Assembly (NCBI GenBank): GCA_963664325.2
Contig: CAXXDQ010000006.1
Location: 102,815 to 166,814 of the forward strand
DNA from: Desulfomonilia bacterium
GTDB taxonomy: Bacteria > Desulfobacterota > Desulfomonilia > UBA1062
DNA: 64,000 nt
Direction of reading: 5' to 3'
The position numbers and the translations under genes were made by a program. The notes under the pieces were generated by a model. It was not told where the DNA came from and made no database searches. It was given only the letters and a program-made list of their open reading frames with translations. Every line of letters begins with the position of its first letter. The stretch's first letter is position 1. Below are positions 1-64,000 of the stretch, one piece after another.

Positions 1-531
1 TCGGCGCACCATAACCGGGTAATAGGCGAGCCCGGCGGGATAGAGCTTCTCGACAAAAACGACAAACCTGTAAAGCCCCTTTATGAGATATTCGAGATAG
101 CTGCCAGGCACGATATGATTGTGGACCCATGCCATGCAGGGACCAAGGAGAGATTCATCGTCGTCGAGGAGGCGAAGAAACTCGGAGTGAAAAGGTTCAT
201 GATCACGCACCCAAACTGGAACGTCACCAAGATGACCCTTGAGCAGGAGCGCGAAATAGGCAAAATGGGCGGATATATAGGCCTCTTCTGCTATGGCGAT
301 ATCCCGAACTTCAACAACCCTAACTGCGACCCTCTTTACATGATCGAGTGCATAAAGAAAGTCGGGCCGGACCGCTGCTTCATCGCATCCGACCTGGGAA
401 CCGTGGTCAATGTTCCGCCCGCGGAAGGCATGAAGCTTTTCGTGCGCATCCTGCTCGCAATGGGCATGAAAAAGGCCGACATACGCAAGATGTGTGTCAA
501 TAATCCCAGATACCTGCTGGGGCTCGACTGA
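1..531 (+). CDS. DUF6282-like amidohydrolase-fold protein, 5'-truncated by the window edge
   Basis: Frame is open from base 1 (SAHHNRVIGEPGGIELLD...); ITHP, ASDLG and C-terminal NNPRYLLGL motifs fit TIM-barrel amidohydrolase-like DUF6282 proteins. Confidence 0.6.
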   Translation, partial: SAHHNRVIGEPGGIELLDKNDKPVKPLYEIFEIAARHDMIVDPCHAGTKERFIVVEEAKKLGVKRFMITHPNWNVTKMTLEQEREIGKMGGYIGLFCYGDIPNFNNPNCDPLYMIECIKKVGPDRCFIASDLGTVVNVPPAEGMKLFVRILLAMGMKKADIRKMCVNNPRYLLGLD

Positions 532-547
532 TTGAAGGGGCTTTGAC

Positions 548-1642
548 ATGGCCGGTAACGATCTGCTGAAGGATGTCGTCAGGCGGCCGATACCGCTTCC
601 GCATCATCCCCTGTACCGTTTCTACAACGGAGGCGGGCTTGTGAGAAAATTCCGGGGCCTCCCTGAAACAGGCGACGGCTGGTGGTCGGAAGACTGGGTC
701 GGTTCATGCACGGTGGCGGGCAACAGAGGCCCCGATGGTTTGGAACAGGGCCTGAGCACAGTGGAGGTAAAAGGCGCCGGTCCTGTCACACTCAAGAGTC
801 TGGTTGAGAATTTCCCCGAAGAGATTATCGGAGCAGGCTTTGCCGAACGCTTTGGTCCTGACATCGCCTTTCTGGTCAAGATACTTTCGCCTGCCGGGCC
901 CGTCCCCCTTCACATCCACCCTGACAGGGCCTGGACCAGAAAAAATCTCAATTCCAGATTCAGCAAAGTTGAAGGATGGATACTGCTGGATACACCGGGC
1001 GACGGCATCGAACCCGCTTATTTCGCCGCCGGTTTCAAGGAAGGCGTGAGCCGGGAATGGTTCCGCGAGATGGTTGACAGCAAGAACGGCATGGCAATGC
1101 GTGAAATGCTTCACCGTACGGAAGTGCATCCCGGCGAGGTGTATATCGCCTATCCGGGCGTGCCGCATTGCGTCGGTCCGCAGGTGCTTGCAATCGAGGT
1201 ACAGGAGCCGACCGATCACATGGTCATCGCCGAGTGGGAAGGCCTGGACGTGGCTGGGGCGACCATGGGCCTCGGATGGGACAGGACTCTGGAGTTTGTC
1301 GATTACATGCCGGTTGAGAAGGAGGCAGCTATTGCAAGGGCCCGCCAGCAGCCGAGCGTCCTTCGCGAGAAAGGGGGCGACCGCGAGACGCGTCTTGTCA
1401 ATCCCGACGTGCTTGGTTATTTCGATGTCACCCGCCTCGATGTATCGGATGAAATAGTAATCGAAGATAACCGCTTCTCAATTGACATCGTCACTGAAGG
1501 CGCCGGGACGATCGAGGGCGACTTCGGCAAAATGCCTGTTAAAAAGGGCGAGTCGTTCGCCTGCGCCGCATCTCTGGGACACTGTTTTCGTGCTCAGGGC
1601 TCGCCGCTGACTGTCGTGCGCTGCATGGGCCCGCTGGTCTGA
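548..1642 (+). CDS. class I mannose-6-phosphate isomerase-like cupin protein
   Basis: SEDW, LVKIL..., LHIHPD, KVEGW, GVPH and EVQEPTD motifs of type I PMI-like proteins. Confidence 0.7.
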   Translation: MAGNDLLKDVVRRPIPLPHHPLYRFYNGGGLVRKFRGLPETGDGWWSEDWVGSCTVAGNRGPDGLEQGLSTVEVKGAGPVTLKSLVENFPEEIIGAGFAERFGPDIAFLVKILSPAGPVPLHIHPDRAWTRKNLNSRFSKVEGWILLDTPGDGIEPAYFAAGFKEGVSREWFREMVDSKNGMAMREMLHRTEVHPGEVYIAYPGVPHCVGPQVLAIEVQEPTDHMVIAEWEGLDVAGATMGLGWDRTLEFVDYMPVEKEAAIARARQQPSVLREKGGDRETRLVNPDVLGYFDVTRLDVSDEIVIEDNRFSIDIVTEGAGTIEGDFGKMPVKKGESFACAASLGHCFRAQGSPLTVVRCMGPLV

Positions 1643-1705
1643 AAATTCATGTCTGTCGTGAAGGAAAGTTATAAAAATGGAAACAACTCACAGGAGGTTA
1701 AAAAT

Positions 1706-2161
1706 ATGCCGGTAAAAAAATTTAAGTCATCGATCAGCGAAGGAATCCTCAAGCCTGAGTTTATTTATGTGAAAGATGGGGTAACGACCTTCGAGTGCAG
1801 GGAGCTTATATCGGAAGCGGCGACCGGGGCAAAAAATGTGTGCATTTTCAGGGCGGTTTTCGGCCCGAGAGAGGAGCATTCCAAGCACGTCCATATGAAA
1901 TGCGATGAAATCGTATATTGCGTCAAAGGCCGCGGTGCAGAAGGGATAGAAGTGAGCAAAGGGGTATGGAAGGAGTATGAATATGTGCCAGGGGTGATCA
2001 TGCATCTTCCCAAAGGGACAGCCCATTATACCAGAAATCCCGACTATTTCGAGAACCTGGAGCTGATAGGGATTTTCCTTGATGTCCCGAACATGGACAA
2101 GAAAACGACGGGATACAAGTCAAGGGGAAAAGTCCTGAAATCCGAGAAAACAATCGTTTAG
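1706..2161 (+). CDS. cupin domain protein
   Basis: HxH...E (HSKHVHMKCDE) and PKGTAH cupin motifs; RBS AGGAGG before ATG 1706. Confidence 0.75.
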   Translation: MPVKKFKSSISEGILKPEFIYVKDGVTTFECRELISEAATGAKNVCIFRAVFGPREEHSKHVHMKCDEIVYCVKGRGAEGIEVSKGVWKEYEYVPGVIMHLPKGTAHYTRNPDYFENLELIGIFLDVPNMDKKTTGYKSRGKVLKSEKTIV

Positions 2162-2204
2162 AGATTTCCACCGGCCGGTATTGTTCATAACGAAATATAT
2201 TTCA

Positions 2205-2328
2205 AAAAGGGCATAAGAACAAGGCAGACCTAGGAGTGACGAAGCAGAAATGTGAGGCGTACTTTTAGCGTACGCCGCAATGTTTCTGCAAGGAGCGACA
2301 ACGGTATGCGCAGTTATGATGCCCTTTT
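2205..2328. repeat. MITE/REP-like palindromic intergenic element
   Basis: Terminal inverted repeats AAAAGGGCAT (2205-2214) / ATGCCCTTTT (2319-2328); internal nested hairpin GCAGAAA..TGAGGCGTAC-loop-GTACGCCGCA..TTTCTGC. Confidence 0.55.
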
Positions 2329-3642
2329 ATTAAATTGCGGCAGGTACTCTGCATGCGCCTCAAGCATCTCATCAAGCAGGTCCTTTGCTTCTTCGATGGT
2401 CAGCTTTCCCGCGACAAACGGATCGAGCTCGAAGGCCTGCTGCGCGATCCTGCGGTCTCCCGTCAGCGCAGCGTCAAGCGTCAGTTCCTGAACTGCAAGG
2501 TGATGCCTCAGATGGGCTGCAAGGGCTTCAGGAAGGGCTCCCACATGAATGGGGAGAACGCCGTAACGGTTAACCAGAGTGGAAACCTCGACAATGGAAT
2601 CATTGGGCAGGTTGTCGATCGCCCCGCGGTTGGGAACGTTAAGGACATGGACCTCGCCACGGTTAAGTACGATTGATTCCATCACCTCCACCACCTGCAC
2701 AGGTTCTATTTCGGGTATGTCCTCAAGGCAGGCCTCTTCCTCCCCGCAAAGCCATCTGTTAACCAGGGCCTCCCACTGTATGATCACATCGCGTTCAACT
2801 TCGAGGTCATGGACGGGATTGTCATACCTCATATTCAGATTTTGCACCCTGCCTTCATATGTGTCGTCCAGTTTGCAGATTGAGGGGAAAAATTCCGTCC
2901 AGTGCGGCCATGCGATAGGAAGGACGCCATATTTCTCGATGCACCAGCGTATGACCGGCTGGTCGGACTCCTTAAGTATCGAGGGAACAGCGCTGCGGCC
3001 GTCCATGAAACGCAGATCCGTGATGCATGCGCAGTGATTTATCCCGGCCGTAAGAGGCGGCAGCGCCAGCTCTTCGGGTTCCACCCCGGCCCAGCCCGAC
3101 AGGAAATCCGCATCGCGCACATAGACGCCGTTCGTGCAGATGCTTATTGCATTGACGCGGGTTTCCCTGCGCATCGCCCGGCACAGGACCGTAGCCGGAT
3201 TGGTGTAGTTGAACAGGATTGCGTCTGGAGAGACTTCCTGCAGGTCTTTGCAGACCTCGACCAGCGGGATGACATGCCGGAATGCGCGCATTATACCACC
3301 CGGGCCGACAGAGTCGCCGATTGGCTGGCAGATACCGTATCTGGCCGGGATCTCGAGGTCCTTTTCCCAGGCGTCATATCCGCCAACGGAAATGGCTGCG
3401 ATGACAAAATCCGCTCCCGCTAGCGATTCGCGGCGGTTTGTCGTGCTCTCTATTTTGAGCTGCGCCCCGGTTTTTTCTACCAGGAGTCTGCCCAGCGTCT
3501 CCATCAGTTCGAGACGGTGAGGGTCTATGTCCATCAGCATGATCGTGCTTCCCTGAAAAGCTTCCGACTTGATAAAAAGGGAAATTAGCTGAGGGGTGAA
3601 AATACTGCTTCCTCCGCCGATAACAGTGATCTTGTAGGCCAT
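2314..3642 (-). CDS. glycoside hydrolase family 4 (NAD/Mn-dependent alpha-galactosidase/glucosidase-like)
   Basis: KITVIGGGS, GDSVGPGG, NYTNP, catalytic Cys (SICTN), GINH, NVPNRGAIDNLP. Confidence 0.9.
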   Translation of the reverse strand: MAYKITVIGGGSSIFTPQLISLFIKSEAFQGSTIMLMDIDPHRLELMETLGRLLVEKTGAQLKIESTTNRRESLAGADFVIAAISVGGYDAWEKDLEIPARYGICQPIGDSVGPGGIMRAFRHVIPLVEVCKDLQEVSPDAILFNYTNPATVLCRAMRRETRVNAISICTNGVYVRDADFLSGWAGVEPEELALPPLTAGINHCACITDLRFMDGRSAVPSILKESDQPVIRWCIEKYGVLPIAWPHWTEFFPSICKLDDTYEGRVQNLNMRYDNPVHDLEVERDVIIQWEALVNRWLCGEEEACLEDIPEIEPVQVVEVMESIVLNRGEVHVLNVPNRGAIDNLPNDSIVEVSTLVNRYGVLPIHVGALPEALAAHLRHHLAVQELTLDAALTGDRRIAQQAFELDPFVAGKLTIEEAKDLLDEMLEAHAEYLPQFNKRAS

Positions 3643-3849
3643 CAAACGCTCCTTGAAAAAAAATTTTATAAGAATATTTTCCTGCTTGTTCAAGTATAAG
3701 TATAAGCAGACTGGGTGTCAATTGGCCATGAATGATAATATAAAAGCCACCTGAATAATTTTCTGCATCAGATCAATACAGGGAACCTTTTATTATTTGA
3801 TTGTTGGTTTATGTCCACGTTTTAACGCAGCCGTTTTATTTTCACCCAC

Positions 3850-3878
3850 TTGACGCCCTGTTTTATAAAAGTTAATAT
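3850..3878 (+). promoter_or_regulatory. sigma70-type promoter
   Basis: TTGACG-N17-TAATAT upstream of the metallophosphoesterase gene. Confidence 0.45.
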
Positions 3879-4040
3879 TATAATTAATATAATAAATGCT
3901 TTTTAATGACATTTGTCATTACTATTATGAGGTTCAAAAACTAAGAGAGCTTTCGATTATCCCTTTATGTACTTATTTATATTTTTTGAAATCCGACGGG
4001 ATGATTGGTTGCCATATGAAATTCTTACGCAGCGAGGAGG

Positions 4041-5603
4041 ATGTTTATGAATATTTGTTTTTTCAGCTATTTGAAGCATTTTAGCATGACTTCTCTGTTC
4101 TTAATGTCACTATGCATTTTACCGGCATCAATTCTTTATGCGGCCCTTCCGCAGCTCTATCTGTGCAAGGGTGACGGCTGTAAAATTAGCCCTGATCCTG
4201 CCGCAGCAACAAACAGTTATGCGGAGCTTATTGATTTTGCCCAGACAAGTGATATACATCTGGTGGATGAAGGCAACCCTTTAAGAGCTGAAGAACTGAA
4301 GATAGATAATAAAGATCAAACTGATCTTGGCATACTCCTTAAATCAATATCATCGGCGAACAGACCTATCGGGCCATACTCGGCATTGCTTTGGGAATAT
4401 GTTATCGAGGATATTAATGCGGCGGATGCATCAAAAAAACTTGATTTCATGATTGCCACAGGTGACTTTACAGATACTTCCATAATCCCTGAATATCGAT
4501 TGTTTGTCGACTTGATTGACGGAGGCGATATCGTATCTCCATTTGAAAATCATGGGGATAACAACATTGATGAGCCGGCAACATATATTCCCAGGAGAAC
4601 AGCCGGTGAAAATATTGAAGATGGTTTTTTGCTTGAGGGGCTTAACCCTGACTTCTATGCAACAACAGGGAATCATGATGTGGAATACATGGGGACATTC
4701 AATACCGACGGCATCTTCGGATTAATGGTAAAAGAGATCGCATATGGAATCGATATATCTGAAATGTGTTATCTTCAAGATCTTATCGATATATTTAAGA
4801 ATTCTGCAAAGAGCAGCCATTTTGCGAATAAAATGGATGAAGAAAACGGCAAAACCGGCAAGGTAAAAGGGGCGTATACCTTTGATCCTAAACCGTTTGT
4901 ACATTGTATTGTTTTAAATACCTGTGAATATTCTTATGAAAAGAACGGTCAGGATATGCCGCTTGAAAACCTGTCACTGGGACTTCTGTCCATTGAGCAG
5001 ATGAACTGGGCACTTAATGATATCGATGCTAACAGAGACAAACTGTGCATCATCTTTGCACATCACGGACCTCACTGGTTCTGGCCGTTGATCAACAGTA
5101 GCAGCAAGTACTACATTACAGGTGGTGAATTCAGGAAGGCCCTTTTGACGAAAAAGAACGTTATAGCCTATTTAAACGGTCACTCACATATGAATAAAAT
5201 AAGGGCTGAGTACAATGAGGACGGAACAGGCTACTGGGATATCAACACCTGCGGAATAATTGATTTCCCATATGAATGGAGGAATATATCCGTGATCGAT
5301 ATCGGAAACGGTCTTGGAATGATTAGAAGTAAAATGCATGGACCATCTAATGTCGATAAAAACAAAGTGCCATACCTTGAAGATAATGGGAGTGAAATCA
5401 AAGAAGGTTCTGAGAATGACAGGGATGTGGAAATGTATTTTAAAATGCCGGTTGAAGTATCTAAGGCAATTATTTCTGCCAATGAGCAGCCTGTCAGGCC
5501 TCTTGAAGATTCAGAGGGTGACGGCTCGCAACAGACAGGCGAAGGCAACCCGGACAGCGGAGGAAGCAGCAGCCTGTGCTTTATAGCCTCGTCCCTGATA
5601 TAA
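4041..5603 (+). CDS. secreted calcineurin-like metallophosphoesterase with C-terminal CFI tail
   Basis: Signal peptide; SDIH, TGDFTD, GNHD, HH and GHSH motifs; ends GNPDSGGSSSL-CFIASSLI; the start may be ATG 4047. Confidence 0.85.
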   Translation: MFMNICFFSYLKHFSMTSLFLMSLCILPASILYAALPQLYLCKGDGCKISPDPAAATNSYAELIDFAQTSDIHLVDEGNPLRAEELKIDNKDQTDLGILLKSISSANRPIGPYSALLWEYVIEDINAADASKKLDFMIATGDFTDTSIIPEYRLFVDLIDGGDIVSPFENHGDNNIDEPATYIPRRTAGENIEDGFLLEGLNPDFYATTGNHDVEYMGTFNTDGIFGLMVKEIAYGIDISEMCYLQDLIDIFKNSAKSSHFANKMDEENGKTGKVKGAYTFDPKPFVHCIVLNTCEYSYEKNGQDMPLENLSLGLLSIEQMNWALNDIDANRDKLCIIFAHHGPHWFWPLINSSSKYYITGGEFRKALLTKKNVIAYLNGHSHMNKIRAEYNEDGTGYWDINTCGIIDFPYEWRNISVIDIGNGLGMIRSKMHGPSNVDKNKVPYLEDNGSEIKEGSENDRDVEMYFKMPVEVSKAIISANEQPVRPLEDSEGDGSQQTGEGNPDSGGSSSLCFIASSLI

Positions 5604-5622
5604 AATGAGAAATATCTTGAAC

Positions 5623-5661
5623 AGCAACTCCTGAAGCGCAATATCAGGAGTTGCTATTTTA
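5623..5661 (+). terminator. intrinsic terminator
   Basis: Stem AGCAACTCCTGA / TCAGGAGTTGCT followed by ATTTTA. Confidence 0.7.
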
Positions 5662-5736
5662 TAAAAAGAACTCTTTTGTTTTTCTTCCAGAAAACCGATT
5701 TTAATTTTATCATCAAATTCGTCCATGGAGGAATAA

Positions 5737-6747
5737 ATGAGGATTCTGGTTACAGGAGGAGCAGGATATATCGGTAGTCATACCGTACTTGAACTTATGA
5801 AGGCCGGGTTTGAAGTCGTAATAGTTGACAACCTTTCAAACAGCAAAGAAGAATCATTAAAAAGGGTAAGTGAACTTGCCGGAAAGACTGTGGAATTTTA
5901 CAAGTCCGATCTGCTCGATATTGACTCCCTGAGATCAATTTTTTCAAGGAATGCGTTTGATGCGGTAATTCATTTTGCCGGGTTAAAAGCTGTCGGCGAG
6001 TCGGTTTCCATACCACTTCATTATTATCACAATAATATTACGGGTACGCTTATGCTCCTTGAAGCAATGAAAGATGCAAATGTTAAAAACATTGTATTCA
6101 GTTCTTCGGCAACTGTATATGGAGATCCTGAGAGAATTCCAATAATCGAAAACGACAAGCTCTGTCCTACCAATCCCTATGGCAGAACTAAATATATGAT
6201 CGAGGAAATCATGAAAGATCTTCATGTTTCCGATAAATCATGGAACATAATCCTGCTGAGATATTTCAACCCGGTCGGGGCTGATAAAAGCGGTAGGATA
6301 GGAGAGGATCCCAATGGTATCCCTAATAACCTCATGCCATTTATTTCTCAGGTTGCGGTTGGGAAATTAAAGGAACTAAGCATATTCGGTAATGACTATC
6401 CGACTCATGACGGCACAGGTGTACGTGATTATATTCATGTTGTGGATCTTGCAATCGGCCACATAAAAGCCATTGATAGATTAAGAGAAAAGCCGGGTGT
6501 GGCCATATATAATCTCGGAACAGGACAGGGCTACAGTGTTCTGGATATGATAAAGGCTTTTGAAAAGGCTTCAGGTAAAAAAATACCATATAAATTTACC
6601 GGCAGGAGGCCTGGAGATATTGCTGTTTGTTATGCAGATCCGTCGAAAGCTTTAAAGGAACTTGGATGGAAATCTGAACGCGGGCTTGAGAGGATGTGTG
6701 AAGATTCATGGCGCTGGCAATCCATGAACCCCCGCGGATACGAATGA
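5737..6747 (+). CDS. galE: UDP-glucose 4-epimerase
   Basis: [47 protein letters not shown]. Confidence 0.97.
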
Positions 6748-6889
6748 GGAAATTTTTTCCCTGAATAACATTTGATTCCCATTATTTTATAAAAATATTT
6801 CATTTCAGAAGAATGAATTAAGCTCAGATTGAAACGTATCAACTCTGTTTATCAGCATATTAAACAAAATATATCATTAGAGAAATATT

Positions 6890-6905
6890 TGGCATGTCTG
6901 TTGCT
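6890..6905 (+). promoter_or_regulatory. sigma54 (-24/-12) promoter
   Basis: TGGCAT-GTCTG-TTGCT matches TGGCAY-N5-TTGCW. Confidence 0.65.
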
Positions 6906-6940
6906 TATCTATTCACTATTGCATATTAAATTTCATTTAT

Positions 6941-7025
6941 AATGCTGCTGCGGTCTGAGTGGATTATTCACCTGAAGGTGAACATTTTATTTTGTTATAA
7001 CATCAGATCCGCAGTCAGCAGTATT
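6941..7025 (+). ncRNA. candidate structured RNA or leader downstream of the sigma54 promoter
   Basis: Long imperfect stem (6941-6958 with 7003-7025) enclosing the hairpin TTCACC-TGAA-GGTGAA. Confidence 0.3.
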
Positions 7026-7124
7026 GTTTTATCCATCCTGTAGGTAATATCCCATAAAACACGGATTGCCAGCATCCAGCAAATAACTTGAAGAAAATGA
7101 AGCTATGTGATATTATTAGTTTTG

Positions 7125-7152
7125 TATAGTTTTTTATTTTGTTTGCCGATTA
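7125..7152 (+). promoter_or_regulatory. sigma28-like promoter
   Basis: TATA-N16-GCCGATTA upstream of the PilZ gene. Confidence 0.4.
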
Positions 7153-7194
7153 ATTAGTCACGGCAATAAATTTTAAAATAGGAGGTATACTTTC

Positions 7195-7503
7195 ATGGAT
7201 GAGAAAAGAAAAAGCTCCCGTACCAGCGTCAATCTGAAAGTTATATTTATGGGAGATTCGATGAATTACAACAGGGGGAAGGTGAACAATATCAGCAAGG
7301 GAGGGATGTTTATTCAAACGGAAATTCCCCAGGATATAGGAATGTACGTTCTTGCAAGTATTGATGTAGATAATATGGGACGCATAGTATGGGCTCAGGG
7401 CCGTATTGTTAGAAAATTAGATGACGGTATGGCTATAGAATTTACAAGAACAGATACGAGAGGAATAGATTCTATTATATCCAACTGGGGGATGCCTTAT
7501 TAG
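7195..7503 (+). CDS. PilZ domain protein
   Basis: RKSSR and NISKGG c-di-GMP-binding PilZ motifs; RBS AGGAGG. Confidence 0.85.
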   Translation: MDEKRKSSRTSVNLKVIFMGDSMNYNRGKVNNISKGGMFIQTEIPQDIGMYVLASIDVDNMGRIVWAQGRIVRKLDDGMAIEFTRTDTRGIDSIISNWGMPY

Positions 7504-7538
7504 GTACATCCCCCTTTCTTTATCATGAAATTTATTTT

Positions 7539-8522
7539 CTATTTACCTGACGCAGCAAATCCATCTTCGATATACATAATTGAATATGTAATAAGAACTA
7601 TGGCACTGTTTGAAGTTGTCTGAAGAACTATACCACTGCCAGCATATGCATTTATATCTTTGAGGACTTTGCCATCCTTAACATTAATGGGTTTATAAAT
7701 ATTCAGTATATTACCCTTCCTGAGGCCTTTTGAGGAACCAGTATCTATAAATACGATATCTCCATTCCCTGCACCTGAAGCATCATTCCATACATCAATA
7801 ATTTTTGCATCCTCGATGTTCCTGTTTTCTGATGGTTTAATTGTGACTGGCTGCACGCTGTTGATATCATCATCAACAAGATCGTTTTTGTGAATTTCTT
7901 GATAGGAATAGGTGACAGTGCATATCGCTATGCCTTTTTTAACGCTGTCCACCTTTGCCAGTGCAATTATTTTGTAGAGATATCCATAGGGTGTATCGTC
8001 AACAACGACCTCATTCTGCAATGACTTGATTATCAGGCCTTTTCCCGGTTTGGCATCAGGATAACCCTTGACCAGTATTTTATCTTCGGTTTCAGAAAAA
8101 GAACCTACGTCAACATTTGCAGCTACACTCCCTTTTGATTTCAGTGGTTTTTCAGAATAAATAAGTGTTGAATACTCCGGTGACAAAACAATGGACCTTC
8201 CTTTGATATCAGCAAGCTGGTCAGTGGAAAAAACTCTTTCCCCTGCCGTTTTGTCGGAAGGAATGATTTTAATGGTTATTTTGCCGTCCTGACTGAAAAT
8301 GACAACCTTGTCACCCGGGTATATAAGATGCGGATTTGTTATTTTATCATTTTCAGACCAGATAAGCGGCCATTTCCAGGGCGTCTTCAGGTATTTATTA
8401 GAGATATCCCAAAGTGTGTCGCCTTTCTTCACAGTATGGACGACTTCCGAATCATCCGCCCAAGCTGCACCAAATGCTGCCAGGAAAAAAAAGCCGATAA
8501 TTAGAGGAATAACCTTCTTCAA
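7539..8522 (-). CDS. LysM peptidoglycan-binding periplasmic protein (TsaP-like)
   Basis: Signal peptide; HTVKKGDTLWDIS...PWKWPLIW..N..ITNPHLIYPGD; TTG start after RBS AAGGAGG. Confidence 0.85.
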   Translation of the reverse strand: MKKVIPLIIGFFFLAAFGAAWADDSEVVHTVKKGDTLWDISNKYLKTPWKWPLIWSENDKITNPHLIYPGDKVVIFSQDGKITIKIIPSDKTAGERVFSTDQLADIKGRSIVLSPEYSTLIYSEKPLKSKGSVAANVDVGSFSETEDKILVKGYPDAKPGKGLIIKSLQNEVVVDDTPYGYLYKIIALAKVDSVKKGIAICTVTYSYQEIHKNDLVDDDINSVQPVTIKPSENRNIEDAKIIDVWNDASGAGNGDIVFIDTGSSKGLRKGNILNIYKPINVKDGKVLKDINAYAGSGIVLQTTSNSAIVLITYSIMYIEDGFAASGK

Positions 8523-8564
8523 GTCTTACCCTCCTTTATTGCACAGGTTTTGTTCTTTGACACT

Positions 8565-8592
8565 ATATCGGTGTTGAATGTGCCATTCTTGA
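8565..8592 (-). promoter_or_regulatory. sigma28-like promoter
   Basis: TCAA-N16-ACCGATAT on the minus strand upstream of the LysM gene. Confidence 0.4.
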
Positions 8593-8636
8593 ATAATTAT
8601 TGCAAGATTAAATGGTTTTAAATATACATTTATTTC

Positions 8637-9062
8637 ATGATCAATCAGGGAATGTATGCAGATGCCCATCTATTCGTCGCTGCAATAAGGGTTTTAGAGC
8701 ACAGGCAGGGAAGGTCTCCCGCATTAAAAGAAATTGCAGAAATGCTGAATTTATCAGCAGAAGAAACGGCGCGCATTTCAAGAAGGCTTGATGAAGCCGG
8801 AATCATCAGAACGGCTGCCAGCGGCATAGACGAACGCTTTTATATTAACGACCACCTGGCCATTGAAAATATCCCGAAAGAGACAAGTGCCCCTGCAATG
8901 ATGGAAGAAATAATGCGCATGAAGGCCGAAAAAGAAGCGAAATTAAGCCAGCTTGAAGGGGTGATGAAAAAAGGTCCGGTAAAGCCTGATCTTTTCAATG
9001 AACTTGACAAGGCACTCAAGGACCCGTCGGCCGTTAAAAAGAAACCGAATCCGCTTGATTGA
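8637..9062 (+). CDS. hypothetical protein with a winged-HTH-like N-terminus
   Basis: PALKEIAEMLNLSAEETARISRRLDEAGII is an HTH-like pattern; charged tail. Confidence 0.6.
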   Translation: MINQGMYADAHLFVAAIRVLEHRQGRSPALKEIAEMLNLSAEETARISRRLDEAGIIRTAASGIDERFYINDHLAIENIPKETSAPAMMEEIMRMKAEKEAKLSQLEGVMKKGPVKPDLFNELDKALKDPSAVKKKPNPLD

Positions 9063-9067
9063 AAAGT

Positions 9068-9691
9068 TCACAAAGAATTCATAGCCCATACAACCGCCCT
9101 GCGGTTGTTCTTCAACTCAACAGGATAATTTGATGCATAAACATGGCCCGGCCAAACAAGCGTATCACCGGGCAGATCAAGGAGTATCCCGAGGCTTTCC
9201 TTCATCGATTTGGTGCTGCCGCAGGGTATGTCTGTTCTGCCTACACCGCCTGTGAACATTGTATCTCCGGAGATCAGGTTTCCATCCCAGTATAGGCAAA
9301 TGGAACCGGGTGAATGGCCGGGTGTGTGCAGTATATGAACAGCTGTTCCGCCCAGATTGATTTTGACATCTTCTGCAAGTGTAAAATCTGTTTTGGGAGG
9401 CTTTTTACCGGCAATTAATGATGATAAAAAGGTATTCATCAATCGGTAGAGTGCCATATTTTCAAATTTGTGGGCTCTTATTGATCCGAGTCTGCCGAAA
9501 AAAGGATTTCCCAGAGTATGGTCAAAATGGATGTGTGTGTTGATCACAGTTTGTATTTTCAATTGGTTGTCAAAGGTTGAAGCAAGCTCCTTTGCCGGGT
9601 CGATGACGATACATTCCCTGGAATCATGATCAGCCAGGATATAGCTCAGAAGGCTGAAATATCTTGACTCAAACGGTATGACTTTTATCAT
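9068..9691 (-). CDS. MBL-fold metallo-hydrolase (glyoxalase II-like)
   Basis: THIHFDH, HTPGHSPG, SGDTMF, WPGH. Confidence 0.9.
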   Translation of the reverse strand: MIKVIPFESRYFSLLSYILADHDSRECIVIDPAKELASTFDNQLKIQTVINTHIHFDHTLGNPFFGRLGSIRAHKFENMALYRLMNTFLSSLIAGKKPPKTDFTLAEDVKINLGGTAVHILHTPGHSPGSICLYWDGNLISGDTMFTGGVGRTDIPCGSTKSMKESLGILLDLPGDTLVWPGHVYASNYPVELKNNRRAVVWAMNSL

Positions 9692-11097
9692 TGGGCGGTA
9701 CGGGATTCCATGTAATTCAGGGCATTCTTCAAGCGCGGAACAACTTTTGTCCCGAGGGTTGATATAATCTCGAATATTCCGGGAGAAGCGGTTTTACCTG
9801 TCAATGCAACCCTTATAGGCTGTGCGAGCTGCTTGAATTTGATGCCGCATTTTTCAAGGACATTTGAAAAAACATTCTCAGTCATCTTTCGGTCTGTAAG
9901 GTCAATTATATCAAGACCTGAGATCAATTCTCTGAAAACAGGTAACATCTCCGATGTCAGGAATTTTTCTTTCAACTCCGGCGCGGCGTCAATATCCCTG
10001 AAATAGAAGTCGCCAAAATCGATCATGTCTATTAACGTGTGAGTCCTCTCCCTTACATCTTCAACAACGTGTTCGAGAAAATTATCATTAACGGGATCGA
10101 GCCCGGCTTCAATGACAAACGGCATGAGAAGTCGTGCAAGCCTTTTCACATCACCTGTTTTAATATAATGGTGATTAAGCCAAAGCAGCTTTTCGGGATT
10201 AAACACTGCAGCGCTTCTGCCGACATTCTGGAGATCAAACAGCTGCACAAGCTCTTCCATCGAAAAAATCTCCATATCGCCGTGTGCCCAGGACAGCCTG
10301 ACAAGGTAATTTACAAGGGCTTCCGGAAGGTATCCCATTTCTTTGTAAGCCATTACGGATGTTGCACCGTGGCGCTTGGAGAGCCTTGTTTTATCGGAAC
10401 CCAAGATCATGGGGACATGTGCAAATACAGGAAGCCGGAAACCAAGGGCCTCATACAGTGCAATCTGGCGCGGGGTGTTGTTCACATGGTCGTCACCCCT
10501 GATGACATGGGTTATGTTCATGGTGGCATCGTCTATCACAACAGTAAAATTATAAGTGGGCATGTTGTCCGACCTGAGTATAATGAGATCGTCAAGTTCT
10601 GAATTATCGACACTGATCGTGCCTTTAATTACATCTTCAAAAGAAGTAATTCCTGACTTGGGCGATGCAAACCTGACAACACGGCCGGGTCCCGGGCCCA
10701 GGCCCTTGGTCCGGCATGTACCGTCATATTTGGGCTTTCCTCCTGTTTTGAGGGCTTCCTCACGCTTCCTTTCAAGATCTTCAGACGTGCACTCACACCA
10801 GAACGCACGGCCGTTTTCAATGAGCTTCTCCACATATTCCCTGTAAAGGTCGAGCCTTTTTGACTGATAGAATGGTCCTTCGTCCCAGTCGAGATTGAGC
10901 CACTCCATTGCCTGAAGGATCTTCTGTGTATATTCATCAGTCGAGCGCTCTGCATCCGTATCTTCGATTCTGAGTATGAATTTTCCGCCTGTATGCCTTG
11001 CATAAAGCCACGCGAAAAGAGCTGTCCTTGCGCCTCCTATATGGAGGTGCCCTGTCGGTGACGGGGCGAATCTTGTTCTTGTTTCCGACATGTTCAA
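9688..11097 (-). CDS. gltX: glutamate--tRNA ligase
   Basis: RFAPSPTG, HIGG (HIGH motif), LRIEDTD, LSKR (KMSKS motif). Confidence 0.97.
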   Translation of the reverse strand: MNMSETRTRFAPSPTGHLHIGGARTALFAWLYARHTGGKFILRIEDTDAERSTDEYTQKILQAMEWLNLDWDEGPFYQSKRLDLYREYVEKLIENGRAFWCECTSEDLERKREEALKTGGKPKYDGTCRTKGLGPGPGRVVRFASPKSGITSFEDVIKGTISVDNSELDDLIILRSDNMPTYNFTVVIDDATMNITHVIRGDDHVNNTPRQIALYEALGFRLPVFAHVPMILGSDKTRLSKRHGATSVMAYKEMGYLPEALVNYLVRLSWAHGDMEIFSMEELVQLFDLQNVGRSAAVFNPEKLLWLNHHYIKTGDVKRLARLLMPFVIEAGLDPVNDNFLEHVVEDVRERTHTLIDMIDFGDFYFRDIDAAPELKEKFLTSEMLPVFRELISGLDIIDLTDRKMTENVFSNVLEKCGIKFKQLAQPIRVALTGKTASPGIFEIISTLGTKVVPRLKNALNYMESRTAQ

Positions 11098-13010
11098 TTA
11101 CCCGCCCGCAATTTAATGTAGTTAAGAAGTCCGCCGGCCTTGAGCAAAGAGGCTTCCCTTTCCGAAACCGTGAGCTTTCCTTCAATATCTTTTCCGGATG
11201 ATAAGTTCACAATCTTTATCCGGCCGGCTCCGCCAAGCACGTCAAGTATGTTCGATATCCTGATTTTATCTCCATTGTTGATGGCTGAATAGGAACTCTC
11301 ATCGATCGTAACCGGCAATATGCCGAAATTGATCAGGTTGGCCCTGTGGATTCGGGCAAATGTTACCGCGAGAACGGCCTTTATGCCCAGATACATAGGA
11401 GCAATCGCGGCATGTTCACGGGAAGAACCCTGTCCGTAATTTTTTCTGGCCAGCACGCAGCCTGCTCCTGCGGTCATCGCTCTTTCAGAGAAATTATTAT
11501 CAATGCCGGAAAAAACGAATTTTGATATCTTTTCAATATTGGACCTGAGGGGCAATATTTTTGAACCTGCCGGCATTATGTCGTCTGTTGTAATGTTGTC
11601 TTCCAGCTTCAGCAGAACGCTCAAATCGAGAGAATCTTCCATCTGCCCTCTCTTGGGGAAGGGCTTTATATTGGGTCCCCTTGTAATAACGGTATTCCCA
11701 TCGGCAGAGGCAGGGATGATCATGGAATCATCAACTGAAAATGCGGCAGGCATTTTTATCTTCGGATAATCTCCCAGTTCTCCCGGATCTGTGATTGTTC
11801 CCGTAATTGCCGCAGCGACAGCCACTTCAGGGGATACCAGATAAACATCGGCGTCTTCTGTCCCCGAACGCCCCTTGAAGTTGCGGTTAAACGTCCTTAG
11901 CGAAACCCCTTTCGACCTTGGAGACTGGCCCATGCCGATGCATGGCCCGCAGGCACTCTCCAATACCCTTGCCCCGGATGCGATTATATCTGTCAGAGCA
12001 CCCTTTTCCGCAAGCATTGAAAGAACCTGTTTGGAACCCGGGGCTATACCCAGGCTTACATTTGGGTGGACAGATCTGCCCTTTAACACCGCCGCAACGG
12101 TAAGCATGTCCTTGAGCGATGAGTTGGTACATGAGCCTATGAGAACCTGATCAACCCTTTTACCTTTCAATGCTGAAATTTTCTCCACCCTGTCAGGGCT
12201 GTGGGGGCAAGCCGCAAGAGGTTCAAGCCGGCTGAGATCAATCTCGATTACTTCATCATAGGCGGCATCTTCATCTGCCTTGAGTTCAACCCATATTCCC
12301 CCTCTTTTCTGAGCCTTAAGAAAGGCCCTGGTGGTCTCGTCACTCGGAAATACAGATGAAGTTGCGCCGAGTTCGGCGCCCATATTGGTAATGGTCGCAC
12401 GTTCCGGGACGCTGAGGTTTTTAACGCCCGGCCCTGTGTATTCGATGATCTTTCCCACTCCGCCTTTGACGGTAAGCCTTTTCAGGATTTCAAGAATAAT
12501 GTCCTTGGCGCTGACCCAGGGCCTAAGGCTGCCTGAGAGCTTTATTCCTAGGGTTTCCGGTTTCGGGATATAAAAGGGCATTCCCGCCATTGCTGCGGCA
12601 ACATCAAGACCGCCCGCACCTATTGCCAGCATGCCTATGCCGCCGCCGGTCGGGGTATGGCTGTCTGAACCGAGCAGAGTTTTACCCGGAACGCCAAAGC
12701 GTTCCAGATGCACCTGATGGCATATGCCGTTCCCGGGTCTTGAAAAGCAGATGCCGTATTTTGCTGCAATGTCCTGCAGAAAACGGTGGTCATCCGCGTT
12801 TTCGAAACCGGTCTGGAGCGTATTGTGATCGACATAGCTCACCGAGAGCTCGGTTTTGACAGTGTCAATGCCGATGGCCTCGAATTCGAGATAAGCCATG
12901 GTACCCGTTGCATCCTGTGTGAGCGTCTGATCAATCCTCAATCCTATCTCGTCTGGAGTTTCATCAACCTTATGAGAATCAATAATCTTTTGTGCTATCG
13001 TACCGGCCAT
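11094..13010 (-). CDS. aconitate hydratase (short, ~640 aa type)
   Basis: TQDATG, DSHT, GSCTN, CGPCIG, NRNF, TTDDI, NYGQGSSREHA. Confidence 0.9.
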   Translation of the reverse strand: MAGTIAQKIIDSHKVDETPDEIGLRIDQTLTQDATGTMAYLEFEAIGIDTVKTELSVSYVDHNTLQTGFENADDHRFLQDIAAKYGICFSRPGNGICHQVHLERFGVPGKTLLGSDSHTPTGGGIGMLAIGAGGLDVAAAMAGMPFYIPKPETLGIKLSGSLRPWVSAKDIILEILKRLTVKGGVGKIIEYTGPGVKNLSVPERATITNMGAELGATSSVFPSDETTRAFLKAQKRGGIWVELKADEDAAYDEVIEIDLSRLEPLAACPHSPDRVEKISALKGKRVDQVLIGSCTNSSLKDMLTVAAVLKGRSVHPNVSLGIAPGSKQVLSMLAEKGALTDIIASGARVLESACGPCIGMGQSPRSKGVSLRTFNRNFKGRSGTEDADVYLVSPEVAVAAAITGTITDPGELGDYPKIKMPAAFSVDDSMIIPASADGNTVITRGPNIKPFPKRGQMEDSLDLSVLLKLEDNITTDDIMPAGSKILPLRSNIEKISKFVFSGIDNNFSERAMTAGAGCVLARKNYGQGSSREHAAIAPMYLGIKAVLAVTFARIHRANLINFGILPVTIDESSYSAINNGDKIRISNILDVLGGAGRIKIVNLSSGKDIEGKLTVSEREASLLKAGGLLNYIKLRAGN

Positions 13011-13099
13011 GATAACCTCTTAAATGGTTTAAAAAGTGAATTATGTCTAATTGATAAGGCTGATTGCGTCAATGACATTCGGGGATATTTTTTAAAGAC

Positions 13100-13127
13100 T
13101 ATAGTTTATTAAAAAGATGGCCGAAAA
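13100..13127 (+). promoter_or_regulatory. sigma28-like promoter
   Basis: TATA-N16-GCCGAAAA upstream of the phosphodiesterase gene. Confidence 0.35.
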
Positions 13128-13154
13128 GTACTTTAAACTATTGATGGGAAGGGT

Positions 13155-13898
13155 ATGAAGATAGAAATACTCGGATGCAGCGGCGCTGCAGCAAAGGGAT
13201 TTAATACTACAAGTATACTGATTAACCAGGAAGTGCTGATTGATGCCGGCTCTGCAGCCTCAGTGCTTGATGAAAAAAGACTGTCCGGCATCCGGCATAT
13301 CCTCTTGACCCATTCCCATATTGACCATATAAAAGAGCTCCCTTTCATACTTGACGTAGCATGCTTCGGAAAAGGGGAGGGTATCGATATCTGGGGAAGC
13401 GGTATCACACTGAATGCTTTAAGAAAACACCTGTTCAATGGAATATTATGGCCGAAGTTGAAACAGCTCGGGCTTGATAATTCTTCATGCAGGTTTATTA
13501 CTTTGCCGAAAGACGATTTTGATTTAAACGGGTTAGTTGTAAAAAGTTTTAAATCCGAACATATTAACGGGGCAAGGTCCTTTATGATTTCGGAAGGCGA
13601 CAAGCATGTAATATTCAGCGGGGATACCTCATATTTTCCGAGGCTCTTTAACCTGGCCGCTTCTCTTTCAGGAAGATTAAAATTATTTTTTGTTGAAACA
13701 TCATTTCCTGACAGGATGATTGAGGTGGCAAGACTTACTGGGCATCTGACCCCATCAATTATAGGCAGGGAACTGCACCGTTTCAAAAAGACAAGGATTA
13801 TTGCATACCATATAAAACCGCGTTATTTTGAAGAGGTGGCAAAGGATATGCCTGAAGGTATGGGATATGTAAAAGGAGGGGAGGTATTCAACATTTGA
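13155..13898 (+). CDS. class II 3',5'-cyclic nucleotide phosphodiesterase-like MBL hydrolase
   Basis: ILGCSG, DAGS, THSHIDHI, FNGILWP, ETSFP, GHLTP, YHIKP. Confidence 0.8.
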   Translation: MKIEILGCSGAAAKGFNTTSILINQEVLIDAGSAASVLDEKRLSGIRHILLTHSHIDHIKELPFILDVACFGKGEGIDIWGSGITLNALRKHLFNGILWPKLKQLGLDNSSCRFITLPKDDFDLNGLVVKSFKSEHINGARSFMISEGDKHVIFSGDTSYFPRLFNLAASLSGRLKLFFVETSFPDRMIEVARLTGHLTPSIIGRELHRFKKTRIIAYHIKPRYFEEVAKDMPEGMGYVKGGEVFNI

Positions 13899-14632
13899 CG
13901 GAAATTCTTGATATAGCAAAAAAAGACGGAAGATGGACTGAATGTCCGTCCTGCAAGGAAATAAGCATAACATCGAAACTCAAAGAAAACCTCTACATCT
14001 GTCCGCACTGTGACTTCCATTTCAGGGTCAGTCCGCAAGACCGTATTATGATGACATGCGGCAGCGGCGGATTCAATGAAATCGAGTTTTCCTTGTCGGG
14101 TTCAGGCCTTTCCGAAAGGGAAGAAGGTTTCAGGGGCTACAAGGCATCAATTAAAGGGCAGGAATGCGTTATCGGTATAATGGATTTCAGTTTTATGGGA
14201 GGCACCATGGGAACGGCCCTCGGACAGGCTGTTATAGCCATGCTGGAATTTTCAAGCAGGGAAAAAACTCCTGCAGTCGTATTCTGCGCATCGGGCGGGG
14301 TCAGGGTACAGGAAGGCATATGGGGCCTGATGCAGATGTTGAGAACCGTATGCAGAAAAAATATGTCAAACACGCCTCTGATAACTGTTTATACGGATCC
14401 CTGTTATGGCGGGGTCACGGCAAGTTTCTCGTCTCATGCTGATTTTATTATCGCCGAGCAGGGCGCAAGGATCGGCTTTGCAGGGCCGAGAGTAATTGAG
14501 ACTACGACGCATGCGGAACTCCCGGAAGATTTTCAGACGGCATCCCGCATGCTTTCGAACGGTTTTATAGATGCAGTTGTACACAGGCGTGATTTACCGC
14601 AGACCCTCTCGAATATCCTAAGATGGCTTTAA
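13895..14632 (+). CDS. accD: acetyl-CoA carboxylase carboxyltransferase beta subunit
   Basis: Zn ribbon CPSC...CPHC, FMGGTMG, ASGGVRVQEG, GGVTASF, IGFAGPRVIE. Confidence 0.9.
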   Translation: MTEILDIAKKDGRWTECPSCKEISITSKLKENLYICPHCDFHFRVSPQDRIMMTCGSGGFNEIEFSLSGSGLSEREEGFRGYKASIKGQECVIGIMDFSFMGGTMGTALGQAVIAMLEFSSREKTPAVVFCASGGVRVQEGIWGLMQMLRTVCRKNMSNTPLITVYTDPCYGGVTASFSSHADFIIAEQGARIGFAGPRVIETTTHAELPEDFQTASRMLSNGFIDAVVHRRDLPQTLSNILRWL

Positions 14633-15783
14633 ACAATATTGACCAGAACCGGTGGATTCCCGGTCTGGAGCGGGTCAAGAAAGCCCTTGATATCCTGGGT
14701 CACCCTGAAAGAAGCTACCGTCATGTCCTTATCGGAGGCACTAACGGAAAAGGGTCCACATGCATATATCTGGAACGTCTGCTGATTGAGGCGGGCCGGA
14801 AAACAGGTGTCACAATGTCACCTCATATAAGCAATTATACGGAAAGGTTCAGGCTCAATGGACGGGATTCGACACAAAAGGAAATCGAAGACACTGAAGT
14901 GGAAATATTTCCCCTGATTAAAGAAATCGGTCTTACATATTTTGAAATGACGGTTGTTCTGGCCGCCCGGCTTTTTCAAAAATCCGGTGTGGATGTCGGT
15001 ATTTTCGAGATCGGGCTTGGAGGCAGGCTTGATGCTGCAAACGTACTTGATCCCTGTCTTTCAATAATAACAAATATTTCACTGGATCATACGGATTACC
15101 TGGGATCAGGTATACCTGACATCGCAGCGGAGAAGGCCGCCATTGCAAGAAGCGGCAGGCCGCTTATAACGTCGGCTGAAGAGGGGCTTGATGTTATAAA
15201 AAATTATTCAGAAAAGATCGGTTCAGAATTAATAATCGTAGATCGGCCAGCAGGTTTCAAAGCCGGAATTGAGGGTCTTTATCAGCCCCTCAATGCTTCT
15301 CTTGCAATACGGGCTTTTAAAGAGCTTGGCTTCGAACTTGATGAAGAAAGTACAAAATCCGCCATCGGCAATTCCTGGCTTGCCGGAAGGATTGAACATG
15401 CAGGCAGGGTCATACTAGATGTAGCACACAACAGCGCTTCTATGTTATGCCTGTGCGAGTATCTCCGGGAAAGGAAATTTGCAGGCATCGGAGTGCTGGG
15501 CATCCTGAAGGATAAAGATTTCACAACTATGACCAAGATGCTTTCAGGGGTTTGTTCCAGGATTTATATTGCTCCTCCTGATTCGCCCAGGTCATGGGGA
15601 AAAACAGAAATGGAGCAGGTTGCCGGGATGGAGGCTGTTCATGTGTTTCCTTCCCTGACGGACGCTTTTAACGAAGCATACAATATGTCCGAAGAGGTTG
15701 TTGTAACAGGTTCATTCTATACTGTGAGCGAAATAAGGGAACGTTTGATATGCAAAGGCTGGCTTATTTATGGGCAATCCTGA
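14623..15783 (+). CDS. folC: bifunctional folylpolyglutamate/dihydrofolate synthase
   Basis: GGTNGKGS, SPH, TYFE, EIGLGGRLDA, DVAHN, TGSFY. Confidence 0.93.
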   Translation: MALNNIDQNRWIPGLERVKKALDILGHPERSYRHVLIGGTNGKGSTCIYLERLLIEAGRKTGVTMSPHISNYTERFRLNGRDSTQKEIEDTEVEIFPLIKEIGLTYFEMTVVLAARLFQKSGVDVGIFEIGLGGRLDAANVLDPCLSIITNISLDHTDYLGSGIPDIAAEKAAIARSGRPLITSAEEGLDVIKNYSEKIGSELIIVDRPAGFKAGIEGLYQPLNASLAIRAFKELGFELDEESTKSAIGNSWLAGRIEHAGRVILDVAHNSASMLCLCEYLRERKFAGIGVLGILKDKDFTTMTKMLSGVCSRIYIAPPDSPRSWGKTEMEQVAGMEAVHVFPSLTDAFNEAYNMSEEVVVTGSFYTVSEIRERLICKGWLIYGQS

Positions 15784-17882
15784 TATTTTTTATTATGCCG
15801 GTATGTCTTTTCGGCGAAGAGCTCGATATCGAAGCCGATAAGGTTGAGAAGTCCGGCAACAGAATTGAAGCCTCGGGAAATGTTGCCGTCAGAAGTAAAG
15901 ACGGCATGACTCTGACTTGCAATTACATGAATTATGACTCTGTAAGCAATGATATATCGGCATCCGGAGATTGCTATCTGAAAGACCCCAAGGGGGAAAT
16001 CAGGGCGGAATCCGTTACATACAATACCAGGAGAAAAGATGCATATGTAACTGACGGGTATGTCTATGGATATGAGGAACCCTTTAAAATCTGGGGCAGC
16101 AAGATCACCCGTTACAGCAACAACGTGTACCTTGGGGACAAGATAAGATACAGCCCCTGCACATCGGAAACACCCTCATGGTCTATCAAGGCAGGCCACC
16201 TTGATGTCCCTGTCGAAGGATACGGTAAGGCGAAACATGCCTGGTTTTACGTGCGAGATGTGCCTGTCTTTTATTTCCCCTATTTTTACTTTCCAGCAAA
16301 ACTGGAAAGACAGACAGGTGTTTTGTTCCCGAAGGTAGGCAGTATGAGCGACACGGGGCTGTATGGCGGCCTGCCCGTGTATATTACACTCGGCCGCTCG
16401 GCTGACGTGACATTAACCCCGACATGGCTGGAAAAGCGCGGATTGCTCATGGCAGGTGAACTGAGATATGTACTGGATTATAAGAAAAAGGGTTTTCTGT
16501 ATCTAGAAGGATTGAGGGACAAATGGGGGGGGGACGTCTCGGATTCGGGCGTTGAGCCCATCGTGCCATACAGCAGGTGGTATATCAAGGCGAGTAATAC
16601 CGGCGGTGATCTGACCTGGAATATAAATCTGCCCAGCAATTCCGATTATTTCAGAGACATAGGACCGCTTTACCCGTTTGAGAGTGATCAGAATTCATTC
16701 TGGATCGGAGAACAGCAGAGCAGGACAGAGGAGGCAGTATCCCGGATGGAATGGCTCAAGACTTACGGCAAGTTTACATTTGATGTTGCCGGCCAGTGGA
16801 AAAAGGATCTGACAACTCCTGATAACAGCTACACTATCCAGCAGCTTCCAAACGCCAGGATCAAGATGTCCCAGTTGAAAATTCCAAAGACCCCACTCTA
16901 CATTTCTGCCGATATCAATTCCATATATGTCTATTCAGAGAATTCAGCCCAGGGTATAAAAGATTATGCAAATGCCGAACTGTCCCTTCCGATCAATCTT
17001 TTACCCTATGTCACCATCAGGCCCTTTTACCAGGAGATTTACAGGGATACGCACTTCAAGCAGAAAGGGCCTTCATATGAGGATTTTGACAGCGATATAG
17101 AGGAAAACTGGAATAAAAGAGGGATTACTCTTACATCATCCGTGTATAGCCCCAGGTTTTACAAAGAATGGTACCATCAAATGGTCCCGTCGATCGACTG
17201 GACAGGCTTGTGGAAATTTAACGGCAATTACAGTGTGCCGCCCGGTGACCCGAACTATCCGTATCCGATAATCCTTTCCGATGACGGATGGCAGAAAACA
17301 GATGATATCAAGCCCGCTCTTTCGAATTACATCAGGGATGAAAACGGCAACTCAATCCTGGAACTGACGCTCAACAGGACATACAGCTTTGTAAATGAGG
17401 ATTGGGGATACTATAATGGCATATTCAGGTTCAGTCCATGGCCCTGGTTCTATTTTGAACATACCAACACTTTCGGAGAAGACGAGCATAACGCGTTCAT
17501 ATCACAGCAGAACAAGACAAGGCTTTATTTTGTCGACAAGAGGACAGATGAATTAACCCTGACCTCCGAATATCTGAGGCCCGCGGAAGGCGACAATGCA
17601 AACAACCTCTATGGAAATGCAAAGCTTTATATTCTGGGAGGGCTGTGGCTGTTTTTTGAAGGCAAGTATAACTTTGCAGACGACAGGTTTGAATTCTTCA
17701 GGCAGGGGATCGACTACCAGTCCCAGTGCTGGGGAATAACGGGTTCCGTGCAGGTCGAACCGTCATATAACCTGGATGAAACGCAAACCGTACCGACAAA
17801 GACGACATTCGCCCTGACAGTTAAATTACTCGGCCTCGGGGACATATCCGGCAAGCACAGTGAAACAGCCGGAGGGAATTGA
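15750..17882 (+). CDS. lptD: LPS assembly outer-membrane protein LptD
   Basis: Signal peptide, beta-jellyroll N-terminus, YSPC...W, PVFYFPY, RQTG.LFP, C-terminal YQSQCW; follows folC. Confidence 0.85.
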   Translation: MQRLAYLWAILIFFIMPVCLFGEELDIEADKVEKSGNRIEASGNVAVRSKDGMTLTCNYMNYDSVSNDISASGDCYLKDPKGEIRAESVTYNTRRKDAYVTDGYVYGYEEPFKIWGSKITRYSNNVYLGDKIRYSPCTSETPSWSIKAGHLDVPVEGYGKAKHAWFYVRDVPVFYFPYFYFPAKLERQTGVLFPKVGSMSDTGLYGGLPVYITLGRSADVTLTPTWLEKRGLLMAGELRYVLDYKKKGFLYLEGLRDKWGGDVSDSGVEPIVPYSRWYIKASNTGGDLTWNINLPSNSDYFRDIGPLYPFESDQNSFWIGEQQSRTEEAVSRMEWLKTYGKFTFDVAGQWKKDLTTPDNSYTIQQLPNARIKMSQLKIPKTPLYISADINSIYVYSENSAQGIKDYANAELSLPINLLPYVTIRPFYQEIYRDTHFKQKGPSYEDFDSDIEENWNKRGITLTSSVYSPRFYKEWYHQMVPSIDWTGLWKFNGNYSVPPGDPNYPYPIILSDDGWQKTDDIKPALSNYIRDENGNSILELTLNRTYSFVNEDWGYYNGIFRFSPWPWFYFEHTNTFGEDEHNAFISQQNKTRLYFVDKRTDELTLTSEYLRPAEGDNANNLYGNAKLYILGGLWLFFEGKYNFADDRFEFFRQGIDYQSQCWGITGSVQVEPSYNLDETQTVPTKTTFALTVKLLGLGDISGKHSETAGGN

Positions 17883-18436
17883 TAATAGTGATCCCTTCTA
17901 GAAAATGGGCATATGACCTCATACGGCTGAAGCAGATGCCGGAGCATATCTTCAATCACAGCAGGACCGTGGAAAGCATAGCCATGATGATAGCTTCTCA
18001 TCTGCAGGATAAAATCAATATCAGGCTTGTTGGGATGGGGGCTCTGCTTCATGATATCTGTAAAATTGATTCGATCCATACGGGACAGGACCACGCAAGA
18101 ATGGGAGGCAGGCTTCTTGATATACTTGATTGCCCAGAACTGGCCTCAATTGTCAGGCAGCATGTGAACCTCGAGTCTGATGAACTTAATGAGGCCATGA
18201 TTGTAAACTATGCGGACAAAAGGGTCATGCATGAAGAAGTGGTGTCACTTTCGAGACGTTATACGGATTTGATGGAAAGATACGGAAAAGATGAAAAAAG
18301 GCAGGAACGGATATTTAATCTGTATGCAAAAAGCCTTGAAAACGAAAAAATTATAATCAAGGCGACAGGGATCAATATCGAGGAGCTGGACTATCTGACC
18401 CTGATAAAGGGAGATGTTTCTCTAAGCTCTGATTAA
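17879..18436 (+). CDS. HD-domain metal-dependent phosphohydrolase
   Basis: HS..V, LLHDICK, HARMG, YADKRV. Confidence 0.8.
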   Translation: MIIVIPSRKWAYDLIRLKQMPEHIFNHSRTVESIAMMIASHLQDKINIRLVGMGALLHDICKIDSIHTGQDHARMGGRLLDILDCPELASIVRQHVNLESDELNEAMIVNYADKRVMHEEVVSLSRRYTDLMERYGKDEKRQERIFNLYAKSLENEKIIIKATGINIEELDYLTLIKGDVSLSSD

Positions 18437-18495
18437 AATACCGGTACACAAGACAGAGTTTCTCAATCATCGACAACAAGAATCTGTTCAGGCTT

Positions 18496-19245
18496 TCATT
18501 TATCTTCCAGCCTTCGAAGTGCCATAACAAGGGATGTCCTTATCCGTATGAATGAATCTGTGAAAACCGCCAGTTCCTTTCCCTTTGATACAGGCGGCTC
18601 GGCATTCAGGTTGCCAAGGCTCAGGGCCTTCATGCTTTTAGAAAATTTTGATAAATAGCCGGCTACCGCCAAGGTTGTTAAAAATGACAGGACAATGGAT
18701 ATCAGTATGCCGATAACGGCCATAATAATTAAATTTCTATATATATCCGAAGACATATTATTCATTGCGTCGAATTGAGAGCCGATAAGATTTTTTTCCC
18801 ATGTTTTTGGCTTCAGTCCGATAATGAAAGTATTTGCCTGATACGGGACGACAGCAACTATGTAGTCTTTTGATCTGATTACAGCCGGTTTCATGCTCTT
18901 CATCTGCCCCAGAATCGCTTTCGCCTGGTCGAGCAGACCGGGGATGGTATAAATATATTTTCCTTTGCTGCTTTTGTTGGTCGATGCAAGTATTGCAAGA
19001 TCGTCTGAATTCACAGTCATTATTTCCGCCCATGATGAAGGCAGTTTAAGGTTTTCATAAGACGAAGGCGGTACTAGATTGATGATCGAGGACATGATCT
19101 GGGAATTTTCATTATAGAGCTTTTCGGTGATACCATCCGTATTTATTCTTTTGATTGACGACATTTCGAGAAGAACGGCAGTTAAGGATCCTGCAAGTAC
19201 AAGAATAAAACCCGCCAGGGAAGTGATGAATATTTTTTTCTTCAT
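18496..19245 (-). CDS. membrane protein: periplasmic domain plus a C-terminal HAMP-like segment, no output domain
   Basis: Two hydrophobic helices; ends LSLGNL...ELAVFTDSFIRIRTSLVMALRRL. Confidence 0.7.
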   Translation of the reverse strand: MKKKIFITSLAGFILVLAGSLTAVLLEMSSIKRINTDGITEKLYNENSQIMSSIINLVPPSSYENLKLPSSWAEIMTVNSDDLAILASTNKSSKGKYIYTIPGLLDQAKAILGQMKSMKPAVIRSKDYIVAVVPYQANTFIIGLKPKTWEKNLIGSQFDAMNNMSSDIYRNLIIMAVIGILISIVLSFLTTLAVAGYLSKFSKSMKALSLGNLNAEPPVSKGKELAVFTDSFIRIRTSLVMALRRLEDK

Positions 19246-20072
19246 GATTGACCATCTCCGGGCTTCAGCCAGCCTTCCATTTTACTCAGGAAACTCTTTG
19301 CGAGTTTCCCTTCGGGCATTTTGGAGTGCAGTTTTTTTACAAACGCTTCGCGCTGAACGATGTCTTCGTTTGAAATATCCAGGCCTGTTTCGGATACAGT
19401 CTCAAGAATTATGTGGGGTGCCACCGGCCCTATTGCCATTGTCAGGTTTTCGATGAGCGCTGATACGTACGGGGTGTCCGGCAGCTCTGTTTTGTGTTCC
19501 CTGGGCGAAGGTTCCTTCTTTTCAGGTTCTATTTTTTCAGCTTCTTTGATAACTCCAAGTCTGAAAAGTGTATAGAATACCTTCATTACATCCGAGTCTG
19601 TCACCCCAAGAGATTTGGCGATCTGTGAGATGGACTTTTCCCCGTCTATTTGGGTAAGTATCTTCCACTGGATTGCCTTCAATACTATCTCTTTCTCCCG
19701 GATCTCGGGATCGAGCGAAAAGACCACATTTGCAGAAGGTATGAGGGAAGCTATTTTATCCATCTGCTTGATCCTGGTCTCGGTCTCCCTGAGGATATCC
19801 TCCGTCGGCTGGTTGATGGTTATTAAATCGGTTGATTCGTCAATAAAAAATTTATAGCTGCCCGATGACCAGGCGGCCATTTCATATATCGCTTTTACAC
19901 CTTCGAGCTGACCGCATTTTGCATGAACCAGCCTGCCGTCATTGAAATAGACTGACCCCGTTTCGGATCCGCTGGTGAGCAGCAGCCTGCCGCCCCTTTT
20001 CCCCAGGGAAAGGATCTTTATAATTTCAGAACACCTGCTGGTCTCAAGGTCGCCCTGAAGATCTTCACTCAT
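19242..20072 (-). CDS. DUF4388 (PATAN-like) domain protein with wHTH
   Basis: LQGDL...IIKILSLGKRGG.L...G.VYF.DG.LVHA...W..G.Y.F; WKILTQIDGEKSISQIA; C-terminal AIGPVA motif. Confidence 0.85.
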   Translation of the reverse strand: MSEDLQGDLETSRCSEIIKILSLGKRGGRLLLTSGSETGSVYFNDGRLVHAKCGQLEGVKAIYEMAAWSSGSYKFFIDESTDLITINQPTEDILRETETRIKQMDKIASLIPSANVVFSLDPEIREKEIVLKAIQWKILTQIDGEKSISQIAKSLGVTDSDVMKVFYTLFRLGVIKEAEKIEPEKKEPSPREHKTELPDTPYVSALIENLTMAIGPVAPHIILETVSETGLDISNEDIVQREAFVKKLHSKMPEGKLAKSFLSKMEGWLKPGDGQS

Positions 20073-20254
20073 ACAATACCCTCCTTGGTCAGGTCGGCAT
20101 AAATAATTTTATCTGTAATCCTGACGGAGAAATGTTCTTTAATGCTTTTTATGCTAAGTCCAGAATCAGGTTTGATCCGGACACTGTTGCTTCCTGCAAA
20201 GATCGAATCCGGCATTTCCGGTATTTTTAAAGGGTTTTTGTGTGTCCCGTTCAT
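20069..20254 (-). CDS. small hypothetical protein
   Basis: Overlaps the DUF4388 start by 4 nt; ATG lies just downstream of a sigma28-like promoter. Confidence 0.35.
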   Translation of the reverse strand: MNGTHKNPLKIPEMPDSIFAGSNSVRIKPDSGLSIKSIKEHFSVRITDKIIYADLTKEGIV

Positions 20255-20264
20255 ACAAAAGAGC

Positions 20265-20292
20265 GTATCGGCAGCAAAAAACCAAGTCTTTA
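20265..20292 (-). promoter_or_regulatory. sigma28-like promoter (leftward)
   Basis: TAAA-N16-GCCGATAC. Confidence 0.55.
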
Positions 20293-20318
20293 GCCTGTTA
20301 TTTTATTAAATGTAACCG

Positions 20319-20345
20319 TAAAGCAAAATATCATTGCGCCGATAA
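20319..20345 (+). promoter_or_regulatory. sigma28 (FliA) consensus promoter (rightward)
   Basis: Exact TAAA-N15-GCCGATAA. Confidence 0.7.
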
Positions 20346-20365
20346 GTTTTATAGAAGGAGTTGGC

Positions 20366-20641
20366 ATGATTAGCAGCATAGTTAAGATGATTTTCAAAAG
20401 TTTCTCCAGGTGCTTGAGAATAATTAAACAATATTTGAGAGGTCCTTCGGAGAGGATAGACCTGTCCGATATTTTCCCGCTGGGCATTGAAGATGTCATA
20501 AAGAGCGGACATTATGAAAAGCGATTCAGGCTATGCAAATCAGATGATGAATATAACAAAGAGGTTGTGGATTATTACAGGTGTCACTGGGACTCCTTTT
20601 TCCTTGATCAAAATAACAGGGACGGTCATTTCAGAGCCTGA
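20366..20641 (+). CDS. hypothetical protein (91 aa)
   Basis: RBS AGAAGGAG and a consensus sigma28 promoter directly upstream. Confidence 0.55.
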   Translation: MISSIVKMIFKSFSRCLRIIKQYLRGPSERIDLSDIFPLGIEDVIKSGHYEKRFRLCKSDDEYNKEVVDYYRCHWDSFFLDQNNRDGHFRA

Positions 20642-20728
20642 ACTGTCCGGGGACTGATTATTAAATCTTGAGGATGCCTGAACTTTGCATTATACCTTTC
20701 ATACCAAATCATTGCGGAGGATCATCTG

Positions 20729-21301
20729 ATGGAAAGCCGGGTTGATTCTATATTCAAAGAGGCATTGGAGCTTCATTCGAAACTGACTGAACTTGCCCCG
20801 GTTATAGCCGAGACAGCCGGTGTAATGACAGACTGCATAAAGAGAGGCGGAAAAATAATGTTCGCCGGAAACGGCGGTTCAGCAGCCGATTCCCAGCACC
20901 TGGCCGCCGAGCTTGTCGGCAGGTTCATGAAGGACAGAAGACCTCTTGCAGGAATTGCGCTTACAACGGATACGTCAATTATTACGGCAGTGGCCAACGA
21001 TTATTCTTTTGACGAAATATTCTCCAGGCAGGTTCTCGGGCTTGGAAGGAAGGGTGATGTGTTCTTCGGCATATCGACGAGCGGCAATTCTCCAAACATA
21101 CTTAAAGCGATAGAATCAGCAAAATCCGGCGGAATCATAACAATCGGCCTTACAGGCAACGGCGGCGGGAAAATGGCTCAGATAGTGGATTACCTTATTG
21201 ATGTGCCCTATAAGGGCAAATCCGCAAGGATTCAGGAGGTCCATATCCTTATCGGGCATATTCTCTGTGAACTTATCGAAGATGCTGTATTATCGGTTTG
21301 A
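20729..21301 (+). CDS. gmhA: D-sedoheptulose 7-phosphate isomerase
   Basis: GNGGSAADSQH, ISTSGNS, ARIQEVH. Confidence 0.96.
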   Translation: MESRVDSIFKEALELHSKLTELAPVIAETAGVMTDCIKRGGKIMFAGNGGSAADSQHLAAELVGRFMKDRRPLAGIALTTDTSIITAVANDYSFDEIFSRQVLGLGRKGDVFFGISTSGNSPNILKAIESAKSGGIITIGLTGNGGGKMAQIVDYLIDVPYKGKSARIQEVHILIGHILCELIEDAVLSV

Positions 21302-21344
21302 CTTTTATTATACCTGGCACTAATGAAGCATAAGCAGCGAACCC

Positions 21345-21699
21345 GGGGGCGCTATGGGCTCGACGGGGGTAGTTGAGGTTCAGGGAGCATGCCGAGGTCT
21401 GTCGCCTCGTTAAACAGGCAGGCGCACATAAGTGCAGACGATTACAACTACGCAATGGCTGCCTAGTAACCAGCCACGTCTTGCATAACCCTGCCTGCCG
21501 GGTTATGTCGGGCGTCAAATAAGGACAGGCAACCCTTTAATGTTTCGCCTCAGGGCTTTAAAGGGTAATTACTGAGGCTGGGAAGAAGCGGGCCTGCCTG
21601 CGGGCGCAAAGCTTCCGAGATTTAAAACACAGGACAAGCATGTAGCCGCTCTGTGCCGAAGACCTTCGGACGGGGGTTCGATTCCCCCCGCCTCCACCA
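21345..21699 (+). ncRNA. ssrA: tmRNA; tag peptide ADDYNYAMAA (21434-21466)
   Basis: 5' GGGGGCG...CTCGAC; 3' T-arm GGGGGTTCGATTCCCC and acceptor CGCCTCC-A-CCA; tag ORF ending in AA-stop. Confidence 0.96.
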
Positions 21700-21984
21700 G
21701 TAACTAAATGATAATAAAAGGTAAAAATAAATTATTGCACTTAAAAACATATATAAAACTTTTGTAGTAGGTATTGTGGAAATCTGTACCGAAAATTTCT
21801 GTTCTGCTGATAAATGTCTCCGATTGCAATATTCGCATCACGGAACCTGTGGATTGCTTCAAACAATTTAAAATTTCATAATACATCATTCAGAATCTTG
21901 ACTAAAACTTTCCCTCGGGTATATTGGAATATAATAAAGTTTAGCTTTGTTGTTAGATGCTACTTAAATAAATGAGGGGGAATC

Positions 21985-23343
21985 ATGAAAAAATTTGTCG
22001 TATTTTTGTTTATCACTATGCTTACAGCTATGTTGAGCGGTTGCGTCATATCAAAAACGCCTAACACCAATGACGTCAGCTTGCCGTCGGGCGAGCAGAT
22101 GACATTCAGCGTAACCGTTCTCCCGATCCCTGCAACCTATGCCTGGACTCTGGACGGGGCGCCTCTAACGGGTACGGAAAAATCGTATGAGTACATTGCC
22201 ATGGGAGGGGAACATATTCTTGAAGTGCAGGCAACGCATGCCCTCGGTACGGATACACAGACCTGGAATATCTACGGAAACAGCCACCCGGTTGCCAATG
22301 CCGGAGCCGATCAATCGGCAGATGTTGGTGCAATGATTATCCTGGACGGTTCCGGCTCGACCGATTCCGACAACGACATCGTCTCCTACCAGTGGCTGCA
22401 AACCGGCGGGCCGACAGTGACGTTGATTAATGCCGATGCTGCCGTTGCGCAATTCTCGGCCGCTGTTGCTGAAGAATCAGTGCTCACTTTCGAACTGACG
22501 GTTAGGGATGCGGTCGGGTTGACAAGCACGGACACCTGTGTGGTAACAGTTTCCAAATCCAATGATCTCATTTTCGGTATGTACTGGGATGGCGCTCAGG
22601 AACACTTTATATCAATAGATATCGAAAATGAAGAAATAAACGATATTTCCACAATTCCCGGATTTACAAACCTGTTTGGAAACAGCGCATTTGATTCGAC
22701 AAACAGCTACTATATTGCAAGTTCGAATCTTGGAATAACCTTTATTGATTCCCTAAATGGGAGCCTCATCAAAACAATTCCCGATAATCATGGGATTGTG
22801 GGTCTTACATATGATAAAACCAGCATGAAATTGTTCGGCATATACTGGAGCGGCACGCAGGAACACTTTGTTTCAATAGATATCGAAAATGAAGAAGTGA
22901 ACGATATTTCAACAATCCCCGGTTTCACAAACCGGTTTGGAAACAGTACGTTTGATCCGGAAAACGGCTACTATATTACAAGTTCGAATCTTGGAATAAC
23001 CGTTATTGATTCTCAAGATGGGAGCCTTGTCAAAGCGATTTCCGACGATCATTTAATTGGTGGACTTGCATATGATACAACGAGCAAGAAGTTGTTCGGT
23101 ATGTACTGGAACGGCACTCAGGAACACTTTGTATCAATAGATATCGACAATGAAGAAATAAATGATGTTTCCATAATTACCGGTTTTACAGGCTGGTCCA
23201 GAGATAGTGCATTTGATTCGACAAACGGCTACTATATTACACAATCGAATCTTGGAATAACCGTTATTGATTCACAAAATGGAAGCCTTGTTAAAACAAT
23301 TCCCGATACTTTTTGGATTGGTGGGCTTGTAGCAGGTTATTAA
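21985..23343 (+). CDS. lipoprotein: conserved N-domain + PKD-like domain + 3x87-aa repeat (probable beta-propeller)
   Basis: Lipobox LSGC; PVANAGADQ...LDGSGS.D.D.DIVSYQWLQ; three tandem repeats. Confidence 0.85.
   Translation: MKKFVVFLFITMLTAMLSGCVISKTPNTNDVSLPSGEQMTFSVTVLPIPATYAWTLDGAPLTGTEKSYEYIAMGGEHILEVQATHALGTDTQTWNIYGNSHPVANAGADQSADVGAMIILDGSGSTDSDNDIVSYQWLQTGGPTVTLINADAAVAQFSAAVAEESVLTFELTVRDAVGLTSTDTCVVTVSKSNDLIFGMYWDGAQEHFISIDIENEEINDISTIPGFTNLFGNSAFDSTNSYYIASSNLGITFIDSLNGSLIKTIPDNHGIVGLTYDKTSMKLFGIYWSGTQEHFVSIDIENEEVNDISTIPGFTNRFGNSTFDPENGYYITSSNLGITVIDSQDGSLVKAISDDHLIGGLAYDTTSKKLFGMYWNGTQEHFVSIDIDNEEINDVSIITGFTGWSRDSAFDSTNGYYITQSNLGITVIDSQNGSLVKTIPDTFWIGGLVAGY
22570..23343 (+). 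repeat. three 261-bp intragenic tandem repeats
   Basis: TACTGG anchors at 22582, 22843 and 23104 (261-bp spacing); near-identical protein units. Confidence 0.9.
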
Positions 23344-23527
23344 GTAAATACGAGGGGGATACCAACGTTGTTTAAGCACCGGGTGCCACGAGGCAAACTG
23401 AAAAGCTTGCCAGTGTGGCCTCCCTCCCCTCAAGCAGTTTTCTCAATTCCCTTACCTTGAACTTTGGTCAGTATTAAAAAGGCCTTATTAAGGCATTGGC
23501 TGATATCCGGATTAGTCCTCAACAAAA

Positions 23528-24139
23528 TTAATTCTTCAGCGCCTTTTCAAGCTCTTCCATCTTTGCACCGACAATTTTCTGGCCGGATTCCATAAAGAAG
23601 GTGGGGAGGTTGTGTATTTCCATTATACTGCTCAATTCCATCGATTTATCAACGATCATTGCAGCCTTTGCGCATTCGGAATCTGGTTTCAACCCCTCTG
23701 TTTTCCAATGTGTATTATTATAGGCATCAAGGTCCAGGTGTTTACACACGGCCTGTATAGCGTGCTGCCTGGGCAATTCGTTGAATCCGCAGAACAATAT
23801 CTTTAGTTCAGCATGGTATTCATCAAGAAGGGGTTTTATCTCCCTGGCCGCTTGGATGCAGTGCGAACATTCAGTGCTTGAAAACATGTAGACCGTGTGT
23901 CTGATGCTCCCCCTGGGTTTATAGGTGATTCCCGCTGAAACATCGAGCGAGTGTCTCAATTCCAGAAATAATTCTTCAGGGGTCTTCTTGTCATTTATGT
24001 TTCCATCCCGGTTTGAGTCCGGCATGTCGGGTCTGTCAGCCAGAACTGAAACAGGAAACATGAAAAGAGACATTGAAAACGATATTGCAAGGACGACAAA
24101 TTTCAAGGTTTTCATGATATCAGTATTCATCCGTTTCAT
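23528..24139 (-). CDS. DsbC/DsbG-like thioredoxin-fold periplasmic protein
   Basis: Signal peptide; FSSTECSHC; cis-Pro loop NLPTFF. Confidence 0.75.
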   Translation of the reverse strand: MKRMNTDIMKTLKFVVLAISFSMSLFMFPVSVLADRPDMPDSNRDGNINDKKTPEELFLELRHSLDVSAGITYKPRGSIRHTVYMFSSTECSHCIQAAREIKPLLDEYHAELKILFCGFNELPRQHAIQAVCKHLDLDAYNNTHWKTEGLKPDSECAKAAMIVDKSMELSSIMEIHNLPTFFMESGQKIVGAKMEELEKALKN

Positions 24140-24156
24140 TTTTTATCGCTGAAAGA

Positions 24157-24897
24157 TTACGGCTTTTTATTATCCCTGATCACTTCTGCGGTAACCGGGA
24201 TGAGTTTCTGGGGCATCTGCTTTAAATCTGTCCTGATGAATATTGAACCTTCGATTACTCCCGGCTCTTTTCCTGAAATCAGGGTCAGAAGGAGCGTCTT
24301 TTTCTCCCCGGGTTTTATCACCATCTTCTCCTGAGGAGACAATATCAGATGTTCGGCCGGTGTTACTTCGATTTCCGATATGCTAACAGGTTCCTTGCCT
24401 GAATTGTTGATGGTGATTATCTGCTGATATTTTGATCCCGGTTTTATCTGGCCCAGGCTTATATATTCGGGTTTTATTGACAGTACTTCCTGGATACAGG
24501 CCTCGACAATAAATGTTACATTCTTTTTATCAGGATCGTTTGTCAGAACCTCGATTTCTTTTTTAAAGTTTCCCCTCATATTGTAAGTAGGAATCCTCAC
24601 ATGTATTTTATCGCTCTTGCCCGGCTCTATTGACCCTATCGGAGCTGTGACCTTGAAACCGTTGCAACTGTCACAGGACTTAAGCTTCAGTGTAAGCGGT
24701 TCATTGCCGGAGTTTACAATTGTGAAATCATATTCGATTGCCTTACCCTGCATTACATTTCCTGCTGAATAAGAGTATCCATCGACTGTTATCTTTGCTG
24801 CGCCAAATGCCGTATTACCGACCAATCCGGAAAGCAGCATTATAATAATGACCAGAGTACTCCTGTTCATATAACACCTCCATATTCCTTGATACAA
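24157..24897 (-). CDS. DUF1573 domain secreted protein
   Basis: YDFTIVNSGNEPL, IEPGKS, VLTNDP; second Ig-like repeat INNSGKEPV. Confidence 0.8.
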   Translation of the reverse strand: MYQGIWRCYMNRSTLVIIIMLLSGLVGNTAFGAAKITVDGYSYSAGNVMQGKAIEYDFTIVNSGNEPLTLKLKSCDSCNGFKVTAPIGSIEPGKSDKIHVRIPTYNMRGNFKKEIEVLTNDPDKKNVTFIVEACIQEVLSIKPEYISLGQIKPGSKYQQIITINNSGKEPVSISEIEVTPAEHLILSPQEKMVIKPGEKKTLLLTLISGKEPGVIEGSIFIRTDLKQMPQKLIPVTAEVIRDNKKP

Positions 24898-24962
24898 TTC
24901 ATAACCGGAATCCGCATAATGTTTTTGATCAACGGTTGCACCGTTATAAAGATTATCTGTAA

Positions 24963-25139
24963 CTATTCCTTCACCACAAGCATGTGAATGGCCTTGATGG
25001 CGAGTTCAACCATATCACCATTTTTTAAACCGGGTGTATCAACCATGGCCGTTACATTGAATTTGACAAGCGACGTGATATCGCCCTTTTTGACTGATTT
25101 CACATGTGCGGATATTTTATTTATTGCACCATATCTCAT
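24963..25139 (-). CDS. TOBE/molbindin-like small protein (58 aa, degenerate); below the ORF-track size cutoff
   Basis: MRYGAINKISAHVKSVKKGDITSLVKFNVTAMVDTPGLKNGDMVELAIKAIHMLVVKE; RBS GAGGAG. Confidence 0.75.
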   Translation of the reverse strand: MRYGAINKISAHVKSVKKGDITSLVKFNVTAMVDTPGLKNGDMVELAIKAIHMLVVKE

Positions 25140-25446
25140 AATGTCTCCTCATCATCAGCTTTATCCGTACTGTTTTTTTGGTTCTGAGCTTCTGGTTCTT
25201 TATTCGTTTAATGCATGCCTGCCATTCATTAGTGCTTTTTATATCCACGCTCAAATGATCTTATCATAAAGGAATGCTTTTGGCCAATATTCGTAAATAA
25301 TCTGCCTGTTTACCAGCAGACTAATTTGAAAAAGACTGGAATAATCCGCATGAAAACAGGGATTGTCCGGGTAGCCCCACAGGAATGGACAATTGATAAA
25401 TTTTTCCGGAAACCTGATTATTTTTCAGGTTCAAAAGTAATATTTT

Positions 25447-26553
25447 TCAATTTGATATAATGCTCTTTTCCTGGTGCGGTCCCGGCAATTCCTCCACTCT
25501 TCGCGTGGCAAATCTTATGATGCCGCCGCCAATGAGCTTTTCACCGTCATAGAGGACAATCGACTGCCCGGGCGTGATTGCCTCCTGGGGTTTTTCAAAA
25601 CTCACATGCAGGTATCCACCGGTAATTTCCGCACTGCAGGCTGCAGGCCTGTGCCCATAACGGATCTTGCCCGATACCTTTTCAGCCGGAATTTCTGTAA
25701 ACATGTTGAGGGTATCCGCAACAAGGCCCACTGCAAGAAGATATTTGCGTTCTCCTGCGATTATCCGGTTCTTTTCCGCGTCAATGGAGATGACATATAA
25801 CGGCATCGGACTGCTTATGCCAAGACCTGTGCGCTGGCCTATGGTATAGGATGCGATGCCCCTGTGGCGGCCTATTGTATTGCCGTTTATATCAACGATA
25901 TGCCCCGGCTCGTGATTTGACCGGCCTTTCATGAAACTGCTTATGCCGTCAGCCGGGATGAAGCAGATGTCCTGGCTTTCCGGTTTATTCGAAACCGGCA
26001 GGTTTTTGTCTGCAGCAATTTTCCTGACCTCTTCCTTGGTCAGGTCCGACAGCGGAAACAAAACATTAGGCAGAGCCTTTTGGGGTATCGCATAGAGGAA
26101 ATAGGTCTGATCCTTTCGCTTATCCCATGCCTTCGCCAATGCAAGCCCGCTATCTGTCTCGACTATCCCGGCATAGTGGCCGGTGGCAAGAAAATCAAAG
26201 CCCATGGCCAGCGCCTTTTCAAGCAAGGCGCCGAACTTGATCTGAGCGTTGCATGCCACACAGGGGTTCGGGGTTATGCCCAGCCTGTAATCCCTGACAA
26301 AGGGCCCGATTATCTCTTCTTCGAGTTCACGGGCAAAGTCCAGTATGTAATGCCTGATGCCTATTGTCCTGCATACGCGCCTGGCATCCTCGATCTCTTC
26401 CGGTCCGCAGCATTTTGTCTTTCCGCCAGGCGACGGGGCGACCCCCAGGCACATTGTAACACCAACCACTTCGTATCCCTGATCTTTGAGCAGGCTTGCG
26501 GCGACTGCCGAATCGACGCCGCCACTCAAACCGACCATAACCTTTTTCTTCAT
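25447..26553 (-). CDS. mnmA: tRNA 2-thiouridine(34) synthase
   Basis: SGGVDS, TPNPCVACN, ATGHYA, KDQTYFL, ESQDICF, YTIGQR, TPGQ. Confidence 0.96.
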   Translation of the reverse strand: MKKKVMVGLSGGVDSAVAASLLKDQGYEVVGVTMCLGVAPSPGGKTKCCGPEEIEDARRVCRTIGIRHYILDFARELEEEIIGPFVRDYRLGITPNPCVACNAQIKFGALLEKALAMGFDFLATGHYAGIVETDSGLALAKAWDKRKDQTYFLYAIPQKALPNVLFPLSDLTKEEVRKIAADKNLPVSNKPESQDICFIPADGISSFMKGRSNHEPGHIVDINGNTIGRHRGIASYTIGQRTGLGISSPMPLYVISIDAEKNRIIAGERKYLLAVGLVADTLNMFTEIPAEKVSGKIRYGHRPAACSAEITGGYLHVSFEKPQEAITPGQSIVLYDGEKLIGGGIIRFATRRVEELPGPHQEKSIISN

Positions 26554-26754
26554 GTTTTCCTTAATAAACAAGAAGTCCCACCGGTATTCCTGGTGATGGT
26601 GTGACAATTACATCCGGTGCATTTGGATTGATGCAGATACTCATATTCCATCGAAGAAAGGACTTATTATCCATGATATATATTGTCAAGTGACAATTAC
26701 CTTCAAATTGAGGAGGGCTCACATGATGACGGATTATCGGGTATCGGAATCAGA

Positions 26755-27171
26755 TCAAACCGAAAAATCCTGGGATTTGAAATTGCTGTAATACCTTCCG
26801 GATTGCGCCGTGAATTTAAGCACGCAATAATCGGGGTCCGAAACACCTTTTCTGTAATACATTTCATCGCCGTCTTTCCAGATCATTTCCTTCGAGGCAT
26901 TGTCGTGCAGAACTTTCATCGACCCCTTGAGCATGACGCCCCTGAAAAACCTCTTGTCAAAGAAATAGACGCAGGCCTTGGGGTTGGATGCGTATTGTTT
27001 CACCCTCATGGAAGAGGTGTTTGTCGTAAAGAACAGGCATTTTATGCCTTCTCTTTTCCTGGGAGGCAGCATCGCCTTTGTGTTGGGAAAGCCTGTTTCG
27101 TCAATTGAGCTTATTATTGAGACATTAACCGCATCGATCATGCTGCCAATTGTCTTTTCAGGGTCTTTCAT
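26755..27171 (-). CDS. pyridoxamine 5'-phosphate oxidase-like FMN-binding protein
   Basis: SSIDETGFPNTKAM, FTTNTSS, DPDYCVLKF; RBS AAGGAGG; starts 37 nt after hgcB. Confidence 0.85.
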   Translation of the reverse strand: MKDPEKTIGSMIDAVNVSIISSIDETGFPNTKAMLPPRKREGIKCLFFTTNTSSMRVKQYASNPKACVYFFDKRFFRGVMLKGSMKVLHDNASKEMIWKDGDEMYYRKGVSDPDYCVLKFTAQSGRYYSNFKSQDFSV

Positions 27172-27208
27172 TTTTCGTCCTCCTTATTTTTCGTAGAACT
27201 GTTTTGAT

Positions 27209-27478
27209 TCAACTGCAATCGCATGAAGCCTCGCCGCCTGTTCTCATGGAACGCAGGATCGCCGATGCACAGCCGACGCCGGCGTCCACCTCTATTGCCC
27301 CGAAACTGCAGTTCCTCTGGCAGGCCCCGCATTCCATGCATGCGTTCCTGTCCTGTAAAACAGCCCTTTTATCTTTTATATCAAATACATTATGCGGGCA
27401 TACCTCAATGCACCTGGCGCAGCCCATGCACTTATCCGGATCAAATCTGATACTGGAAATATTTTTAAGATATCTCAT
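27209..27478 (-). CDS. hgcB: mercury methylation 2[4Fe-4S] ferredoxin HgcB
   Basis: CMGCARCIEVCPHNVF and CMECGACQRNC, AGVGCA, C-terminal Cys residues; ATGA overlap with hgcA. Confidence 0.95.
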   Translation of the reverse strand: MRYLKNISSIRFDPDKCMGCARCIEVCPHNVFDIKDKRAVLQDRNACMECGACQRNCSFGAIEVDAGVGCASAILRSMRTGGEASCDCS

Positions 27479-28626
27479 ATGATCCCCCACAGTTTGATTT
27501 TGTATGCAATGAATATGAGTGCTGAAACAACTATTGCCGCCTTGTATATTGGCATTGAATATCTGATTTCCTTTTTAACCCCGGAGATGGATGTAAAAGT
27601 GGTGGCTCCGGTGAACTGCAGTGCCAGATATGATGAAAAAGCAGGGAAAACCAGGAGGCTGAATGCGGCATAAAAGATGTTTGCAGGCCTGAAATAAGGT
27701 ATAAACATAAGGCAAAGGCCAGTGATGATAGTCCCCACGATCCAGCCTTTTACAGCAAATGATCTGAAAGGGATAAATGGAAGGAGAACGGGTGTCAAGA
27801 ATGCCCCGCTGATGATAGAGAGTATAAACATGAAAAGCATGGGCAGGCCGTCAGCAAGAATGCTTTTATATAATATGCCGCTGGGCTGAATGCCTGAAAT
27901 CAGCAGAATGGCAAGCGCCAGAAGAGGCAGAGCCTTGAAGGCCGGATTGAGTTCGATCGGGGTCAGGATCAGTCTGTCCAGGAGGCCGAACTTCACCTCG
28001 CGCATTTCTTTTGTGGCCTTGTATCCGGCTGCCATATACGCCTTTATATCGCAGGCCCTGACCGGCCCGTAAGATACCCTGAACCCTGTTTCTTTCTGGA
28101 CAGCATCTGCATCGACCCCTGGTGCGCCAAGCTGGGGTACGATTATTCTCCTGTGATTCACAAGATTTTCGATCTTGTGTTGTTTTATCCGGCCGGTAAG
28201 TTCATCTGTACCGAATGTTCCTCTTCCTGCCGCACACCATACATTGATTCCTTTGGTGTCGATGACGAGTATCCATGCGTTGATATCGTCAAGGTCTTTC
28301 CTCAGGACATCAAAACTGAGTTTGTAGTTTGCGCTGACGAATATATCGGAATTCTCATCAGGGCAGCCCAGGGCATAAATTCCGGGCGGGACGGAATAGT
28401 CCATCCTGAACGCGGTGGAGCGTGATTTTATCATGCCCAGATAATCGGCCTTGTACCATTTTGATGAAATATTGGGGACATTGCCGGCCATGGTCTCGAT
28501 AAGTCCCGATACCCAGGGCGGCAGGTTGATGGTGCAGCATGAGGTTTTCACAACGGGTTCCGGGGTACTGCAACTGCAGCCCTGGGATTTTTTATTCTCG
28601 TTTTTCTGTGTTCCGCAACAGTCCAT
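27475..28626 (-). CDS. hgcA: mercury methylation corrinoid protein HgcA
   Basis: SANYKLSFD, GINVWCAAGRGTFG cap helix, PQLGAPGV, YGPVRA, C-terminal TM helices, FTGATTFTS.SGV.KE. Confidence 0.95.
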   Translation of the reverse strand: MDCCGTQKNENKKSQGCSCSTPEPVVKTSCCTINLPPWVSGLIETMAGNVPNISSKWYKADYLGMIKSRSTAFRMDYSVPPGIYALGCPDENSDIFVSANYKLSFDVLRKDLDDINAWILVIDTKGINVWCAAGRGTFGTDELTGRIKQHKIENLVNHRRIIVPQLGAPGVDADAVQKETGFRVSYGPVRACDIKAYMAAGYKATKEMREVKFGLLDRLILTPIELNPAFKALPLLALAILLISGIQPSGILYKSILADGLPMLFMFILSIISGAFLTPVLLPFIPFRSFAVKGWIVGTIITGLCLMFIPYFRPANIFYAAFSLLVFPAFSSYLALQFTGATTFTSISGVKKEIRYSMPIYKAAIVVSALIFIAYKIKLWGII

Positions 28627-28635
28627 AACTTCACC

Positions 28636-28974
28636 TCACTTCTTTGTCTTGCAGCATCCGTTTTCAGAGAGAGCGCTGAAAAGCCTTGTCAGGCATTGCA
28701 CCATTTCGCTTAACTTATCTTTATTGATGCAATAGCAGGATTTGGGGCCGTCAATCTCTCCGCCTATGATCCCTGCATTCTTAAGTTCTTTCAGGTGCTG
28801 GGACACGGTTGACTGGGCGAGGGGGATGACATTTACGATTTCTCCGCATATGCAAGTGTTTTTTTGGGCAAGCTCTTTTAAAATGGCCAATCTCGCCGGA
28901 TGAGACAATGCCTTGGCAAAATCTGCGATCTCCAGGAGTTCCATATCGAATTCATTCTTTTTATTCTGTGCCAT
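28636..28974 (-). CDS. arsR: ArsR/SmtB family regulator upstream of hgcA
   Basis: AKALSHPARL, CICGEI, LAQSTVSQHLKELK.AG.I; C-terminal CC. Confidence 0.9.
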   Translation of the reverse strand: MAQNKKNEFDMELLEIADFAKALSHPARLAILKELAQKNTCICGEIVNVIPLAQSTVSQHLKELKNAGIIGGEIDGPKSCYCINKDKLSEMVQCLTRLFSALSENGCCKTKK

Positions 28975-28980
28975 AAAAAA

Positions 28981-29009
28981 CGTATATCGTAAATATACGA
29001 TAATAGCAA
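28981..29009 (-). promoter_or_regulatory. arsR-hgcAB promoter with a palindromic operator
   Basis: TTGCTA-N17-TATACG; perfect 7-4-7 palindrome TATCGTA-AATA-TACGATA at 28985-29002. Confidence 0.7.
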
Positions 29010-29300
29010 GCTGAAAATTTAAAAATTTTTTCACGATCTATAGTGCACATGAACGTAACCTCTAATAGAAAAGGGAATATCAAATAATTCCTGGAAGGGA
29101 GGCTGTTTAACCCCTGATCTGAATAGCCCAGGAGAAGCATCGATATACGGCCATATTGAACATTTTGTTTCCGCAGCCTATAGTTTTTTAACCGGAACAT
29201 TGAAAGCTAATAAATCAGGCAGATAAATATACAATGAATATAAAGCATATGATACCGGACGATCATTGTCTGATGAGGCAGGGCGGATGGCTTGATTTAC

Positions 29301-31391
29301 TTACAGGCCGAATAAAGATGGCAGTGATTCGGGGCTGTCAACCGGCCTAAGGCAGGTATTGCCCGAGCAAACATACGCGGTCGTTTTTGAAGGTGATGCC
29401 TTCATATCTGAAATAAACGGGACGATGGCCCTGATTCTGGTAATGTCACTGTTTTCCGGAATGAACAGGATGCTTATATTGGGAATGTAAATCTGCCTCA
29501 GCGCTTCGATCATTAATGATGTATCAGCGCCGCCACGGCCGGCTACCAGGATTACCTCATAAGAAGGTCCGAGCATGAAATCAAGGGCAATAAGGAATTG
29601 TGTGAAAGCTGACGGATTTTCCCTTATCTGCCGGTAAAAAGCCCTTCCTGTCTTATTGGCCATGGCCTCGAGTCCGGGATTTCCGGTAAGCCTTGCCAGG
29701 CGGATGAGGTTAAGCGCTGCAACGGAGTTTCCTGAAGGCACGGCCCCGTCGTAAAGATCCTTTTTCCGAATCAGGAGTTCTTCCTCTTTATCGGAGGTAA
29801 AGAAAAAACCGCTGTTAATATTATCCGGGAAATGTCCTGTCATATATTTGTTCAGCCTGATGGCGGCTTCGAGATAGCCTGCGTCAAAGGTGGCCTCATA
29901 GAGCTCGATAAGCCCCCAGATGAAAAAGGCATAGTCGTCGAGGAATCCCGGAATGGCCCTGTGGCCGTCATAGTACCGGTGATACAGCCCTCCATCGTCA
30001 GTCCGCATTTCTTCAAGTATGAAATCGGCAGCCTTTTTTGCATATTCAGCATAGGAGTGGTTATTAAAGACTGACGCCCCTTTTGCGAGAGAAGCAATCA
30101 TGAGACCGTTTAAATCGGTCAGCATCTTATCGTCTCTTTGCGGGCGTATTCTCTTTTCACGGATTTGAAACAGTTTTTTCCTGGAAACCTCAAGGCTATC
30201 TCCGAGTGCGTTTGTATCTAATCCAGTCTCGACAGAGAGGTCGGGTAATGATTTTTTTAAATATAAAATATTTTTGAAGTTTGATTGATGGGGGCCGCTT
30301 TCGGCGTAATTGCCGTCAGGTTCGATACCATAAGCCTTTATCCAGAGGTCGGCCTCTTCCTCGTTGAGGGCTTCCCTGATCTCCTGTTCACTCCAGAGAT
30401 AGAACTTACCCTCGATACTTTCGCTGTCGGCATCTTCAGCCGAGAAGAAGCCTCCCGTTTCCGAGTGCATATCCCTGAGGACATAGGTGAAAATATCATT
30501 GGCGATATCCGCAAAGATAGACTCTCCAGATGCCTGGTATGTCTCTGCGGCTGCAAAAGCAATCAGCGCCTGGTCATAGAGCATCTTTTCAAAGTGCGGG
30601 ATAAGCCATTTCTCATCGGTAGAGTAGCGGTGAAAACCGAAGCCTACATGGTCATGAATACCGCCACGAAACATTGCCTTTAAAGTGTTTTTCACCATAT
30701 CAATGGCTTGCCTGTCATTAAAACGGCTGTAATATCTCAAGAGGAATATAAGCTGGTGAGGCGTAGGGAACTTTGGTGCAGGACTGAATCCTCCATATCT
30801 TTTATCATATCTGGCCTTAAGCTCGGCAAAGGCCTTTTGCAGGGTATCAATTCCCGGTTCTTCCCCTGTAGGGGTGTCAATTTTCTGCCTGAGCCAGTCT
30901 GTGATTTTATCTGCCGAGCTGAGGATATTGCTGCGTTCATTTTTCCAGAGGCCGTCTATTTTTTCAATAAGGTCGGCCATACCGGGATGACCGTAGGTAT
31001 TCTTTCTGGGGAAATATGTACCTGCAAAGAAGGGTTTTTTATCAGGGGTCATGATAATTGTTAAGGGCCATCCTCCGCTGCCGGTAAGTCCCTGGCAGAC
31101 TCTCATATAGATTCCGTCGATATCGGGCCTCTCTTCCCTGTCGACCTTTATATTGACAAAAACATCGTTCATTCGCCTTGCCGTTTCAACGTCTTCGAAA
31201 GACTCATGTGCCATGACATGGCACCAGTGGCAGGTGGAATAACCTATTGAAAGAAATACAGGCTTGTCTTCATTAATGGCTTTTGTGAAAGCCTCTTCAC
31301 CCCAGGGATACCAGTCCACCGGGTTTTGTGCATGCTGCAGCAGATAGGGACTCTTTTCATTGCTAAGCCGGTTCATCAGATATTTCTCCAA
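29301..31391 (-). CDS. YyaL/DUF255 thioredoxin-domain protein
   Basis: [45 protein letters not shown]. Confidence 0.95.
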
Positions 31392-31688
31392 ACTGATTGA
31401 TATTCAATAGGGCCGGTGCTGTTTATTGTCAAACAAAGCCCGGAACTGCTGAGGGGAATCCGGTCATTTCATATATGATTTCCAACATTTTATTCTATGT
31501 CAAAAAAATTCTCTCATCCAGCCGCAATCCGCTTTAGAAATAATAAATAGGTTTTTGAAAGGTGACCGGTCGTTTAATGAGCCACGCTTGACAAACATCA
31601 ATAAAATGCTATTTATTTATTGCGTTACCCGGTTCTGTCTATAAAGTTATACAATCCCTAATTCGGAACTTATGTTGAGGAGGCTGCA

Positions 31689-33881
31689 ATGAAGAGACCG
31701 TTATCTATCCTTACCATGCTTATGGTCCTGTCACTGATGAGCGGATGTATCACATCCAAAACGCCGGAGACAAATGATGTTGATATTTTGTCGGGTTTGC
31801 AGGTGGAGTTCAGTGTTAAGGTTTTTCCGTCCGGCGGGACCTTTGCCTGGACCCTGGACGAGGTGCCCCTCTCAAATTCGGGAAAGTCATATATTTATAC
31901 GGCACAGAGCGGGGCTCACGACCTCACGGTCAAGGCGAAACATATCTTCGGTACTGATACACAGACATGGCATATTATAACCAACAGCCCGCCTGTCGCC
32001 CATACCGGACCTGACCAGACCGTTACCGAGGGTAGTGTTGTAACCCTGGATGCATCGAATTCAACCGATCCGGACAATGACATTGTCTCCTACGCCTGGG
32101 AGCAGACCGGCGGCAGCAAACAGGTCGACTTGTCGAACCCCAATTCAGTCACGACCACCTTCCTAGCCCCGGACGTTGACTATAACGGTGACGCCTTGAC
32201 CTTCAAGCTTACCGTAACTGATGCAAACGGACTGACGTCCACTGCAACATGCATAGTCAACGTTACCGGGATAAACGATCCGCCCACAGCCGTCGCCGGA
32301 CCTGACCAGACCGTACCCGAGGGCACATCCGTGACCCTGGATGGATCAGGCTCGATAGACTGGGACGACGGGATTGCCCGGTATGAGTGGAGGCAGTTGA
32401 GCGGGCCCGCTGTTGTATTAACTAATGCCGATAACATGATAGCCACCTTCATGACACCGGATGTGGGTCCCGGCGGTGCCGCACTCACCTTTGAACTGAC
32501 CGTTACCGATAAAGGCGGACTTAAATCCGCCGCGCAGTGCATCGTCAATGTCACCTGGGTAAATGAACCTCCCACAGCCGTTGCCGGGCCGGACCAGAAT
32601 GCTGCAGAGGGTGTCGTTGTAACCCTGGACGCATCCGGTTCAACCGACCCGGACGGCAACATAGTCTCCTATTCCTGGCAGCAGACTGATGGTCCTGCGG
32701 TCACACTCTCCAATGCGGCCGCCGTACAGCCGAGATTTACGTCACCCAATGTCGGGCCGGCAGGGGCTACCCTTGTCTTTAAACTGACTGTAACAGACGA
32801 TGGCGGACTAATGGCGAGCGATAATTGTATAGTGACCATATACCGGAGTTCCAAGCGCCTGACCGGAGATATACTTTATACCGCCTATGCGGGGATTGGA
32901 TACGGCCGTGTAGATTCTCCTTCCGATGATGAAGTCCTCTACAATATCATGCTGGACGACCTGAATACCGTCGCCGGAGATTTTGTTCTAAACACGATCT
33001 TTAATGATCCCAATGTGCTGAACAAGCTGTTATTCCGGGTCCTATTGGGGCTTACAACCACATTTAATTACACCACTGATTCCGGGGTTGTCAGCAGCCT
33101 CTTTTTTGATCCGGGGGCCATGGTAAACGGTTACCGGTCCTTTGCAGCCGATTTGTCTGTCAATTTCAACGCCACGGGATATGAGTGGGAAACCTGCCAG
33201 TACTATGGCGACGGAGGAGGAGTGGACCTCACAGCCCATGTAACCGGTTACTTTAAGGCCACATCAGCCGGTCTAACTGAATTATACCTGCACTCTGTAT
33301 CGATCCAGGCCTTGAATACCCTGAAAGCCGTATATCCAACGGGACAGGTAACATACAACCAGTGGAATATATCATATCCGGTCTACTACGGAGAAGTCGA
33401 TCCGACCTATGCCTCGGGCGGGTCCACCATCCCTGTGAATGCCAGAATCCTTCCAGTTCTCATCTCAGAACCCGTATCGACCCTCGATTTCAGGGATTAT
33501 ACTTTGAGCGGGGGTTTTGTTTTCAAAGGCAATGCCTATTCATTGCCTCAGGGCGGTATCCGCTACCGCCAGTGGCAGTATGACTATCTGGAGAACGGTG
33601 TAACAGTGTCCAGAACGCTGCTGTCTCTGAGCGGAAAGCTCATGGTTCCGGGCCTGTCGGGTGTGATCACCGTCTCCACACCAGAGGATACAGTCAATCC
33701 TGTAGGCAGCAAGACGATCATCATCAATTCCTTAGGAACCTGGATCTCCGGCCTGATGAATCTCTCAGGTGTCACCACGGCTTCACAGGTGATTTTCAAC
33801 AGCAGCGGCTCGTGCACTTTCTCAGGAGGGGATCAGGGAACTTGGTCTGTTTCCGGGTGGCAGAACAGTCTGGAACCATAA
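31689..33881 (+). CDS. lipoprotein: conserved N-domain + 3 PKD-like domains + unique C-domain
   Basis: Lipobox MSGC; N-domain paralogous to the 21985 gene; three PxAxxGPDQ...LDxSxS.D repeats. Confidence 0.85.
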   Translation: MKRPLSILTMLMVLSLMSGCITSKTPETNDVDILSGLQVEFSVKVFPSGGTFAWTLDEVPLSNSGKSYIYTAQSGAHDLTVKAKHIFGTDTQTWHIITNSPPVAHTGPDQTVTEGSVVTLDASNSTDPDNDIVSYAWEQTGGSKQVDLSNPNSVTTTFLAPDVDYNGDALTFKLTVTDANGLTSTATCIVNVTGINDPPTAVAGPDQTVPEGTSVTLDGSGSIDWDDGIARYEWRQLSGPAVVLTNADNMIATFMTPDVGPGGAALTFELTVTDKGGLKSAAQCIVNVTWVNEPPTAVAGPDQNAAEGVVVTLDASGSTDPDGNIVSYSWQQTDGPAVTLSNAAAVQPRFTSPNVGPAGATLVFKLTVTDDGGLMASDNCIVTIYRSSKRLTGDILYTAYAGIGYGRVDSPSDDEVLYNIMLDDLNTVAGDFVLNTIFNDPNVLNKLLFRVLLGLTTTFNYTTDSGVVSSLFFDPGAMVNGYRSFAADLSVNFNATGYEWETCQYYGDGGGVDLTAHVTGYFKATSAGLTELYLHSVSIQALNTLKAVYPTGQVTYNQWNISYPVYYGEVDPTYASGGSTIPVNARILPVLISEPVSTLDFRDYTLSGGFVFKGNAYSLPQGGIRYRQWQYDYLENGVTVSRTLLSLSGKLMVPGLSGVITVSTPEDTVNPVGSKTIIINSLGTWISGLMNLSGVTTASQVIFNSSGSCTFSGGDQGTWSVSGWQNSLEP

Positions 33882-33900
33882 AATTCTATTCTAAGAACTG

Positions 33901-33939
33901 CACGGCCAAAGACTTCAGTCTTGGCCGTGTTCGCTTTTT
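33901..33939 (+). terminator. intrinsic terminator-like hairpin
   Basis: CACGGCCAA-AGAC-TTCA-GTC-TTGGCCGTG followed by TTCGCTTTTT. Confidence 0.6.
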
Positions 33940-34076
33940 AAATCGCAAGCGGATCATAGCAATATATCAGCTGGCCAACGATCCGGCCCCCATGTTCCTG
34001 AATAGGCCCCTAAGAAAAGCAACGGCAATAGCTATCCGACGGTGACATTGTGTGGTGATGAAATATAAATTCTCAG

Positions 34077-35057
34077 CTACAAAAAGCCGTTTTCCTTATA
34101 CCAGTCATAGGCATCATCGATCATTTGACTGAGCGGTAAGCATTTAAAGCCCAGTTCCCTTTCGGCTTTTGTTGAGTCATATTTAGGGAAGACCGACATG
34201 TATCTTGCCTGTCCGGGATTGAGATCGGGCGGCTTGTTTGTAAAACCTGAAATGAACTCCATCAGGTAGCCATAGGCCACAGTCATCCATGGTGTCATGG
34301 TGAAGGCTGGCGGTTTGGCGCCCATCTTGGCGGCAATAAGGGAAAACACTGTCTTGTAGGTTTCGTTTACACCGCCGCATATATACCTCTCACCCCTCCT
34401 GCCTTTTTCAGCTGCAGCGATATGCGCCCTGGCCACTTCGTCTACATGCGCCCAGGGTGCGCCTCCGGGAAGAAAACCCGGGACCTTGCCATCGCGCAGA
34501 TCGGCAAAAAGCCTGCCAAACTGCAGGGTGAAATCATAGGCCCCGATCATGCTGCCGGGGTTTATGATAACGGCGTCAAGGCCTTTGCCTACGTAATATT
34601 TGACAAGTCTCTCGCCGACCCGTTTCGTATCAGCATAGTTGTATCCTGTATCCGCATAGTTGTAAGTGCCCCAGTTTTCATCGGCCAGGCCGTTCGGATT
34701 AAAGCCCAGGACATCAACCGTGCTTGTATGAACCATGCGCCTCACACCTTTTTTAAGGCAGGCCTCCGCAACATTCGAAGGTCCCTCGATATTGATTCTG
34801 CGCTGTCTTTCAAAAAGCTTTTTCCAGAATGATGTATCTCCTGCGACATTGAAAACAATCTCAGCACCCGTGACGGCTTTTTCAACATCGGGAGCATGTG
34901 TTACATCGCCGAAGGCAATCTCGATAGGCAGCGTTTCAATATATTTTATATTTGATCCCGGCAGACCGAAAGCGCTCACTTCATATCCTGCCTTGACAAG
35001 CTCATGAACGAGGTTTGCTCCCAGAAAACCTGTCGCTCCTATGACTGCACATTTCAT
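34077..35057 (-). CDS. extended SDR (dihydroflavonol reductase/HpnA-like)
   Basis: GATGFLG, HTST, YADTK, GERYI. Confidence 0.85.
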   Translation of the reverse strand: MKCAVIGATGFLGANLVHELVKAGYEVSAFGLPGSNIKYIETLPIEIAFGDVTHAPDVEKAVTGAEIVFNVAGDTSFWKKLFERQRRINIEGPSNVAEACLKKGVRRMVHTSTVDVLGFNPNGLADENWGTYNYADTGYNYADTKRVGERLVKYYVGKGLDAVIINPGSMIGAYDFTLQFGRLFADLRDGKVPGFLPGGAPWAHVDEVARAHIAAAEKGRRGERYICGGVNETYKTVFSLIAAKMGAKPPAFTMTPWMTVAYGYLMEFISGFTNKPPDLNPGQARYMSVFPKYDSTKAERELGFKCLPLSQMIDDAYDWYKENGFL

Positions 35058-35061
35058 GGTG

Positions 35062-35895
35062 TCAGCTCGCCTTTTTCTGTACTTTCTTTATCTGAGAGCT
35101 CATGACCATATCGACAAGCCAGGGGGCATATCTTTTCATGATATAGACGAGCTTGCCGTCAAATCCGGGTATCACAAGGAAAGAGCCTTTCTTCATCCCG
35201 CTGATCATTTCAGCCGCTACATCTCCTGGTGTCATAATGCCGCCGCCTTCTGATACTGCAACCGTTTCGGGAGGTTTTGTGGTGTTTTCGACCTTGAAGC
35301 CCGGTGTGTCGGTATCGGGCGGACACAGGACAGTAACACCGATATCAAATCTTCTAAGTTCACTTTTAAGGGCTTCCGAGAAACCCAAGACTGCAAACTT
35401 GGAAGCGGCGTAATCCGTATATCCGAACACGCCGAGAAATCCGACCATTGATGAGACGTTGACGATATAACCTCTATTTTTTTTCAGATAGGGAAGAAGC
35501 GACTTGATGGTATGCCATTGGCCGGTGAAGTTGATTGCTATCGTCTCATCAAGCTGCTCATCCGATACGTCTTCAAAATAATGGGGATAAGCCCTTCCTG
35601 CGCAGTTTATAAGTATATCCGGTTCCCCGAAGTTTTTTACCGCCGAAGCCATGACGGTTCTGATATCGTCTTTATTTGATATATCAAGCTTAAGCCATGT
35701 GATCTTCTGGCTCTCTGATACCTTTGAGGCGTCAATCTCGATGGTGGCCTTTTCAAGTCCCGTTATGTTCCTGGCAAATATGATGACGTCCGAACCCATT
35801 TTTGCGAACAGTCTGCCTGCTGCCAGGCCTATGCCGCTTGATCCTCCCACCAGATAAACACGTTTCGCCTTGAATTCCCTGCATTTTAAAGGCAT
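35062..35895 (-). CDS. SDR oxidoreductase, 3-ketodihydrosphingosine reductase (KDSR/TSC10)-like
   Basis: GGSSGIG, NCAG, FGYTDYAASKFA, PPDTDTPGF..EN..KP.ET. Confidence 0.75.
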   Translation of the reverse strand: MPLKCREFKAKRVYLVGGSSGIGLAAGRLFAKMGSDVIIFARNITGLEKATIEIDASKVSESQKITWLKLDISNKDDIRTVMASAVKNFGEPDILINCAGRAYPHYFEDVSDEQLDETIAINFTGQWHTIKSLLPYLKKNRGYIVNVSSMVGFLGVFGYTDYAASKFAVLGFSEALKSELRRFDIGVTVLCPPDTDTPGFKVENTTKPPETVAVSEGGGIMTPGDVAAEMISGMKKGSFLVIPGFDGKLVYIMKRYAPWLVDMVMSSQIKKVQKKAS

Positions 35896-36043
35896 GAACC
35901 CCTCCTCGTTTACAGAACTTTTAATAAAGGAAATTTATTATTCCAATCTTTATGTAAGTTCAAGATATTTGCAAGAAAATGTTACAGGGAAATCGGTCAT
36001 CCTGCCTCAGGTGAATCTTCCTGAGACAGGATGCTTTAAAGGA

Positions 36044-37342
36044 TCAATCTTTATCGTACTCTCCCGGGGATACTGAATCTTCCGGCACTTCAGATTCAAT
36101 GGACCGGTTGATGCCGCGCGAAAGAATTGCAGCAATTGCGAACAGTATGGCCATTGCTATGAAAAGGATGAGAATAATCGTAGTAAGCCATCTCTGTCCT
36201 TCCTTTTCTATCTTCTTTTGAGAAAGAAGGGCCTGTTCATGGAACTTGTCCACATCGACCCCCATGCCTACCCAGCCAAATCCTGCTGGCTTAGGGAATT
36301 CCTGGGAATAGAAGGGAACCGGCGCATATGCCACAACCTTTGTATGACCGTCAAAGGTATAGGTTTTTATGCCGGATTTTCCGTTTTCAGCTTCCTTCTC
36401 TATCTCCGGAAGCATGGGTTCGATTCCGCCAAGGTCTTTAAAGTTGATTACCTCTTCACCTTTCTTTTTCATTTCCTGATAATTTGAAGAGTTTATTTGC
36501 GGAACACTTGTTCCGTCCTTGTAAAGCCCGGCAATGAAATAATCGTTCGGGTGAGCTATAACAAAGCCTCTGTTATCCACCAGGTAAGCATAGTTGCCGG
36601 TGCTGGCGTCGGCTTTGATCACATATGTGGATTCTGTCGGGACAATGTTATCTGTAAACTTGGCAAGGTGTTTCACATCCAAGGCAAGTGTAAGTACGCC
36701 TGAGAAACCCTGTTTGTCGAACACAGGAGTTGCCATCCTGATTATACCCTCAAACCGTTTACCGCTATCGAATTCATCTTTGTTGATATACCACCCGGTT
36801 ACCGGGGAAAAATATACTTCTCCCTTGTTAAGAGCTTTTGCCTTTGAAAAATAATCCTCTGATTTATAAGTTGTGTTTAATGGATTACCTACATTGACAA
36901 GTTCATCAGCGCCGAGGGTTTTGCCGTCCTTTATCTTGACGGTCTCCTGGCCTGACTTGTCTGTCAGGGACATTTCAACATACAAAGGCAAGGCTTCCTT
37001 CATGATTACCCCGTCTTTTTTTACCCACAGTTCCTGAGTTTTTGTCTTTAAAAAAGAACTGTAAGTTTCCGCATTTGCGGGAAAGATGGTTGCAATCAGG
37101 ATATCCTTCTGGCGCTCGCTTAAAAAACCGGCAATGTTTTGTGAAAGGTCGATTGCACGGGTGAGTATTTCATTTTTTGATTTTTGATCAAGGGATGTTG
37201 CAGTGTCAGATTTGGATATGCCTCCAAATTTGAAAATACTGAATGCGATTAGCGATGAAACAAGCAATAAGGGGATTACGACAAGCAGGAAAAACAGCCT
37301 TGCAATTGTAAAAATACGAGGTTTACTATTGGATTCAGGCAT
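36044..37342 (-). CDS. two-TM periplasmic Cache-domain protein with no cytoplasmic output domain
   Basis: TM helix, IRMATPVF, YAYLVD..G..IAHP, AYAPV, W..G.GV, second TM helix, ~25-aa tail. Confidence 0.8.
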   Translation of the reverse strand: MPESNSKPRIFTIARLFFLLVVIPLLLVSSLIAFSIFKFGGISKSDTATSLDQKSKNEILTRAIDLSQNIAGFLSERQKDILIATIFPANAETYSSFLKTKTQELWVKKDGVIMKEALPLYVEMSLTDKSGQETVKIKDGKTLGADELVNVGNPLNTTYKSEDYFSKAKALNKGEVYFSPVTGWYINKDEFDSGKRFEGIIRMATPVFDKQGFSGVLTLALDVKHLAKFTDNIVPTESTYVIKADASTGNYAYLVDNRGFVIAHPNDYFIAGLYKDGTSVPQINSSNYQEMKKKGEEVINFKDLGGIEPMLPEIEKEAENGKSGIKTYTFDGHTKVVAYAPVPFYSQEFPKPAGFGWVGMGVDVDKFHEQALLSQKKIEKEGQRWLTTIILILFIAMAILFAIAAILSRGINRSIESEVPEDSVSPGEYDKD

Positions 37343-37397
37343 TTTTTCCCCCTTATTATTTTTTGTTTTGTGCTGTTAAATTCATCCCGGACCAAGT

Positions 37398-37772
37398 TTA
37401 ACCAAGTATAAAAGTCTTAAATGGATTCGCAAACAGAAGAATGAATGAAATAACCAGCGAATAGATACATACCGATTCAGCAAGGGCCATACCGACCATC
37501 ATTGTCATAATAATTTTCGGCTGAACCGAAGGGTTACGGCCAACTGCTTCACAAGCGCTGCCTGTCGCACTGCCGATTCCTGCACCAGAACCTATGCAGC
37601 CAAGTCCGATTGCCAAGCCTGCACCAATCATTGCTCCGACCGAAAATATTACCTTCGTATACGGGGCCTGGGTGTTGATAACATCAGCTGCAAAAGCGGA
37701 AGATGAGCCCAATAGCCAGAGCACGGCTATTGCAAAAAACGAAAACATAATTTTTTTTGTATTGCTTGTCAT
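37398..37772 (-). CDS. atpE: orphan ATP synthase F0 c-subunit with a signal-peptide-like N-extension
   Basis: GLAIGLG.IGSGAGIG, GRNP loop, ALAESVCIY (essential Glu), LLFANP; RBS AGGAG. Confidence 0.9.
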   Translation of the reverse strand: MTSNTKKIMFSFFAIAVLWLLGSSSAFAADVINTQAPYTKVIFSVGAMIGAGLAIGLGCIGSGAGIGSATGSACEAVGRNPSVQPKIIMTMMVGMALAESVCIYSLVISFILLFANPFKTFILG

Positions 37773-37849
37773 GATCATTCTCCTTTCTCTCATTTCTTGA
37801 TTTTTTTATTGCCAATATGAGTGAGGCCTCAATTTTTCATAACAAACAG

Positions 37850-37865
37850 AGCAACCCGCATGCCA
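37850..37865 (-). promoter_or_regulatory. sigma54 promoter of the atpE-Cache operon
   Basis: TGGCAT-GCGGG-TTGCT on the minus strand. Confidence 0.7.
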
Positions 37866-37931
37866 GATTTTAAAGATAATAATAAATGAGGTTTAACTGT
37901 ATGATAATACGGCTAAATGGATATTTCAAGA

Positions 37932-38003
37932 AATGATTTAACATCTTGATTAATCGTGATTTGTTTTAACAAATCGTTAAATACTTGTTTTAATGATTTA
38001 ACA
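37932..38003. promoter_or_regulatory. candidate upstream activator (bEBP) sites
   Basis: Direct repeat AATGATTTAACA at 37932 and 37992, flanking the palindrome TTTAAC-AAATC-GTTAAA (37965-37981). Confidence 0.45.
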
Positions 38004-38208
38004 AAAAGTACACCGGGTTTGTAATTTAACGTAAATAACACCACCTCAATGGAGCAGCGTTTAATTTGTACTCCCAGCGGTTGGTTTATTCAGGCATAAC
38101 AATCAGATTTATATAATCAATATCGGACAACTTCCTGTTGATTAGTAGATTCTGTTAATATAAAATGTTTTAAATCATCAATCAAAGAGAATAATACTAG
38201 GGGGAAAT

Positions 38209-38700
38209 ATGATCTACATGAAAGTTTTGGATCAGATTAAAAGTAACATAAACGATCTTTCAAAGCGTGTTGTAAAAGATTTTTTGAACAGAGAGGAAAC
38301 AAAGAGCTACAGGAAATTCACAGAAGAATTTCATCTCGAACGTGTGAAGGATATATATAATGACCTGATTATGTGGCTTGAGAAAGAGAAGCCCAAAGCC
38401 AATATGGAAAAATTCTACAGAGAGCTGGGCAAGAAACGTTTTGAGGCAGGAATTCCGCTTCATGAAACCATTATGTACCTGATGCTGATTAAAAGGCACA
38501 TCTGGCTGTTTGTTCTGGAAAACCATCTCCTTGATACAACTTATGAAAGCACAAAAGCACTTGAGCTGAACAACAGAATCGTCCTGTTTTTCGACAGGGC
38601 GATCATCAATGTAACACACGGTTATGAGGAAGAACTCGCAAAGCAAATGAAAGACGCCGGACATGGCGGATTGCTCCGCAGTCTGCTGAAAAAGAGTTAA
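38209..38700 (+). CDS. hypothetical helical protein (RsbRD N-terminal/globin-like)
   Basis: LG..RF..GIPL.E....L.L.KR.IW and FFDRAI...GY patterns. Confidence 0.65.
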   Translation: MIYMKVLDQIKSNINDLSKRVVKDFLNREETKSYRKFTEEFHLERVKDIYNDLIMWLEKEKPKANMEKFYRELGKKRFEAGIPLHETIMYLMLIKRHIWLFVLENHLLDTTYESTKALELNNRIVLFFDRAIINVTHGYEEELAKQMKDAGHGGLLRSLLKKS

Positions 38701-38702
38701 AC

Positions 38703-39149
38703 CTAAAGAGAGAACTTAACCCCGATCTTGAATATACGCCTTGCGGGAAGCTCAATAACACTTATCCCGCAGGCGTCTTCGATTTCTGATATTATCCTGA
38801 GCGCGTTAATTCTGTCCGGTGCGATAATTGTAAACCAGCAGTTTGGCGTCCCTGTTCGTTCATAATTGTGGGTGACTTCCGGGTAACTGTTTATGGTCTT
38901 TGAAAAGAATTCAAGCCTGTCCTGCGGTACATCGGCTGTGCATAGGGTTGAAAACCATCCTATTTTGCGGGGATCAATCGTAGCGCCTATCCTGCGAATC
39001 AATCCATTTTCTCTGTGTTTCTTGACCCTCTTTATTACGTCATTTTCATCAAGATCCAGTTCTCTGGCAATCGTCGAAAACGGTTTCACATCCAAGGGGA
39101 AATGACTGCTGATCAATCCTATAATCTGTCTGTCTTTACTGTCCATCAT
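38703..39149 (-). CDS. ahbA: siroheme decarboxylase alpha subunit (Lrp/AsnC-like)
   Basis: FPLDVKPF, IRRIGA, STLC, VTHNYER, NCWFT; follows ahbD. Confidence 0.8.
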   Translation of the reverse strand: MMDSKDRQIIGLISSHFPLDVKPFSTIARELDLDENDVIKRVKKHRENGLIRRIGATIDPRKIGWFSTLCTADVPQDRLEFFSKTINSYPEVTHNYERTGTPNCWFTIIAPDRINALRIISEIEDACGISVIELPARRIFKIGVKFSL

Positions 39150-40134
39150 CAAACCAGCATATAGGGTCTGTTGCATTGATGTCCCCCTGTTATTTCATAA
39201 GCCCTTGCCCTGCAGCCTCCGCAAATATTTTTATGCTTGCAGTCACCGCATTTTCCCTTCAAGAAGGCATGAGTCCCTCAACTTTACAAGGACACCGGAT
39301 TCCCTCCAGATATCTGAGAAACGCCTTTTTTTTTACATTACCGCATTTAATGTCAAGGAAACCGCATGGCTGCACATCTCCTGTCGATGATACAAAACCG
39401 AAGGCGTCTCCTGCAAGGCACCCTTTTGTAACGGGTTTCATGCCTGATTCTTTCATCATCCTGTAGAACTGCGGGGCGCAAGTGGCTTTGCATTCGATTT
39501 CGCCTGAATTATAAACATCCAGAAAGCCGGTGAGCATGGATTTATATTCCTGGACTGCTGCAGGTTCCATATCATGCCCCCTGCCTGTAGGGACCAGGAA
39601 AAAAACATGCCAGGCGACTGCACCGAGTTTCTTGATAAAATCAGGGAACATCTGCATCTGTGAAACATTTACAGCGGCCACCGTGGTGTTGATCTGTACA
39701 GCCATACCTGCGGATCTCAGATTGTCCACGCCCCTTAATGCCATGTCGAAAGCGCCCGGCCTGCCCCTGAAGTTGTCATGGATAAGAGGGGAGATTCCAT
39801 CAAGGCTTATAGATACACGCGAAATGCCGGAGTCTTTTATTTCCCTGGCGATCTCATTACTTACCATCGATCCGTTTGTTGCAAGCGTCATACGGAGACC
39901 GAGCGACGTTCCAAACCCGGCAAGATAGAGGGCATCATTCCGGATAAGTGCTTCCCCTCCGGAAAGGATCACCATCTTTGTACCGAGGGCGGATAATTCT
40001 TTCAGAAGGCCTTTTCCCTCTTCTGTAGTGAGTTCATTGATATCTCTATCGGGTGATGCCTTTGCCCGGCAGTGCAGGCAATTAAGGTTGCATGCCTTTG
40101 TCAGTTCCCAGGCAAGTATGAGCGGCGCGTTCAT
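39136..40134 (-). pseudogene. ahbD: radical SAM/SPASM heme b synthase, frameshifted at an A9 run (39326-39334)
   Basis: AWELTKACNLNCLHCRA, KATCAPQFYR; removing one A restores FSDIW...GKCGDC...[12 protein letters not shown]...DPIC up to stop 39136. Confidence 0.8.
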
Positions 40135-41103
40135 GAAATCAGTTCTGCAATCCTTTCAGCGAAATAGGTGATGATCATGTCAGCGCCGGCACGTCTGATG
40201 GCAGTAATGCTTTCCATTATCGCCGCATCTTCATTTAAAAAACCTTCAGAAGCGGCGGCCTTTATCATGGCGTATTCACCCGATACCTGATAGGCTGCAA
40301 GCGGTTCATCGAATTCGTCGGCCACCGACCTTATTATATCAAGGCAGGGCATGGCCGGTTTGACCATGATTATATCAGCGCCTTCCTCGACATCGAGCTC
40401 AACTTCACGGATGGCCTCGCGTGAATTTGCAGGGTCCATCTGATAGGCCTTGCGGTCGCCGAAAGAGGGAGTCGAGCCTGCGGCCTCACGGAACGGACCG
40501 TAAAAGGCGGAGGCATACTTGACCGAGTAGCTCATAATCGGTGTATCCTCATATCCGCCTTCATCAAGAGCCTCTCTGATAACGCCGATGCGTCCGTCCA
40601 TCATGTCAGAAGGTGCGATCATGCCGGCCCCTGCTTTTGCATGCGAAAGAGAGATCTTTGCAAGAAGCTCGAGCGTCTCGTCGTTCGAAACGCATCCCCT
40701 CTCGTCAAGGATACCGCAATGGCCATGATCAGTGTATTCACACATGCAGACATCGGTTATGATAAGGATTTCAGGCACCCTGTTTTTTATCTCGGCGATT
40801 GCCTTCTGCACGACCCCGTCTCTTTTGTGCGCCTCTGTCCCGAACCGGTCCCTTATTTGACGGGATACCGAAAAGCAGAACGGCCGGTATTTTTTTATTA
40901 AAAATATTTTTTGCAGCCTGGGCCGCAGTATCCGGTGAATACCTGAATTGTCCGGTCATGGATTTAATGGGCTCCTTGATTGATCTGCCTTCTCTTACAA
41001 ACAGCGGATAAATCAGGTTGTCCGGGCATATCCGTGTCTCCCGGACGAGTCTTCTGACTGTCTCATTCGCCCTGAGTCTGCGTGGTCTGTTTTCCGGGAA
41101 CAT
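40131..41103 (-). pseudogene. hemB: porphobilinogen synthase, split by a one-base insertion at 40850-40852
   Basis: N-part RPRRLR...LFGIP and C-part DVCMCEYTDHGHCG, SDMMDG, MVKP, AYQVSGEY lie in different frames; deleting one G gives NKDRFGTEAHKRDGVVQKA. Confidence 0.85.
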
Positions 41104-41171
41104 ATTTGCCTCCGGTTTTTTTTAGCCTATATAATTTGTACCGGATTAGTGCAAGCCTTTCGGCTTCACTC

Positions 41172-41199
41172 TCAAGGGTTTTTCCTGTGATGCCGATAA
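41172..41199 (+). promoter_or_regulatory. sigma28-like promoter
   Basis: TCAA-N16-GCCGATAA, ending 8 nt before ATG 41208. Confidence 0.55.
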
Positions 41200-41207
41200 A
41201 ACTTTTT

Positions 41208-41750
41208 ATGAAGAGAATACATCTTTTGTCAGCGGCGGTAATAATATCCGGTTTATTTATGTCATCGTCTGCCTTGGCGCTTGTCCAGGCCGGAACGCAT
41301 GCACCGGGGTTTAGTGTATCCGACGGCAATGATGTGATAATGGGTTATGAATCGTTGAAAGGAAAAGCCATAGTGGGTTTTTACGAAGGCAGGGACCAGA
41401 TCGAAAAGAACAAACAGCTTAAAGCCGTTCTTCAGAAATATTATTTTGACAACCTTGAGATAAGCTCAAAAAATGTGTTCATGCTGTCTGTGATAGATGC
41501 AACACCTGCAAATTTTATTACAAGGACCATATGGAAAAAGAACTTTATAAGGTATTCGGAGCAGAACAGGCTTACTGTTTATGGTGACTGGGACGGGTCG
41601 ATGAAGCAGGCTTACGGCCTGCCTGACGATGAATCCGTTTTTATCCTGATCGATAAAAAGGGCATTATCCGTTATATATATCCAGGTAAAGTTCCCGAAA
41701 AATACTTTACAGGAATAAAGGACCTTATCGGAAGGCTCTGCCTGGAGTAA
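41208..41750 (+). CDS. YtfJ-like periplasmic thioredoxin-fold protein (no CxxC)
   Basis: Signal peptide; APGFSV, DWDGSMKQAYGL, ILIDKKGIIRY. Confidence 0.7.
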   Translation: MKRIHLLSAAVIISGLFMSSSALALVQAGTHAPGFSVSDGNDVIMGYESLKGKAIVGFYEGRDQIEKNKQLKAVLQKYYFDNLEISSKNVFMLSVIDATPANFITRTIWKKNFIRYSEQNRLTVYGDWDGSMKQAYGLPDDESVFILIDKKGIIRYIYPGKVPEKYFTGIKDLIGRLCLE

Positions 41751-41754
41751 TCCC

Positions 41755-42555
41755 TTATACCAGAATCCGCCTGTCTGAGTACATGGCTGCCCCGCATTTC
41801 CTGCATCTGAATTCTTCACTGGTGACCCTGTTTATCTCTCCGCATTCCGGGCATTCGCCTTTCTCAAGAAAAGGGCTGTGAGCCACCAGGTATTTTACTT
41901 TCCAGGACGCATACATCCAGAGCAGAATGACGATTGAAGCAACAAGCAGGGTCTTCATCGGCAGGGAAACGAAAAGCACATAATCATATAATGCATGGAA
42001 AAGTGCCGCTGCGGCAATATACGGGAGAGCGACCCCGAAGATATTTTTCCCGGGGTGCTGAAAACGGGCGACTGCGATTCCCGTACCCCACAGAGCACCG
42101 AATCCAAGGTGCGCCGGTATGGAAAGAAAAGACCTCGGCAAAAGAATCATGAGTCCGTGCGAAAAGACATAGGATATGTTTTCTATGGCCGCAAAGCCCA
42201 GCGAAACCATCATCGCATAGATAATGCCGTCTGCCGGCTCGTCGAATTCCTTGAGGTTGTTTATCAGGAGGATCGCTGCAAGGCACTTGAAGAGTTCCTC
42301 GTTGATCCCGACGAAAAGCGACAGGATCACACCTTTATAAACCGGCATGGGAATTGTCGTATCAACCACGCCGAGAAGGTTCAAAATTACCGCATCAAGA
42401 ATGCCGGAAAAAAGAACGCTGATTATCCCGCCCAACAGCCCGATCTTGATAAGGGTAAGAATTGGCTCCCTTTCAACCTTGTCTTTCTTCATGACGAAGT
42501 AGAACCAGATACCTGTGGACAGGGTAATGCCTGCCGCGATTGTAATAATTTTCAT
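41755..42555 (-). CDS. PrsW-family intramembrane glutamic protease with a C-terminal Zn ribbon
   Basis: EELFK, FAAIEN, PAH, FHALYD; CPECG...CRKCG. Confidence 0.88.
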   Translation of the reverse strand: MKIITIAAGITLSTGIWFYFVMKKDKVEREPILTLIKIGLLGGIISVLFSGILDAVILNLLGVVDTTIPMPVYKGVILSLFVGINEELFKCLAAILLINNLKEFDEPADGIIYAMMVSLGFAAIENISYVFSHGLMILLPRSFLSIPAHLGFGALWGTGIAVARFQHPGKNIFGVALPYIAAAALFHALYDYVLFVSLPMKTLLVASIVILLWMYASWKVKYLVAHSPFLEKGECPECGEINRVTSEEFRCRKCGAAMYSDRRILV

Positions 42556-42858
42556 ATCCTTTTTAAGTTACATCAAATATTCACTCGAAATCAAATTGTT
42601 TTCTGTTGAGATAACTCCATAGTCAAAATCGGTTTTGTGGGAAATACCGGTCTATGCTTAAGGCGTATTCCCTCCAAAGTTATTCCGCGGCAGACAGGCG
42701 GCAGCATGCGAATCATGATCTGTTCCAAGTCTTTTGTTCCTATTGAATGTTTAACTTTAACCAAAAAATAATAATCTGCTTTTATCTTGACTGGATTGAC
42801 GGCTTGTCTGTAATCTCACATGAATTTAATTTAATTTTTGAAACATGGAGGAAATAAG

Positions 42859-45800
42859 ATGCCAAAGATAGCGGATATTGACAAGGTTATGATCATCGGT
42901 TCAGGTCCGATAATCATAGGTCAGGCATGCGAGTTCGATTATTCAGGGACGCAGGCCTGCAAGGCGCTGAGAGGTCTGGGTTATAAGATAATTCTGGTAA
43001 ATTCTAACCCGGCTACCATAATGACCGATCCCGGCATGGCGGATATAACGTACATCGAACCCCTGAATTTGAAGACGCTGACCGAGATCATTGAAAAGGA
43101 AAAACCCAATGCAATACTGCCGAATCTGGGCGGACAGACCGGGTTGAACCTGACATCGGAACTGGCCAAGGCAGGTGTACTGGATAAGCACGGGGTCAAA
43201 GTCATAGGCGTCGAGCTTGATGCAATTGAACGGGGCGAGGACAGGATCGCCTTTAAGGAGACAATGAACAGGCTGGGCATTGAAATGCCGAAAAGTGAAC
43301 CCGCATACTCCATTGAAGAGGCGGAGGCAATAGCTGTAAATCTCGGATATCCTGTCGTTATCAGACCTGCCTATACGATGGGCGGTACAGGCGGGGGTCT
43401 GGTTTACAATGTTGAGGAGCTAAGGGTTGTCGCAGCGAGGGGAATATCAGCCAGTCTGGTCGGACAAATCCTCATTGAGGAATCGGTTCTCGGCTGGGAA
43501 GAGCTTGAACTTGAAGTCGTACGCGATGCTAAGAACAGCATGATCACCGTATGTTTTATTGAAAATGTCGATGCCATGGGCGTTCATACCGGCGATTCCT
43601 ACTGCACGGCCCCGATGCTCACAATAAAGGAAGAATTGCAGAAACGGCTGCAGAAATACTCATATGACATTGTCGAGGCGATAGAGGTAATAGGCGGTAC
43701 GAACATCCAGTTTGCACATGATCCGAAAACGGGCCGCGTTGTCGTTATTGAAATCAATCCCAGGACGTCCCGGTCCTCGGCCCTCGCTTCAAAGGCGACA
43801 GGGTTCCCGATTGCGCTTGTCTCTTCAAAACTGGCAGGCGGCCTGAACCTCGACGAGATCCCATACTGGCGGGCCGGTACGCTTGATAAATACATCCCCT
43901 GGGGCGATTACGTGGTTGTGAAGTTTTCCCGCTGGGCTTTCGAAAAATTCAAGGGGGTCGAGGATAAACTGGGCACCCAGATGAGGGCAGTGGGCGAAGT
44001 AATGAGCCTGGGAAAGAGTTACAAGGAGGCTTTCCTTAAATCCATAAGGTCGCTGGAGATCGGCCGTTACGGTCTGGGTTTTGCAAAGGACTTCAATTCC
44101 AGGACACTGGACGAACTGATGGGCATGCTTGGCTGTGCAACGAGCGAACGGCAGTTTATAATGTACGAGGCGCTCAGAAAAGGAGCGGATATTGAAGAAC
44201 TTTATAAAAAGACCCATATAAAACCCTGGTTCATCTCTCAGATGAAGGAGCTCGTCGAACTTGAAGAGGAAATTCTGAAATATAAAGGTAAAGCTCTTCC
44301 CGATGAGCTTTTGATCAGGGCGAAGAAAGACGGTTTTGCCGATAGATACCTCTCAAAACTTCTGGGTATTGCAGAGCCGGAAATCAGAAACAGAAGAAAG
44401 GCGATTGGTGTTGTTCACGCCTGGGAGGGCGTCAATGTCAGCGGTGTCGAGAATGCCGCCTACTACTATTCGACATATAATGCCCCGGACTCGGTGCCGG
44501 TGAGCGGCCTCAAAAAGATCATGGTTCTGGGCGGCGGCCCGAACAGGATAGGGCAGGGCATAGAGTTCGATTACTGCTGCGTTCATGCCGCGTTTGCCAT
44601 AAGGGACGAGGGTCTTGAATCCATCATGGTCAACTGCAACCCTGAGACTGTATCAACCGATTATGACACGTCCGACAAGCTGTATTTCGAACCTCTGACC
44701 GTCGAAGATGTCCTGGCAATATATGAAAAAGAAAAGCCCGAAGGCGTCATCGTACAGTTCGGCGGACAGACTCCGCTCAATATTGCCAATGAACTTGAGG
44801 CGGCGGGAGTGAAGATTCTCGGTACGACCCCCGATGCCATCGACCTGGCCGAGGACCGTGACAGATTCAGGAAGATCATGGACAGGCTTGGCATACCCAT
44901 GCCCGAATCCGGCATGGCTAGTACGATGGACGAGGCTCTTAAAATCGCGGGCCGCATAGGTTATCCGCTGATGGTCAGACCTTCATATGTGCTGGGCGGA
45001 CGCGGCATGGAGGTTGTGCATGACGAGGAAATGCTGAGATCCTATGTTGCGGCAGCCAGAGGTGTGACTCCGGAAAGGCCTATACTCATAGACAAATTCC
45101 TGGAAAACGCGACTGAGGCGGAAGCCGATGCGATCGCTGACGGCAAGAGCGCGTTTGTACCGGCGGTCATGGAGCACATTGAGTTTGCAGGGGTGCATTC
45201 GGGTGACTCCGCATGCGTCATCCCTCCGATAAGCATCCCGCAGAAGCACCTGGATACCATCTATGAGTACACCCGGAAGATAGCCGTCGAGCTTGGCGTT
45301 GTGGGGCTCATGAACATGCAGTATGCGATCGCCCGTGACAGGGTTTATGTGCTTGAGGCAAACCCGAGGGCTTCACGGACCGTACCGCTTGTGTCGAAGG
45401 TGTGCAATATCCCGATGGCCAGGATAGCCACACAGATAATGCTGGGGAAGACCCTGAAGGACTTCGACCTGCACGACAGGAAATTCCCGCATTTCGGGGT
45501 TAAAGAGGCCGTATTCCCGTTCAACATGTTCCCCGAGGTCGACCCGGTACTCGGACCGGAGATGCGCTCTACGGGAGAGGTGCTGGGTATGGCCGGATCA
45601 TTCGGTGTTTCATACTACAAGGCGCTCGAAGCGGCCGGACAGGCTCTGCCGATGGAAGGCACCGTCCTTATAACGGTATCCACCCTTGACAGGCCTACGG
45701 TAATTGAAGTGGCCAGGATGTTTGAAAACCTCGGGTTTAAAATTCTGGCGACGGACGGTACCAACAGGCTGCTGAATGAGAACGGCATTAAATCAATTTC

Positions 45801-46059
45801 GATCCTGAAGCTCCATGAGGGGAGACCGAACATACTGGATGCCATTATGAATAAAGAGATAAATCTGATAATAAACACCCCCATAGGAAAGCTGAGCACA
45901 TATGATGACTCGTATATAAGGAAGGCTGCCATCAGGCATAAGATACCGTATATCACGACACTGGCTGCAGCCGTAGCAGCTGCCAGAGGCATCGAGGCCT
46001 GCAGAAAGGGAAGGGGTGCAGTAAAGTCGATACAGGAGTATCATAGGGATATAAAATAA
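42859..46059 (+). CDS. carB: carbamoyl-phosphate synthase large subunit
   Basis: GSGPIIIGQACEFDYSG, NSNPATIMTD, duplicated ATP-grasp domains, MGS domain. Confidence 0.97.
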   Translation: MPKIADIDKVMIIGSGPIIIGQACEFDYSGTQACKALRGLGYKIILVNSNPATIMTDPGMADITYIEPLNLKTLTEIIEKEKPNAILPNLGGQTGLNLTSELAKAGVLDKHGVKVIGVELDAIERGEDRIAFKETMNRLGIEMPKSEPAYSIEEAEAIAVNLGYPVVIRPAYTMGGTGGGLVYNVEELRVVAARGISASLVGQILIEESVLGWEELELEVVRDAKNSMITVCFIENVDAMGVHTGDSYCTAPMLTIKEELQKRLQKYSYDIVEAIEVIGGTNIQFAHDPKTGRVVVIEINPRTSRSSALASKATGFPIALVSSKLAGGLNLDEIPYWRAGTLDKYIPWGDYVVVKFSRWAFEKFKGVEDKLGTQMRAVGEVMSLGKSYKEAFLKSIRSLEIGRYGLGFAKDFNSRTLDELMGMLGCATSERQFIMYEALRKGADIEELYKKTHIKPWFISQMKELVELEEEILKYKGKALPDELLIRAKKDGFADRYLSKLLGIAEPEIRNRRKAIGVVHAWEGVNVSGVENAAYYYSTYNAPDSVPVSGLKKIMVLGGGPNRIGQGIEFDYCCVHAAFAIRDEGLESIMVNCNPETVSTDYDTSDKLYFEPLTVEDVLAIYEKEKPEGVIVQFGGQTPLNIANELEAAGVKILGTTPDAIDLAEDRDRFRKIMDRLGIPMPESGMASTMDEALKIAGRIGYPLMVRPSYVLGGRGMEVVHDEEMLRSYVAAARGVTPERPILIDKFLENATEAEADAIADGKSAFVPAVMEHIEFAGVHSGDSACVIPPISIPQKHLDTIYEYTRKIAVELGVVGLMNMQYAIARDRVYVLEANPRASRTVPLVSKVCNIPMARIATQIMLGKTLKDFDLHDRKFPHFGVKEAVFPFNMFPEVDPVLGPEMRSTGEVLGMAGSFGVSYYKALEAAGQALPMEGTVLITVSTLDRPTVIEVARMFENLGFKILATDGTNRLLNENGIKSISILKLHEGRPNILDAIMNKEINLIINTPIGKLSTYDDSYIRKAAIRHKIPYITTLAAAVAAARGIEACRKGRGAVKSIQEYHRDIK

Positions 46060-46060
46060 G

Positions 46061-46095
46061 GAGACAGTAGACAGGAGACAGGAGACAGGAGAAAA
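46061..46095 (+). repeat. heptamer tandem repeat (GAGACAG)n
   Basis: GAGACAG TAGACAG GAGACAG GAGACAG GAGAAAA directly after the carB stop. Confidence 0.85.
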
Positions 46096-46176
46096 GCTGC
46101 ATCAAGTCTTGAAATCATTCAAATTTTCTCAAATGGCCGCTGTTTCCTGAATTCTTTCTGATTAAAAGGGGTTAAT

Positions 46177-47232
46177 ATGTCACTATATGCTGTGATCATG
46201 GCAGGCGGGAAGGGCGAGAGGCTCTGGCCGGTTTCCTCTCCGGCAAGACCCAAGCAGCTTATTGCCTTTAGCGGTGAAAAAAGCCTTTTAAGGACTACTG
46301 CAGACAGGCTGCTGCCTCTGACAAGTCCTGAAAAACTCTGCTGCGTCACAGGCAATGATATTGCAGCCGCTGTCGCATCCGACCTTGACGATATTCCCGC
46401 ACAGAATATTCTTATCGAGCCTTTCGGACGCAACACCGCCCCATGTGTCGCCTTTGCCGCAGCCTGGATAAGCAGGTTTGATCCCGATGCGGTGATGGCC
46501 ATTTTCCCATCAGATCAGGACATCTCCGACAGCGCGGCTTTCAGGAAGGCAGTTTCATTCGGTGTCGATTGTCTTGAAGTTTTACCCGATATGCTGTTGA
46601 CGCTTGGAATCATTCCACTCTATCCCGAAACGGGCTATGGCTATATCGCGCCGCTTAAAAAGATAAAGGAAACAGGCGGACTGAGCCTGCTGGAGGTTGA
46701 CAGGTTCCATGAGAAACCTGATGCAACAAAGGCCGAGGCGTATATAAAGACGGGCTGCTTCTGGAATGCGGGCATGTTTATCTGGAAGGTCAGCACCATA
46801 CTTAAAGAACTTGAGATGAATACCCCGGTACTTTTTGAGAATGCCATGACGCTTATGAAGTCGGGCTTCAGAAACGAGGACATTTTAAAATTCTATACTT
46901 CAGCAGAATCCATTTCCATAGACTATGCAGTCATGGAAAAGTCAAAAAATGTCGGTGTCATTCCCGTTTCCTTCGGCTGGAACGATGTGGGCTCCTGGAG
47001 CGCGGTAGCGAAACTGCTGAACGAAGATGTCAATTCAAATGCAGTCCACGGTGATGCCTTCATGCATCAATCCTCGAATAATGTTATCTGGTCGTCCGGG
47101 AAGAAGATTGTTCTGATAGGTGCCAGTGATATGGCGGTCGTCGAGGGCGAAGACGCCATCCTTGTCTGCAGAAAAGACATGTCACAGGACGTCAGCCGGG
47201 TGCTCAAGCTCATGGCTTCAAAGGATGAATGA
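46177..47232 (+). CDS. manC: mannose-1-phosphate guanylyltransferase
   Basis: MAGGKGERLWP, EPFGRNTAP, ETGYGYI, F.EKP, WNAGMF, SIDYAVMEK, WNDVGSW. Confidence 0.92.
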   Translation: MSLYAVIMAGGKGERLWPVSSPARPKQLIAFSGEKSLLRTTADRLLPLTSPEKLCCVTGNDIAAAVASDLDDIPAQNILIEPFGRNTAPCVAFAAAWISRFDPDAVMAIFPSDQDISDSAAFRKAVSFGVDCLEVLPDMLLTLGIIPLYPETGYGYIAPLKKIKETGGLSLLEVDRFHEKPDATKAEAYIKTGCFWNAGMFIWKVSTILKELEMNTPVLFENAMTLMKSGFRNEDILKFYTSAESISIDYAVMEKSKNVGVIPVSFGWNDVGSWSAVAKLLNEDVNSNAVHGDAFMHQSSNNVIWSSGKKIVLIGASDMAVVEGEDAILVCRKDMSQDVSRVLKLMASKDE

Positions 47233-47259
47233 GAATAGTCCTCAGGCAGGTAATTCTTT

Positions 47260-47580
47260 ATGGATCGAAATTTAAAGTCGTGCCACCGCTGCGGCAAATG
47301 CTGCATGACAAACATGTTCGCCTTTGTTACCGAAAAGGATCTTTCAAGATGGAAAGATCAGGGCAGGCCGGATATTGCGGGTACGCTTGAAAGATGCGGA
47401 ACAGTCTGGGCTGGTGACAGGATTGTATCATCGAATACCGGTTCAAGCCTTTCGCAGTGCCCTTTCCTGATAATTGGAAATGAAATCTGCTCCTGTTCAA
47501 TTTACGAGACAAGGCCCGGGGTCTGCGCTGATTACGCTCCGGGCTCCTCAGCTCTATGTCCGCAATGGGAAGGGTATTGA
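47260..47580 (+). CDS. YkgJ family cysteine-cluster protein
   Basis: CHRCGKCC, CPFL, CSIYETRPGVC. Confidence 0.85.
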   Translation: MDRNLKSCHRCGKCCMTNMFAFVTEKDLSRWKDQGRPDIAGTLERCGTVWAGDRIVSSNTGSSLSQCPFLIIGNEICSCSIYETRPGVCADYAPGSSALCPQWEGY

Positions 47581-47603
47581 AAGTACGAGACCCTGACTGG
47601 CCC

Positions 47604-49472
47604 CTACTCCAAACCCGATTCCTGAGAAAAGCCTATCGGAACAAAAGACAGATCCCTGATGCCAAACGGTTTTTTCTCTAGGGCATATGACAGGCCAACC
47701 AGGAAATCGTTTATTCCCTTAAGATAATCCCTTCCGTGCGCTTTTCCGAGAGACTGCATTTCCCGGTAGCAGGAGCAGGCTTCTTCGTGCCTTCCCATCA
47801 GGTCCAGGCATTGTCCCGCAAGCAGCCTGTGCAGGGCCAGTTCGTTCGGGGACTGGAGAAGCGTGAATGTTGCTTTAATGCGCTTGAGGGCCTCGGTGTA
47901 TCTGCCTGCATGGATGAGAAGGCGTGCGGCCATTTCGTTGTATACAGGCTCTCCCGGGTCAGCGGCTGCCGCATTGTCAAGATGGGCAAGTATCATCCGG
48001 GTATCGTCGGGATTCTGTTCAAACAGGGCGAAAGCCTGCATGTATTCATAAAGTCCACGTTCATGTGAGGTGTCCTGCCAATTGTAGCCGGGGAGAACCG
48101 GCGTGTCCAATTCGGATATGCCTCCTGCAAGTTCGGCTGCAAGATCAAAGCCGGTATATGTGTTGTTGCATGCGGGCTCTTTTCCTGTTGCAACCCAGAA
48201 CAAGCCGCGTGCAGGCATGAAGACCGCCGAGGTGACATTGTTTGCGGCACAAACGCCTATGCCGGTGCTGCGCTCGGTCTTTGTAACGGTATCATAATGA
48301 TCGCCCATGATTTCAGCCGCCTTTGCGGGAGTGATATGCCCCCGCGACTGAGCGATCAGGGCATCCAGTCTTGACAGCCGCCCGAAGAGGTCCCGCATCA
48401 CCAGATTATGACGGGCCATTAGGTCCCTTGGCTGGAGCTCATTCGATGTCGCGCAGTTTGTGAGGCGCACGTAATCGTCCTTCATGGGGACAATTCCCAG
48501 AACATTGCTGACGGCCTCCATTGCCACGGCCTTGCGGCTCTTTCCGTCTGCGACGACAAGGCCGAAACTTCCGCATACAGGCGAGCGCTTTACAATCTCC
48601 ACCGCTTCATCGATGGAGGATGCCTTTCTCATGATCTCGTTTTCAAACACGGTGAACGAAATACCCTGGGGTTTAGCCCCATCGAATGCCATAAAGTGTC
48701 CGCCCACCACGAGCCCCTTCGCATTCATCGCCGTATTGCACTTTATGAGCCCGGCCGTATCCACACGCACATAGGCAATGCCGCCCCGGGGCTTGTAGAA
48801 AAACAGGACCTGGTTGTTCATCCACCGGCCCTGTCCCGCATAATCGGTGTTGCGTCCGAACACCAGTTCACCGTCCGGTGTGTTCGGACCGGCCGCCGCA
48901 AAGCTTGAACATTCCGGTGAGACGACAAGTTTGCCCGCCCTCGCCTTGATCTGGCGTACCGCCATTATCATGGTCAGGTCTGACTTGAAATTGGCGATGA
49001 ATATTTCACGGTATGGTATTCCGCATCCGTCGGAGATGCCCTTGAGTTCTTCGAGATATTCACGCGGGGTGGCGCGTTCAATGGGAGAGAAAATCGAAAT
49101 CTCAAGGTACTTGGTGAGCAGCCAGCGGAGCCATGCCGGTTTTTTCCGGTACTCCAGAGTGTGTCCTATCGGATCGGAAAATACCGGCACCACTCCGTTT
49201 CTGATTTCGTCACGCAGCAGGGCGCCGTGCTGATAGCCCATCTCGTAAGGCGAGCCCTCCAGATGAAGCATGATTGTCCCTTCTTTGCGCTCTCTCCATG
49301 CCGTACCGAGATACTGCCGGGCACCTTTTTGTTCAAACGCCTGGGTGTTGATGCCTGTGCTTTCCTGACGGTAACGGTTCCCAGAGCCGAGGGTGCGAGC
49401 AGTGAAAAGCATGAAGCCGGAAATGATTATAAGCAGGACAGTTACCAGAAGGATCATGCAAACCTTTTTCAT
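47604..49472 (-). CDS. C45/acid-ceramidase-like Ntn hydrolase with C-terminal TPRs
   Basis: N-terminal anchor; GSPYEMGYQHG, ECSSFAA (nucleophile Cys), GRNTDY, MNAKGL; TPR-like helices. Confidence 0.8.
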   Translation of the reverse strand: MKKVCMILLVTVLLIIISGFMLFTARTLGSGNRYRQESTGINTQAFEQKGARQYLGTAWRERKEGTIMLHLEGSPYEMGYQHGALLRDEIRNGVVPVFSDPIGHTLEYRKKPAWLRWLLTKYLEISIFSPIERATPREYLEELKGISDGCGIPYREIFIANFKSDLTMIMAVRQIKARAGKLVVSPECSSFAAAGPNTPDGELVFGRNTDYAGQGRWMNNQVLFFYKPRGGIAYVRVDTAGLIKCNTAMNAKGLVVGGHFMAFDGAKPQGISFTVFENEIMRKASSIDEAVEIVKRSPVCGSFGLVVADGKSRKAVAMEAVSNVLGIVPMKDDYVRLTNCATSNELQPRDLMARHNLVMRDLFGRLSRLDALIAQSRGHITPAKAAEIMGDHYDTVTKTERSTGIGVCAANNVTSAVFMPARGLFWVATGKEPACNNTYTGFDLAAELAGGISELDTPVLPGYNWQDTSHERGLYEYMQAFALFEQNPDDTRMILAHLDNAAAADPGEPVYNEMAARLLIHAGRYTEALKRIKATFTLLQSPNELALHRLLAGQCLDLMGRHEEACSCYREMQSLGKAHGRDYLKGINDFLVGLSYALEKKPFGIRDLSFVPIGFSQESGLE

Positions 49473-49617
49473 ATATTCCCCAATGAGTTTATTTTTATCG
49501 GTACAAAAAAGTAAACCAGGCGGTAACAAACCTGGATTACTGTTATGAACATGCCTGCAATTAAGCAGTAGATAAAATTCACATCGCAGAAGCTGAAAAC
49601 TTCAGGTGGTTCAAACC

Positions 49618-50184
49618 TTAATTGAACTTAACCTGCGGCACCGCCTTCTCGGCCTCCGGGATGTCGAAATACTGGGCCTCTTTCACACCGGCCCAGCTGG
49701 CGAAGATGCGTCCGAAGAAAGATTTGACATAGGAATTCAGAGCCATGACCGCATCGTTATATCTTTTGCGTTCGACGGAAATGCGGTTTTCCGTGCCTTC
49801 AAGACTATCCTGGAGCTTCAGGAATGATTCGTTTGCTTTGAGTTCCGGGTAGCGCTCCTGGAGCAACAGGAGCCTGGAAATCGCACCTTCAAAATCCCCG
49901 GCGGCCTTTGCCTTCTCGTTGACAGACTGTGCAGAGAAATAGGATTTACGGGCATTTGCAAGCGATTCGAAAACCCCTTTTTCGTGCGCGGCATAACCTT
50001 TAACCGTCTCTACAAGATTGGGAATAAGGTCAAAACGTCGCTTGAGCTGCGTCTCGACCTGGGCCCACTGCGCTTTTACCGCTTCGTTCATGCGGATGGC
50101 TTTGTTGTATTGGGAAATGGCCGCTCCCCCGAAGACTACGATAATGCCGATTATTATTCCAACAACGATTAATGCCTTTTTCAT
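49618..50184 (-). CDS. lemA: LemA family protein
   Basis: W..V...L.RR.DLIPNLV, E.YP.LKAN, LEGTENRI.V.R.RYN. Confidence 0.95.
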   Translation of the reverse strand: MKKALIVVGIIIGIIVVFGGAAISQYNKAIRMNEAVKAQWAQVETQLKRRFDLIPNLVETVKGYAAHEKGVFESLANARKSYFSAQSVNEKAKAAGDFEGAISRLLLLQERYPELKANESFLKLQDSLEGTENRISVERKRYNDAVMALNSYVKSFFGRIFASWAGVKEAQYFDIPEAEKAVPQVKFN

Positions 50185-50204
50185 TTATCCTCCCTGTTGG
50201 TAAG

Positions 50205-50335
<131 letters not shown>

Positions 50336-50347
50336 CTTGTTTTTATA

Positions 50348-51115
50348 TTACCAGCCGCCGGAGGCGCCGCCTCCGCCAAAGCCGCCTCCGCCGCCGCTGA
50401 AACCGCCTCCGAATCCTCCGCTGCCTCCGAAGCCCCCGCCGCCGATCCATATGCCTCCGGTACGCCTGCCGAATGAGCGCCGTCCGAAAGGTGAAAGAAA
50501 CCTGCTGAGAATGAAGAAGGCCGCAAAAAGGAGAATAAAAGCGGAAAAACCGGTTTTATTCCTGCCTCTTGAACGGCTGACGGGATTCACAGGCGCAGCA
50601 CCTTCAACCTCGGTTCCATAGGCCTTGGCGACGGTTCCTATTATGGCGTTTGAGGCATCGTTGATCCCGCCGGAAAAGTCACCGCGTTTGAATTTAGGCA
50701 CCATATACTGCCTGCCGATTGTCCCTGCAAGGCTGTCCGGCATTACTGATTCAAGGCCGTACCCGACCTCGATGCGGTATTTCCTGTCATCTACCGCAAT
50801 AACAAAGAGGATTCCGTTGTCTTTCCCTTTCTGGCCTATGCCCCATTTCTGTGCGCGCTCGATAGAGTATTCTTCAATAGGGACCCCCTCGGTCGAAGGC
50901 ACGGTAAGTACGACCATTTGTATCCCGGTTTTCTGATCAAGCAGTTTCAGTCTGGAAGAAAGCCCGGCCTTTGTAGAGGGGTCAATTATGCCAGCCCTGT
51001 CTTCAACATAGTCCGACGGCGGACCTTCAAGGGCAAAGAGCGGAACAACAGCTGCGATAAGCAGCAGAAGACCGGCAGCAGGCAAAATAAAGGCTGGGTT
51101 ACACCCGGATTTCAT
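50348..51115 (-). CDS. TPM domain protein
   Basis: WGIGQKGKDNG, RIEVGYGLE, Gly-rich GGGFGGGGASGGW end. Confidence 0.92.
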   Translation of the reverse strand: MKSGCNPAFILPAAGLLLLIAAVVPLFALEGPPSDYVEDRAGIIDPSTKAGLSSRLKLLDQKTGIQMVVLTVPSTEGVPIEEYSIERAQKWGIGQKGKDNGILFVIAVDDRKYRIEVGYGLESVMPDSLAGTIGRQYMVPKFKRGDFSGGINDASNAIIGTVAKAYGTEVEGAAPVNPVSRSRGRNKTGFSAFILLFAAFFILSRFLSPFGRRSFGRRTGGIWIGGGGFGGSGGFGGGFSGGGGGFGGGGASGGW

Positions 51116-51875
51116 CTACCAACAATGACAGCTGATGCGTCAGGTCATAGAGCTTTTTAAACAGTTCGCGCAATTCTTCCGGTTTGAGCGCTGTCTTTTT
51201 CTGTGATCGCAGGTCGTGAATCTGCTTCAGACAATCGAGTTTCACCCTCAGTTGCGATTCGATGGCATTCAGCACGGATGACCTTTCAACCGGCGCAATG
51301 CTACCTGTCATGAACAGGATCGATCTGAGTATCGGATAAAAACCCGATGATGAATGTATTATCAGATTGAGCAGAAACTCCTTATCGCCCGAGGCCGATA
51401 TATACCCCCTGCTTAGCTGGACAAGTTTTGCTTTCAACTCCCTTTCGCATTGAAGCCTGAGCATGGGTTTTTCAATATCGATGCGCGAGAAAATTTCAGT
51501 TCCGTAAATTGTCTTGTGGATGAGCTTTATTTCAAGGAATTCTATCGGAAAGACATCTACAGAACGGCCCAGATATTCATTTGTGATCACAAGAGGGGCG
51601 CGCACCTTTTTCTTTCCGAATTTTTTCCCGAACCCGGCAAGAGAATCGAGGAAATCCTGGCCCAGTTTTTCCATCACAATAACCGTATTAATGTCCGAGA
51701 TGCCTGGTATATAGTCCTGGGTAAGAATGCTTCCGGCTAGGACAACCGATTCAAGGTCATTTCCGCCGATTCTGATTATGTCATCCGCAAATTCCCTGAT
51801 GACGGGCAGCGCATTGGCAGGGAGGCCGTCAAGATTCATCATTGTTTTATCATTCATGGCATCGGAATTTATCAC
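51099..51875 (-). CDS. nucleotidyltransferase-fold protein (lemA/TPM-associated)
   Basis: GS...Y..G.SDIN; DVFPIEFLEI; LRLQCEREL. Confidence 0.7.
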   Translation of the reverse strand: MINSDAMNDKTMMNLDGLPANALPVIREFADDIIRIGGNDLESVVLAGSILTQDYIPGISDINTVIVMEKLGQDFLDSLAGFGKKFGKKKVRAPLVITNEYLGRSVDVFPIEFLEIKLIHKTIYGTEIFSRIDIEKPMLRLQCERELKAKLVQLSRGYISASGDKEFLLNLIIHSSSGFYPILRSILFMTGSIAPVERSSVLNAIESQLRVKLDCLKQIHDLRSQKKTALKPEELRELFKKLYDLTHQLSLLVDEIRV

Positions 51876-51963
51876 GAGAAGTATATCTTATCCAGAGTAA
51901 AACATTCTCAGGCTTTACCATTCAATACTTGACACCTGAAAAATATGTCTTCAAAGAGTAATC

Positions 51964-53217
51964 ATGGTCATTGGAAAAGGATTGGCGGATGCTTTTCTGA
52001 CGAATGAAGATATTGAGGAAATTTTTCAGCAGGCCTTCGTCAAATGGGACATGACTGGGCAAAAGGTGCTTGTTATTGTCCCGGATTCGACCCGGACCCT
52101 GCCGATGCCTCTTATCTTCAGGCTTATTCATGACAGGCTTGCTTCAAAGGCAAAATCGATAGATTATCTGATTGCATCCGGCACTTCCGCACCCGTGACT
52201 TTGGAGGATATATACAAAAACTTCGGCGTTACGCCGAGGCAGCTTGCAGGAATTTATAAGGATGTAAACATATTTACACACCGGTGGAACCTTCCAGAGA
52301 ATTATGCAACACTTGGGACGATAAGCGGGGAGGAGACTGACGGCCTGACGTCAGGTATGCTGAATACCGAAATTCCAGTGAGGTTCAACCGAAGGGTGCT
52401 CAATTATGATATGATCATTGTCCTGGAGCCAGTCGCCCCCCATGAACTGGCGGGATTTTCAGGCGGCAACAAACTCTTCGTTTCCGGCATAGGGAGCCCG
52501 GAGGTCATGAATTTTACAAGCTGGCTCGGGGCGCTGCATTTAAGACGTGACATTACAGGCAGGACGCACACATCGGTCAGGTCGATAATCGACTTGGCGG
52601 CCTCATTCATTCCTGCTTCTAAACTTTATATCTGTCCCGTGGCCAGGGAACATGGAGTAAACGGGCTTTTCATCGGCGAGCACAACGATGCGTGGGAAAA
52701 GGCGGCCGAACTCTCAGCCCGGGTGCACATCGTATATTCGGAAACAAGGTATTCAAGGGTTGTTGCAGTTCTGCCCGAAAGCTGTCCGGATCTCTGGGCC
52801 GGTGTAAAAGGTCTGCAGATGGTTGAGCAGATCGTAAAGGATGACGGAGAGGTGATAATCTATGCCCCGCATATAAAGGGACTTTCCTCGGTTCATGGCA
52901 TGCTCCTGGAACAGATAGGTTATCACGTAAGGGATTATTTTTTAAAAAGGTGGGATAATTACAAAGGCTATCCCCTGATGGTTCTGGCGCATTCAACACT
53001 CATGAAACCCGACGGGAGATATGAAGAGGGTAAAGAACATCCGCGCATAGCGGCCACACTTGCAACAGGGATAAGCCCTCATGCCTGCAGAAAGATAAAT
53101 GTAAGCTATTCAGACCCTTCCGGGATAAATCCGGATAATTTAAAGCCAGGACAAAACGGGGATCTGTTAATTATTCCAAACGCAGGAGAGATTTTATACT
53201 CTGTAAGGGATAAGTAG
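51964..53217 (+). CDS. LarA (lactate racemase) superfamily protein with degenerate active site
   Basis: VPDSTRT, PHELAGFSGGNK; conserved His positions read GTS and FTSW. Confidence 0.8.
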   Translation: MVIGKGLADAFLTNEDIEEIFQQAFVKWDMTGQKVLVIVPDSTRTLPMPLIFRLIHDRLASKAKSIDYLIASGTSAPVTLEDIYKNFGVTPRQLAGIYKDVNIFTHRWNLPENYATLGTISGEETDGLTSGMLNTEIPVRFNRRVLNYDMIIVLEPVAPHELAGFSGGNKLFVSGIGSPEVMNFTSWLGALHLRRDITGRTHTSVRSIIDLAASFIPASKLYICPVAREHGVNGLFIGEHNDAWEKAAELSARVHIVYSETRYSRVVAVLPESCPDLWAGVKGLQMVEQIVKDDGEVIIYAPHIKGLSSVHGMLLEQIGYHVRDYFLKRWDNYKGYPLMVLAHSTLMKPDGRYEEGKEHPRIAATLATGISPHACRKINVSYSDPSGINPDNLKPGQNGDLLIIPNAGEILYSVRDK

Positions 53218-53252
53218 AAAGAAGCAGGGTTGGAGGACAACCCTGCTTCTTT
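53218..53252. terminator. bidirectional intrinsic terminator
   Basis: AAAGAAGCAGGGTTG-GAGGA-CAACCCTGCTTCTTT between convergent genes. Confidence 0.85.
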
Positions 53253-53266
53253 ATTATTTTATTCCG

Positions 53267-56200
53267 CTACCTTTTTCTTAAAGCCGCTACAGGCAGAGCC
53301 ATCAGCGTCATCAGTGCGATAAGCATCATGCCGAGGATGTTTCCTGAGCCGGCTGTATCAATGAAGCAGCCGCCGCCACCGCCTCCTCCACCGCCGCTCG
53401 CATCAGTCGGAGTATCCGTAGTTCCGCCGCTGCCCGGGGTGTCTGCGGGCGGAGTTCCGGTTACGGCGACAAACGGGGACAGGGAACTTACCGAAGCGCT
53501 TATCGTCCTGTTAACGGTGTCGATTTTTTTGTTTGTTTCTTCAAGACGCCATACGCCGCCGACAAAGTGAAGTATGTTGAGGCTGGAGGTGGAGGTGCCT
53601 TCGTCATACTGGATTGTGACGGTCACCGTTTTACCGCTTGCAACCTGGTCTGCGCCCAGATCGAAATCGTATTCCTTTGATGCTGTCGTCGCCCAGGCAG
53701 GCAGTGCCGCATTTGTTTCCGGCGCAATCAGGTGGCCTTTGGCGTTCATTCTTATGCCTGCAGCTTCAGAATCAACAGCCGCCTCGGCGTCAGTCTTGTT
53801 GACGTCAACCACTGTCTGGCCGTCACTGTTCTGGTCATCTATTGCACCCGGCTCGGCATAAAGGCTGCTTGCATCGCCGCCGCCCATGAAGACCGAACCG
53901 CCTGTGAATGAATTGACCATGCCCTGGTTTGAACTGATAACGCTCAGGTCAAGCGTCCAGGTCTGCTGAGCGAGCGTGGAAGATACTCCGTAATGCGCTG
54001 CAATGGTGAACGACACAAGGCTTTCTCCTGCTGCCTGGGTGTAGGTGAAGGAGAGCATGGATTTGTCATTGCTCAGCATTGCATTGCTGATGGTTCCTGC
54101 ACCGTTTGTGCTGATTATGCCTGACGCGGATTCATCCATCAGCCTGTTCGTGCTGAATATCATGACATTGACAGTCGTACCGGATTTTCCTGCCGTCAGC
54201 ATGAATGTCGGTGTGCTTTCCTGCATTACCGCATTGAATGAGATGGCCTCATCTGCTGATGAAGGTGTTACACCGGGAGACTGGACATAAATCTGTCCCG
54301 GACCTTTGTCGCCCGGTGATACTAGGGCCACCCTGTACTCGACTCCGGTCTTGAGCCCCTCGATTGAATAAGCGCTTATCTCGTTCGTAGCCGGGTCGGT
54401 TGTGAATTTTCCGAATACCAGTTCCTGGGTTATCGGGTCCATTGCAACCGGTATATCGAGATCATTTGTCGTCGGGAATGATCCATCAGGTTTTGTTACG
54501 GTACCGCTGACCGTTGCGCCATTTTCAAGTGCTATGTCGAGTGTTGTCCCACCTGCGGCGATTTCAAGATCGTTGTTTACATAGGTCGTGCAGCCCGTAC
54601 TTAAAACCATGACGCGGTATTTTCCGGGAACGATATGGCCCACGCGGAAAGTAGTGGTGATTCCTGCCGACGGTGCACTCATGGCCTGTATGCCGCCCAT
54701 CGGGTCACTGTAGGGAACACCCTTTTTCTGGAGCAGGATAAAGGCTGAGGGCATGCTCATTTCACCCATCTTGAAAGGCGGCGCGAAACTCTTCCCGACA
54801 GGAATTGTTATTGTACCGCTGAAGGATGCGTTCGTTGCCGTAAGTGTAAAGTTGGCATTCGCTGTTCCCGGGGCTATGTTATAAAGGGTTTCCTCGCCGT
54901 AACCGCAAGGCTGTCTCGAAAAGTCCCATGATTCGGGCCTGAGGGCTGCATTTACTTCGTAATAATCAACATCCGGGTCAATGCCTGAGATGCTGTAATA
55001 ACCGTCCGGACCGCTTTTTGCCTCTTGAGCCGACCTGGAGAACTTGCTGTCCATAGGCTCGGCAGATACAGGGATGTTGGCGAGCGGATTGCCTGATGCA
55101 TCTTTAAGATACCCGGCTATTGTTGCGCCCTGCTTCATCTTGATTGTTCCGATGTCTATTGTATTCTGGGCCGTGACGTCTTCATCGGTTATCTTTATGC
55201 CGTATTTCGAAACACTGGCATAATTAAGCGTTGATCTGCTGTTTATCTTGTAAGTTACGCTCAGCAGGTATGTACCGGCCGGCAGGTTGGTCAGAGAGAA
55301 TTTCTTTGTAGTCTCACTAAACGCTGATGAATCCCATTCGCTTGACTTGTATGAGCCGTCAACCCACGGCACGGCTTCACAGGTCACAAGTGCGCTTGAC
55401 GTAATGGGAGAACCGGAAGCTGAATCAACGATCTTGCCTGATATCGATGCGCCCTTGGCAAGGGTCATCGTCGTTGCAACATCGGCATTGCCTATCGTAA
55501 TTGATTTTGCGTTCATGACGTATTCCTGTGAGAAGAACCTGACCGTGTAATTACCAGATTTCAAATGCTCATAGGTTACCGTCGCCGAAGCGGCTCCTTC
55601 ATCGAGTTCCTCCATGTGCTGGCCACCCATGCCGCCGCCCATGCTGCCGCAGATAAACTGGTACGTGTAGTCATCACCCATCGGATTCTCGCCCTTGAAC
55701 AGCTGGAGTCCGCCCAGGAATCTTGCGCAGGGGCTGCCTCCGCATTCATTGGGTTCAACACCGGCAGGGAAGTTGACAGTGACGGTGGCGCTGTAGCCGG
55801 ATTCGACTGAGAGGTTAACACTGGAATTGCCATCGACAACTTTTATTATCCTGTCACAGGCGAATTCAGCATCCATGCTTGCAAGGGTTATAACATAAGT
55901 GCCGCTGCCCAGCTTGAGGCTGAAGCTGCCGTCTATAATCGGCATCGACTTGACATTGCCGCCGGATATGCCTTCTTTACCGTCCATCATTGCGAAGCTG
56001 ATCGGTATTGCGACCGCTATTGTTTTCGAGCCTGTAAGAAGTCCTTCCGGATCATCAACGGTGCCAGTAACGGTATATGGTGTTTCGAGGTCAATATTCG
56101 TAATTGTCGACTGGCCGTTAACGACAAAGACCATCCTTGAGAACAGGGCCACATTGCCTGTTGGCAAATCCATTCCCGAATAGGTACCTATTTCATCAGC

Positions 56201-58357
56201 CACAATCATGTATTCACCTGTGCTGAGGTTGCCTATTGAGAACGAACCGTCTGCATCCGGACTAACAGCGGAAATGCCGGAAACATCCCCCCACATCGGC
56301 GTGGCATTGATCTTGATTTTGGTATAATCGACACCAACCGGCCAGGTGACTGTACCTGTAACGATTCCGGAATAGGGCGTCATGGTAATATCGACATCGG
56401 TCGTGCCTGCATGTATCCATGTTTCCCATGGTTTGCCGCCGTTGACTGTTGTTTCCGTATTATCAAGCCATGACCACAACTGGTAGTCCCTTTCATCAAG
56501 GCCGGCCAGATGGAAGGCCGCCGATGTGGCGCCCGCAGCTATCATGACGCTCTGGCCATGCCAGGCAGCGTCGTTCGGGGAATTTGCATTGATATTCAAA
56601 TACCTGATCTGGTCCGATGCCGAAACATTGATGGTTCCTGAAATAGAAAGCCCTGCGTCCAGTGTTATCGGCTCCATTATTATGTCAAGGACTGAAACCA
56701 GGATGTCGTTTTCAACGGACTGCTTGTATCCATCGGCGTTAATGTAACAGGTGTAATTACCCGGCGCGATTGCTGGAACGAAGAAACTGCCTGACGAATC
56801 CCCTTCCTGCACATTGCCCCATCCCCATGCTTCAACCGACGGATTGGAGGTTTCCTGGAGACGCACATTGATGTTTGTATAGCTTGCCGAAGGGCCTGGC
56901 AGAAGGACTGTTCCGGAGAGCGACAATGCCTTTGTGAGTTCAACTGTCAGGGCTGTATCCGGTGTTCCATCGTCGTTTGAATCTACATCGGCAAGGGTAA
57001 ATGAGGTGTTTCCGGTATAAGACATTCTTATTTCACGCTGAAGGAGAGGGTCCCAGGTTACAAATTCAGCCGTTATCCTGCCGCTCCATATCTTGTTCGG
57101 CTCGAGACTTTCCATGTTGAGTATGATTGAGCCGTGGTCTTCACCTGAAGAAATTTGGGCATTGCCCTGTGCCCATCCGGGTCCCTGGGTATTATGCGCC
57201 TCTGCGCGCATACCAAGTTTCATATCGGGAGGTGTTCCTGCCGGCGGTTCAAAGGCTGAAGGCAGGATGGCATTTATCTGGACTGTAATCGCCGGCTGCA
57301 TGTCCATATTTTTTGTTCCGGACTCGCCGTTTGCCAAAGTGACATTTGAATTCGGTCCCGGATTGTAGAAATATCCGTTTTTCTCGGCGTTGACATTGTA
57401 CGTGCCGTCTTTTAATCCTGAAATTACATATTGCCCCTGGGCATTTGTCGTTGCCTCTCCCCATGCATTGGGGCCGCCTGCATTCACCCTGACGCCCGCG
57501 ACAGGCGAACTGTTGCATGTAACGATACCAGATATCGTCTGTGTTAAAACAGATACGCTGATATCATTGTTTACAAGTGTCCCGCTCGCGAACTGATTAT
57601 TGAGCTTGTCTTCGATTATCCAGACCTTGTATGTGCCGTTGGGAAGAACCCTCCCCTGTGAGTCACGGCCTTCAAAGTTCATGTTAACGGGAGGCTGCCC
57701 CTGGTTTATCCAGGTTCTGAACGTCCAGTCCTTCCCGGACATCCCCTGCTGGCTCCAGTCCGTAATAATGTCTGCTGTTTCGTTATTGTTTGTATCTACG
57801 ACTATTGCGTATTCATGCCCGCCGGCGCCTGTGAAGGAAAACTGCAGGAAGTCATTCTGCCCGTCGTTATTGGGAGTTATTGTTACAGGGAAGGAGGTGT
57901 ATTCAGTTCCGCCCATCAGGATTTTTACGTTTGATATTCCGCTCGGTGACTGCTGACCGGCATTGACCGTCACTGTCAGGAAGGTTCCGAAAACCTGAGG
58001 GGCTGTCATCGGGTCTTCAACTATGAAAACCTTGTAAATTCCAGTGGGAACGCCTCCGCCGGACCATGGAACAGTGGTCGCAGAGCTGACCGAGGTAAAG
58101 GTCTGACCTGATATCAGCATGTCACCCTGATCCGCTCCATTGTTGAGATTTTGATCGACAACAACTCCGAATGTAGTGCCCGGATCGCTGATAACGTAGA
58201 TTTGAATGGGAGTTCCATTCTGTGCCACAGAAGCATCCAGAGTGCCAGGTGAGCCTACATAGACATTGGTAACCGCTGCAAATAAACCGGCTGATCCCAG
58301 CAGTAAGAAAACCACCACCAGAAGTACTGATTTGGAAATCAACTTTTGTGCCTTCAT
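53267..58357 (-). CDS. large surface protein (1696 aa): FlgD-like and carboxypeptidase-regulatory-like Ig domains, G9-CFI + TM + RKR tail
   Basis: Signal peptide; ITPNNDGQND...EGRDSQGRVLPNGTY; repeated ISG.V / GxY.V motifs; SVSSLSPF; C-terminal sorting signal. Confidence 0.85.
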   Translation of the reverse strand: MKAQKLISKSVLLVVVFLLLGSAGLFAAVTNVYVGSPGTLDASVAQNGTPIQIYVISDPGTTFGVVVDQNLNNGADQGDMLISGQTFTSVSSATTVPWSGGGVPTGIYKVFIVEDPMTAPQVFGTFLTVTVNAGQQSPSGISNVKILMGGTEYTSFPVTITPNNDGQNDFLQFSFTGAGGHEYAIVVDTNNNETADIITDWSQQGMSGKDWTFRTWINQGQPPVNMNFEGRDSQGRVLPNGTYKVWIIEDKLNNQFASGTLVNNDISVSVLTQTISGIVTCNSSPVAGVRVNAGGPNAWGEATTNAQGQYVISGLKDGTYNVNAEKNGYFYNPGPNSNVTLANGESGTKNMDMQPAITVQINAILPSAFEPPAGTPPDMKLGMRAEAHNTQGPGWAQGNAQISSGEDHGSIILNMESLEPNKIWSGRITAEFVTWDPLLQREIRMSYTGNTSFTLADVDSNDDGTPDTALTVELTKALSLSGTVLLPGPSASYTNINVRLQETSNPSVEAWGWGNVQEGDSSGSFFVPAIAPGNYTCYINADGYKQSVENDILVSVLDIIMEPITLDAGLSISGTINVSASDQIRYLNINANSPNDAAWHGQSVMIAAGATSAAFHLAGLDERDYQLWSWLDNTETTVNGGKPWETWIHAGTTDVDITMTPYSGIVTGTVTWPVGVDYTKIKINATPMWGDVSGISAVSPDADGSFSIGNLSTGEYMIVADEIGTYSGMDLPTGNVALFSRMVFVVNGQSTITNIDLETPYTVTGTVDDPEGLLTGSKTIAVAIPISFAMMDGKEGISGGNVKSMPIIDGSFSLKLGSGTYVITLASMDAEFACDRIIKVVDGNSSVNLSVESGYSATVTVNFPAGVEPNECGGSPCARFLGGLQLFKGENPMGDDYTYQFICGSMGGGMGGQHMEELDEGAASATVTYEHLKSGNYTVRFFSQEYVMNAKSITIGNADVATTMTLAKGASISGKIVDSASGSPITSSALVTCEAVPWVDGSYKSSEWDSSAFSETTKKFSLTNLPAGTYLLSVTYKINSRSTLNYASVSKYGIKITDEDVTAQNTIDIGTIKMKQGATIAGYLKDASGNPLANIPVSAEPMDSKFSRSAQEAKSGPDGYYSISGIDPDVDYYEVNAALRPESWDFSRQPCGYGEETLYNIAPGTANANFTLTATNASFSGTITIPVGKSFAPPFKMGEMSMPSAFILLQKKGVPYSDPMGGIQAMSAPSAGITTTFRVGHIVPGKYRVMVLSTGCTTYVNNDLEIAAGGTTLDIALENGATVSGTVTKPDGSFPTTNDLDIPVAMDPITQELVFGKFTTDPATNEISAYSIEGLKTGVEYRVALVSPGDKGPGQIYVQSPGVTPSSADEAISFNAVMQESTPTFMLTAGKSGTTVNVMIFSTNRLMDESASGIISTNGAGTISNAMLSNDKSMLSFTYTQAAGESLVSFTIAAHYGVSSTLAQQTWTLDLSVISSNQGMVNSFTGGSVFMGGGDASSLYAEPGAIDDQNSDGQTVVDVNKTDAEAAVDSEAAGIRMNAKGHLIAPETNAALPAWATTASKEYDFDLGADQVASGKTVTVTIQYDEGTSTSSLNILHFVGGVWRLEETNKKIDTVNRTISASVSSLSPFVAVTGTPPADTPGSGGTTDTPTDASGGGGGGGGGCFIDTAGSGNILGMMLIALMTLMALPVAALRKR

Positions 58358-59076
58358 CGAACTCCTCCCTGCATAAATTTTTGCCTCGATACTATGGCCT
58401 GCTGCTGAAGCTGATAGAGCATGGCTGAATTGGCCATGGCCTTTTTTTCCGCTGTTTCTTTTGTCATGACTGGCGTGGACTGATTTATTGATGAATAGAA
58501 GCCTTGAGGAGGTGCCATTGCATATACTGCTTTAGACGGGTCTGGCCTGTAACCGGGAACCCTGAATCCCATGGCCGTCTCTTTATATGGCATTCCTGAA
58601 GCATTCAGTTTGCAGTCTTTATTATAATAGGACTGCATCCAGTCTTTTGGTGGGATTGTCTGATAATTTGTTTTTGCCATGCCATTTGATGTTTTGTGGT
58701 TTCCTGAAGATGATTTGACGATAGTCTGATTTTCAGATGACGGCAGGCTGTCGCGCGCCTTCTTTATTGTCGGAATCTTTACATATTCACGGACCCCGCT
58801 CTTGAATACCATTATCTTTACTACATTATCGCCTTCATAATAAATCGCATAACTGTAGCCCTTGACGTGCTTTTGCAGCATGTCCCTCGGTTCCAAACCG
58901 GTGGTGGTATCAGGGACATCGACAGCCTCTTCATTTTCAATGCCCTTTTCAATATAGATTTCTGCGTTGTATATGCCGGAAATGTCCGACAAGGCCTGCT
59001 TTACCGTCACGGCATGGGCCTGCAGGGTAACTGCAAAAAGAAAAGGGGATAAAAAAATAACTATTTTCGCGCGCAT
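58354..59076 (-). CDS. secreted hypothetical protein with an STN/secretin-N0-like domain
   Basis: Signal peptide; VTVKQALSDIS...EIYI...L...GYSYAIYY; overlaps the giant gene start by 4 nt. Confidence 0.6.
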   Translation of the reverse strand: MRAKIVIFLSPFLFAVTLQAHAVTVKQALSDISGIYNAEIYIEKGIENEEAVDVPDTTTGLEPRDMLQKHVKGYSYAIYYEGDNVVKIMVFKSGVREYVKIPTIKKARDSLPSSENQTIVKSSSGNHKTSNGMAKTNYQTIPPKDWMQSYYNKDCKLNASGMPYKETAMGFRVPGYRPDPSKAVYAMAPPQGFYSSINQSTPVMTKETAEKKAMANSAMLYQLQQQAIVSRQKFMQGGVR

Positions 59077-59238
59077 GTCTACCTAAATCGGCAGGATTTG
59101 AGATTTGATAACAGGCGAAATCAGAACAGACTGATCAATTCGGTCCAATTAAACACCAGCGCCTCAGAGGAACTTGCAAAAACCTTGATATATTTTTTCA
59201 GCGGGAATTAAGGTTATCTTCAAAAATTAACCCGGGGC

Positions 59239-59267
59239 TTGACCTGGAACAGGAAACAAAATAGAAT
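59239..59267 (+). promoter_or_regulatory. sigma70-type promoter
   Basis: TTGACC-N17-TAGAAT upstream of the GPI-PLD-like gene. Confidence 0.55.
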
Positions 59268-59359
59268 ACTGTATTATATCGGTGAACAGCTGTCAGAGCC
59301 GTTTGTCTGTCAGCAATCCACTTGTTGCTGTACGCTGACTTTTATCCGCGGGGGTATAT

Positions 59360-61897
59360 ATGAGGAAATCTTATTTCGGCATCTTGGTTGTTATTGCCCT
59401 TGTTTTATTGTCCATAAAAAGCCTGTCTGCAGCCGGAATGGCCACCCACAGCGATGTAAGCGAGCGGGCTGCCGCCACGTTTTATTCAACCGCATATCCC
59501 GAATATAACGGGTTTGTCCAGAAGTACAGGGACGCAATCCAGGCCGGGTGCAGATTCCCTGACTGGGGTTACTGGACGGGATATCAGGATGCGTCGGAAG
59601 ACGCCCACTGGTACCCTTTCATAAAGGCCGCTGCTAACCTCTATCACAGCAGGTACAGGCAGGATATAAATTCCCCTGACTCAAAAAAGGCGGAAAAAGC
59701 AGGCCGCTACGCCGCTTTCGTATTAGGCCTCATGTGCCACCATAAGGCCGATGTTGCATGGCATGATCGAGCTAACGGTTTTGTTGAAAATATGGGGCAG
59801 CAGAATTTTTACCAAAGTTTTGACAATGCCCATCAGATAGCTGATTTCGGCGGGGACATAGCATGCGCACACGAATTCGACATGTCCTGGATTCAGGATA
59901 GGATTTGGGTTCCTGCCGATGACATGGCAGAGATTTACCATGATAAATATCCAGAGATAACCTCACAATTTATAGCTAATGCGAACAGGCTTATGTTTAT
60001 AGCCACCCAGGCCGAGACAAACGCCGGTTATCTTTTATTTTCCATACCGGCAGGAAAATCAGTTTTCCTTGTAGATGAGCTGCAGGACTTCTTTACGGGC
60101 GGCCTTGACGACATGTCCGTGAAGACTCTATGGGGGTGGGATGAGGCGATAGAGTGGATGGAAAACGGCGTGGCGCCTGAACCTTTGACATTTGGGCTGC
60201 AGAATTCTGCTGATGGGAACAGCCTTGTTTCAATGGCCGGCAGCAGTCTTGACACAAAGGGGATCAATGTAAATGAAACGGATGTTGCGGGCGGTGTTAT
60301 GTTGAGCCTTGAAAAGGGCGCAGAAAAAACCGCTGCAACGGGAATTTCCACAAAACCGGAACAGGCAGATTTTATGGCAACAGGCGCAAAGGCATATTCA
60401 TATGCCGGGAAAAGCCTGAGCAAAGGCGATTTTAATAATGACGGGATTGATGACCTTGTAATCGGCGCACCCGGTTATGAAACGCCCGGACACCCCGACC
60501 TTGGGGCAGTGTATGTGGTCTACGGCAGAAAGGATGCAAAAACAGATTTTGCCTCCGGGATGGATTTAAACAGTGCGGACGTTGTTTTAACGGGTAAGGT
60601 GGACGGCGGCAGGTTCGGCTGGGCTGTTACAGTCCTGGACTTCAATCTTGACGGATACGATGACCTCGTTGTTTCAGCCCCTCTGGAAGGAGCCCGTGAG
60701 AGCCTTTATACCGGGAAGGTCTATGTCTTTTCGGGTTCAAATGCAGGTATCGCTAAAGAACCGTCCATTATTATTAATGATTCGGCAGAGACCGCCAATC
60801 TCGGGTTCAGCCTTGCGACAGGCGACCTGAACGGTGACGGGAACCCGGACCTTGTCATAGGTGCACCTTTCAGGGGGGTGATAACTTATGCTGGAGACGG
60901 TAAAATCCTTAGCGAACAGTGCGGGAGTGTTGCGATATTCAACTCGTCGAAAAACAGGATAGACAATAGCATATTGAGCCTTGATGATGCATGGCGCGTA
61001 TTAAACGGCGAACAGGAATATTCATGGTTCGGTTATCATGTGGAGGTCCTCAAAAATCCGGACGGTATGCTCATTGTCGGCGCGCCTGCATACAATTCCG
61101 ACAAGCAGGATGTCGGAAGGATTTACGGTTATAGTCTGACAGGACTGCGAACCGGTCAGGCCGGCATGATACCGAAATTCACGCTGAGCGGTGAAGACGA
61201 GTTCGAAGGCCTCGGGTCTTCATTTGCGGCAGGCGACCCGTATGGAACGGGAGAGACGGTCCTTGCGGTATCTTCACCGGCAAAAGACCTGATGCTGTTC
61301 AGCCGGTTTTTACTGCTCGATCAGACTGGATCCGTGCTGCTGGTCCGGGTATCTTCACTTGATGATGACCTTAAAGTAGCTGATGTTGAACCCGTTGCAG
61401 TCATAAACGGCTCAAGACCCTTTTCAAGATATGGCGCCAGGGTCGCCTTTGCCGACTTCAATGCCGACGGGATTGACGATTTGTGGATCAGCGAGACCAT
61501 GAGGGCAATCGATTATAAACTCGAATCAGGGGCCGTGTATTACTTTAAAGGCGGGAAAACCATGCCTGCCGGAACAATCCTCTCATCAATGGCCAAGCCG
61601 GATATGACAATTGCTGAAGGCGGCGGAAAGTCGCAGTTCGGCTCATGTTTCGGCTTCCTTGATCTCAATGCCGATGACGCGCTGGATGCGGCCATCTCGG
61701 CACCCAGGGCAACCGGCCCGGACGGCAGGCTTGAGGGCGCGGTCTATATAATGCTCTCGCCGGACGGCGGCAATCCCGGGCCTGTACCCGTTGATCCCGA
61801 TGGTCCTGCAGGAGGGGAAGGCGCAACCGGGGCCGACAATCCATCATCAAGCGACGGCAGCGGAAGCATCTGTTTTGTTAAGACCTGCGTGTTATAA
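59360..61897 (+). CDS. GPI-specific phospholipase D (GPLD1)-like secreted protein with 7 FG-GAP repeats and a CFV tail
   Basis: Zn-PLC-like domain TH, AG.FPD, E..HW.PF, H..ADV.WH, AH..D.GGD, GGLDDM; FG-GAP repeats; ends GSGSI-CFVKTCVL. Confidence 0.85.
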   Translation: MRKSYFGILVVIALVLLSIKSLSAAGMATHSDVSERAAATFYSTAYPEYNGFVQKYRDAIQAGCRFPDWGYWTGYQDASEDAHWYPFIKAAANLYHSRYRQDINSPDSKKAEKAGRYAAFVLGLMCHHKADVAWHDRANGFVENMGQQNFYQSFDNAHQIADFGGDIACAHEFDMSWIQDRIWVPADDMAEIYHDKYPEITSQFIANANRLMFIATQAETNAGYLLFSIPAGKSVFLVDELQDFFTGGLDDMSVKTLWGWDEAIEWMENGVAPEPLTFGLQNSADGNSLVSMAGSSLDTKGINVNETDVAGGVMLSLEKGAEKTAATGISTKPEQADFMATGAKAYSYAGKSLSKGDFNNDGIDDLVIGAPGYETPGHPDLGAVYVVYGRKDAKTDFASGMDLNSADVVLTGKVDGGRFGWAVTVLDFNLDGYDDLVVSAPLEGARESLYTGKVYVFSGSNAGIAKEPSIIINDSAETANLGFSLATGDLNGDGNPDLVIGAPFRGVITYAGDGKILSEQCGSVAIFNSSKNRIDNSILSLDDAWRVLNGEQEYSWFGYHVEVLKNPDGMLIVGAPAYNSDKQDVGRIYGYSLTGLRTGQAGMIPKFTLSGEDEFEGLGSSFAAGDPYGTGETVLAVSSPAKDLMLFSRFLLLDQTGSVLLVRVSSLDDDLKVADVEPVAVINGSRPFSRYGARVAFADFNADGIDDLWISETMRAIDYKLESGAVYYFKGGKTMPAGTILSSMAKPDMTIAEGGGKSQFGSCFGFLDLNADDALDAAISAPRATGPDGRLEGAVYIMLSPDGGNPGPVPVDPDGPAGGEGATGADNPSSSDGSGSICFVKTCVL

Positions 61898-61996
61898 ATA
61901 CCGGCTGTATCAATAGAGGATGTTTTTTTAAGAAGGATCTTTTTCCTCAACGCCGCCGGTATCTTTAATCATTTTTATCCGGCAGGCCTTAACGGC

Positions 61997-62030
61997 GGGG
62001 CAGGGGAAATCCCCTGACCCCATATTTATT
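61997..62030. terminator. hairpin between convergent genes
   Basis: GGGGCAGGGG-AAAT-CCCCTGACCCC followed by ATATTTATT. Confidence 0.55.
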
Positions 62031-62031
62031 G

Positions 62032-62520
62032 TCATGCCGCTTTAATCTGTATCTTTTTCTTCTGCTCAACGGGTTTCGCAACTTTTGGCAGGGCTATGTT
62101 CAAAACGCCTTTCTTGAATGTCGCATCGATTTTATCGTGATCGACTTCCGAGGGTATCTGTATCACCCTGGTAAAGCTGCCGAAGGTCCTCTCTGAGTAA
62201 TAGGTCTCCTTTCCCTTCTCTTCTTTCTCCTGTGATTTTTCGCCCTTGATAGTCAGGATATCTTTTGAAAAATTGACTTCGATATCCTTTTCCTCCAGAC
62301 CGGGAAGCTCCGCAGTAACCTTGATTTCCTTCTCGTCTTCGGTCATGTCGACTCTGGGGTTAAAGGAACCGAGTTTTTCTTCAAAGGGCGAGACCTCTGA
62401 ACCGCTGAAGAAATCGTCAAAGAGGTTGTTCAAGGCCCTCTGGAAAGACGCTGCCGGGTGTTCTCCCGCCTTTGTTACACTGTTCGTTCTTCCGAATCTA
62501 AACGGCGATAGGTATCTCAT
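62032..62520 (-). CDS. Hsp20/alpha-crystallin protein
   Basis: AELPG, ERTFGSF.R, FKKGVLNI.LPK. Confidence 0.95.
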   Translation of the reverse strand: MRYLSPFRFGRTNSVTKAGEHPAASFQRALNNLFDDFFSGSEVSPFEEKLGSFNPRVDMTEDEKEIKVTAELPGLEEKDIEVNFSKDILTIKGEKSQEKEEKGKETYYSERTFGSFTRVIQIPSEVDHDKIDATFKKGVLNIALPKVAKPVEQKKKIQIKAA

Positions 62521-62550
62521 GGTTTTCTGCCTCCTTTCTCTTGTATTTTG

Positions 62551-62946
62551 TCAACCCGCCTGTATGGCGATTCTTCTCGTCTTGGCCGGCTCGGCCTTTG
62601 GGAGGACGACCTTCAGGACGCCATCCTTCATGCTGGCCTCGATCTTTTCCCTGTTGATCTCGTCGCTAAGGGTGAACTGCCTGTAATAATCTCCTGTGCC
62701 GTATTCGGCATATGTGGCCTTCCTCTGGCTGTAAATGCTTTCGTCAATGCCGCCCTCGATTGTGAGGATATCCTTGTCCAGCGTGATATTTACCCTTGAT
62801 TCGCTGGTGCCTGGCATATCCGCCAGGAGGTACAGGCTTTCGTTTGTCTCGTAAATATCAACCCTCGGGATGTATGTGCGCGAATCCCTTGTTCTTTCCG
62901 CACCTGCCGATTTTGTCTCTGTTTTTGTTCTTGCCTCTTCAGCCAT
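62551..62946 (-). CDS. Hsp20/alpha-crystallin protein
   Basis: PRVDIYE, ADMPG, MKDGVLKV.LPK. Confidence 0.95.
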   Translation of the reverse strand: MAEEARTKTETKSAGAERTRDSRTYIPRVDIYETNESLYLLADMPGTSESRVNITLDKDILTIEGGIDESIYSQRKATYAEYGTGDYYRQFTLSDEINREKIEASMKDGVLKVVLPKAEPAKTRRIAIQAG

Positions 62947-62962
62947 GTTTATTCACCTCCGT

Positions 62963-63373
62963 TTATTCTGTTGTCCTTACGCTTATCTTTCTGGGCTTAT
63001 CCGATTCGGCCCTCGGTATGGTCAGCTTGAGTATGCCCTTCTCATACACGGCCTCTATTCGTCCGCTTTCTACATTGTAGGGAAGCTTGACCGTCCTTAT
63101 AAAACTCCCGTACCCGCGTTCGTTCCTGTGCCATGCTTCCCCTTCCTTGAGATTGACCGGTTTCCTTTCCGCCTTCAGGGTCAGGGTGTCTCCGGCGACG
63201 GACAGGTCGATTTCCCTTGCATCTATCCCCGGTATCTCCGAGGTGACTACCGCATCTTCTTCTGTTGCGTAAATGTTTACCGAGGGATAAGCCTGTCTGC
63301 CCCTATTCAAAATCCTGCCCAGATCCTGATCAAAGGCCTGAACTTCTCTTAAAGGGTTTAGTATTGTGAACAT
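62963..63373 (-). CDS. Hsp20/alpha-crystallin protein
   Basis: YPSVNI, EIPG, ERGYGSF.R, YEKGIL.LTIPR. Confidence 0.95.
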   Translation of the reverse strand: MFTILNPLREVQAFDQDLGRILNRGRQAYPSVNIYATEEDAVVTSEIPGIDAREIDLSVAGDTLTLKAERKPVNLKEGEAWHRNERGYGSFIRTVKLPYNVESGRIEAVYEKGILKLTIPRAESDKPRKISVRTTE

Positions 63374-63406
63374 CTCTTACACCTCCATTGTTTTTTTCTG
63401 GAAATT

Positions 63407-63435
63407 AATTAGGGTCGCAATTTATTGATTTCAAG
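63407..63435 (-). promoter_or_regulatory. sigma32-like heat-shock promoter
   Basis: CTTGAAA-N13-ACCCTAATT upstream of the hsp20 cluster. Confidence 0.55.
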
Positions 63436-63490
63436 GGTCTGGCTGTTGTAGTAATATCATTAATATAAAAAATCTCAGGAGGAGTTTAAA

Positions 63491-64000
63491 ATGAAAGAAT
63501 TCAGGCTGATTCCAAGGATTATTTTTGCTCTGGTCATACTTACAGTATTTATTTTATCGGGGTGCGCAACCACATCCAAACCCGGAGCCATGGTAGTTGA
63601 ACAGATAACGCATACGGCAACTGTGACGAAAATTGACAGTGAAAAACGTATTGTTACGCTTAAAAAGGAAGACGGAAGCATGCAGAGCTATGTGCTTGGT
63701 GATGATGTGAAGAATTTTAACCAGATAAAGGTCGGTGATGTCGTCAACTCATCCGTACTCGAGTCAGTGGCGGTATATGTCAGGAAGTCGAACGAACAGC
63801 CTGATGCTACAGTGAGCAAATCCATAAGCGTCGCACCGAAAGGGGATAAGCCCGGCATGGTCATGACAAACACGTTTGAACTGGTAGCAAGGGTTACGGC
63901 AATTGACCTTGATAAAGGCCTGATTACGGTTAATACAGCTGATGGCGCGACCAAGACGTTTCCGATAGATAAGAATGTCAAGAACTTTAAGAATATCAAA
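63491..64000 (+). CDS. lipoprotein with tandem OB-fold-like repeats, 3'-truncated
   Basis: RBS AGGAGGAG; MKEFRL...ILSGC lipobox; ATVTKID..KR.VTL...IKVGDVV repeated; open to the window end (absent from the ORF track). Confidence 0.8.
   Translation, partial: MKEFRLIPRIIFALVILTVFILSGCATTSKPGAMVVEQITHTATVTKIDSEKRIVTLKKEDGSMQSYVLGDDVKNFNQIKVGDVVNSSVLESVAVYVRKSNEQPDATVSKSISVAPKGDKPGMVMTNTFELVARVTAIDLDKGLITVNTADGATKTFPIDKNVKNFKNIK

Follow-up and report, generated by a model that had tools for sequence, protein, structure and literature searches.

The window analysed here, a stretch of 64,000 nucleotides from an uncultured Desulfomonilia bacterium of the sulfate-reducer type, carries at 59360-61897 on the forward strand an intact open reading frame (ATG start, 845 aa, TAA stop) identified by the ORF listing, by its translation and by alignment with frog GPLD1, the GPI-specific phospholipase D. 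The predicted protein begins with a signal peptide (aa 1–25; 59360-59434), read from the translation as a basic start, a hydrophobic core and small residues followed by the conserved G-M-A-T-H, with pLDDT below 50 at residues 1–24; secretion by way of this N-terminal peptide, as in the GPLD1 family, is predicted. It is followed on the same strand by a catalytic domain of the Zn-dependent phospholipase C (PLC) fold (aa 26–272; 59435-60175; PF00882 and fold matches) and by an interdomain linker (60176-60361), in which the AlphaFold model has pLDDT below 50 at aa 276–300 and which contains a conserved β-hairpin (aa 304–317, strands 304–309 and 312–317) with G312 invariant in the 13 bacterial and animal sequences aligned. 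Next come a seven-bladed FG-GAP β-propeller (aa 335–800; 60362-61759; Pfam, AlphaFold and Foldseek), a Pro/Gly/Ser-rich linker with no counterpart in animal homologs (aa 801–830; 61760-61849; pLDDT below 50 from residue 803) and a CFI-box tail (Cys-Phe-Val plus 5 residues; 61850-61894; NF041763 match). The AlphaFold model of the whole protein has pLDDT 80.4 and pTM 0.85. The protein contains 7 cysteines, versus 11–14 in most animal sequences compared. Upstream of the gene, a consensus scan gave a weak sigma-70-like promoter candidate (59239-59267, forward strand; hexamers matching at 10 of 12 positions, in a scan with 10 sites found versus 4.1 expected). Read-through of the stop codon into a membrane helix was considered and rejected, the downstream frame having no hydrophobic stretch by eye, and the conservation of an antisense frame (60028-60423) is explained only by its overlap with the GPLD1-like gene.

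The GPLD1-like gene is a bacterial chromosomal gene. Its nearest named relatives beyond its own clade are eukaryotic, as would be expected if eukaryotic DNA had been misbinned or misassembled into a bacterial genome, but this explanation can be given practically no credence: the contig is 166,814 bases long and bears bacterial housekeeping genes (gltX, aconitase and carB within the window), the frame has no introns, its GC content (0.515) is ordinary for the genome (0.479; carB 0.516), the gene recurs in all four genomes of the genus at 72–73% identity and also in a second genus belonging to that family, and its product ends in a bacterial sorting motif common to 13 other genes. The deep bacterial clade to which it belongs comprises about 40 clusters at 50% identity, from MAGs and metagenomes, and is rare in the phylum (4 of 401 sampled genomes). 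The locus comparison revealed no conserved neighbour gene or operon partner. The gene for a surface protein of 1696 aa with CarboxypepD_reg repeats (53267-58357, reverse strand; Pfam and translated C-terminus), which ends with a long signal made of a Gly run, Cys-Phe-Ile, a hydrophobic helix and Arg-Lys-Arg (NF041763, 13.2 bits), is absent from the same place in a genome of the same genus (locus L008), as is a gene for 240 aa at 58354-59076. A secreted metallophosphoesterase of 520 aa encoded at 4041-5603 on the forward strand (Pfam Metallophos, TIGR03767/03768) has the same short CFI tail as the GPLD1-like protein.

The comparison with vertebrate GPLD1 points to collinear, full-length homology. 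BLASTP aligned residues 23–797 with residues 22–834 of the frog protein (31% identity, 851 columns, E 2e-104), and the matches to animal GPLD1-like proteins covered 89–94% of the query at 30–31% identity, with E between 6e-89 and 2e-83. Against rodent, macaque and frog GPLD1, 34% of the 239 N-domain positions and 33–34% of the 434 propeller positions are identical. The N-domain alone retrieved 523 cluster representatives at E≤1e-3 in a phmmer search, the N-domains of GPLD1 proteins reaching E-values as low as 1e-35; nearly all of the best 150 of these 523 are 700–950 aa long, and those seen with a name in this set of 150 belong to eukaryotic GPLD1 rather than to generic Zn-PLC/FG-GAP fusions devoid of GPLD1-specific similarity. 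The initial annotation, made by reading the sequence, had set motifs of the window protein beside mammalian ones; the former are all present in the translation and the latter turned out to be essentially right, as Macaca and Acomys GPLD1 carry STH, SE..THWTPF, SHMVAD.SWH, AHSAGDFGGD and KSPFLVEQFQEYFLGGLDDM. It had also pointed to a common length and domain order. Both agree (845 aa versus 835–847 aa in vertebrates), but the agreement in length is partly a coincidence, because the bacterial protein lacks the eukaryotic insertions and is longer by about 45 aa at its C-terminus.

In the quick PMSF tree (IQ-TREE, unrooted), the window protein lies in a bacterial clade of 25 rows placed among eukaryotic clades of the GPLD1 family (KEGG K01127) with SH-aLRT 99; the clade was recovered in 914 of 1000 interim bootstrap trees, a figure that rises to 999 when a single unlabelled row is allowed to join, and a specific grouping of bacteria with Holozoa in 0 of 1000. 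Being unrooted, the tree is compatible with transfer between bacteria and eukaryotes in either direction. Of ten representatives of unlabelled clusters one is named (Dracoamoeba), and the unlabelled clades U1–U3, U5 and U6 are probably eukaryotic, judging by their cysteine pattern, their untagged C-termini and two rows sourced from EukProt (P0163 of clade U4 and P0269 outside the tree). The bacterial clade is equally far from vertebrate GPLD1 (34% identity) and from its own distant members (35–38%). The alignment, the profile search, the tree and the fold thus bear out the proposal of a bacterial full-length GPLD1 homolog with its catalytic histidines, and we consider it nearly certain that the window gene is a bacterial member of this family. 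The analysis shows that the supposedly eukaryotic GPLD1 family has an old bacterial branch. The view of the enzyme as eukaryotic, adopted in the initial annotation, agrees with the literature searched, in which no paper on bacterial GPLD1 was found, but not with the databases, where JGI already names metagenome proteins of 72% identity 'glycosylphosphatidylinositol phospholipase D'.

The Pfam search identified Zn_dep_PLPC (PF00882) at residues 29–182 (E 1.3e-11; 45.2 bits, cut-off 26.8). When the N-domain model was compared by fold (VIA-align wide), Zn-PLCs and S1/P1-type nucleases took the first six places (Z 8.5 to 5.4), the Zn-PLCs scoring 8.5, 7.9 (Listeria PLC) and 7.4 (B. cereus PLC), and the next, unrelated fold follows at Z 4.7; the window protein therefore has at its N-terminus, as does GPLD1, a catalytic domain of the Zn-dependent PLC type. 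Sequence-level similarity to the Zn-dependent PLCs proper was not found, a profile of 10 bacterial N-domains having matched no chain among the PDB sequences at E≤10, and Foldseek searches with the N-domain model returned no structure at E≤1e-3. The weak Foldseek rows include B. cereus PLC, alpha-toxin and S1 nuclease. Ten residues (H30, D68, E80, H83, W84, H127, D131, H135, H158 and D162) are invariant in the 13 bacterial and animal sequences, and the eight His and Asp residues among them are kept also in mammals, a bird, the frog, Capsaspora and a fungus, pairing in the alignment with vertebrate H29, D68, H88, H125, D129, H133, H158 and D162. In the sequence alignment the order and spacing of these eight residues appear PLC-like, resembling the ligands of the trinuclear Zn site as numbered in B. 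cereus PLC. The activity of mouse GPLD1 reportedly needs His29, His125, His133 and His158, a result ascribed to Raikwar et al. 2005. These four, whose conservation had been anticipated in the initial annotation, correspond to H30, H127, H135 and H158 of the window protein, with frog, chicken and rodent (Acomys) GPLD1 having His at exactly the four vertebrate positions; the bacterial protein thus retains the histidine set of the GPLD1 family, and it is probably catalytically active. The segment after the active-site Asp reads F-P-D-W-G-Y in bacteria, as in fungi and the unlabelled clades, while Holozoa have Y-P-D-A-F/Y-Y and a Cys-containing insert.

The C-terminal half of the protein matches FG-GAP in Pfam with E 4.2e-37. 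Only 3 stretches are scored individually, so that the seven repeats counted in the initial annotation are found not as Pfam repeats but as seven blades, evident from the AlphaFold model and from its Foldseek match to integrin alpha propellers (alphaIIb: E 4e-20, TM 0.70 on target). The PDB sequence search with the full protein identified integrin alpha as well (best E 2.5e-16), and a motif scan located calcium-type Dx[DN]xDG motifs at residues 357, 427, 489 and 699. The window protein has, as GPLD1 does, a seven-bladed FG-GAP propeller with integrin-type Ca sites; it has none of the thigh, calf and transmembrane helix that make an integrin alpha subunit, with which it shares only the propeller. 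FG-GAP propellers are common in bacterial adhesins, and a comparison limited to that of the window protein finds many bacterial FG-GAP proteins that score as well as GPLD1 does (P0018: 32% identity, 327 bits). A non-catalytic surface adhesin built on a retained GPLD1 scaffold would fit these matches, but we regard it as highly improbable, since the eight residues of metal-ligand type are invariant in bacteria, animals and fungi, which is unexpected for a dead enzyme.

What had been described as a Cys tail is indeed present and corresponds to a recognised motif with a putative sorting role, the CFI-box (NCBIfam NF041763; G000:C6:164664-164702, window 61850-61888), with 16.1 bits against a cut-off of 15.9, the best match in the genome; its C-terminal position after a Gly/Ser linker likewise suggests a CFI-box. 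Because the model is short (14 positions; E-value 0.08 for one genome) and also matches control genomes (11 of 14 at E≤10, one over the cut-off), the identity of the tail rests mainly on the recurrence of the pattern in the genome: the same short tail ends 13 other proteins with signal peptides, making 14 short forms, and there are 2 long forms. Ten of the 13 were scanned with Pfam and are mostly predicted hydrolases, comprising 2 metallophosphoesterases, 2 S15 peptidases, 2 papain-type proteases, 1 fn3 protein, 1 CarboxypepD_reg protein, 1 protein without a Pfam family and 1 FG-GAP protein with a subtilase match below the cut-off. The tripartite CFI-box-CTERM model (NF041770) gave no match in the window protein, which ends 5 residues after Cys-Phe-Val and has neither the membrane helix nor the basic end that follow the motif in that form. 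P0131 of the bacterial GPLD1 clade carries the full NF041770 domain (69.3 bits). Regular expressions revealed Cys-containing C-terminal tags in 26 of the 41 rows of this clade (19 of GCGC type and 7 CFI), compared with 0 of 22 in the Holozoa-plus clade.

Another function to consider is that of a sheddase: the enzyme would release surface proteins of the bacterium itself that are held by a lipid on the Cys of their CFI-box or GCGC-type tails, in a bacterial analogue of GPI anchoring. The 16 CFI-tailed proteins of the genome and the frequency of Cys tags in the clade, together with the one further row that has the full NF041770 domain, would be in keeping with such a function. It is nonetheless quite improbable: the enzyme is itself tagged, and the type of tag varies with the host, as expected of sorting cargo and not of a processing enzyme; the gene is unlinked to other CFI genes at the same-genus locus L008; and its occurrence in 4 of 401 genomes of the phylum is far rarer than one would expect if it belonged to the core of the sorting machinery. 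The search for myo-inositol-1-phosphate synthase also bears on this question. Neither PF01658 nor PF07994 was found in the source genome, which is 95.6% complete, and PF01658 was not found in the other 3 genomes of the genus or in G216; among the other carriers it occurs in one of five (G245). The physiological context of GPLD1, a host making GPI or inositol lipids, was accordingly not recovered here, which is a matter of context and not of sequence. The lack of a synthase match is compatible with uptake of inositol or with another route. Since no inositol-phosphate synthase was found, surface-displayed scavenging of foreign glycosyl-inositol lipids is favoured over an endogenous sheddase; of the two functions put forward in the initial annotation, the first is thus the one that these genomes and the enzyme's own sorting tail would suggest.

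The following scheme can be proposed. The GPLD1-like protein would be exported by its Sec signal peptide and, through the CFI-box, probably sorted to or retained at the cell surface, like the rest of the CFI-tagged set, which consists mostly of hydrolases. The N-domain, with a Zn cluster of the phospholipase C/P1 nuclease type, would cut a lipid phosphodiester. The Ca-binding seven-bladed propeller may have the part assumed for that of mammalian GPLD1, presenting either the membrane surface or the head group of the glycolipid. The likeliest substrates would be foreign glycosyl-inositol phospholipids (protist or fungal GPI anchors and free GPIs, and inositol-phosphoceramides), whose cleavage on the inositol side would yield phosphatidic acid or ceramide phosphate and release the anchored protein or glycan for uptake. 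Catalytic activity, PLD-type bond specificity, an inositol-lipid substrate, a surface location and a nutritional role are all inferred. To the explanation as a whole, i.e. a surface-sorted enzyme of the GPLD1 family scavenging foreign inositol lipids, we assign a probability of about 0.5; the assignment of inositol-glycolipid scavenging as its role is tentative, at slightly under an even chance. The same fold also gives phospholipases C preferring PC and nucleases, and sequence cannot fix the substrate or the bond.

Or might the protein be a secreted phospholipase (C or D) of broad range, or another phosphodiesterase, acting on non-inositol lipids of dead or neighbouring cells, its likeness to GPLD1 reflecting ancestry and not substrate? 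This is a less likely alternative, though one to be reckoned with. The N-domain shares its fold with Zn-PLCs (Listeria and B. cereus, at the Z-scores given above) and nucleases, the searched genomes of the genus yielded no inositol-phosphate synthase, the tail is common to general degradative enzymes, including two metallophosphoesterases, and an identity to vertebrate GPLD1 hardly below that to the clade's own distant members leaves room for a change of substrate. Yet the N-domain, even as a profile, has no sequence match to the solved bacterial PLCs and matches the GPLD1 N-domains (E down to 1e-35). Moreover, retention of the propeller and of the hairpin in the linker, in an unchanged domain order, suggests selection on the whole GPI-PLD machine.

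Methanogenic archaea have glucosaminyl-inositol lipids. An unlikely but broader reading of the scavenging enzyme would make the bacterial clade an ancient sister, possibly the donor, of eukaryotic GPLD1; anaerobic bacteria of the Desulfobacterota type would use its surface-displayed members to strip off or harvest the GPI-anchored coats and glycosyl-inositol lipids of protists and fungi, whether living or dead, and perhaps archaeal lipids too. If true, it would mean a bacterial route of attack on, or scavenging from, a hallmark eukaryotic (or archaeal) membrane anchor, and a tractable prokaryotic model for an enzyme without a solved structure; PDB sequence searches found no GPLD1 structure (the full protein retrieved integrins only, the N-domain profile nothing). 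GPLD1 is studied as a mammalian serum enzyme, in connection with metabolism, with the shedding of GPI anchors and with the effects of exercise on cognition. The intron-free, low-cysteine bacterial orthologs may express and crystallise more easily, and a diverse bacterial branch with all the catalytic residues reopens the question of the origin of eukaryotic GPLD1. The findings also suggest that glycolipids of the GPI type are processed by some anaerobic bacteria in which no synthesis of such lipids was found, and they tie GPLD1 to the uncharacterised CFI-box and GCGC-type tags, for the study of which it offers an easily assayed cargo.

Among the known systems, vertebrate GPLD1 (EC 3.1.4.50) resembles the window protein most fully, with a signal peptide, a Zn-PLC-fold domain, a linker and a seven-bladed FG-GAP propeller with Dx[DN]xDG motifs in the same order, 31–34% identity end to end, and His 29, 125, 133 and 158 kept together with the Asp ligands. 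It differs in its mature N-terminus, which is Cys-Gly in vertebrates and Ala-Gly-Met in the bacterial protein; the latter has F-P-D-W-G-Y without the Cys-containing insert, lacks the Cys-bearing inserts of the propeller, adds the Pro/Gly/Ser linker and CFI-box tail (~45 aa) and comes from a host not found to make inositol phosphate. The fungal and protist homologs (chytrids, Mucoromycota, Capsaspora, Dracoamoeba, Apiculatamorpha and EukProt transcripts) have the same architecture and belong to one family tree with it, and the fungi and unlabelled clades share the F-P-D-W-G-Y motif, but these homologs end directly after the last blade, have a Cys after that motif and form separate clades.

The bacterial Zn-PLCs (B. 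cereus PC-PLC, Listeria PlcB and the N-domain of clostridial alpha-toxin) and the S1/P1 nucleases share with the window protein the all-helical fold and the Pfam family (PF00882), and its order and spacing of His and Asp may resemble those of the trinuclear Zn site; unlike it, they have no propeller and cleave on the glycerol side (PLC) or cut nucleic acids, and their solved members show no detectable sequence similarity to it, even with a profile. The bacterial PI-specific phospholipases C are unrelated to the GPLD1-type enzyme in fold and mechanism. They provide a functional precedent for bacterial attack on GPI anchors, because these secreted enzymes of Bacillus, Staphylococcus and Listeria release GPI-anchored proteins (PMC10216265). 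According to the same paper, their cut is at the C position and anchors with an acylated inositol resist them. The integrin alpha head is likewise a seven-bladed FG-GAP propeller with calcium motifs, but the bacterial protein lacks the thigh, calf and transmembrane parts and is an enzyme whose C-terminal half the propeller makes up. Finally, proteins with CFI-box (NF041763) or CFI-box-CTERM (NF041770) ends share the Gly/Ser-rich linker followed by Cys-Phe-Ile/Val near the C-terminus; unlike the CFI-box-CTERM proteins, the window protein and 13 others stop 5–8 residues past the motif, without a membrane helix or basic end, while the full tripartite form is present in two proteins of the genome and in P0131 of the bacterial GPLD1 clade.

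The GPLD1-like gene (59360–61897, + strand) runs uninterrupted for 845 codons from ATG to TAA and is preceded, a few bases 5' of the ATG, by a purine-rich stretch. The public gene call (entry P0002, 837 aa) begins at a TTG located 8 codons downstream; the ATG at 59360 is the better fit to the Met-Arg-Lys beginning conserved in the orthologs. The translated product has a basic, hydrophobic N-terminus; further on come repeats of the FG-GAP kind, then a segment of Pro, Gly and Ser, and finally Cys-Phe-Val with five closing residues. Pfam identified a Zn_dep_PLPC domain (aa 29–182, E-value 1.3e-11, over the cut-off) and FG-GAP repeats (E-value 4.2e-37), to which the NCBIfam scan added nothing specific; four calcium-type motifs Dx[DN]xDG occur at 357, 427, 489 and 699. 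The translation and Pfam thus confirm the frame and domain layout of the initial annotation, and all the window motifs quoted there were found in the translation.

The word-indexed search scored 7999 candidates and retrieved 926 proteins at E<=1e-5. The nearest relatives are three 841-aa proteins from metagenomes or MAGs (71–72% identity), two of them named 'glycosylphosphatidylinositol phospholipase D' by JGI, followed by a second tier of metagenome and MAG proteins (32–41% identity), by animal 'GPLD1-like' proteins (starfish, sea urchin, sponge and clam; 30–31% identity over 89–94% of the query, E-values 6e-89 to 2e-83) and then by many fungal GPLD1 entries. A true vertebrate GPLD1 ortholog, from the frog Ascaphus, was obtained through cluster look-ups, and BLASTP aligned residues 23–797 of our protein with its residues 22–834 (31% identity, E-value 2e-104), an end-to-end match that bears out the proposed relationship. 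A profile search also retrieved GPLD1 of birds, reptiles, amphibians and mammals. Compared with the rodent, macaque and frog enzymes, the N-domain shows 34% identity (239 positions) and the propeller 33–34% (434 positions), and the mammalian motifs cited in the initial annotation proved to be near these actual sequences.

The alignment of 13 sequences (9 bacterial and 4 animal) revealed invariant residues H30, D68, E80, H83, W84, H127, D131, H135, H158 and D162. Work of Raikwar et al. from 2005 is reported to have found four His residues, at positions 29, 125, 133 and 158, essential for the activity of mouse GPI-PLD. Frog, chicken and rodent Acomys GPLD1 have His at exactly these positions, which align with H30, H127, H135 and H158, so the predicted conservation of all four holds. 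The invariance of the metal ligands also argues against the protein being a dead adhesin, which we consider very improbable. In the full-length AlphaFold model (pLDDT 80.4, pTM 0.85) the N-domain is helical and is followed by a short hairpin and 7 blades of four strands each; the propeller matches integrin alpha heads in Foldseek (E-value 4e-20, TM 0.70 on the target side of the match). The N-domain modelled separately (pLDDT 73) gave no Foldseek match at E<=1e-3; the exhaustive VIA-align search, in which Z below 8 is weak by the tool's own note, ranked first C. absonum alpha-toxin (Z 8.5), Listeria PLC (7.9) and B. cereus PLC (7.4), then three S1/P1-type nucleases (6.0–5.4), with an unrelated structure in rank seven (4.7). 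We base the fold assignment of this domain on the coherence of the top six matches together with the Pfam Zn_dep_PLPC match. Membership of the protein in the GPLD1 family is, in our view, nearly certain.

The gene is bacterial: the same window holds genes for glutamyl-tRNA synthetase, aconitase and carbamoyl-phosphate synthase, and its GC content (0.515) is close to that of carB (0.516; genome 0.479). That it represents contamination has a negligible probability. The three phylum-level carriers are identical in DNA to loci that bear the label Thermodesulfobacteriota, and one family-level carrier is a locus labelled Deltaproteobacteria; the host is taken to be a Desulfobacterota-type bacterium. 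NCBI names two same-genus loci (L007, L008) 'uncultured Bacteriovoracaceae bacterium', which conflicts with the Thermodesulfobacteriota or Deltaproteobacteria labels in the same phylum and family (L011, L013, L017, L009); an error in one of them is likely.

No conserved neighbor of the gene was found across the compared loci. In L008, LemA, TPM and LarA-N-like genes directly precede it. The window region 47604–53217 comprises genes for an acyl-CoA:6-APA acyltransferase-like protein, LemA, a TPM-domain phosphatase, an unknown 258-aa protein and a LarA-N-like protein; from LemA onward this block is syntenic with L008 (76–91% protein identity). Here the LarA-N-like gene is separated from the GPLD1-like gene by two overlapping genes, which encode a 1696-aa surface protein with CarboxypepD_reg repeats (53267–58357, − strand), ending in a Gly9 run, Cys-Phe-Ile, a membrane helix and Arg-Lys-Arg, and, at its end overlapped by the former, a 240-aa secreted protein without a Pfam family (58354–59076, − strand). 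As this pair is missing from the same place in L008, it looks like an insertion beside the GPLD1-like gene. Two K319L-like PKD-domain proteins (21985–23343, + strand, 452 aa; 31689–33881, + strand, 730 aa) strengthen the impression that this organism secretes or displays many proteins.

Used as the sole query in phmmer, the N-domain matched 523 of 1.84 billion representatives at E<=1e-3 (270 at <=1e-10, 48 at <=1e-30); most of the 150 matches listed are 700–950 aa long, hence the N-domain is almost always accompanied by the propeller. In a FastTree phylogeny of 156 rows our protein falls within a 41-row clade (support 99) that includes all sequences known to derive from bacterial MAGs. A quick IQ-TREE analysis (site-mixture model, 62 rows) united the 25 bacterial rows, the target among them, in a single clade (SH-aLRT 99) among the eukaryotic GPLD1 clades, in line with the bacterial homolog initially proposed; this clade, a clade of Holozoa, Amoebozoa and Provora (99) and several unlabelled clades all arise from one unresolved fork, with fungi and one unlabelled clade separated by two well-supported branches. 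Among 1000 interim bootstrap trees from a careful search, bacteria form one group in 914 and one including the unlabelled metagenome row P0222 in a further 85, and none of the 1000 unites bacteria and the Holozoa clade as one group. The lowest identities inside the bacterial clade (35–38%) are about the same as those to vertebrate GPLD1, and its stem is short (0.13, vs. end branches of ~0.8–1.1), so the split is old; the tree is unrooted and gives no donor/recipient direction.

The bacterial clade is rare among prokaryotes. The one-genome-per-species scan, which relied on two peptide patterns, found 79 distinct loci, 67 of them with a propeller match only and at least 12 with the N-domain covered; these 12 are without exception MAGs, and their labels read Thermodesulfobacteriota, Deltaproteobacteria, 'Bacteriovoracaceae' or plain 'bacterium'. 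The gene is present in 5 of 41 related genomes (all 4 of the genus and one other genus of the family), in none of the 16 genomes of the sister family, and in 4 of 401 genomes sampled evenly from the phylum.

The Cys-containing ending recurs in this genome as a Gly/Ser-rich linker, Cys-Phe-Ile/Val/Met and 4–8 mostly small or hydrophobic residues before the stop. Among 5185 frames of >=150 aa, 19 regular-expression matches include 14 convincing short tails, all in proteins with a signal peptide (e.g. at 4041–5603, + strand; further examples at L086–L097); two long forms, one of them the 1696-aa neighbor, extend further, through a hydrophobic helix to basic terminal residues. The tail of our protein is the genome's best match to NF041763, the 14-position NCBIfam model 'CFI-box putative sorting motif' (16.1 bits, cut-off 15.9). 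Because so short a model finds matches in 11 of 14 control genomes too (E<=10), the recurrence of the ending counts for more. NCBIfam also has a model of the long form, NF041770 'CFI-box-CTERM'; the short tail lacks a membrane helix. Ten of the 13 other short-tail proteins were scanned against Pfam, nine of these also against NCBIfam, and most are hydrolases: two metallophosphoesterases, two S15 X-Pro peptidases and two papain-type proteases, the remaining four being an FG-GAP protein whose subtilase match is weak and below cut-off, one protein each with fn3 and CarboxypepD_reg, and one without a Pfam family.

By regular expressions, the 41-row clade shows 19 endings of a Gly-Cys-Gly-Cys type, 7 of the CFI type and 15 of neither, the last including some truncated rows and P0131 with a full NF041770 domain (69.3 bits). 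Where the Gly-Cys-Gly-Cys motif occurs (among others in P0016, P0125, P0129, P0132, P0135, P0136; loci L010, L012, L014–L016), it lies no more than ~35 residues from the C-terminus; in most of these proteins it closes the chain, preceded by a long poly-Asp linker. No NCBIfam model matched it in the two proteins scanned (P0016, P0136), and this ending may represent a further uncharacterised type of C-terminal tag. By the same type of search, a Cys tag is absent from all 22 rows of the Holozoa-plus clade. As the tag type varies across the bacterial clade, these enzymes wear the Cys tag of their host, like cargo. The initial annotation had also offered a sheddase for a bacterial lipid anchor; that the enzyme releases the host's own Cys-tagged proteins is disfavored and highly improbable, since it bears the tag itself, occurs in few genomes, shows no linkage to other tagged genes and resides in a host in which inositol-phosphate synthesis was not found.

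Myo-inositol-1-phosphate synthase (PF01658, PF07994) was not found in this genome (95.6% complete; controls scored as expected), nor PF01658 in the three other genomes of the genus (93–97% complete) or in the carrier G216; only G245, one of five other carriers, possesses it. An endogenous inositol lipid is therefore unlikely as a clade-wide substrate, although the host may instead import inositol; the substrate is probably foreign to the host. We tentatively propose, with a probability of about 0.45, that the protein is a surface enzyme cleaving or scavenging glycosyl-inositol phospholipids. It would be exported by Sec and placed on the cell surface in a CFI-box-dependent manner, where a Zn cluster on H30, D68, H83, H127, D131, H135, H158 and D162 would attack the phosphodiester of a substrate held against the calcium-loaded propeller. 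Inositol-side cleavage, as in GPLD1, would yield phosphatidic acid or ceramide phosphate and a freed protein or glycan, and these products would feed the co-displayed peptidases and phosphoesterases. Or perhaps it is a broad-range phospholipase acting on ordinary lipids? The fold is versatile and the protein is distant from the characterised enzymes, yet we consider this rather unlikely and prefer the action on glycosyl-inositol phospholipids.

Full-text searches, covering mainly the open literature, found no paper describing a bacterial GPLD1, none on the CFI-box and none on GPI-PLD with prokaryotes and phylogeny; work on GPLD1 with horizontal gene transfer is, by title and abstract, apparently unrelated. 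A term search of one paper, which deals with bacterial integrin-type propellers, found no mention of phospholipases, and another paper notes the calcium motifs of the GPLD1 propeller. Databases already annotate bacterial GPLD1 by orthology (the JGI names), hence the bacterial protein is the known GPLD1 machine in a new setting: a deep bacterial clade, added bacterial sorting tags and probably a foreign substrate.
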